A stretch of 33,885 nt of DNA from an uncultured Ruminococcus sp. (GTDB lineage: Bacteria > Bacillota > Clostridia > Oscillospirales > CAG-272): assembly GCA_964588425.1 (NCBI GenBank), contig CAZPPN010000002.1, positions 1 to 33,885 on the forward strand, written 5' to 3'. Each line of letters begins with the position of its first letter. Within the stretch, counting starts at the first letter, position 1. The notes below the pieces were generated by a model, which was given only the letters and a program-made list of their open reading frames with translations, ran no database searches and had not been told where the DNA came from. Shown here one piece after another: positions 1 to 33,885 of this stretch. The position numbers and the translations under genes were made by a program.

Positions 1-435
1 TACAGCTTCGCCGATGATTTCACCGACGGGCATACGGGGAGAGAGGGAAGAGAACGGGTCCTGGAAGATGATCTGCATCTTTGTGCGGAGAGCTCTCATT
101 TCCTTGGGGGAGAGGTCGTAAACTTCCTGACCGTTGAAGAGCACCTGACCGCCTGTTTTCTCGCCTGCAAGTCTGAGAATGGTACGGCCTGTTGTGGTCT
201 TACCGCATCCGGACTCACCTACGAGACCCATTGTTGTACCTCTTTTGAGGTTGAATGTTACGCCGTCGACTGCTTTTACATAGTTGACGACTTTCGCGAT
301 CATACCGTCCTTGATGGGGAAGTATTTCTTGAGCGCGTTTACCTGAAGAATATACCGGGGATCGTATTCAACGGGGGTGAAGTTGTTGTCGATCACGAGA
401 TTCTGTTTTTTATCATTATTCTTCTTTTCTGACAT
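1..435 (-). CDS. ABC transporter ATP-binding protein, oligopeptide/dipeptide type (OppF/DppF-like); N-terminal 145 codons, 3' end beyond the window edge
   Basis: Absent from the ORF track because there is no stop in the window. Minus-strand ATG at 435-433 is preceded by GGAGGG (450-445). Translation reads MSEKKNNDKKQNLVIDNNFTPVEYDPRYILQVNALKKYFPIKDG...TTMGLVGESGCGKTTTGRT (Walker A)...MQIIFQDPFSSLSPRMPVGEIIGEAV. The gene starts 3 nt after the stop of the OppD-like gene. Confidence 0.9.
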   Translation of the reverse strand, partial: MSEKKNNDKKQNLVIDNNFTPVEYDPRYILQVNALKKYFPIKDGMIAKVVNYVKAVDGVTFNLKRGTTMGLVGESGCGKTTTGRTILRLAGEKTGGQVLFNGQEVYDLSPKEMRALRTKMQIIFQDPFSSLSPRMPVGEIIGEAV

Positions 436-437
436 GA

Positions 438-1583
438 TTATTCACCCTCCTTTTCGTAATATCTGTAACAGGTTACCTTGTGTGTGGGCGAGAGACTGAT
501 CATCTTAGGATATTCGCCGGAGCAGTTCTCAACGCACATTTCGCAGCGGTCCTTGAAATAGCAGTAGTTGGGCATATTTACGGGGTTCGGAACCTTGCCG
601 GGGATGGAGTAGAGCTTGTCAACTTTCTTTCCGACGCTCGGTTTCGACGCCATAAGACCGATTGTATAGGGATGCGAGGGATGCGCAAAGATCTCTTCAA
701 CCGTACCCTGCTCGACAACTCTGCCCGCATACATAACTACTACATAGTCAGCCATTTCAGCGATAACGCCGAGGTCGTGAGTGATGAGCATGATAGAGGA
801 ATTGATCTTGTCCTTGAGGCTGCGGAGAAGGTCGAGGATCTGTGCCTGAATTGTTACGTCGAGAGCTGTTGTAGGCTCGTCGGCGATGATAAGACGGGGA
901 TTGCAGGCAAGAGCCATCGCGATCATTACTCTCTGACGCATACCGCCGGAGAGCTCGTGGGGGAACATCTTGTAAACACCTTCGCTGTTAGCGATACCTA
1001 CCATTTCGAGAAGCTCGATGGTGCGTGCTTTGATCTGTTCTTTTGTCATGTTCTTGCCGTCGTGAAGCTCGATTACTTCGTCAACCTGCGCGCCGATACG
1101 GAACACCGGATTGAGGCTGGTCATGGGCTCCTGGAAGATCATGGACATATAGTTTCCGCGGAGTTTTCTGATGACATCCATCGGAAGCTTTGTGATATCG
1201 TATGCTTTGTCTCCGATATTGAGACGGATTTCACCGCCTACAACCTGTCCCTGAGGACGCTGGAGAAGCTGCATAATTGAGAGACTTGTTACGGATTTGC
1301 CGCATCCGGATTCGCCTACGACGCCGACAGTCTTACCTGCGGGAACGCTGAACGAAACACCGTCGACTGCCTTTACAACGCCGACATCGGTGAAGAAGTG
1401 GGTGTGAAGATCGTCGATTTCGAGTACATTTGCGGGATCGTGCATCTTTGTGAGATACTCGCTCTCGGGTACATTTTTGCGGTTGCGCTGTTTTTCGAGA
1501 TTATTTGTAATTTTGCGGTTTTCGCGGGAGATGCGTCTGGATTCCTTCGCGGAGAGATAACCGCTCTGTTTGTTTTTTGCCAT
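438..1583 (-). CDS. ABC transporter ATP-binding protein, oligopeptide type (OppD/DppD-like) with a ~50-aa Lys/Arg-rich N-terminal extension
   Basis: 381-aa ORF with Walker A GESGCGKS, ABC signature LSGGMRQR and Walker B LIIADEPTTALD. It has the C-terminal Opp-type extension (SHPYTIGL...). GGAAGGAG RBS lies upstream of ATG 1583; stop is TAA. Confidence 0.93.
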   Translation of the reverse strand: MAKNKQSGYLSAKESRRISRENRKITNNLEKQRNRKNVPESEYLTKMHDPANVLEIDDLHTHFFTDVGVVKAVDGVSFSVPAGKTVGVVGESGCGKSVTSLSIMQLLQRPQGQVVGGEIRLNIGDKAYDITKLPMDVIRKLRGNYMSMIFQEPMTSLNPVFRIGAQVDEVIELHDGKNMTKEQIKARTIELLEMVGIANSEGVYKMFPHELSGGMRQRVMIAMALACNPRLIIADEPTTALDVTIQAQILDLLRSLKDKINSSIMLITHDLGVIAEMADYVVVMYAGRVVEQGTVEEIFAHPSHPYTIGLMASKPSVGKKVDKLYSIPGKVPNPVNMPNYCYFKDRCEMCVENCSGEYPKMISLSPTHKVTCYRYYEKEGE

Positions 1584-1601
1584 ATTCAGTATTCTCCTTC
1601 C

Positions 1602-3275
1602 TTAACGCTTCATCTTGGGGTCGAACGCGTCACGCAGACCGTCGCCTACGAGGTTGAATGCCAGGATCGTAAGAAGCAGGCAGACACCGGCGGGGATCCA
1701 GATGAACAGATACTCAGTGAGAACGAATGTGTCGTTTACGTCATTGATGATATTACCCCAGGATGCGAACGGGAAACGAACGCCGAGACCGAGGAAGGAA
1801 AGTGTAGCTTCTGTAAGGATAACGCTGCCAAGACCCATTGTACAGTTTACGATGAGCTGAGGCATAACATTGGGTACGAGGTGCTTGAAAATACGTCTGG
1901 AAACTCTTACGCCGCACGCTTCGGTAGCTGTCATGAATTCCTGTTCACGGAGAGAGAGGATCTGACCTCTTACGAGACGGGCAATACCTGCCCAGCCGAG
2001 GAAGCCGAGAATCAGCATAAGGTAGAGCATACGGATCTGAGGATCGACGTTTTCGTTATCCATCATTGCGCCGAGGATGATAATAATGGGAGTAGAGGGG
2101 ATGCAGTAGAAGATATCAACGATACGCATGATGAGGTTGTCGACCCACTTACCGAAGAAGCCTGCGATACCGCCGAGGATAACGCCGATTACCGTCTGGA
2201 TAGCGATAACTATGAAACCGATCATGAGGGATACGCGGCCGCCGTACATAAGACGTGTGAGCATATCCATACCGTTACGGTCTGTACCGCACCAGTGAGC
2301 AGCGCTCGGAGCGGAATATGCGTCGATAACGCGGGTGGAAACTTCCTGTTTTACATTGTAGAGTTTCTTTGCAGCGTCGTATTCGAGAGTATATTCAGCT
2401 TCAACGCCTTCGGAATCTGTGTAAATGAACACATCCTGATCGCTCTCGATAGCTTCGATGATGCCGCTTTTGAATTCAGCGGTAAGGAATACGTCGGGCA
2501 TTTTCGCCTGAACGATGTACTGACCGATTGTTGCGGTTTCGCTGCCGCCGGATAAAATGGAGTCTGCTTCGTCGATTGTGTAGTCTGCGGAATCGGCTGA
2601 GAATGCTGTCTCACCGTTTGTGTAAGCCTTGAGCGCGTTGAAAACAAATTCGTTTGAAAGTGAAGCGCCTGCCTGAGTGGATGTTACGATATCCTTGTAA
2701 GCGATACCGATCATCTCACCGTCGAGGGAAACACTGAAGAAGTTTTCGCCTTCGTAAGTTACAGTGTAAGTAATGTCGCGGAAAGTAAATTCAGTCTTGG
2801 ACTGCTGGGATGCGAGGAGAGACTGAGCCTGAATAACACCGGAGAACTTTTCGCTGTCAAATGCTGTGTAACGGTATTCTTCGTTCGCGATCACGCCTGC
2901 GTAGTCTTTGCGCTGAAGCTCGTCGCGGTAGAAGATCTGATCTTCTTCATAGGGGGAGATAAGTCCGCCGAGGAAGGAGAAGAGGAACATCGCCACGAGA
3001 ACGGAGAGACCGACCACGGCGAGTCTGTTTCTGAAGAAACGCTTTGCAACGAGCGCGCTGGGAGAGAGAACTTTTACTCGGCGGTCGTCGTTGAGGGAGA
3101 ATTCATCGGAAGAATTGTTGTCAGAGGAGTTTCCGCTGCCGAATTTTTCCTTGATTTCATCGGTTTTCTTGTCGACATTCTGTTTCAGAGCGCGTCCGGG
3201 AACTCCCTGAAGACGGGCAGGGTTGGCGTTGTCGACCACATTTGAATTTTTGACTTTATCCATATTGTCACGCAT
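1602..3275 (-). CDS. ABC transporter permease (OppC/DppC-like) carrying a ~230-aa extracytoplasmic insert after the first TM helix
   Basis: 557-aa ORF. The C-terminal half has permease TMs and an EAA-type loop (LSLREQEFMTATEACGVRVSRRIFKHLVPNVMPQL). TM1 (LAVVGLSVLVAMFLFSFLGGLI) is followed by a long non-hydrophobic segment that ends at HWCGTDRNGMD. AAGGGGGA RBS lies before ATG 3275. Confidence 0.9.
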   Translation of the reverse strand: MRDNMDKVKNSNVVDNANPARLQGVPGRALKQNVDKKTDEIKEKFGSGNSSDNNSSDEFSLNDDRRVKVLSPSALVAKRFFRNRLAVVGLSVLVAMFLFSFLGGLISPYEEDQIFYRDELQRKDYAGVIANEEYRYTAFDSEKFSGVIQAQSLLASQQSKTEFTFRDITYTVTYEGENFFSVSLDGEMIGIAYKDIVTSTQAGASLSNEFVFNALKAYTNGETAFSADSADYTIDEADSILSGGSETATIGQYIVQAKMPDVFLTAEFKSGIIEAIESDQDVFIYTDSEGVEAEYTLEYDAAKKLYNVKQEVSTRVIDAYSAPSAAHWCGTDRNGMDMLTRLMYGGRVSLMIGFIVIAIQTVIGVILGGIAGFFGKWVDNLIMRIVDIFYCIPSTPIIIILGAMMDNENVDPQIRMLYLMLILGFLGWAGIARLVRGQILSLREQEFMTATEACGVRVSRRIFKHLVPNVMPQLIVNCTMGLGSVILTEATLSFLGLGVRFPFASWGNIINDVNDTFVLTEYLFIWIPAGVCLLLTILAFNLVGDGLRDAFDPKMKR

Positions 3276-3293
3276 GATAATGTCCCCCTTTCG

Positions 3294-4280
3294 TCAGGAT
3301 ATACGCACGCGGGGGTCAACCACGGCATAAAGGATGTCGGAGAGAAGGTTTCCGGCAAGTGTGAGGATTGCCATGAATACCAGATAGAACATAGAGAACG
3401 GAATGTCGCCGGATACCATGGAATGGTAAGAAGCATAACCGATTCCGGGGATCGCGAAGAGTGTTTCCGTAATGAGAGCGCCGGAGAAAAGTCCGGGGAG
3501 AGATCCGCCGATGATGGTAACGAGCGGGATGAGAGTGTTTCTGAAAGCGTGGTGGTAGATGACCTTCTTTTCGGAAAGACCCTTTGCGCGCGCTGTGCGG
3601 ATATAGTCGGAGCTGAGAACCTCGAGCATATTTGTTCTGGTGTAACGAACGAGACCACCCATGCTTACAACAACGAGAGTTGTGACGGGCATGATAAGGT
3701 GTTCAGCCTTGTCGAGGAGCTGACCGAATGCATTCAGTGAGTTATAATCGCGTCCGACAAGACCGTAGAGGTCGAACCATCCGAGTTCAACAGAGAACAG
3801 GAGCTTGAGCAGGGACGCGAAGAAGAACGTCGGGAGAGAGATACCCGCAAGAGCGATAACGGAGATCGCATAGTCGGACTTGGAATACTGCTTTGTAGCT
3901 GCGATGATTCCGAGCGGGATAGCGATGATGAGTTCAAGAACGAACGCGATAGCGCCCATTACGAACGAGAGCCATACTGTGTCGTTGAATTTTTCTGTTA
4001 CGGGAACAGTCCATTTCCAGCTGTCACCGAAATTGCCGGTGAACATACTTCCGAGCCATGAGAAGAAGCCGGGGATGATACCCTTGTCCATGTTGTACAT
4101 GGATTCGAGCTGAGCCATCCATTCTTCAAAGCTCTTGGAGTTGGGCTGCATGGATTTCTGACGGGCTATCGATTCGATATACGAAGTCGGGAGACAGCGC
4201 ATCAGGGCGTAAATGATAAATGATACAAAGAAAAGTATTACGACCGAAGTTAAGATTCGTTTTATGATATACTTTCGCAC
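3294..4280 (-). CDS. ABC transporter permease (OppB/DppB-like)
   Basis: 328-aa ORF with a GTG start at 4280-4278 and GGAGG 7 nt upstream. EAA loop YIRTARAKGLSEKKVIYHHAFRNTLIPLVT; six hydrophobic segments. Confidence 0.92.
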   Translation of the reverse strand: MRKYIIKRILTSVVILFFVSFIIYALMRCLPTSYIESIARQKSMQPNSKSFEEWMAQLESMYNMDKGIIPGFFSWLGSMFTGNFGDSWKWTVPVTEKFNDTVWLSFVMGAIAFVLELIIAIPLGIIAATKQYSKSDYAISVIALAGISLPTFFFASLLKLLFSVELGWFDLYGLVGRDYNSLNAFGQLLDKAEHLIMPVTTLVVVSMGGLVRYTRTNMLEVLSSDYIRTARAKGLSEKKVIYHHAFRNTLIPLVTIIGGSLPGLFSGALITETLFAIPGIGYASYHSMVSGDIPFSMFYLVFMAILTLAGNLLSDILYAVVDPRVRIS

Positions 4281-4488
4281 GTTTTAACCTCCGTTTGATT
4301 TGCGGTTTGGAATTTGATCTGCCATGAGAATCCGGTCAGATGAAATGCAGAATATAAAAAGATTCCGGCGACAGCCCATTTCGGCAGAGTCTTTTCATAT
4401 TCTGTTTTCACAGACAGGTCATTACATATCAAGCAGCGCCTCCACGGATTTTTTACGTGAAGCCGCTGATTCATAGGTAATAAAAGTA

Positions 4489-4542
4489 AGAAAAACCGGT
4501 GTTATCCCGCCGTTTTCACCGATCGGCAAGACGGGATAACAC
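4489..4542 (-). terminator. Intra-operon hairpin plus U-tract (attenuator/partial terminator) between the SBP gene and the permease genes
   Basis: 11-bp perfect stem GTGTTATCCCG (4499-4509) / CGGGATAACAC (4532-4542). On the minus strand it is followed by CGG TTTTT (plus-strand A-run 4491-4495). It lies 72 nt downstream of the SBP stop. Confidence 0.7.
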
Positions 4543-4613
4543 AAGTTTATTTCTTATTCATTCAACGTCATTTCTCAGATTGTCGGGTGAATTTGAACTG
4601 TACTATCTTCAGA

Positions 4614-6875
4614 TTAGTTAAGCTCAATATTCTGAATTTCAGACATCCAGCCGTAGAATGTTGTGATATCGGGAGTCATTGTGTCCATGTTCACACGTTC
4701 TGTGCTGAAGATGATAGCGTTCTGTCGCTGGTATACAGGAATTTCAACTGCCCAGTCAACAACGATATCAAGACATGTCTTGTACATCTGCTTTCTGTAT
4801 GCCTGGTCCATGGACTTACGAGCATCCATGATGAGCTGGTCGAGTTCAGCGTCAGCGATGTCGTACATATAGTTGGAACCACCGGCGTTAGCGCCGCCGT
4901 TAGCTACGTCGGAGTAGTAGATCTGGTACATATCCGGGTCAACTGTTGCGCCCCATGCAGCACACCACATATCAACACTGTCAGCGTCGAGAGCTGTCCA
5001 GAGGTCTGCGGAGTTAGCGAGGTCCTTAACAACGAGGTCGATACCGATTTCAGCAAATGCTTCGTCTGCGAGTGTGCAGATCATGAAGGACGGGTGGTCG
5101 CCTGCACCGTCAGCGGGGATCCAGAGCTCGTATGTGAGGGAAGCGCCTTCGGGAGCAGCTGTAACCTTGCCGTCTTCTACTGTGTAGCCTGCAGCTTCGA
5201 AGAATCCGAGAGCAGCAGCCTTAGCAGCAGCGTACTTTGCGTCAGCATCCATGTCGGATGTGTAGATGTCATTACCGTTTACGTCAACGGAGAATGCAAC
5301 CTTGTAGCCTGCGTCAGTTGTCTGAGGAGCAGCCCAGGATGTGTTGGAGATAGGATAGTTGATAACGGAAGCTCTTTCGCCGTAGTAAGAGTCAACGGAT
5401 ACGTCACGGTATACGGAAAGAACTGTTGCGATAGCCTTACGGAGGTTCTTGGAAGCATCGGAAGCAGGATCGCCGCCTACGTTAACGCGGTTAGCGCTCA
5501 TACCGATGTAACCGTAACCGAGGTTGTCAACAGTGTTAACTGTAACAACGCTGCCGTTGAGTTCGCCGCCGTTAGCAGACTTGACAGCTGTAACTGTGTT
5601 TGTATCGAAAGAGGGGTCTGTGATATCGATTGTACCTGTTGTAACACCGTTGAGCTTATCAGCTTCCTGTGTTTCCATGAAGTTTACATACTTGATCTTG
5701 GGTTCGCCAAGGAAGTAGTTTTCGTTAGCTTCATAGTAGATAACACCGTTTTCGAACTTGATGAACTTGTAAGGACCGGCGCCCATGGGTACTGTTGTCT
5801 TCGCGCGAACGGAAGAGAGGTCACCCTTTGTGAAACCGAACTGGTTATTGTCGTAGTTGTAGAGATCATCGCTGCCGTAGTAGTGAAGAGGAGCGATTGT
5901 AACGCCGAGCTGGTAGATAGCTGTTGCGTCAACTTCTGTGAGAACAACGCGGAGTGTGTTGTCGCCTGTCTTCTGGATACCCTTGATGTTCTGAGCGGAA
6001 TCACCTGTCTGAACACCTGCGATCATAGAAGGATCGAGCTTAGCTGTGAGGAAGCTTGTGATGGATGTGCCTGCTGTTTCGTAGTTGATACCGGCGTCGG
6101 ATACATCGTAACCCTTAGCTTCAACGATAGCGTTCCAGAAATCGAGAGCTGTTGCGCCTTCAGCGAGTGTGTAACCCCAGAGGCCGGCAGATGTTGTTAC
6201 GTCAGCTGCGCCGTAGGAAGCGTAGTTGGCGAGACAGTAGTCAACGATTTCCTGAGCGAATTCTGTACCTGCAGCTTCGAATGCTGTCCAGAAAGCGGCA
6301 GCTTCTTCGGCTGTGTAGAATTCTGTGCCTGCTGCGCTTGCTTCGGGACCGTCAGCGAGGATGAGAGTCCACTTAGCGGACATACCTGCACGGTATTCTT
6401 CCATACCTTCGATGGGAAGTGCGAAGAATGTTGTACTTCCGTCGTATGTCGGGTCAGCGTAAACGTACATCGAGAAGATTACGTCGTCGATTGTTACTTC
6501 TTCGCCGTCAGAGAATTTCATACCGTCTCTGAGAGTGAAGTCGTAGTAAACTGTTCCGTCTGCGTTTTCTGTAACAACGAGATCGGATGCGCCGTAGTAG
6601 GTGTAGTCGGTACCGTTATAGGGAATTGTTTCGCCTTCGATACCCTTGTAAATGATTGCGCCTGTACGGTCGGATGTGAGAAGACCGATCTGAGTCATTG
6701 CCTGTGCGTCCTGGTCATAACCGGACTCCGCGAAGAACGGGGAGAACTTGCTTGAGAAGGGAGCATAGCCGACTACAAGCGGGGTGGAGTTGTCCTTTGC
6801 ACCGCATCCGGCGAGTGTGCCTGCAGTCATAAGAGCTGCGAGAGCAAGTGCAAGAACCTTAGTCTTTTTCTGCAT
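4614..6875 (-). CDS. Extracellular solute-binding lipoprotein, ABC family-5 (OppA/DppA-like), unusually large (753 aa)
   Basis: Signal peptide with lipobox MQKKTKVLALALAALMTAGTLAGCG. AAGGAGAGG RBS. Strong codon bias: no TTA/CTA/TCA codons across ~713 codons. First gene of the transporter operon. Confidence 0.9.
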   Translation of the reverse strand: MQKKTKVLALALAALMTAGTLAGCGAKDNSTPLVVGYAPFSSKFSPFFAESGYDQDAQAMTQIGLLTSDRTGAIIYKGIEGETIPYNGTDYTYYGASDLVVTENADGTVYYDFTLRDGMKFSDGEEVTIDDVIFSMYVYADPTYDGSTTFFALPIEGMEEYRAGMSAKWTLILADGPEASAAGTEFYTAEEAAAFWTAFEAAGTEFAQEIVDYCLANYASYGAADVTTSAGLWGYTLAEGATALDFWNAIVEAKGYDVSDAGINYETAGTSITSFLTAKLDPSMIAGVQTGDSAQNIKGIQKTGDNTLRVVLTEVDATAIYQLGVTIAPLHYYGSDDLYNYDNNQFGFTKGDLSSVRAKTTVPMGAGPYKFIKFENGVIYYEANENYFLGEPKIKYVNFMETQEADKLNGVTTGTIDITDPSFDTNTVTAVKSANGGELNGSVVTVNTVDNLGYGYIGMSANRVNVGGDPASDASKNLRKAIATVLSVYRDVSVDSYYGERASVINYPISNTSWAAPQTTDAGYKVAFSVDVNGNDIYTSDMDADAKYAAAKAAALGFFEAAGYTVEDGKVTAAPEGASLTYELWIPADGAGDHPSFMICTLADEAFAEIGIDLVVKDLANSADLWTALDADSVDMWCAAWGATVDPDMYQIYYSDVANGGANAGGSNYMYDIADAELDQLIMDARKSMDQAYRKQMYKTCLDIVVDWAVEIPVYQRQNAIIFSTERVNMDTMTPDITTFYGWMSEIQNIELN

Positions 6876-6989
6876 GATTTCCTCTCCTTAAAAAGTGAAA
6901 TTATGTAATGAAATTTATGTAAACCCGGACGTGCCGGATATTACCGAAGATGATGTGCGTACTGATAATATGCTCAGTACACTCACTTC

Positions 6990-7631
6990 TCACTCGTTCA
7001 TGAGTGAATGTGTCATTTTTTTCCATGTAACGGCGCGCGCGAGCTTTCTTATACCGAAGAAGTGTAAAAATATATTTACCTTTGTGAAAAGGTAAATCAG
7101 GGTTGCGGGTATATTGCTGTCAAAGCCGTTTATGATCACATAGAAGATGGTTGCCGCGAATGATACTGCCGTGAGTAACTGCGCTGTTTTTGTCCGTCCG
7201 TCGATTTTTGCGAATGTCGCCTCGTAGACGTATTCTCTGAGCGCATCTCCCGAGTACCCGTGGTATGTCATGCGGCACATGATCCACAGGATGCTCACAG
7301 CCAGCGAGATCTCTGCGATAAACGGCAGGATCACGTAAAAGCAGTTCAGCATTCCGGCAGACGGTATACATCCGCCGATCACACAGAACAGTACGGCTGC
7401 ACATGAAAGCGCGGTCATCTCGAGATACATCCTGCGAACCGATTTTCCCCCAGGCGGCATCGGAGACATTCTGACGCCTGTGTAGATGTATGCTCCGCTG
7501 TCGTCCGGCTGAAAATCACGCAGGTACGCGTGCTTGTTTTTTCTGTCTTTTTGATCTTTATTATTGCTCATTACGGTAAGAGTTTCTGAGTTTGATTTAC
7601 GATATGGCGCAAAGAAAAAGCGATAACCCAT
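6990..7631 (-). CDS. Hypothetical integral membrane protein (about 4 TM segments); the true start may be the internal ATG at 7571 (193 aa)
   Basis: 213-aa ORF with hydrophobic segments LSCAAVLFCVIGGCIP, CFYVILPFIAEISLAVSILWIM, AQLLTAVSFAATIFYVIING and ATLIYLFTKVNIFLHFF. Neither candidate start has a convincing RBS. No family recognised. Confidence 0.55.
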   Translation of the reverse strand: MGYRFFFAPYRKSNSETLTVMSNNKDQKDRKNKHAYLRDFQPDDSGAYIYTGVRMSPMPPGGKSVRRMYLEMTALSCAAVLFCVIGGCIPSAGMLNCFYVILPFIAEISLAVSILWIMCRMTYHGYSGDALREYVYEATFAKIDGRTKTAQLLTAVSFAATIFYVIINGFDSNIPATLIYLFTKVNIFLHFFGIRKLARAVTWKKMTHSLMNE

Positions 7632-8075
7632 ATCAACACAATATTATAACAAATATATAAAGAAAATTCAATAAGTTAACGCAATATTTTTCATCCTATT
7701 TGGCATAATTTTTTGGAAAAATGATTCATATTGTACAAATTCCGCAGATTCTGCCGGCTAAAACGTCTATTTTTTGAATTGTTCTTTAGTTTTTTGGGGC
7801 AGGAATCTTCAGTCAACAATTGCCCCGACGCTATTGTACGCACTTTTTAGTATTAAACTTTCAGGTTCGTATTCTATATTACTCATTATAACACAAAACG
7901 CCGCATAATACAAGCAATTTTGCCCGAGGAACACTTTTTTGTGGAAAACAGTCATGCAAAGGCTCGGTTTTAGGATAATTTTACCAAAATTGCAATGCTG
8001 AGCCGAAAATACAACCCGAACTTGAAGCGCAAAAAATAAATCTCCGAAACGGAGAAAAACGCAATATTCGGGATG

Positions 8076-8104
8076 TTGACTCTACTGATGGTAGGGTGTA
8101 TAAT
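8076..8104 (+). promoter_or_regulatory. Sigma-A type promoter for the tandem XRE regulator genes
   Basis: TTGACT (8076-8081), 17-nt spacer, TATAAT (8099-8104). A perfect 10-bp palindrome GGTCCGGACC (8115-8124) lies just downstream of the predicted start site. Confidence 0.7.
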
Positions 8105-8156
8105 ATAGTCACAAGGTCCGGACCCCTTTCAATTCAACAGAAATGAGGTTAAACAT

Positions 8157-9020
8157 ATGAACGAAAACATTTTTGCCGAAAATCTTATAAAGCTCAGAAC
8201 AGGAAAATCACTCACGCAGGAAGAAGCGGCGGCATCCCTCGGGATCTCGAACAAGACTCTCTCAAAATGGGAAAACGGCTCATCCTCGCCCGATCTCGAT
8301 ATGCTCGTGAAGCTGGCGCAGTTCTATGACACAACGACGGACTCACTCCTCGGCATATCCGACAGCGGAAAGAAGAGTTACATTGATGTAATAAACGAAG
8401 AATTCGATCAGCTCGAGGGAAGCGCCGTGCTTGAGCGTACATTCCCGATGCATTTCGATACCATCCGATCGCTTTTCCGCAGGTTAACTGTGCTCAATGA
8501 TGACAATCCCGTAATACCTGAGAAGCCGTGGGATTACAGCTCATCGAGATCAAAGATACAGGTACGTACGTTCTTCGATTTCATGGTCGCATCTGATGAC
8601 GTGAACATGAGCGTCACGCTGTACGGCAATAAGAACAACTGGGCATGGCTTGAATGTGAGGAAAAACGCGCTGAGACCGAGAAGATTTTTGCATTCCTTG
8701 CAAACGATGACGCCCTCCGACTCTGCAAGCTGATCCACACCGACGGATTCCCCGATCACTTCACCGCGGACTATGTTGGCGGACTGCTCGGAATATCGGA
8801 AGAGTGTGCGGCGGAAATTCTCGAAAAATCCTGCGAAGCGAAGCTGTGTACAAAAGAAGTCGCGCATCTTGTTGAGGGTGAGAAGAATCTTTATGTAAGC
8901 TGGGGCGACGGCAAAATTATGTCCTTGATCGCGCTTGCATTCGAACATATGACGGGACATGAAAGCTATGATTACTGCTACGGCGGTGCTGCAAAGATGA
9001 TTACCAAGGGGGAGGAATAA
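8157..9020 (+). CDS. XRE-family (Cro/C1-type HTH) transcriptional regulator with a ~220-aa C-terminal domain of unknown function
   Basis: N-terminal LTQEEAAASLGISNKTLSKWENGSSSPDLDMLVKLAQFYDTTTDSLLG. GAGGT RBS. 287 aa. Confidence 0.88.
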   Translation: MNENIFAENLIKLRTGKSLTQEEAAASLGISNKTLSKWENGSSSPDLDMLVKLAQFYDTTTDSLLGISDSGKKSYIDVINEEFDQLEGSAVLERTFPMHFDTIRSLFRRLTVLNDDNPVIPEKPWDYSSSRSKIQVRTFFDFMVASDDVNMSVTLYGNKNNWAWLECEEKRAETEKIFAFLANDDALRLCKLIHTDGFPDHFTADYVGGLLGISEECAAEILEKSCEAKLCTKEVAHLVEGEKNLYVSWGDGKIMSLIALAFEHMTGHESYDYCYGGAAKMITKGEE

Positions 9021-9023
9021 GAT

Positions 9024-9821
9024 ATGAAACTGTCGGAAAACATCAAAAAATTCAGACTCAGAAAAAAACTGACACAGGAAGAGCTGGCGAATATGCTCGG
9101 CGTATCGGCACAGGCTGTGTCAAAATGGGAAACAAGCGAGACCTACCCCGACGGTTCGCTTCTCCTGCCAATTGCGAACGCGCTTGACACATCACTCGAC
9201 GCACTGTTCGGCAACGATAAGATCTACAACGACGATATGTACGAAAGACTCAGACTTATGTTCGAAGGACTCAGCAATAAGGAAGAGATCGCGAAGATAT
9301 ACGACCTCTGCTGGATGGCGTACTGTGCGATGTGGAATTGCGACAGTGTCAGAGACTGCAGCGGAAACTCGTCTGTCATGAACAGAGACGGTGGATTTGT
9401 GCAGATCTCGAACCGCGGCATGAGATATTTCTCGGTATTCAAGGAGCCTGATGACGGCTGGAGCAAGTACATCGGAGACGCTGAGCTTATGAGAGATGTA
9501 TTCGAGCGGCTTGGAGAGCGTGACACAATGAAAGCGGTGCTGTATCTGCATACTCTGGAGCACGGATACTACTTTGATGCTGATGTGATTTGTGAGGCGT
9601 GCTCGATTGAAAAAGAGAATCTCGGACGGGTGATGGATGATCTCTGTCAGATGCATCTTGTGCTGAAAAACGAGGTCAACATCAACGGTGAGATCCGCGA
9701 TATCTACATGACACGCCCGACGTACAGGATCATCTCCCTGCTTCTCATGGCGGAAGAGCTGATGTACAACAAGGGCTACTCACTGCAGACTGACAACAGA
9801 ATGAAGCCGTATCTCGGATGA
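9024..9821 (+). CDS. XRE-family (Cro/C1-type HTH) transcriptional regulator with a ~200-aa C-terminal domain of unknown function
   Basis: N-terminal LTQEELANMLGVSAQAVSKWETSETYPDGSLLLPIANALDTSLDALFG. GGGGGAGG RBS sits inside the end of the upstream gene. The start is 3 nt after the upstream stop. Confidence 0.88.
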   Translation: MKLSENIKKFRLRKKLTQEELANMLGVSAQAVSKWETSETYPDGSLLLPIANALDTSLDALFGNDKIYNDDMYERLRLMFEGLSNKEEIAKIYDLCWMAYCAMWNCDSVRDCSGNSSVMNRDGGFVQISNRGMRYFSVFKEPDDGWSKYIGDAELMRDVFERLGERDTMKAVLYLHTLEHGYYFDADVICEACSIEKENLGRVMDDLCQMHLVLKNEVNINGEIRDIYMTRPTYRIISLLLMAEELMYNKGYSLQTDNRMKPYLG

Positions 9822-9831
9822 ATAAAACAAT

Positions 9832-9874
9832 AGCGTGTACCTTTGAGAAAAATCTTCGGGTACACGCTTTTTTA
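9832..9874. terminator. Rho-independent terminator between convergent genes (strong on the + strand)
   Basis: 10-bp stem AGCGTGTACC (9832-9841) / GGTACACGCT (9859-9868) followed by TTTTTT. Confidence 0.8.
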
Positions 9875-11272
9875 TCAGTCGTAATAAGAGGCTGCGGCAG
9901 GTTGGATCTGGACATCAGGTGATGTGCGGATTCCGGAGAGCAGCTTTCTTCGGAATACACGGTTTCCGGATTTTGCCCACAGATAACCGTTTTCGTCAAT
10001 CTCAACAAGCTCGGGTATGAGTCTATCCGGCAGCGGAATAATAACATCAATGAGTCCGAACGAACGGATTGCTTGTATACCCATTTCGGTAGCTGCGTAT
10101 GTACGGTCGGTTGAGTCCGTTGTAATATCTGTTGCACCTGTATACTTGAAGTCTGGGTAGAAATGCAGCAGTCCGTGATAGAACTTACCGTTCAGCGATC
10201 CGTCGGGCATGATCGTCATAGAATATACACAGCCTTTGCCGAGATCGCTTACATAAAGACGCCATCTGTCGGATGATATTGTCAGAGCGGTGATGCGATC
10301 AAATCCGTCAGCCGCGAGCTTCTTCTCTCCGTTGGGAGTGACGAAGAAGATCTTTCCGCCGTCCGCTGTATATTCGCCTTCTGCGGTAAATTTTCCGGAA
10401 GAGACCGCACGCGCTTTTTCGGGGAACGGGCAGCTGCATTCTTCCCAAGGCATATCGAGCGAGATCAGCTTTTCAGCTCTGCATGAGAGTTTCTTGGCTG
10501 AAACAGGCTCTCTGTCCCAGTTTTTCCACAGGAATCTGAATTTTGTGATAATGGTTTCAACATCGCCGTATCTGCTGCAGTGTCCTTCGCCCGGATGGTA
10601 TAACGCAAGCATATCGTAACCGGCATATCTGAGCGCTCTTTCGATCTCATCAGCGGCACAGAATGATGATCCGAAATATTCGTTCGGCTCGTCTTCGGAG
10701 TAGTCTGTGGCAACTCTGATCGGCTTTGTCTCGAATTTTCGCACAAGATCAGGAAGATCTCTTCCCTTGCCCATTGCGAGGAAGCTCGGACTGCTCATCT
10801 GAACTCTGCGGAAATAGTCGTTTCTGAACCACGCAGCGTTCCAAGAAGCGATTCCGCCTGAAGATCCGCCGCTGATCATGTGCATATCAGCATTCGGCGA
10901 GATCTTAAGACTATGCTCAGTGATAAGATTCGGTATGATTTCGTTTACAAGAAAATCGGGATATTCAGATGTGAATAGGTCGTAATTGAGAAGCCGTACG
11001 CCGCGATTATATCCACCGTCAACAGTCGAGTGCAGTGTGCCGGAAACGATGCCGATCACAATGAAGGCAGGCGCTTCACCGTTTTCCGCTAAAGTCTGCA
11101 TCGCAAATGCTTCAGCTTTGTTGAGACCGTCACACTCTACAAGAAGAGCACACTCATCACACCCCTCAGCGATATAGGGTATGAAAATACTGTATTCGAA
11201 AACAACACCGCGAAAATAGTTCTGTGCCGTGTATTTTCCGCTGATGGTTTGACCTTTAAGGGTTATATCCAT
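9875..11272 (-). CDS. Fusion protein: N-terminal esterase-type alpha/beta hydrolase plus a C-terminal SMP-30/gluconolactonase-like beta-propeller region (family-level guess)
   Basis: 465-aa ORF with a G-x-S-x-G nucleophile elbow in MISGGSSGGIASWNAAWF. The C-terminal ~190 aa have repeat-like strands (LYVSDLGKGCVYSM..., YAATEMGIQAI...). AGGGGG RBS. Domain calls come from motif memory only. Confidence 0.6.
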   Translation of the reverse strand: MDITLKGQTISGKYTAQNYFRGVVFEYSIFIPYIAEGCDECALLVECDGLNKAEAFAMQTLAENGEAPAFIVIGIVSGTLHSTVDGGYNRGVRLLNYDLFTSEYPDFLVNEIIPNLITEHSLKISPNADMHMISGGSSGGIASWNAAWFRNDYFRRVQMSSPSFLAMGKGRDLPDLVRKFETKPIRVATDYSEDEPNEYFGSSFCAADEIERALRYAGYDMLALYHPGEGHCSRYGDVETIITKFRFLWKNWDREPVSAKKLSCRAEKLISLDMPWEECSCPFPEKARAVSSGKFTAEGEYTADGGKIFFVTPNGEKKLAADGFDRITALTISSDRWRLYVSDLGKGCVYSMTIMPDGSLNGKFYHGLLHFYPDFKYTGATDITTDSTDRTYAATEMGIQAIRSFGLIDVIIPLPDRLIPELVEIDENGYLWAKSGNRVFRRKLLSGIRTSPDVQIQPAAASYYD

Positions 11273-11305
11273 TTTATGCCCCCTGTTGGTTTATTTCTTG
11301 AAATC

Positions 11306-11335
11306 ATTATATCACACCAAAAACATACTTGTCAA
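11306..11335 (-). promoter_or_regulatory. Sigma-A promoter for the esterase-fusion gene
   Basis: On the minus strand: TTGACA (11335-11330), 18-nt spacer, TGaTATAAT with the -10 at 11311-11306. Confidence 0.65.
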
Positions 11336-11368
11336 TATTTAGTGAATCATAAATAAATCCGATATTTC

Positions 11369-11397
11369 TTGCGTACGGAGTGCGTATATGATATAAT
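11369..11397 (+). promoter_or_regulatory. Extended -10 promoter for the 693-aa gene
   Basis: TTGCGT (11369-11374), 17-nt spacer, TGaTATAAT (-10 at 11392-11397). Confidence 0.5.
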
Positions 11398-11430
11398 AAT
11401 GTAAGAATAAAATCAGCGCGAGGTAACACA

Positions 11431-13512
11431 ATGAGCATATCATACACCGAAAAATACCCGGCATTCGGGAAAAACATTTTCCGTTTCACAAACGAAAACA
11501 GCGTTCTGCATGAGCGTGATCTCGGTATTGCTGGAAAGAGAGTATCAGTCATGACTCCCGAAAACAGGGCGGCGTACATCGGCGGAATACAGAACTGCCC
11601 GTGGTGCGGATCGGGATTTTCGCTTGAAATACGGATCGACGGCGAGCGCATACCGGGACGTGAGTGGATCTGGCTGCCGAACGGGATCATAAGACGCGGC
11701 AGAATCGGCGGATGGGAAGCTGAAACATTGACGGTGATTCCGCCCGAGGGGGACGCCGCAGTAATGAAGATAAGATTCGCCAACCGCACGGGTCACGATT
11801 CCGCAGCTCCGGTTCAGTTTATCATGAGAGGATCGGTGCGGCGCGAGACAAGCTGGAGATTTCCGATACCTGATAAAGGCGAGCCTCATTTTGCGTGTGT
11901 GAGTGCGGCGGACTCCGTTCTGTATGCGATCGGCTGTTCAAATGATGTCGGCGGATGTAAGTATCCGGCGGATGCGGCAGGCATTGCTGTGACAACATCG
12001 CTTGACGGAATGAAACTGTTCCCGCAGGCGGATATCTGGGAATGCGAAAAGTTTATCCCCGACGGCGGCGAGCTTGAGTTTTATGTCTCGCTTCATCTGA
12101 ACAGGCATGATACAGTCACAGGATACGCTGATGATGTCCGCGGACATTGGGAGGAGTACATCGGGGCTGCATTTGACTGGCTTGAGGAGGAGACCGAGCG
12201 AATTTACTCAAAACTGCCGGTGTTCTCGTCCGATAATCCGTCGCTCGACAAGCTGTATCACCGCTCACTCGTGACATATTCGCTGAACCGTTGGGAAAAC
12301 AGCGAGCTGGTAACAAGTCCGTTCTACACCACGGGAAGTCTCAACGGCGGATGTATGTGTTCGTATCTGTGGGATTACGGCGGAGGACTTATGCTGCATC
12401 CGCTTGTCGACCGTGAAACAAACGCAGATATGATCAGACGCTATCTCCACGCCGATCTGTGCACATCATACGCTATCACACCGCTTGACGGATCTCCCAC
12501 AGGACCGTGGTACCATATAAATCATGAAAAAATCATTCAGATGATATACTACTACGTTCTGCATACGGGGGATACGGATTTTCTGCGCGAAGAAGTTGAC
12601 GGACGCACGATTGCCGACTGGGCGAGATTCCATGCGTATGTGCGTGACGATATCTCGAAGCCGGTTGAGCTGATAGACTACGGCAAGGACGGCGAGTCGC
12701 ATCTCGAGCTCAGGAGAGACTACGTCTATCAGGGAGTAATGCCGGATCTCAACGCAAGACGGTATATGAACTACAAGCTCGCATACGAGATTACAAAAAT
12801 GAATGGCAGTCCGGATGATCTTCTGATGGAACGCGCCGAGGCATTGAAACCGCTTATGAAAACCATGTGGAACGAAGACAAAGGCTGGTACGAATATATC
12901 TGGGAGGGAAAGCGTGACATCAGATGGACGGTTCAGATGTTCAAATTCCTCTCAAGTCCGGTGATTGACGACACGATCCGCGAAAAACTGATCTCGCACC
13001 TGAACGACAAAGAGTTCCTGTCGAAATTCGGTCTGCACAGTATGTCAAAACTCGATCCGGCGTACGATCAGATAGATATAGACAACGGCGGCGGTGGAAT
13101 CTGCACACTGTTCACCATGCAGATCGCCTGTCAGCTTTACGAGCTGGGGTACGATGAGCTTGCATCCGATATCTTAAGCCGTGTACTGTGGTGGGGTGAG
13201 AGACTGCCGTATATGGGTGACTCCTGCGCTGCAAATATGCTTGAGGACAGGGAAGATACTCCGCTGCAGGCAGACATCAGCTCAGTCTCATGCGCGCAGA
13301 TGATACTCTTCAAGCTGTGCGGAATCTCTGTATCGCCCGACGGAAGCATAAGAATCAAGCCGTCGAAGATCCGTCCTGCGGAAAACATCCGTGTCGAAAA
13401 CTTTACTCTGCGCGGCAGAACATTCACGCTCTCGATCGCCGGGGATGAGTTTGAGGTGATAACAGCAGACTCGGCAAAGCACTCAGCAATCGGCGGAGAA
13501 ATCGTTATCTGA
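11431..13512 (+). CDS. Hypothetical glycoside-hydrolase-like protein (possible (alpha/alpha)6 six-hairpin fold; family not recognised)
   Basis: 693-aa uninterrupted ORF with a GAGGT RBS. The helix-rich C-terminal two-thirds carry acidic/aromatic motifs (LWDYGGGLMLHP, YYYVLHTGDTDFLREE, WWGERLPYMGDSCAANM). The function is a guess from composition and neighbourhood. Confidence 0.55.
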   Translation: MSISYTEKYPAFGKNIFRFTNENSVLHERDLGIAGKRVSVMTPENRAAYIGGIQNCPWCGSGFSLEIRIDGERIPGREWIWLPNGIIRRGRIGGWEAETLTVIPPEGDAAVMKIRFANRTGHDSAAPVQFIMRGSVRRETSWRFPIPDKGEPHFACVSAADSVLYAIGCSNDVGGCKYPADAAGIAVTTSLDGMKLFPQADIWECEKFIPDGGELEFYVSLHLNRHDTVTGYADDVRGHWEEYIGAAFDWLEEETERIYSKLPVFSSDNPSLDKLYHRSLVTYSLNRWENSELVTSPFYTTGSLNGGCMCSYLWDYGGGLMLHPLVDRETNADMIRRYLHADLCTSYAITPLDGSPTGPWYHINHEKIIQMIYYYVLHTGDTDFLREEVDGRTIADWARFHAYVRDDISKPVELIDYGKDGESHLELRRDYVYQGVMPDLNARRYMNYKLAYEITKMNGSPDDLLMERAEALKPLMKTMWNEDKGWYEYIWEGKRDIRWTVQMFKFLSSPVIDDTIREKLISHLNDKEFLSKFGLHSMSKLDPAYDQIDIDNGGGGICTLFTMQIACQLYELGYDELASDILSRVLWWGERLPYMGDSCAANMLEDREDTPLQADISSVSCAQMILFKLCGISVSPDGSIRIKPSKIRPAENIRVENFTLRGRTFTLSIAGDEFEVITADSAKHSAIGGEIVI

Positions 13513-13617
13513 GAAACTCCGAAAAATTTTCGAAAAAACTCTGAAAAAAGTTTAACCGAATCGTTCTTTTTACACTATATGGGCAGAAGCTTCTAAAAAA
13601 GAAAAAGAGGACGGAAA

Positions 13618-14283
13618 ATGGACAGGCAGGAACTCAACGATAAAATAACAGCGGTATCGAAGACGATCTTCTTGTACTGCATGGCACGGACACCGAACCG
13701 TGAGACAGCGGAGGATCTTTCGCAGGAGATAATCTGTGAGCTGATCAGATCCGCGGACAACATCCGTGACGAGCGCGCGTTCTACGGATTCATGTGGTCG
13801 CTTGCCGGGAATATTTACTGTCAGTGGTACAGAAGAAAACTCGGTACAACTGAGGGCGAGCTGAGTGACAGCATTCTCGCGGAAGAAGATGTCTTCACCG
13901 ACTGCGGCGAGGAAGCTGAACGCAGAGAAAATGATCTCTATCTGCTCAGACGGGAACTTTCTCTTCTGTCAGCGAAATACCGCCGCGCGACCGTGATGTA
14001 TTATATTGAAGAAAAATCCTGCCGTGAAATTTCCGAATCCTTGAATGTCAGCGAGAGCATGGTGAAATATCTGCTCTTCAAATCAAGAAAGATTCTGAAA
14101 GAAGGTATGTGTATGGAAAGAAGACTTCAGCGAATACGATCTCGAAGCGGCTGCGGACATGGTGAGGATGGGATATGTCGTGAAGAAAGACGGCAAATTC
14201 CGCTCCACAATGCCTGTTTATACCGCAGAACAGTACGAAGCGGTCAGCGCGATGGCGAAAGAATTTGTCGAATGCGAGCTTGA
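13618..14283 (+). CDS. ECF-like sigma-70 family RNA polymerase sigma factor; the reading frame appears disrupted after ~165 aa and the tail is out-of-frame-looking
   Basis: Region 2 RETAEDLSQEIICELIRS...FYGFMWSLAGNIYCQWYRR. Region 4 HTH YRRATVMYYIEEKSCREISESLNVSESMVKYLLFKSRKILKEG. After ~14110 the frame gives an Arg-rich tail (MERRLQRIRSRSGCGHGEDGICREERRQ...). Confidence 0.75.
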   Translation: MDRQELNDKITAVSKTIFLYCMARTPNRETAEDLSQEIICELIRSADNIRDERAFYGFMWSLAGNIYCQWYRRKLGTTEGELSDSILAEEDVFTDCGEEAERRENDLYLLRRELSLLSAKYRRATVMYYIEEKSCREISESLNVSESMVKYLLFKSRKILKEGMCMERRLQRIRSRSGCGHGEDGICREERRQIPLHNACLYRRTVRSGQRDGERICRMRA

Positions 14284-14497
14284 TGCAGTAATCCGTGAGC
14301 TTGACGTATCCGCCTGCCGAATCCTCGGTGAGCATACCCCGAAGCATCTGCAGAATCAGGTGTGCGGAATTGCGAAGACGAACAAATTTGTTCACGCCGT
14401 ATCATATCCCGCGCTCAGAATGGTTGAAAAGGGATATCTCAGCACGGCGTGGAAAGCCGACGAGATGCCGACAACATTTGTAATTCTCGCGGAATAA
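14159..14497 (+). CDS. Hypothetical protein / probable displaced C-terminal domain of the sigma-factor gene (frame +1 relative to it)
   Basis: 112-aa ORF with protein-like composition. The same frame is already open from 14099 (..WKEDFSEYDLEAAADMVRMGYVVKKDGKF..) with no start codon before ATG 14159. It overlaps the sigma ORF by 125 nt. Confidence 0.5.
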   Translation: MVRMGYVVKKDGKFRSTMPVYTAEQYEAVSAMAKEFVECELDAVIRELDVSACRILGEHTPKHLQNQVCGIAKTNKFVHAVSYPALRMVEKGYLSTAWKADEMPTTFVILAE

Positions 14498-14512
14498 TCG
14501 AATAAAACAACG

Positions 14513-14555
14513 AAACCTCCGTTTGTATCCAATAGCAGATACGGCGGAGGTTTTT
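14513..14555 (+). terminator. Rho-independent terminator after the sigma-factor locus
   Basis: Stem AAACCTCCG (14513-14521) / CGGAGGTTT (14545-14553) running into TTTTT (14551-14555). Confidence 0.7.
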
Positions 14556-14584
14556 GTGTGCAGGGGAAAATTATGATAAAAATT

Positions 14585-14619
14585 ATAGGCACCGATACAA
14601 TCGATGTACCGGCGCCTAT
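14585..14619 (-). terminator. Terminator hairpin after the LamG-repeat gene
   Basis: ATAGGCACCG / CCGGCGCCTAT inverted repeat with 1 mismatch. On the minus strand it is followed by a T-rich tract (AATTTTTATCATAATTTT). Confidence 0.6.
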
Positions 14620-14663
14620 TCGGGATTTAATTTGTTCTGAGAATTGCTTGAGTGATTATTGAA

Positions 14664-16208
14664 TTAACCAAGAATACCGTTCTTGAGAGCCCAGCCGAGT
14701 GCGGGATCGCAGAAGGAACGAGGATCCTTGAGTTCGAGACCGTACTTGTGAGCTGTGTTTTCGGGTTCTTCAGCGTCGCTGTATTCAGCGATAGCCTTAA
14801 CCTGATCTGCGGAGAGAGCAGACTTGAATACTACGATATCGTCATAGTCAACGTTGAAGCTGCAGTCACCGTTGTATTCGCCTGTGCCGTCTTCACCGAT
14901 GTTGAATACCCAGCCCTTAGTTGTGGGATCCCACTGACCGATCTTGGCAGCATATTCGTATGTACCAACTTCACCATACTGCTTACCGTTGAGGTAGTAT
15001 GTGTATGTGCCGGCTTCAGCGTCTACAACGAGAGTCATGTGTACCCATTCACCGGAACCTGCGTAATCGTAGTATGTGTCAACTCTTGTAGCTCCGCCGC
15101 TGTCGGAAGAAGCATTGAATCTGAGGTCACTTCCGCGAACGGAGAGGAGCCAACCTGTGTTCTTACCGTTTTCCCAGCTCTTGTTACCGAAGAGAACGGG
15201 GTCAGATGTGGGTCTGTTGTTGATCTTTACCCAAGAAGCGAATGTGAAGGAAGATGTACCGAACTTCATTTCGGGGATGGAAATGTAGTTGCCGCCGTCC
15301 TTTGTGTTAGCAGCGTATTCGCCGTTAGCACCTTCAACGAGGTCAACATTACCAACTGTGAGAACTTCGTACTTGCCGTTAGCGTCCTTGATTTCGCCGC
15401 CTTCAAATGTGATTCTGAGGTCAGCTGTGTTAAGGAATGCTTCCACGGGATCGATTTCTTCGGGTTCACCGTAGTTGGAGATAGCGCGAACTTCCTTTTC
15501 GGAGAGAGCAGACTTGAAGATTGCTACTTCGTCGAAGTCAACGTTGAAGTTGCAGTCGTCATTGTATGTACCTGTGCCGTCTTCACCGATGTTGAAAGCG
15601 AGCTTGGGGTTGTTTGTGGACCACATACCGATCTTATCCTTGTAAGAATAGGAGGTTGTGCCCTGGAGTCTGCCGTCGTAATAGATGGAGTATTCACCTG
15701 CTTCAGCGTCAACAACGATAGCAACGTGTACCCATTCACCGCGCTTGGAGTAGGAATAGCTAGCGTCTGTTCTTGTTGTGCCGTCAGAGTCGGAACAAGC
15801 GTTGAGCTTCATATCGCTGCCGCGGAGGGAGAGAAGCCAACCAACATTCTTACCGCTGCTCCAGCTCTTGTTACCGAAGAGAACGGGGTCAGATGTCTGG
15901 GAGATGGGCTTGATCCATGCTGTAACTGTGAAAGAATCATTACCGAACTTCATTTCGGGGATGGAAATGTGGTTCTTGTCGCCAATAGTCTTGGCAGCCT
16001 TGCCGATAACGCCGTCAACGAGAGTTGTGTCACCTACGGAAACTACTTCATAGTTACCGTTCACGTCAACGATGCCATCATCAAAATTGATGTAGCAGTC
16101 AGCTTTAGCGAGGAGAGCTGCTACGTCTACATTGTGTACTGCTGCTGTGGGAAGGCAGAGAGAAGCTGCGATCATGATAACAGCGAGTACCAGAGATAAC
16201 TTTTTCAT
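14664..16208 (-). CDS. Secreted protein with two tandem LamG/concanavalin-A-like lectin domains
   Basis: Start ATG 16208 with GGAGG (16220-16216) gives the signal peptide MKKLSLVLAVIMIAASLCLPTAAV. The ORF-track start at 16334 is an upstream extension. Two ~229-aa repeats share PEMKFG..SFT..AW(I/V)K......DPVLFGNKSW..GKN.GWLLS.RGSD..(L/F)NA and FN(I)GEDGTG.YN.DC.FNVD(F/Y)D. Strong codon bias. Confidence 0.85.
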   Translation of the reverse strand: MKKLSLVLAVIMIAASLCLPTAAVHNVDVAALLAKADCYINFDDGIVDVNGNYEVVSVGDTTLVDGVIGKAAKTIGDKNHISIPEMKFGNDSFTVTAWIKPISQTSDPVLFGNKSWSSGKNVGWLLSLRGSDMKLNACSDSDGTTRTDASYSYSKRGEWVHVAIVVDAEAGEYSIYYDGRLQGTTSYSYKDKIGMWSTNNPKLAFNIGEDGTGTYNDDCNFNVDFDEVAIFKSALSEKEVRAISNYGEPEEIDPVEAFLNTADLRITFEGGEIKDANGKYEVLTVGNVDLVEGANGEYAANTKDGGNYISIPEMKFGTSSFTFASWVKINNRPTSDPVLFGNKSWENGKNTGWLLSVRGSDLRFNASSDSGGATRVDTYYDYAGSGEWVHMTLVVDAEAGTYTYYLNGKQYGEVGTYEYAAKIGQWDPTTKGWVFNIGEDGTGEYNGDCSFNVDYDDIVVFKSALSADQVKAIAEYSDAEEPENTAHKYGLELKDPRSFCDPALGWALKNGILG

Positions 16209-16247
16209 AAAAAGCCTCCAGATATTGATAATTGGTGTTGAACACAG

Positions 16248-16276
16248 AATTAAATTAACTCCCGAAATTAAATTAA
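16248..16276. repeat. Two direct copies of AATTAAATTAA spaced 18 bp apart in the LamG gene leader
   Basis: Copies at 16248-16258 and 16266-16276, between the predicted -10 (16293-16298) and the RBS. Possible regulator site. Confidence 0.4.
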
Positions 16277-16292
16277 TATCCATGTTAGTAAC

Positions 16293-16321
16293 ATTATACC
16301 TTAAATGGATGAAAAAAGCAA
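16293..16321 (-). promoter_or_regulatory. Putative sigma-A promoter of the LamG-repeat gene
   Basis: On the minus strand: TTGCTT (16321-16316), 17-nt spacer, TATAAT (16298-16293). Confidence 0.45.
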
Positions 16322-16426
16322 TAAGTTCTAACAAATAATTATGAAAAACGGAATAATTTCCTCAAATTTTTTTGATTACTCTGCAATTTTTGGGCGGTTT
16401 GTCTGTGGCATCAGCCAACGCTCCCA

Positions 16427-17803
16427 TTATTTCTCGCCGCTGAGACGCTTGCCCATGATTGCGACATATGCAGCGATTCCTATGATCAGAATGAACTGAA
16501 CCATGTTGAGGTATTGGTAATTTGTGAAGAGCAGACCGAAAAGTGTGAAATCAGCGCCGTATGTGGCATTCATGAATATTGTTCCGCAGACAGTTCCGAG
16601 GAATGAAGCTATGGTCGAACACAATGAGTAAAAACTGAGATATGCTGTTCTGTTTGTCTCAGGCATATTCATGTAAGTTATTGTGGAGAACATGATGTTG
16701 ATGCAGGGATTGAACAGATAGCAGATCAGAAGTACCACAATATACATCCACTCGGTTGATGATGTTACAAGGAAGTTTCCTACATAGGCAAACGAATATC
16801 CCGCTATCGCGATTGCAAGCATATTGTACCACTTGTGGCGTCTGAGAAGCTGAGCCCATACGGGTGTCATGATGATAATAATGGGTGTGCTGACAATGCC
16901 GCTGAGCGAGAGGTATGTATATGACATATCAACTATGTCAAGGAGATAGATCTCGAAATATTTTCCGATAAGGGCGCAGGCAAATGTCCAGATGATCTGA
17001 ATCGAGATTGTCATCATGAACATTTTGTTGCCGGCAGGGGAGAGGAGAAGACGCAGACCGCGGTTGTTTTTTGCATTTGTGTCGGATTCGTACGGATATT
17101 CCTTGATCTTTGAAAATGAGAACAGTTCAAGAGCCGCGCCTGCCATTGCGATTAAGCGGAGAATCAGAAGCGCGGTCACAGTAGGCGAAATGCTTCCGAC
17201 AGATACACTGTGCAGATCCATTGTGTCAACGAAACGTGCGGCTACGAATGCGGATACGAGATTGAGAATTGTTCCGCCGAGATTGGAGATCGTGAAATAG
17301 TTGGATCTTTTCTCCTCGGGAAGACTCTGCATATGCCATATTGAGTATCCCGGAGCGCAGAGAGCAGAAATGGAATTCACAAGAATAATTGTGATAAGCA
17401 TCGCGGCGAACAGATATATTTTGTCTGCCGGGATGATCGGAATAAGCCCGATTGCCGCAATATTGAGAAAATGATATACGAAGCGCATTATCATCAGGAA
17501 TGTCTTGCGTTTTTTCATTCTTTCGAGAAGAAGAGGCGCAACAAACTGAAGAAATCCGCAGAGCGTGGTTGCCATGTTGATGTAGCTGATGTAAATGTCG
17601 TCAGCACCCATAGCGAGCAGAAGTCCTGTGAAGTAGTTTCCGGTTATGAGACAGTTTACGAAAGTTGTCATATAACCGCCGATGAGCATTCCGCGCCGAC
17701 CGGTTACTCTCCCGTCATCGTTGTCGCGCAGTACTTCCGTAACAATTGAAAAAAAGTCGGATATCCGATGTTTTAAGGTAAAGGAAGGCGTACTTCTTCG
17801 CAT
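16427..17803 (-). CDS. MFS-type transporter (about 12 hydrophobic segments), substrate unknown
   Basis: The ORF-track start 17851 is a TTG. The ATG at 17803 has GGGGGA 5-6 nt upstream (458 aa). There is a basic loop LLLERMKKRKTF after TM2, as in MFS motif A. Divergent from the PTS operon. Confidence 0.75.
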   Translation of the reverse strand: MRRSTPSFTLKHRISDFFSIVTEVLRDNDDGRVTGRRGMLIGGYMTTFVNCLITGNYFTGLLLAMGADDIYISYINMATTLCGFLQFVAPLLLERMKKRKTFLMIMRFVYHFLNIAAIGLIPIIPADKIYLFAAMLITIILVNSISALCAPGYSIWHMQSLPEEKRSNYFTISNLGGTILNLVSAFVAARFVDTMDLHSVSVGSISPTVTALLILRLIAMAGAALELFSFSKIKEYPYESDTNAKNNRGLRLLLSPAGNKMFMMTISIQIIWTFACALIGKYFEIYLLDIVDMSYTYLSLSGIVSTPIIIIMTPVWAQLLRRHKWYNMLAIAIAGYSFAYVGNFLVTSSTEWMYIVVLLICYLFNPCINIMFSTITYMNMPETNRTAYLSFYSLCSTIASFLGTVCGTIFMNATYGADFTLFGLLFTNYQYLNMVQFILIIGIAAYVAIMGKRLSGEK

Positions 17804-17911
17804 ATTTTTCCCCCGTAAGATGTCATATTTCCGCCTATATTTTACATCCAAATTCAGACTGTGTCAAGATGTGATAATTGACATAAATATCTGAGGCCGT
17901 ATTTACAGTTA

Positions 17912-17925
17912 TGTAATTTGTTACA
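17912..17925. promoter_or_regulatory. Palindromic candidate operator TGTAA-N4-TTACA in the MFS/PTS divergent region
   Basis: TGTAATTTGTTACA at 17912-17925, downstream of a TTGACA box (17878-17883). It has a LacI/GalR-like half-site shape but lacks the central CG of a cre site. Confidence 0.35.
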
Positions 17926-18036
17926 CATACGGAATTTTCTTTTTTGAAATAAGACGAATAATATCATCCGAAAAAGCGCATAACTGTATTGTCTGAAAAG
18001 TTTTCTGAAAAATCTCCGCATTGCAGAGAGAAAGGT

Positions 18037-19620
18037 ATGGTCAAAATTATGATGCAGAAAATCCAGCGGTTCGGGGGCGCGATGTTCACTCCTGTCTTGC
18101 TGTTCGCTTTCGCCGGAATCACGGTCGGTATCTCAAGCCTCTTTATGAATCAGGATATCATGGGATCGCTTGCTTCAGCCGACAGTATGTGGTATAAGGT
18201 GTGGAATGTAATTCAGGAGGGCGGATGGACGGTGTTCCGTCAGATACCGCTGATCTTTGTGGTCGGTCTGCCGATCGGACTGGCAAAAAAACAGAACGCG
18301 CGCGCCTGCCTCGAAGCTCTCGTGATCTACCTTACTTTCAATTATTTCCTCAGCTCGATTCTGTCATTGTGGGGAGATGCTTTCGGAGTTGACTTCTCAC
18401 TTCCGGCAGGCGGAGGAAGCGGACTTGCGGATATCGCAGGCATCAAAACACTCGATATGGGTATCATCGGCGCGATAATCGTCTCGTCCGTCACCGTTTA
18501 TCTGCATAACAGATTCTTCGATACCCCTCTTCCGGAATTCCTCGGTATCTTCAAAGGCTCGACTTTTGTGTATATACTCGGCTTCTTCGCAATGATACCT
18601 CTCTCAATCATCGCCGCGTTTGTCTGGCCCAAAGTTCAGCTCGCAATCGTATCACTCCAGTCGTTCCTTGCGTCCTCGGGCGTCATCGGCGTCGGTATCT
18701 ATTCGTTCCTCAACAGAATCCTCATCCCCACAGGTCTGCATCATTTTATCAATACCCCGTTCGTTTACGATAATGTCGTCGTCGACGGAGGTATAGCTTC
18801 GTACTGGATGCTCCATCTCAACGAATTCGCGTCAAGTACAACTCCGCTGATCGAATTGTTCCCGCAGGGCGGATTCGCACTCTACGGTATGACTAAACTG
18901 TTCGGATCGGTCGGTATCGCTCTTGCATTCTATAAAACAGCACGGCGCGAAAAAAAGAAAACCGTTGCAGGACTCCTTATCCCGACAACATTGACATCAA
19001 TCGTCGCAGGTGTCACAGAACCGCTTGAGTTCACTTTCCTGTTCGTGGCACCGTCGCTGTTCGTCGTCCATTCCGTCCTGTCAGCACTTCTGGATGTAAC
19101 ACTGTATCTCCTCGGCGTCACAGGATACTTCACCGGAGGCGCGATCGAGTTTGCCGCAATGAACTGGATTCCACTGTGGAATAATCATTCGTCAACGTAT
19201 ATCGTCCAGTTCGCAGTCGGTATAGCGTTCACGGTGATATACTTCTTCGTGTTCACATTCCTCATAAAACGCTTCGACTTCAAAACTCCAGGACGTGAGA
19301 TAGAGGGCGAGGAAACAAAACTATACTCAAAAGCGGATTATAAGGAAAAACAAGCGGCTGAAAAAGGCGGAGAACAGGGCGGCGCAGCTCAAATGGCATC
19401 AGATTTTCTCGACGCTCTCGGAGGACGTGAAAATATCTCCGAAGTCACAAACTGCGCCACAAGACTCCGTGTCAGCGTGAAGGATGAATCTCTCGTGCAG
19501 GACGCATCAGTATTCAAAACCGCCGGAGCCCACGGAGCCGTCATAAAAGGAAAAAGCATCCAGGTCATAGTAGGTCTGAACGTCCCCACAGTACGAGAAG
19601 AATTTGAAAAACTGCTGTAA
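18037..19620 (+). CDS. PTS EIICB component, glucose/maltose (alpha-glucoside) family
   Basis: EIIC core with the GVTEPLEFTFLFVAP motif. C-terminal EIIB with the phospho-Cys motif NCATRLRV. The ORF-track start 17989 is TTG; ATG 18037 or 18049 (MMQKIQRFGG...) is more likely. Confidence 0.9.
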   Translation: MVKIMMQKIQRFGGAMFTPVLLFAFAGITVGISSLFMNQDIMGSLASADSMWYKVWNVIQEGGWTVFRQIPLIFVVGLPIGLAKKQNARACLEALVIYLTFNYFLSSILSLWGDAFGVDFSLPAGGGSGLADIAGIKTLDMGIIGAIIVSSVTVYLHNRFFDTPLPEFLGIFKGSTFVYILGFFAMIPLSIIAAFVWPKVQLAIVSLQSFLASSGVIGVGIYSFLNRILIPTGLHHFINTPFVYDNVVVDGGIASYWMLHLNEFASSTTPLIELFPQGGFALYGMTKLFGSVGIALAFYKTARREKKKTVAGLLIPTTLTSIVAGVTEPLEFTFLFVAPSLFVVHSVLSALLDVTLYLLGVTGYFTGGAIEFAAMNWIPLWNNHSSTYIVQFAVGIAFTVIYFFVFTFLIKRFDFKTPGREIEGEETKLYSKADYKEKQAAEKGGEQGGAAQMASDFLDALGGRENISEVTNCATRLRVSVKDESLVQDASVFKTAGAHGAVIKGKSIQVIVGLNVPTVREEFEKLL

Positions 19621-19643
19621 ATTATAGTATAGATCAAACTTAA

Positions 19644-21212
<1,569 letters not shown>

Positions 21213-21267
21213 CCGGATAACGCAAGATACGCTATATATAATATAAAATGTAGGAAAGAGAGCGCAG

Positions 21268-21792
21268 GTGATCTGTGTGGGAATTTTCGGCAAACTGAAA
21301 AAATCATCCGAAAAAACTGAATCAAAAGACTCGGCGGATTCGGAAATCATAATACTCTCGCCGGCTGACGGGACTTTCGTACCCATGAAGAAGATCGCGG
21401 ATGACGTGTTTTCTGAAGGGATACTCGGTTTCTGCTGCGGTATCGAGCCGGTCTCGGGTGAAATATTCTCGCCGGTCGACGGAGTTGTGACTCAAGTCAG
21501 CGATACAAACCATGCAATCGGGATCGAATCGGACACAGTGGAGATACTTCTGCATATCGGAATAGATACGGTTGAAATGAACGGCGACGGATTCGAGGTC
21601 ATGGTGTCGACCGGGGATAACGTCAGACGCGGAGACCGTATAATGAAAGCGGATGTCGGCAGGATCCGTGATGCAGGACACCCGGCAACAGTCGTGACAG
21701 TTATCACAAACAGCAGCAAGTTTGACAGTATAGCACCGACCGAGAGCGAAAAGCTGAACGCAGGAGATGTGCTGCTCAGGATTTGCAAGTAA
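21268..21792 (+). CDS. crr: PTS EIIA component, glucose family (Crr-like)
   Basis: Active-site region TNHAIGIESDTVEILLHIGIDTVEMNGDGF with both conserved His. GTG start at 21268 after AGGAAAGAGAG. The in-frame GTG at 21277 would give a Crr-like N-terminus MGIFGKLKK. Confidence 0.88.
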   Translation: MICVGIFGKLKKSSEKTESKDSADSEIIILSPADGTFVPMKKIADDVFSEGILGFCCGIEPVSGEIFSPVDGVVTQVSDTNHAIGIESDTVEILLHIGIDTVEMNGDGFEVMVSTGDNVRRGDRIMKADVGRIRDAGHPATVVTVITNSSKFDSIAPTESEKLNAGDVLLRICK

Positions 21793-21808
21793 AACAGAGG
21801 GGGAGCGT

Positions 21809-23479
21809 ATGATCATTATTCAGGGAAAAGGTGTGTCGGGAGGTATCGCACGCGGTCGGCTGTCGTTTTACCGTCGTTTTACCGGCGATATCCCCCGTGA
21901 AGACGGAGAGGGTACGGAGCGTGAAAAAGCAAGATTTGCCGCCGCACAGGAGATATCCGTCACACAGCTTGAAAAACTCGCTGAAAAATGCCGCAGAGAA
22001 ATCGGCGAGAACGAAGCGCTCCTCTTTGAAACCCATGCAATGCTTGCCCGTGACGATGACTTTGTTTCAGGTGTTCACGAAGCAATCGAGCTTGACGGGT
22101 GCCGCGCGGAATATGCAGTCCACCTCGCAGGAGAGCGTTTTGCCGAAATTTTTGCCGCAATGGACGACGGATATATGAACGAACGTGCGGCTGATGTGCG
22201 GGATGTCACAAGACGGATCATCGAAAACCTCAGCGCAGAACCTGAATCACCGTACAGCGCAGATGCCGCGGATTCCGGAGACGGCGTCATAATAGCTGCC
22301 GATGACCTCGCACCGTCGGAAACCGTTCAGTTTGATAAATCAAAAATCCTCGGATTTGTCACACGGTACGGTTCGGTAAGCAGCCATACGGCAATCCTCG
22401 CAAGAACAATGGGTATTCCTGCCGTGTGCGGTACGGGAGACTGTTTGAAAGATGAGTATGACGGACACTTTGTCTACATCGACGGCGAGTGCGGTCAGAT
22501 AACCCTCGATCCCGATGAAAATGAGCTTGCGGCGCTTGAAAGCAAATACGAAAAACAGCGCGAGAATGATGAACACCTGCGTTCCATGATCGGGCTGGAA
22601 GACGTAACCCTCGACGGACGGCGGATGAAGATATACTGCAATATCGGATCGACTGATGACCTGCCTGCCGTGAGAGCAAATGACGGACAGGGAATCGGCC
22701 TGTTCAGATCGGAATTTCTCTACCTCGCCGCTGATGATTACCCGAGCGAAGAGGAACAGTTTGAAGCATATAAAACCGCCGCCGCAATGATGAACGGAAA
22801 ACGTGTGATTATACGAACCCTCGATATAGGCGCTGATAAGCAGGCGGAATACTTTCATTTAAATAAGGAAGAAAATCCCGCTATGGGTATGCGCGCCGTG
22901 AGAATCTGCCTCAACAGACCGGATGTGTTCCGTACCCAGCTCAGAGCATTGTACCGCGCATCGGCTTACGGAAAGGTCGCGATCATGTTTCCGATGATTA
23001 CATCCGTGTGGGAAGTCAAAGAGTGCAGACGTGCCTGCGTGAGCGTGATGCAGGAGCTGAGGGAAGAGGGTGTGCCGTTCGATCTGGATGTCGAGATCGG
23101 GATAATGATCGAAACACCGGCATCTGTGCTGATCGCGGAAGAGCTTGCCGAACTCGTTGATTTCTTCTCGGTGGGAACAAATGACCTGACCCAGTATACA
23201 CTCGCGTGCGACAGACAGACGGGGGACCTCGGGAAGTTCTTTGATCCGTATCACCCGGCAGTGCTGAGAGCGTTGAAAATGGCAGCCGACGCCGCACATA
23301 AGAAAGGGATCTGGATCGGTATATGCGGTGAATTGGGCGCGGACCTGACATTGCTGCCGACGTTTCTCGCGATCGGGATAGATGAGCTGAGCGTGCCACC
23401 GTCGGCTGTACTTCCGCTCAGAGCCGCACTCAGAAGCAGTATCGCCAAAACGTGCGAACTGGATCTGCTGGAAACATGA
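21809..23479 (+). CDS. ptsI: Phosphoenolpyruvate-protein phosphotransferase (PTS Enzyme I)
   Basis: ATG 21809 after AGAGGGGGAG; the ORF-track start 21767 overlaps the EIIA gene. Phospho-His region GSVSSHTAILARTMGIPAV. PEP-binding domain motifs FRSEFLY, SVGTNDLTQYTLA and ICGELGAD. Confidence 0.93.
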   Translation: MIIIQGKGVSGGIARGRLSFYRRFTGDIPREDGEGTEREKARFAAAQEISVTQLEKLAEKCRREIGENEALLFETHAMLARDDDFVSGVHEAIELDGCRAEYAVHLAGERFAEIFAAMDDGYMNERAADVRDVTRRIIENLSAEPESPYSADAADSGDGVIIAADDLAPSETVQFDKSKILGFVTRYGSVSSHTAILARTMGIPAVCGTGDCLKDEYDGHFVYIDGECGQITLDPDENELAALESKYEKQRENDEHLRSMIGLEDVTLDGRRMKIYCNIGSTDDLPAVRANDGQGIGLFRSEFLYLAADDYPSEEEQFEAYKTAAAMMNGKRVIIRTLDIGADKQAEYFHLNKEENPAMGMRAVRICLNRPDVFRTQLRALYRASAYGKVAIMFPMITSVWEVKECRRACVSVMQELREEGVPFDLDVEIGIMIETPASVLIAEELAELVDFFSVGTNDLTQYTLACDRQTGDLGKFFDPYHPAVLRALKMAADAAHKKGIWIGICGELGADLTLLPTFLAIGIDELSVPPSAVLPLRAALRSSIAKTCELDLLET

Positions 23480-23547
23480 AACTTAAGCCAAACTAACGCC
23501 AACAAAAAAGTTTTGATAAAACTTTTTCAAAAGTTTGTAGGGATCGA

Positions 23548-23681
23548 AGGGACAAAGTCCCTCGTGGGTTCTTAGGGCAACGCCCTGAGTCGAGATCCGC
23601 AGATCTCGAAACACCCAAGACGTCGTGGGAGTTCCTCTTTTTTGCTTCTTTTTTCCTCCTCGATAAAGGAGAAAAAAGAAG
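23548..23681 (+). other. Array of five consecutive short stem-loops (possible structured RNA or intergenic repeat element)
   Basis: AGGGAC-AAA-GTCCCT (23548-23562). AGGGC-AAC-GCCCT (23574-23586). CGAGATC-CGCA-GATCTCG (23591-23608). CCCA-N8-TGGG (23614-23629). A 14-bp polypyrimidine/polypurine stem with one bulge, CTTCTTTTTTCCTCC / GGAGAAAAAAGAAG (23645-23681). Confidence 0.5.
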
Positions 23682-23705
23682 AGACTAACGCTCTGAATAC
23701 ACCCC

Positions 23706-23755
23706 AAAAAGGCTGATGCATCAAGTGAATCGCTCCCACAATGCGTCAGCCTTTT
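23706..23755. terminator. Bidirectional rho-independent terminator between ptsI and the convergent HTH gene
   Basis: 11-bp stem GGCTGATGCAT (23711-23721) / ATGCGTCAGCC (23741-23751) with one G-U pair, flanked by AAAAA (23706-23710) and TTTT (23752-23755). Confidence 0.75.
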
Positions 23756-23768
23756 GCGTTATTCGGTT

Positions 23769-24371
23769 TTACGGCTCAAACAGCTTGAACGCCGCGGACG
23801 ACATCACATAAATATCATCGTCCGATTTCACCTTGCCGCGGGATGATACGATGTGCCCGTCATCAAGTCCCGTGATCACAAGGGGCTTGCCGCTGATCAG
23901 AACAATTCCGCGCTCGCCTTTTTCGGCAAAGTTCGGCTTTGTGATCACGGCTGTCTCAATCGCCGGTGCTAAGTGCGAGACGGGATAGATCTGCTTCCAG
24001 ATAATGTCTGCACCGCAGTTGATCTCCGTCCGCTTTCCGGCTTTTTTCAGCGTCTTCTTGATCACATATACCTGCCCGTTGTATTCGAGACGGTACGTTT
24101 CGCATTGTTCGTCCTCACCGATCTTTTCCGCATATCTCTCAAAACATTCCGCAAACGTCAGACAGATCTCACCGTCACGCACTTCCATGATTCCGTCGAG
24201 TCCGCATCCGAGAACTTCGCACAGTCTCAGCAGGGTCTCTGTTGTTACAGTCTCATTTTTTGACAGCTTCGCAATCGTCCGCGATGATAATCCTGCCAGC
24301 TCACCAAGCTCGGTCTTGCCGATTCCTTTGTCGATCAGCGTTTTCCACAGATTGTCGTATGATATGTACAT
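23769..24371 (-). CDS. XRE-type HTH DNA-binding protein with a ~135-aa C-terminal domain of unknown function
   Basis: ATG 24371 with AGGAGG upstream (200 aa); the ORF-track start 24500 is an upstream extension. N-terminus MYISYDNLWKTLIDKGIGKTELGELAGLSSRTIAKLSKNETVTTETLLRLCEVLGCGLDGIMEV. Confidence 0.8.
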   Translation of the reverse strand: MYISYDNLWKTLIDKGIGKTELGELAGLSSRTIAKLSKNETVTTETLLRLCEVLGCGLDGIMEVRDGEICLTFAECFERYAEKIGEDEQCETYRLEYNGQVYVIKKTLKKAGKRTEINCGADIIWKQIYPVSHLAPAIETAVITKPNFAEKGERGIVLISGKPLVITGLDDGHIVSSRGKVKSDDDIYVMSSAAFKLFEP

Positions 24372-24402
24372 CTCCGTACCTCCTTTCGGTTTGTTCGGTT
24401 TT

Positions 24403-24431
24403 ATTATATCATATATTTGCGAAAACGTCAA
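24403..24431 (-). promoter_or_regulatory. Sigma-A promoter of the 200-aa HTH gene
   Basis: On the minus strand: TTGACG (24431-24426), 17-nt spacer, TATAAT (24408-24403). The inverted repeat ATTTACT-N2-AGTAAAT (24437-24452) abuts the -35. Confidence 0.65.
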
Positions 24432-24550
24432 TAAAAATTTACTAAAGTAAATAATAAATCTCCAAAACGACGGAGTGTGAGCAAAAAAACAGGGGGACAT
24501 TCGTTTGAATATCTCCCGTTATTTTATTGATAAGCCGATTCCTGCTATTC

Positions 24551-25423
24551 TCAGTCCTTAATCACAGCAGATGCGAGATCGGCAATGGCTTCTTCGGAGA
24601 GAGGTGTGAACGGTTCGCGGCAGTCGCCGTATTCGATTCCGTTGAGGCGGAGCAGCATCTTCGATGACGGCATTACTCCGTGGCGGAGGATCTTTTCGAT
24701 TACTGCGTTCGCCTTTCTCTGCGCGTCAAATGCACCGGCAATGTCACCTGCGCGGAACTTATTGTAGATCGCGAGGATTCTCTCGGGTTGGAAGTTATAT
24801 GTTGTTCCGATACCGCCGTCAGCTCCTGCCGCAAGACCGGAGAGAAGCATTTCGTCCGATCCGTTGTAGAACACCTTTTCGGGGAAGTAGGAGTGGATTC
24901 TCTCAAGCTGGAAGAAATCGGATGATGTGAACTTCATGCCTGCGATGTTGTCGAGAGAGAGGATCTCGCAGAGCTGATCTGTATTAAGGGAAGAGCCTGT
25001 GAGCGCAGGGATGTTGTAGATGATTACGGGAAGCGATGTTTCTTCGGCAAGGCGCTTGTAGTAATTCTTCACTTCCTTGAAGCTGTACTTGTAGTAGAGC
25101 GGTGTTACGGAAGAGAGCGCGTGTGCTCCGCATTTTTCAGCGTGGCGTGCAAGCTCGAGTGTGCTCTTGGTCGATGTTGTTCCGACGTGCGCGATGATCG
25201 AGATACGGTCACCGACGGATTCGACTACTGTTTCCATGAGCTGTTTTCTTTCGTCCTCGGTCATGAGAACCATCTCACCGCTCGAGCCGCCGACGTAAAG
25301 TCCGTGCACGCCGCAGTCAGCGAGATGCTTTGTGAACGATGCGATCTTCTCATTGTCGATGCCGTCGTCCGTGAACGCTGTGAGAAGCGCGGGGATGATG
25401 CCTTTCAGATTTTCGTATGCCAT
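24551..25423 (-). CDS. nanA: N-acetylneuraminate lyase-like enzyme (DHDPS/NAL family)
   Basis: ATG 25423 (MAYENLKG..., 290 aa) with an AGGAAA RBS. Motifs GLYVGGSSGE, VTPLYYKYSF, IYNIPALTG and Schiff-base Lys context IAGMKFTSSDFFQLERI, then GADGGIGTTYN. From memory, the pattern matches clostridial NanA better than DapA. Confidence 0.75.
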   Translation of the reverse strand: MAYENLKGIIPALLTAFTDDGIDNEKIASFTKHLADCGVHGLYVGGSSGEMVLMTEDERKQLMETVVESVGDRISIIAHVGTTSTKSTLELARHAEKCGAHALSSVTPLYYKYSFKEVKNYYKRLAEETSLPVIIYNIPALTGSSLNTDQLCEILSLDNIAGMKFTSSDFFQLERIHSYFPEKVFYNGSDEMLLSGLAAGADGGIGTTYNFQPERILAIYNKFRAGDIAGAFDAQRKANAVIEKILRHGVMPSSKMLLRLNGIEYGDCREPFTPLSEEAIADLASAVIKD

Positions 25424-25470
25424 AGCTTTTTCCTGCCTTTTGTAAGTATTTTTCAATTGAATGTAAGTAT

Positions 25471-25499
25471 ATTATAAGTCTGAAAAACGGCTTTGTCAA
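25471..25499 (-). promoter_or_regulatory. Consensus sigma-A promoter of the nanA-like gene
   Basis: On the minus strand: TTGACA (25499-25494), 17-nt spacer, TATAAT (25476-25471). Both hexamers are perfect. Confidence 0.75.
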
Positions 25500-25532
25500 T
25501 ACGCATTTTCCAAAAAGTCCCCACGGTGCGGA

Positions 25533-26621
25533 TCAGAATGATTTCATGAACTCGATGAACTCCTCGTCTTCGCGGAGGAAGTCGTATCGGCTGTCGTTTT
25601 CGAGATCACGGCGTATCAGTCCGGCATTCGTTTCGGTGTAGTTTTTGGTGCTTTTTGATGCATCGGATGTCGCCCGGTTTACGAAAATGCTTGTGTAGTT
25701 CTTTTCTTCGGGTTCAAGGTTGTCGAACGCATCCGCATGGAACTTGGCAAGCCTCAGATTTTCAAGTGTTTCATCCCTGTGTCCGAGTTCGGCGTGTCTT
25801 ATTGCGAGATTGTGATAAATAGAGGAAATCCGGCAGTGGAAGAACAGGTAATTTCCGTCGTAGATCAGCGTGCTCCACAGCTTCAGCGCAGTTTCGAGAG
25901 CGAAAATTCTCTCTTCCGGTGTGCTGCCGAGCCATTGAATATTCATTACAAGTGAGTCCATAAATTGAAGATTGTTGTGGTGCTTCTGTTTTGCGGCTTT
26001 TTTCATTCCTTCTTCCGTAAAGTAAGCATGTTCAAGAAGCATCTCACGGCTTGTGATCATATTGCCTGCCATCATCGCATATTTTTCGGATTTTTCTTCG
26101 TCTGCAATGGGAAGATTTTTGTTTGAATAAGTAAAAGTGAGTGTTTGTATAGAACCTTCTCGGATATCGTTGTCCGTGCAGTCGGAAAGAATCCGTTCGC
26201 AGATTCCAACCATTTCTTCTGCGTTTTTTGCAACTTCTTCATCAGGATAACCAATGTGTAACGTTAAGAAAAGCGCGTGTGCAAGTTCGCTGAGACAATT
26301 GAAATTTTTAGGATATTTCTTTGAAAACTCGCGCCAGAGTTCAAGATTTTCCCTGACCATGCCTTTGTTTTGGAATTTCAGGGATTTTTCCTGATACTCA
26401 TTCACTTCCGCATCCTCGTGCGCCTGATCGCGGTCGAACAGCTCGTCTGTCGTTACACCGAAGAAGTTTGCAATCGGCACGATCAGCGTTACATCCGGCA
26501 GAGCGATGTTGTTCTCCCATTTCGATACCGACTGAAACGATATTCCGAGGTATTCCGCTAATTTTTCCTGCGTGATGTTGTCTTTTTGTCTGAGTTTTTT
26601 TATCTTTTCACCGATAGTCAT
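25533..26621 (-). CDS. XRE-family HTH regulator with a ~290-aa helical-repeat (TPR-like) C-terminal domain
   Basis: N-terminus MTIGEKIKKLRQKDNITQEKLAEYLGISFQSVSKWENNIALPDVTLIVPIANFFGVTTDELF. All-helical C-terminus. Clear paralog of 28521-29648; shared motifs G(S/A)IQTL, DG(N/D)..F(F/Y)HC and (R/A)YDF(L/I)R(E/D)D. Confidence 0.85.
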   Translation of the reverse strand: MTIGEKIKKLRQKDNITQEKLAEYLGISFQSVSKWENNIALPDVTLIVPIANFFGVTTDELFDRDQAHEDAEVNEYQEKSLKFQNKGMVRENLELWREFSKKYPKNFNCLSELAHALFLTLHIGYPDEEVAKNAEEMVGICERILSDCTDNDIREGSIQTLTFTYSNKNLPIADEEKSEKYAMMAGNMITSREMLLEHAYFTEEGMKKAAKQKHHNNLQFMDSLVMNIQWLGSTPEERIFALETALKLWSTLIYDGNYLFFHCRISSIYHNLAIRHAELGHRDETLENLRLAKFHADAFDNLEPEEKNYTSIFVNRATSDASKSTKNYTETNAGLIRRDLENDSRYDFLREDEEFIEFMKSF

Positions 26622-26674
26622 AGGTTTACCGTCCTTTCGTTATGTTAAATCCGTCGTCCTGCAGCTGCAAGTAT

Positions 26675-26703
26675 ATTATAGCAGGTTTTACGCTGTACTA
26701 CAA
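26675..26703 (-). promoter_or_regulatory. Promoter of the HTH/TPR-like regulator 25533-26621
   Basis: On the minus strand: TTGTAG (26703-26698), 17-nt spacer, TATAAT (26680-26675). The perfect 10-bp palindrome TGCAGCTGCA (26660-26669) begins 5 nt downstream of the -10. Confidence 0.6.
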
Positions 26704-26758
26704 TAACCGCTTGTACGAGAATCATTCGCCCGTGAAGCGAAAAACAAGGCAATACCGC

Positions 26759-26793
26759 AAAAAAAGATGCCGCCGCGCTGTGCGATGACATCT
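26759..26793 (-). terminator. Probable terminator after the ClC gene
   Basis: Imperfect GC-rich hairpin (AGATG...CATCT with an inner CGC/GCG) at 26765-26793. On the minus strand it is followed by a 7-nt U-tract (plus-strand A-run 26759-26765). Confidence 0.5.
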
Positions 26794-26816
26794 TTCTGTT
26801 TGATATTGTCTCAGAG

Positions 26817-28433
26817 TCAGATTTCCGGAACCTGGTGATTCTCTCCGCCTGCGTGAATGTGCGAGTGAAGATCACCTGTTTGCGTTCCGACCAGCGCCTC
26901 GAGATACTCCATTGTCTCGTTTTCGTCGTATGTCTGGTAGTGAACGTGAAGCTCGTCACCGTCACCGATCGCGCTGTCTCCGTGTACCGCGTGCTTTTTG
27001 TGTACCGAAAGTACCACGCAGGTCGGCGGCCAGAGAATGTCGCGGATCTCTTTGCCGACAACGAACGATCCTTCGCGAACCGTCAGATGCGTGTCAACAA
27101 TCTGCGCCGTTTTTCCGCTGTGGGATGCCTCGACTTTTGCTTCGATAACCGTGTCGGTGAACGGAACGATTCCGAGTGTCTCAACCACGAGATACGCAAT
27201 CGTGATGCCGACAGATATCGGTATGATGTTCGAAAGCCCCGAGAGCGCCTCGATTGCAAATGTGATCGCCATGATCGGAGTGTGTGAGCATGAGCTGAGG
27301 AATGATGCAATGCCCGTGACTACCATGATGATGTAGTATTCTTCGGGAAGAACACCAAGCGATACGAGTGCCTTGCCGCATACCGCACCGATGATCGCGC
27401 CGAACGCCAGTGTGGGAACGAAAAGCCCGCCTGTGATGTCAGCGTTGTTTGCGACAATAAGCAGGATCGCACGCACGCAGAAATATATTATCAGCAGATA
27501 CCATACGCCGTGACCGTGGATAAGCTCGTCGACGAGATGGTGACCGGACGCAATGCACTCAGCGGAGAAGAACCCGATCAGTGAGACGCATACGAAAATG
27601 ATGACTGTCTTCAGCGTGAAGGGAAGTGCGGCGAGTTTTACCTTGATGATCTTTCTGACGATTGTGTAAACCTTGGTGAATCCGGCAGCGGCAAATCCGC
27701 AGGCAGCACCGACAATAACGGTCACCCAGAGATAGGTCAGGGGAAGAATCGAGTCAATGGTGAATCCGAAAAGGGAATAGCTTACCGCACCGTCCGAGAG
27801 GGAACAGAGAAGCTGCATCGTAGCGGAGCTTGCGAGAGTAGTCATCGCCGCCGCCATGAAGATCATCGGTGAAAAACGTCTGTGGGCTTCCTCGAATGCG
27901 AAGAAAATACCCGTGAGAGGGGATCCCGTAGCTGCGGCAAATCCGGCAGAAGCACCGCCTGTCATGATGTATCTGTCCCACGCGCGGTTTTTCGGAGCGA
28001 AAATGCGAACCGTTCCGCGTCCGATTGCTGTACCAATCTGTATGCTGGGACCTTCGTTACCGAGAGGGATCGCGCAGAAATATGTCAGCATGGACGAGAA
28101 GAATACGAAAACAGTGCTCTTGACCCAGTTGAGTGGAGTAAGTCCGCGCAGGATCGCGATCGATGTGGGGATTCCGCCGCCTCTGCAGTCCGGAATGAAC
28201 TTGAGGGTTACAGCCGAGATCAGACCGATCAGAGCCGCGCCGAGGAGCAGAAACGGAAGAAATTGAGGATTTGAGCGTACATGAGCGTATATGTCAGCCG
28301 ATGCTCCGATCACCCATGAAGCGGTCAGCTTGAAGAGGAAGATCACGATGCCCGTTAAAATTCCCGCAATGACCGAGAGGATCAGACACGGCAGAAGAAT
28401 ATTTTTGATATAATTGGAACGGTTTTTGCGCAT
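26817..28433 (-). CDS. ClC-family chloride/anion channel or H+/Cl- antiporter with a C-terminal TrkA-C (RCK_C)-like domain
   Basis: 538 aa. ClC selectivity motifs RGGGIPTS, GNEGPSIQIG and GGLFVPTLAFGA. The soluble C-terminal ~90 aa are AQIVDTHLTVREGSFVVGKEIRDILWPPTCVVLSVHKKHAVHGDSAIGDGDELHV. GGAGA RBS. Confidence 0.9.
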   Translation of the reverse strand: MRKNRSNYIKNILLPCLILSVIAGILTGIVIFLFKLTASWVIGASADIYAHVRSNPQFLPFLLLGAALIGLISAVTLKFIPDCRGGGIPTSIAILRGLTPLNWVKSTVFVFFSSMLTYFCAIPLGNEGPSIQIGTAIGRGTVRIFAPKNRAWDRYIMTGGASAGFAAATGSPLTGIFFAFEEAHRRFSPMIFMAAAMTTLASSATMQLLCSLSDGAVSYSLFGFTIDSILPLTYLWVTVIVGAACGFAAAGFTKVYTIVRKIIKVKLAALPFTLKTVIIFVCVSLIGFFSAECIASGHHLVDELIHGHGVWYLLIIYFCVRAILLIVANNADITGGLFVPTLAFGAIIGAVCGKALVSLGVLPEEYYIIMVVTGIASFLSSCSHTPIMAITFAIEALSGLSNIIPISVGITIAYLVVETLGIVPFTDTVIEAKVEASHSGKTAQIVDTHLTVREGSFVVGKEIRDILWPPTCVVLSVHKKHAVHGDSAIGDGDELHVHYQTYDENETMEYLEALVGTQTGDLHSHIHAGGENHQVPEI

Positions 28434-28474
28434 GAAAAAGTCTCCGATGTGGTTATAAAAATGATTACCGCATT

Positions 28475-28503
28475 ATTATACCACATTTTTCGCTTTTATG
28501 CAA
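28475..28503 (-). promoter_or_regulatory. Promoter of the ClC gene, embedded in an inverted repeat
   Basis: On the minus strand: TTGCAT (28503-28498), 17-nt spacer, TGgTATAAT (-10 at 28480-28475). The inverted repeat TGTGGTTATAA / TTATACCACA (28448-28485, one indel) spans the -10. Confidence 0.6.
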
Positions 28504-28520
28504 CAGACCGTGCTATACGA

Positions 28521-29648
28521 TTAATGCATAACGTCCCATTCGCCGACATATGGCTTCAGCTTTTCTTCGATCTCGCGGAATCCATCATCATCGCGGATGA
28601 AATCGTATGCGTCGGACTTCATGTCGTTCAGAAGAAGCAGGGCATCGTTTTCGGTCTCCGATGTGATGAAGGACTTGCCGCTGCTCTCGTATCCGCGGAG
28701 AATGAGTGATGTGTGAGTGATGATGTCCTCGGCGGAGTATTTGATGAACCCGATCGCGTGATCAGCCGCGCAGGAGAGATGTTCGAGAGTCTTTTCACGA
28801 TCCGCGCGCTTTGCGTAGTATAATGCCTGATCGGAATGAGTGGACGCGAGATCGCAGTGGTAGAATCCGAAATCGCCGTCCTCGAACATTAGTCTGAGGA
28901 ATGCGATACGCTTGTCGCGGAGTGCGGCTTTGTCGTCGTCCGTGTAGTAAGCCTCGCCGCTGTCATGTTTTCTTCCGCTTTTTGTAATCTCATCCGAAAG
29001 ATACTCTATGAGATCTAAAATCAGTCTCTTGTCCGCACGGTAGCCTTCATCACCGCTGTATACATGACATCTCAGAAAATCTCTTGAGACTGCCATGTGC
29101 GGCATCTTATTTGCAAGCTCAATTGCACGTTCTCGCTTTCCTATACCGGGATAAATTAAACAGAGTGTCTGTATTGCACCGGAGCTCAGACCAACATGAG
29201 TGCAGTTTTCACTGATTTTCTCAGCAAGCCGGATGGTTTCTTCCTTATAGCGTTCGCGTTCTTCTTCGCTGAGAGAGCCGTCATACATGAGATAAAATGT
29301 GTCAAACATGATACCTGACATGATTTTGTAACTGTCCGGGAACTCACGTAAGCCGTCTGATAAAATTTTGTATGATTCCGAGTGGTATCCGCGTGCAGAG
29401 TATGATTCGGCGTTGTCACAGATTTCCGCGATACGCTTTGTCTTTACTTCAAGATTGATTCCGAGAAGCTCGTCGGATGTCACACCAAGGAGATTGCACA
29501 GCGGCGCTATGAGGGAGAGGTCGGGAGATGTTTTGTCAAGCTCCCACTGAGAGACTGCGGACACGGATACTCCGAGGTATTCCGCGAGAGTTTCCTGAGT
29601 CATGTCTTTCTGACGGCGAAGTTTTTTGATTGTTGTACTGATATTCAT
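28521..29648 (-). CDS. XRE-family HTH regulator with a ~300-aa helical-repeat (TPR-like) C-terminal domain
   Basis: N-terminus MNISTTIKKLRRQKDMTQETLAEYLGVSVSAVSQWELDKTSPDLSLIAPLCNLLGVTSDELLG. GGAGG RBS 6 nt upstream. Paralog of 25533-26621. Confidence 0.85.
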   Translation of the reverse strand: MNISTTIKKLRRQKDMTQETLAEYLGVSVSAVSQWELDKTSPDLSLIAPLCNLLGVTSDELLGINLEVKTKRIAEICDNAESYSARGYHSESYKILSDGLREFPDSYKIMSGIMFDTFYLMYDGSLSEEERERYKEETIRLAEKISENCTHVGLSSGAIQTLCLIYPGIGKRERAIELANKMPHMAVSRDFLRCHVYSGDEGYRADKRLILDLIEYLSDEITKSGRKHDSGEAYYTDDDKAALRDKRIAFLRLMFEDGDFGFYHCDLASTHSDQALYYAKRADREKTLEHLSCAADHAIGFIKYSAEDIITHTSLILRGYESSGKSFITSETENDALLLLNDMKSDAYDFIRDDDGFREIEEKLKPYVGEWDVMH

Positions 29649-29699
29649 ATTGTACCTCCATTGGATATAAGAAATATCAGAAGCGCTTCTGTTGATTAT

Positions 29700-29728
29700 A
29701 TTTTATCATTGTTCCGCACGTATTGCAA
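29700..29728 (-). promoter_or_regulatory. Promoter of the HTH/TPR-like regulator 28521-29648
   Basis: On the minus strand: TTGCAA (29728-29723), 17-nt spacer, TGaTAAAAT (-10 at 29705-29700). The perfect 14-bp palindrome CAGAAGCGCTTCTG (29678-29691) begins 8 nt downstream. Confidence 0.6.
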
Positions 29729-29789
29729 CGGAGAAATTCTTGAAACAAATTAAAGCAATGCTTGAATTTTTGAATCCGGTATTTCGGAC

Positions 29790-29831
29790 AAAAAACTGCA
29801 GTACCCGGAGAGCCGCTCCGTAATACTGCAG
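29790..29831 (-). terminator. Rho-independent terminator after the nucleoside-hydrolase-like gene
   Basis: Outer stem CTGCAGTA (29796-29803) / TACTGCAG (29824-29831) with inner stem CGGAG/CTCCG. On the minus strand it is followed by TTTTTT (plus-strand A-run 29790-29795). Confidence 0.8.
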
Positions 29832-29852
29832 TGCATGATATATGCTTGTGAA

Positions 29853-30812
29853 TTACTCCGGCAGAATCAGGTCATCCACGATGCGGCGTATATCCTCGTA
29901 ATCCGCCTTGGGAAGGAGGTATGTGTGCTGTCCGCCCTCTTCTCTCGTCCAATGGGTAACGTATTCGTCATCCACCGTAATGCGCCCGAATTCGTGATAG
30001 TTCCAGTAAACTCCGGGACGTACCGCTTCCAGCATGGCAGTCTGATCCCAGCTGCATCGGCCTGCGCCGTGGTTGTGGATGTCGTATGCCCGTCCGACAG
30101 GATCAGACGGCGGTACCTTTGAGGGATAACCGACCATGGTCGTGATATATGACCCCAGCTCGTAGCTTGCAAATACCAGCTCGCCTGTCCATTCATCGCA
30201 GGCTGTTTTTGCACTCTTTCCGCTGCCTCTGATGTTGTATTCCCATGTCATCACATGACTCTGAGGATTTCCGCTTTCGTAAAGGAGCATGGGCCATGAT
30301 TCAAAGAAACGTCCGCCCATGACTACGGTTCTCGCCAGTTTCCGACGTACCAGTTCCTTGCCGGACAGAGGCGATATTTCGTCGGCAGCGCTTGTAATCA
30401 GCTTTGCCATGGATGTCAGCGTTCCGGTTACAACCAGAGTGATACTTTCGTCTTCAGCCTCTGCGAGAATTTTCCGCAGAACTGTCAGCGTGTCCGGTAC
30501 GGATTTGTCTGACATCACGGATTCGGCAGGATAACTGTTCGGGAATTCTTCGCACAGAGCACCCGCATATACACCGCGTCCTTCGCTCCAGCAGTCATAG
30601 TTGATTCCGACAGGTACTTCTCTTCCGAAGTATCGGTTGATGGCATCAATACATCCTGCGACATACGGAGTAGCCGCACAGTGCGTAACAGCCAGAAGTT
30701 CCGCCTCGCCTCTGTCGCAAAGCCTATGCAGCATGGCAAGTGTTCCTGCGTCGTCGCAGTCACCGCCGATGTCTGTATCGAATATAATTTTTACCGGTTT
30801 TCTGTTTTCCAT
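29853..30812 (-). CDS. Inosine-uridine-preferring nucleoside hydrolase-like protein
   Basis: ATG 30812 with GGAG 8-11 nt upstream (319 aa; the ORF-track start 30827 lacks an RBS). N-terminal KIIFDTDIGGDCDDAGTLAML resembles the Asp-cluster motif of the IUNH fold. It lies 55 nt downstream of the GH95 frame end. Confidence 0.75.
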   Translation of the reverse strand: MENRKPVKIIFDTDIGGDCDDAGTLAMLHRLCDRGEAELLAVTHCAATPYVAGCIDAINRYFGREVPVGINYDCWSEGRGVYAGALCEEFPNSYPAESVMSDKSVPDTLTVLRKILAEAEDESITLVVTGTLTSMAKLITSAADEISPLSGKELVRRKLARTVVMGGRFFESWPMLLYESGNPQSHVMTWEYNIRGSGKSAKTACDEWTGELVFASYELGSYITTMVGYPSKVPPSDPVGRAYDIHNHGAGRCSWDQTAMLEAVRPGVYWNYHEFGRITVDDEYVTHWTREEGGQHTYLLPKADYEDIRRIVDDLILPE

Positions 30813-30867
30813 TTGAATAATCTCCATTTCAATTTATAACCCGTTGTCTGAGATCGGTATGAAAAAT

Positions 30868-33474
30868 TTATTCCCCGAGATAATCCGGCGGAGTGATTGA
30901 ACCTTGGCTGAGCTGACGGATGATCATACGGTATCTCAGTCTGTCCTCTTTGGTAGAACGATTGATCGTTGCAAATGCGCCGTCTGCGGAAGAATCGAGG
31001 GTATCTCCGCGTGTGATTTTGTATGTTACGGTTTCGTGCCGTGCGGGATCGCATCCGATATCGCGGTAATATCCGCCGACAGCTCCGATTGCGATCAGCT
31101 CATATACAGGCGATGAATCGCACGCACGCCAGATGTTTACGGGTTCGTCGAAATCCCAGCGTACGGAAGGCTCACGGTTTACCTTAATACTATGCGGAAC
31201 GGGAAGGAGCTCGTGTGCGGGAATTGAGGAGATTTCGTAAACCTCTCCTGCTGTTGTGTCAAACTCGATTCTGTCGCTGTCGATAATCCGAGGAGAGAAC
31301 CCGTATTTTGCTTTTGCGATGTTTTTATATTTTATGCGGCAGATTCCGCCGGATCGGGAGTGAACCGTGATCTATTCTGCGCAGAGGTTTTTCCATTCAA
31401 CATCAAAAACAAAGTTTCCGCGTGCGGCAAGCCCTTTGTATGATCCGCTGTTCCATGCGTCGGGAAGGGCAGGAAGCGGACGGATGAATTCTCCGTGACT
31501 CTGCAGAAGCATTTCAGCAACGCCGGATGTTCCGCCGAAATTTCCGTCGATTTGGAACGGAGGATGTGCATCCCAAAGATTGTAATAGGTTTTGCTTCCG
31601 AGCAGGGAGGAGTAGAGCTTGAGCGCACGGTTGCCGTCACCGGTTCTCGCCCATGCATTCAGTCGGTGTGCAAGTGCCCATCCGGTCGAATCATCGGATC
31701 TGAGATTCAGAGAGACCTTGGCGGCATCGAGCCATGCGGGAGTTTCGTCGGAAATATGTGTTCCGGGATAGAGCCATACGAGCTGTGAGATATGACGGTG
31801 GCGGTATTCACCGATTTCGCCGTAGAATTTTTCTTCCCTGTATTCCTTGATCTGCCCGCTCCATCCGATCTGTACGGGATCATATCGGTCAAGCTGTTCT
31901 CTGATTTGCTTTACGAGAGCGATATCTTCAGCCGGGAGCGTGTTTTCGCCGAGGATTTCTACACATTTCAGAAAATCAAGAGCATTTTCATATATCATCT
32001 GCTGATCGAACGCGCATCCGACTGTGGCATAATATGGGAGAATGCAGTCCCGCCCGGGTGCGAACTCTTGCTCGGGAGAGGCTGATGTAGGAACAAGCCG
32101 CAGTCCGTCAAAATCAGCGGTGCATTTCATCATGAACCGTGCACAATCCCGGATTGACGGATAGACTTTTTTAAGAAGGAGCTGTTTGTTCTGCGTGAAA
32201 GTATAGGCTTCCCAGATCATTTTGGCTGTAAATGCACCTGTTCCGGGACCTGAATGAGAAGCGCCGGGATTCATTCCATAGATTTCATAAGGTGTTGTTG
32301 AACCGCCGAATGCCCATCCGCATCCCCCGGGCGCAGGATCGTAGTTCTCGGGGAGTGCAGCTTTTATATAATTTGAGGCAACTTTATTCGCCTGCTCACG
32401 TCCGCTGATATTATAATCGAGGTACGCATCAAATGTTTCGCCGATGTTTGTGATAAACGCAGGCCAGTAGTTCATCTGTACATTGATGTTGTGGAAATAT
32501 GTTCCGCCCCACGGAGCTGTATCATAACAGTTCCATACACCCTGGAGATTTGCAGGCAGACATCCTGGGCGCGATGAGGAAATGAGAAGATAACGTCCGT
32601 ACTGGAAATACAGCACTTCAAGATAGCGGAAATGCTCTTTGTGATAATTTTCAACTATTTTGTCAGTCATCATATCCGGCACAGTACAGTCGTCAAACTC
32701 AAGTGAAACACGGTCAAAGAGGGATTTGTAGTCGGATATATGACGCTCTTTCAGTTCATCATAGCTGTGTGATGCCGCGTTTTCAATCATCTCAGAGACT
32801 TTTTCGTGCGGATTAAAATCGCGAAGTTTGAGATGTTTGGAGCTTTCGGTGAAAACGGACGGTCTGAGCTCATAGTTTGTAGCTCCGCAGAAGATGAATT
32901 CGGTTGTCTGTGCATCCTCAACGGTGAGAAACGTGCCGTCTGTTGATATTTTTCCGTTGGTTCTGACTTTGAGCTGACCTTCAAAACGGATATTGTAAGG
33001 CTGCATTGTGCCGCGGAATGTTACAGTATCCCCATGAACAGAAACCTGTCCGCGCTTCTCGATTCCGCTCTCTTCCGTCAGATGCGCGATCTTCATATCA
33101 AAAACAAGCGAGGTTTTCTAGGTGGATGTGATTTTTCCGACAATCGCACGGTCAGGATATGACGCAAAGTATTCGCGTTCGATGTGACATGATCCGCAGT
33201 CGTACCGCACATATGCAGCGGCACGTGAAATATCGAGTCCTCTTTCGTAGCATGATCCCTAAATTTCTGCGTGCGGAAAACGGATGTACAGATTGGAGAA
33301 ACTGTTCAGTCCTTTCGGCGTGAGCATGGAGTTTTCGCTGATCTGTATTCTTTCGTATTCGATGCCGCCGAAGATATTGCCGCCGAGATGTGAGCAGCCG
33401 ATCGGTATGGAATATCTTTCCCATCCGTCGTTATTGTCACACGCCATATAATCATATCTGAGTACCAGTTCCAT
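30868..33474 (-). CDS. GH95 alpha-L-fucosidase-like glycoside hydrolase; a single 869-codon frame interrupted by three in-frame TAG codons (a pseudogene under code 11, or amber read-through)
   Basis: ATG 33474 with an AAGGAG RBS. One frame gives [84 protein letters not shown] and VEWKN....[15 protein letters not shown], then ~110 further aa to TAA 30870-30868. TAG codons lie at 33261-33259, 33120-33118 and 31374-31372. There is no frameshift and no TAA/TGA. Confidence 0.8.
31372..31374 (-). other. In-frame TAG codon 3 of 3 in the GH95 frame
   Basis: Context GCA GAA TAG ATC ACG, i.e. ...[20 protein letters not shown]... Confidence 0.95.
31372..33096 (-). CDS. Largest uninterrupted segment of the GH95 locus under the standard code (what an ORF caller would report)
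   Basis: 574-aa ORF-track entry holding the catalytic (alpha/alpha)6 region motifs [10 protein letters not shown] and [10 protein letters not shown]. It is bounded upstream by TAG 33120-33118 and ends at TAG 31374-31372. Confidence 0.7.
33118..33120 (-). other. In-frame TAG codon 2 of 3 in the GH95 frame
   Basis: Context TCC ACC TAG AAA ACC, i.e. ...[25 protein letters not shown]... Confidence 0.95.
33259..33261 (-). other. In-frame TAG codon 1 of 3 in the GH95 frame
   Basis: Context GAA ATT TAG GGA TCA, i.e. ...[22 protein letters not shown]... Confidence 0.95.
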
Positions 33475-33518
33475 AAGCAGTCTCCTTTTTGGGAAATTGT
33501 ATGTTATTATTTTATAAC

Positions 33519-33547
33519 ATTATAACATATCGCTGTGCCGAATTCAA
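33519..33547 (-). promoter_or_regulatory. Promoter of the GH95 gene
   Basis: On the minus strand: TTGAAT (33547-33542), 17-nt spacer, TGtTATAAT (-10 at 33524-33519). Confidence 0.6.
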
Positions 33548-33583
33548 TATGGAATTGTTCCGATGTGGCAAAAAAATTATTGG

Positions 33584-33612
33584 TTGACAATCCAATGGTT
33601 GTGTGATAAAAT
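33584..33612 (+). promoter_or_regulatory. Promoter of the YhcH-family gene
   Basis: TTGACA (33584-33589), 17-nt spacer, TGaTAAAAT (-10 at 33607-33612). Confidence 0.65.
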
Positions 33613-33654
33613 AAGTTTGAAAACCAAGTTATCATAAACCAAGGAGATGCAGCT

Positions 33655-33885
33655 ATGATTATTGATTCCATCAGAAACCGCGCAAAATACTACTGCCTCG
33701 GAGAAGAGTACAAAGCAGCTCTTGATTTCTGTGCATCCGTTCTCGAAGACGGATTCAAGGAAGGCGATTATCCGCTTCTCGATGGCAAAGTTGTCGTAAA
33801 GAACCGCGTTCTCACAACAAAGCCCATTGAAGAATGTAAGTGGGAGTGCCACAGAAAGTTCGTTGACATTCATTTCGTAGCATCC
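33655..33885 (+). CDS. YhcH/YjgK/YiaL-family protein (DUF386; sialic-acid/beta-galactoside-operon associated), N-terminal 77 codons, continues beyond the window
   Basis: Absent from the ORF track because there is no stop in the window. AAGGAG RBS (33641-33646) precedes ATG 33655. Translation MIIDSIRNRAKYYCLGEEYKAALDFCASVLEDGFKEGDYPLLDGKVVVKNRVLTTKPIEECKWECHRKFVDIHFVAS matches the family pattern recalled for E. coli YhcH/EbgC-like proteins. Confidence 0.75.
   Translation, partial: MIIDSIRNRAKYYCLGEEYKAALDFCASVLEDGFKEGDYPLLDGKVVVKNRVLTTKPIEECKWECHRKFVDIHFVAS

Follow-up and report, generated by a model that had tools for sequence, protein, structure and literature searches.

A GH95 glycoside hydrolase gene with three in-frame TAG codons at variable sites: amber codons that may have been translated, or a very young pseudogene

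Is a gene that is interrupted by three in-frame TAG codons, and otherwise looks intact, a dead gene, or one that has evolved while UAG was being translated? This question is raised by a GH95 glycoside hydrolase frame of the alpha-L-fucosidase/galactosidase type, located at 30868..33474 on the minus strand and identified by Pfam, homologues and tblastn. The window, that is the whole stretch of DNA analysed, is a 34-kb contig (33,885 nucleotides) with 25 genes and about 9,300 codons outside GH95. The GH95 frame contains 868 sense positions, the three TAGs included, and is closed by a TAA at 30870-30868 (869 codons translated). Exactly three internal stops are present, all of them TAG, at residues 72, 119 and 701. 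Residues 1-868 align in a single frame to an intact homologue by tblastn, with no TAA, TGA, frameshift or indel, so that retranslation and alignment agree with the anatomy described by the sequence-only reading. In the public record GH95 is annotated as two pieces, of 71 aa and 574 aa.

Pfam searches of the frame gave matches to PF14498 (E 9e-27), PF22124 (E 5e-118) and PF21307 (E 1e-23), the last being the C-terminal beta-sandwich of which the sequence-only reading had noted a motif. The three-module architecture of the family is complete, with an N-terminal beta-sandwich, an (alpha/alpha)6 catalytic domain and the C-terminal beta-sandwich. The nearest homologues, at 66-69% identity, are exactly 868 aa long. 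Residues 50-748 align to PDB 2rdy (E 3e-104) and an alignment to 4ufc was also obtained; catalytic motifs including FQIDGNFG are conserved in comparison with both solved structures. The catalytic residues are presumably the Asn pair in NINxxMNYW, the Glu in SPE and the Asp in QIDGNFG; the check consisted of the presence of these motifs in the alignments, the roles of the residues being those of B. bifidum AfcA. The expression signals claimed for the gene were also found in place. A Shine-Dalgarno sequence AAGGAG (33482..33487, minus strand) is read directly 7 nt upstream of the ATG at 33474, and a putative promoter, TTGAAT-17-TATAAT with an upstream TG (33519..33547, minus strand), matches the consensus at 10 of 12 positions. 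Promoter-like sites in the region number 6 against 5.5 expected, and the GH95 site is to be read as a consensus match only. It had been argued that the 168 codons after the last TAG would stay open in random sequence with a chance of (61/64)^168. The arithmetic is right, but the open frame does not discriminate between the readings, because a very young pseudogene is also expected to show one.

What distinguishes the three TAGs is where they fall. The sequence-only reading had suggested looking at the residues that align opposite them, and these columns were found to be highly variable. TAG 1 (codon 72; 33259..33261, minus strand) stands in a column of D/E/N/S/K/Q with an entropy of 3.08 bits, which ranks among the top 4% of candidate sites. 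TAG 2 (codon 119; 33118..33120, minus strand) stands in a K/A/E/Q/R column of 2.83 bits (top 9%) and TAG 3 (codon 701; 31372..31374, minus strand) in a T/R/E/K/Q column of 3.09 bits (top 3.5%). In PDB 2rdy and 4ufc, Lys is aligned opposite TAG 2 and TAG 3. In the structure model of P0001, TAG 1 is predicted to lie in a turn ahead of a beta-strand and TAG 3 within a beta-strand of the C-terminal sandwich. Ranked by variability in an alignment of 114 homologues, all three TAGs come within the top 3.5-10% of candidate sites. With a null in which nonsense hits are weighted by mutational paths, this placement has a Monte-Carlo P of 0.0006-0.002, and a P of 0.0004-0.02 when the subset of homologues was varied and a BLOSUM-based measure applied, in a test that was devised after the alignment columns at the TAGs had already been inspected. 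The placement speaks against a dead gene, because random nonsense in such a gene need not spare conserved Trp, Tyr and Gln codons. A clean code with TAG as Gln, Glu or Lys would itself give a placement this variable only 0.7-2.3% of the time. Since a clean sense code also rarely gives it, the weight of the site test for translation, as against the nonsense null, is only about 7-20 fold, unless read-through was tolerated solely at unconstrained sites, in which case this limit would lift.

The rest of the gene was examined for signs of decay. At 284 outgroup columns conserved to at least 90%, GH95 has 28 mismatches compared with 30-34 in four intact clade-mates, and at 184 columns conserved to at least 97% it has only 3, all of them conservative or at sites that are variable in the wider family. 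His317Tyr was considered as an inactivating change and set aside, the position being variable in the wider family, with Tyr in 3 homologues. The frame is disrupted under the standard code by the three TAGs, and the other marks of a pseudogene (relaxed constraint, mixed lesion types and random placement) were not seen. The lack of excess decay and the intact catalytic motifs bear out the earlier claim of coding constraint on the frame, now or until very recently. A pseudogene that has gathered no more than a few tens of substitutions would also be compatible with this result. Stop-creating changes are 3.5-4.7% of substitutions and TAG accounts for 32-41% of those, which gives a probability of 0.03-0.07 that three stops out of three are TAG. 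In a tblastn-based survey, used after a crude all-locus scan for frames kept open across a single type of stop had given too many false positives, 3 of 162 other GH95 loci were found to be interrupted, two by frameshifts and one by TAG, each as a single lesion. Compared with this family spectrum the lesions of GH95 are atypical, being three, all nonsense, all TAG and without indels, and the all-TAG and no-frameshift part of this evidence is partly discounted because the same features got GH95 flagged. Fission of the gene into separate polypeptides was also considered and rejected; the TAGs are predicted to lie in ordered beta-sandwich elements and not in linkers, and no start codon or RBS was found after TAG 3.

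The surroundings of GH95 are those of a metabolic gene. An inosine-uridine nucleoside-hydrolase-like gene (PF01156; 29853..30827, minus strand) starts 40 nt past the GH95 stop and is conserved in the sister lineage with an omega of 0.09. No terminator-like site was found on the minus strand between the two genes, and they are probably co-transcribed. On the other side a divergent YhcH/YjgK/YiaL gene (DUF386, sialic-acid anomerase type; 33655..33885, plus strand) runs off the contig end, with a promoter-like TTGACA-17-TAAAAT at 33584-33612 on the plus strand as a consensus match. The window also contains XRE regulators, a ClC channel, NanA, a PTS and an ABC transporter. The divergent YhcH-family gene beside GH95 identifies the locus as a cluster for the use of host glycans and not a prophage. 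A prophage context was rejected on this upstream sugar-metabolism neighbour and on the absence of phage genes from the window up to the contig end at 33885, and there is nothing in the window of a code-15 phage or prophage, neither phage genes, nor a tRNA, nor TAG in the neighbouring genes. Recent foreign origin of GH95 was likewise set aside, its GC, GC3 and codon usage being typical of the low-bias genes of the contig, and this composition also counts against an imported allele.

The history of the GH95 allele differs from that of its flanks. In the last 32 codons, which can be compared with the sister lineage over a 99-nt overlap, dS is about 0.92 and omega 0.14, whereas dS in the flanking genes is 0.15-0.21. 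This difference in dS shows a separate history of the GH95 alleles, far older than that of the flanks and dominated by purifying selection. The sister-lineage contigs L082 and L083, at about 93% nucleotide identity, end 53-99 nt into the 3' end of GH95. Full-length and two sub-region searches together with cluster look-ups returned no sister-strain sequence over the three TAG sites. The full-length search gave nothing between 69% and 100% identity except the window's own fragment, and the sub-region searches nothing above about 70%. The best identity was 58% in JGI metagenome contigs, among the matches listed, and 57% in GTDB representative genomes; a scan of viral contigs returned a single GH95 relative at 33% identity.

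A search was also made for decoding machinery and for recoding signals. No tRNA genes were found in the window or in contigs L082, L083, L084, L166 and L001, and no pyl genes among the annotated genes of the window. RNA folding in the 93 nt from each TAG gave z-scores of 0.65, 0.32 and -0.24, PYLIS-like structures were absent downstream of the three TAGs and there were no Rfam matches, so GH95 does not show the RNA structure just past the stop that goes with programmed recoding of the Pyl/Sec type. No motif common to the three TAG contexts was found; a likeness of sites 1 and 3 (GCAGAA..TAG..GATCA) was equalled in 9 of 100 shuffles and was dropped. The sequence-only reading had named amber suppression, a young pseudogene and an artefact side by side, without choosing among them. 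Of these, amber suppression is favoured by the placement at variable sites and by the lesion spectrum. A cis-acting recoding signal finds no counterpart in the sequence.

Could GH95 simply be a very young pseudogene formed in situ? It would have acquired one nonsense mutation, for example AAG, GAG or CAG to TAG, and then two more, before any frameshift or detectable missense decay, and the variable placement would be chance. Pseudogenes are far commoner than recoding, in-frame stops are described as widespread and short-lived in bacterial genes (PMC7918605), and a dead gene is just where a cluster of stops would be expected. The aligned K, E and Q residues have G-ending codons one step away from TAG. 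GH95 is moreover an accessory gene, at a locus where the sister lineages are not alike and where the contigs of both are broken off; the GH95 of another locus, L013, carries a single in-frame TAG in a genome that clearly uses TAG terminators, and neither a suppressor tRNA nor a recoding signal was found in the window. All this makes a young pseudogene a serious explanation, quite plausible though short of probable. It has to face the fact that all three stops fall in the most variable 3.5-10% of sites (P about 0.001) and that all are TAG, which nonsense mutation would seldom produce. The other interrupted members of the family never carry more than one lesion per gene, and three stops imply about 50-75 neutral substitutions, yet there is no excess of mismatches at conserved columns.

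If TAG were a general sense codon of the genome, through RF1 loss and with TAG as an ordinary rare codon, it should be spread over many genes and conserved columns. In the other real genes of the window there is no in-frame TAG in about 9,300 codons, as had been stated earlier for the remaining codons, and the three in the 869 codons of GH95 would cluster in this gene with P 0.0006 and in any single gene with P 0.003. Since there is none elsewhere in the window, the clustering calls for a gene-specific or import explanation. None of 24 genes in the window ends in TAG, which agrees with reassignment, and a lineage in which TAG is already a rare terminator would have a lower barrier to codon capture. 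In related Clostridia loci only 7-9% of genes end in TAG (1 of 21 in L001, and also present in L082), so that the standard code would itself give 0/24 in 11-18% of cases (P 0.11-0.18). Depletion of TAG terminators was therefore not accepted as strong evidence, and an argument from missing TAG, implicit in the sequence-only reading, turns out to be weak for terminators because relatives seldom use TAG there. A TAG-TAA tandem terminator on L082 is roughly neutral; the stretch of that contig in which it stands is not homologous and has a lower GC content. Known bacterial code changes all reassign UGA (PMC8629427), and uniform reassignment, already disfavoured by the sequence-only reading, is highly improbable with all three TAGs in 1 of 25 genes. 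Damage-type C-to-T errors (CAG to TAG) or low-coverage consensus errors could also have been suspected in a metagenome-derived NCBI record with GH95 close to the contig end, all the more as CAG is the commonest Gln codon (182 CAG to 25 CAA) and such errors would give mostly TAG. Such errors should turn up among the 163 CAG codons of the other genes and not solely among the 19 in GH95, nor would they pick variable columns, and there are no indels across 2.6 kb. SRR14307658 has also been assembled independently by Logan, and over 1,251 bp, in a stretch outside GH95, that assembly agrees with the window at 100% identity. An artefact is thus scarcely credible.

The reading that we favour, with a probability of about 0.5, is that the three TAGs arose and persisted while being translated. 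The GH95 frame would have evolved in a cell that decodes UAG by a suppressor-type tRNA-CUA, with Gln, Glu or Lys as the residue compatible with the aligned columns. The gene for such a tRNA would lie beyond the 34-kb contig, whether in another part of the chromosome, on a plasmid or prophage, or in a donor lineage; in the donor variant the GH95 allele would have been imported by recombination from a related lineage with a suppressor tRNA, and either the present host or the donor may be the decoder. The lack of collateral decay and the separate, older history of the allele are further points in favour of this reading, and the lack of TAG terminators agrees weakly with translated TAG. GH95 could then be a live or conditionally live fucosidase-type enzyme acting on host glycans, its output set by the availability of the suppressor. 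As the three UAGs stand in series, the yield would go roughly as the cube of the per-site suppression efficiency. A more specific form of the translated reading, in which a rumen/gut Oscillospirales-type Clostridium or a resident mobile element efficiently decodes UAG by a non-pyrrolysine tRNA and so gates a chromosomal fucosidase, seems to us rather unlikely. Gating of GH95 and coupling to the downstream hydrolase gene are speculation.

If the TAGs are decoded, natural stop suppression would control a metabolic gene of the cell and not a phage gene. This would be the intermediate state predicted by codon-capture and ambiguous-intermediate theories, which is unreported for bacterial UAG. It would also follow that annotation pipelines for MAGs miscall live genes as fragments, as in the two pieces recorded here. 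If GH95 is a pseudogene, it is a calibration case, in which three same-type stops without other lesions have arisen by chance, and any claim of recoding then has to be preceded by tests of how tolerant the sites are and of whether the rest of the gene has decayed.

Several known systems resemble this gene in part. In Streptomyces the TTA codon and the developmentally regulated Leu tRNA bldA gate a small set of genes. Both systems would tie genes to one rare tRNA, but the bldA codon is a sense codon and the likeness is an analogy only. Methylamine methyltransferases use pyrrolysine, as a rule at a single catalytic position in each gene, and its decoding of UAG is reportedly a conditional code expansion in Acetohalobium arabaticum (a finding attributed to Prat et al., PNAS, 2012). 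As in the case proposed for GH95, the Pyl system has a chromosomal gene with UAG, a dedicated tRNA-CUA and decoding that can be conditional, and UAG becomes a rare terminator, as it is in the GH95 lineage. Unlike Pyl genes, GH95 encodes a glycosidase and carries its three UAGs at sites of surface type that are under no constraint, in a window without pyl genes or a PYLIS-like structure. Natural suppressor-capable tRNAs (allo-tRNAs) have been described in Clostridia and rumen bacteria (Mukai et al. 2017, PMC5389517). The natural 9/3 allo-tRNAs have Arg, Leu and UAA-reading anticodons; CUA versions were engineered, and amber-anticodon variants translate UAG efficiently in E. coli (PMC5389517). 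They are a plausible source of a suppressor in the same bacterial class and habitat as the GH95 host. That study reported no target genes with in-frame UAG, and no such tRNA was found in the GH95 window.

TAG-decoding phages with suppressor tRNAs are common in animal guts, and genetic code 15 (TAG to Gln) has been described in gut phages (Borges et al., preprint 10.1101/2021.08.26.457843; Peters et al. 2022, PMC9523058). Like GH95 they have several in-frame TAGs in intact genes in a gut/rumen habitat, and the proposal that recoding gates particular genes is a parallel to GH95. They differ in that GH95 belongs to a chromosomal host-glycan locus with no phage genes or tRNA nearby and with TAG in only 1 of 25 genes. 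In-frame stop polymorphisms and 'pseudo-pseudogenes' are known from bacterial genes (Belinky et al. 2021, PMC7918605; Feng et al. 2022, PMC9122581); in Salmonella pseudogenes, read-through occurs most often at UAG, and a TAG/CAG polymorphism is documented in Paenibacillus. Such genes share with GH95 an otherwise intact chromosomal frame, in-frame stops and continued purifying selection. Cases such as Paenibacillus involve one orthologous stop and low-level near-cognate read-through, as against three stops in GH95, and their evidence is dN/dS, whereas that for GH95 is positional, with stops at variable sites only. Three UAGs in series make basal read-through negligible, so that function of GH95 would need efficient suppression. 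In a large genome screen all known bacterial changes of the genetic code reassign UGA, and no bacterial reassignment of UAG is known outside pyrrolysine (PMC8629427). A gated fucosidase with three UAGs at tolerant sites would be the first documented bacterial chromosomal gene that needs natural amber suppression outside Pyl/Sec, and might show codon capture of UAG in its early phase, in a lineage already poor in TAG terminators.

The GH95 reading frame runs on the minus strand from ATG 33474 to TAA 30870-30868 and comprises 869 codons. Translation of 33474-30868 gave exactly three internal stops, every one of them TAG, at codon 72 (TAG 1, 33261-33259), codon 119 (TAG 2, 33120-33118) and codon 701 (TAG 3, 31374-31372), with no TAA, no TGA and no frameshift inside the frame. 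An AAGGAG ribosome-binding site (RBS) lies 7 nt 5' of the ATG on the same strand, and a site at 33547-33519 (TTGAAT-17-TATAAT with an upstream TG) is promoter-like by consensus match only. The domain architecture is complete by Pfam (PF14498, E 9e-27; PF22124, E 5e-118; PF21307, E 1e-23), the catalytic motifs are intact in the alignment to solved structures, and by tblastn residues 1-868 of an intact homologue align in a single frame. The frame, TAG positions, lack of frameshift, RBS and promoter-like site described in the sequence-only reading were confirmed in all details. In a search of 5.8 billion proteins the nearest relatives showed 66-69% identity, each exactly 868 aa and uninterrupted; between 69% and 100% identity the sole match was the window's own 574-aa fragment.

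By gene annotation the window is an ordinary Firmicutes-type chromosome, carrying an Opp-type ABC transporter, PTS EIIBC/EIIA/EI, a GH4 enzyme, an MFS transporter, a ClC channel and a sigma-70-family factor. Upstream of GH95 a plus-strand gene (33655-33885, running off the contig end) was assigned by family match to YhcH/YjgK/YiaL (DUF386, N-acetylneuraminate-anomerase-like); it is equipped with an AAGGAG RBS of its own and a promoter-like TTGACA-17-TAAAAT site. A 98-aa minus-strand ORF in the same region (33577-33873) was rejected as a gene, being the antisense shadow of this one. With such a neighbour, GH95 belongs to a host-glycan (fucose, sialic acid) utilisation locus and not to a prophage. 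An N-acetylneuraminate lyase (NanA equivalog) is encoded at 24551-25456 on the minus strand (NCBIfam score 320 bits, cut-off 281), and NanA, the YhcH-like gene and GH95 together point to foraging on host-mucin glycans. A nucleoside-hydrolase-like gene follows 40 nt 3' of GH95, with no terminator-like site in the intervening DNA. In GTDB genomes the nearest GH95 loci reach no more than 57% identity and come from rumen/gut Ruminococcus, Oscillospiraceae and Clostridia MAGs. Five XRE-family (HTH_3) regulators were found within 34 kb by domain match (8157-9020, 9024-9821, 23769-24500, 25533-26621 and 28521-29648); the first two adjoin each other, the last is two genes downstream of GH95, and with their long unannotated C-terminal domains they look like a paralogous sensor-regulator family. 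Extreme codon bias was observed in two minus-strand genes, one for a solute-binding protein (4614-6875) and one with a LamG/ConA-like lectin domain (14664-16334), with AAG 28-30 versus AAA 2, GAA 32-36 versus GAG 0-3, and z of 43 and 32 relative to the remainder of the contig; both genes likely encode secreted or surface proteins made in very large amounts. A 693-aa ORF (11431-13512, plus strand) has no Pfam domain and a 465-aa ORF (9875-11272, minus strand) only a sub-threshold esterase match, and each stands alone in its 90% cluster of the protein collection.

Across 119 aligned homologues the columns of TAG 1, 2 and 3 hold D/E/N/S/K/Q, K/A/E/Q/R and T/R/E/K/Q respectively, and none of them has a conserved Trp, Tyr or Gln. 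Lys stands opposite TAG 2 and TAG 3 in the two best solved structures, and Glu, Lys and Gln suit all three columns about equally. As the G-ending codons of these three residues are those one step from TAG, residue identity cannot separate recoding from nonsense mutation. P0001, the closest intact homologue, was modelled with AlphaFold2 (pLDDT 85, pTM 0.89), and its equivalent residues 73, 120 and 701 are predicted to lie in ordered beta-sandwich elements, in a turn or within strands and not in linkers. Because of this placement, and because no start codon or RBS follows TAG 3, fission of GH95 into separate polypeptides was ruled out.

A very young pseudogene, formed in situ, is conceivable and falls somewhat short of probable. 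A simply dead, drifting gene should show mixed lesion types, random sites and collateral missense damage, and GH95 does not. When each codon was weighted by its mutational paths to TAG and ranked by column entropy, the three sites fell in the top 4%, 9% and 3.5%; the Monte-Carlo P of an equally variable triple was 0.0006-0.002 (0.0004-0.02 over further subsets of homologues and a BLOSUM-based measure), in a test devised after the TAG columns had been inspected. Even under a clean TAG=Gln/Glu/Lys code a triple this variable would turn up in only 0.7-2.3% of cases, which puts the likelihood ratio relative to the nonsense null at ~7-20; it is higher only if read-through was tolerated solely at unconstrained positions. 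Stop-creating changes make up 3.5-4.7% of substitutions, so that a gene with three stops should have taken on roughly 50-75 neutral substitutions. Over 284 columns conserved in the outgroup, however, GH95 shows 28 mismatches versus 30-34 in its four intact clade-mates; the few near-invariant columns from which it departs have conservative changes or are variable in the wider family. TAG accounts for 32-41% of stop-creating substitutions, giving P(3/3 TAG) = 0.03-0.07. Of 162 other GH95 loci only three are interrupted: L137 and L072 are each frameshifted and L013 has one TAG, a spectrum of two frameshifts to one nonsense, with no gene bearing more than one lesion. The lesion-spectrum evidence loses part of its weight, as the gene was flagged precisely for 'only TAG, no frameshift'. 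In L137 and L072 the GH95 match is split over two reading frames, which indicates the frameshift. The TAG of L013, an Acutalibacteraceae MAG locus, lies at 10415-10417 in a variable loop with 730 aligned residues beyond it, and the remaining loci of the 162 have no true internal stop; TAG is a terminator in L013, as the gene at 4329-6152 ends in it.

Other observations weigh against decoding. No suppressor tRNA was seen in the window or in the relative contigs L082, L083, L084, L166 and L001, and the window itself holds no tRNA gene and no Rfam match. No RNA structure was found 3' of the TAGs (fold z = 0.65, 0.32, -0.24), and the local similarity of sites 1 and 3 is not significant, being matched in 9 of 100 shuffles. 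Relatives use TAG as a terminator (1 of 21 in L001; also L082 and L013). The 24 long ORFs called in the window end in TAA (12) or TGA (12) and never in TAG; as a sign of decoding this is weak, since the share of TAG among terminators is only 7-9% across 43 related Clostridia loci (P(0/24) = 0.11-0.18). According to a large genetic-code screen, every known bacterial code change reassigns UGA (PMC8629427). GH95 represents 8.5% of the window's 10,180 codons yet holds all three TAGs; with TAG as a general sense codon, such clustering would have P 0.0006 in GH95 itself and 0.003 in any one gene. This confinement to one gene makes uniform genome-wide reassignment very improbable, and so bears out the doubt already raised from the sequence; such reassignment is a special case of translation across the TAGs, and the weights given to the two overlap slightly. 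A sequencing or assembly artefact is hardly credible, as errors would not stay within the 19 CAG codons of GH95 out of 182 in the window nor choose variable columns, and GH95 has zero indels.

In cluster look-ups, a few neighbouring proteins have relatives of at least 90% identity elsewhere. The ENA contigs L083 and L082, from sister lineages, share ~93% DNA identity with the window over the nucleoside-hydrolase and XRE genes, and both stop 53-99 nt into the GH95 3' end, 400 nt short of TAG 3. L083 encodes the final 32 residues of a GH95 orthologue, and over these shared codons (30868-30966 versus L083 2-100) pS is 0.53, dS ~0.92 and omega 0.14. For the sister lineage, the genes adjacent to GH95 have dS 0.15 and 0.21 and intergenic DNA is 91-92% identical; within the neighbouring gene (29853-30827) identity drops from 98% to 93% toward GH95. 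Judged by this divergence, the two lineages' GH95 alleles separated several-fold earlier than the flanking DNA, which marks the locus as a recombination or allele-replacement boundary. Import from a more distant donor is compatible with an older allele and is not proved by it. The GC, GC3 and codon usage of GH95 match the contig's other low-bias genes, so nothing marks the gene as foreign. Nucleotides 1-121 of L082, unrelated to the window, form an ABC-ATPase-like fragment fused to the GH95 tail at a shared QLSGG-encoding stretch, probably a chimeric contig end. The Flavin_Reduct gene of L082 ends in TAG directly followed by TAA (tandem stop, 3184-3189) in a region non-homologous to the window, and overall GC is 0.43 in this contig versus 0.485 in the window. 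The Logan contig L166 (SRR14307658), 100% identical to window 6641-7891, a stretch away from GH95, is an independent assembly of the same strain. Among the matches listed, no sister-lineage GH95 was found in the remaining homology searches, viral contigs or metagenome contigs; further look-ups gave only more distant PTS-GH4 contigs, all of whose genes end in TAA or TGA.

A single lesion type, at the most tolerant sites only and with no measurable damage, is most economically read as TAGs that appeared in a frame under translation across them, in a cell that would have had an efficient tRNA-CUA. To translation across the TAGs, all variants together, we give a probability of about one half. Since other genes of the contig lack TAG, decoding would follow one of three routes. 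It could be gene-specific in effect, through a weak or conditional suppressor that only a dispensable accessory gene tolerates; a mobile element could supply it; or it could be a trait of the donor lineage that gave the unusually old GH95 allele, and under this last variant GH95 may be dead in the present host. Live decoding of the GH95 TAGs in the present host is unlikely.

Pyrrolysine decoding is a documented phenomenon close to the one discussed here. In-frame stops, whether conserved or transient, and UAG read-through of 'pseudo-pseudogenes' at a low level have been described (PMC7918605, PMC9122581), gut phages recode TAG to Gln with suppressor tRNAs (10.1101/2021.08.26.457843, PMC9523058), and Clostridia and rumen bacteria carry suppressor-capable allo-tRNAs (PMC5389517). 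The GH95 case differs from these four systems in that a chromosomal glycosidase gene carries three UAGs in series, without a phage context, a Pyl-type target or a known tRNA partner.
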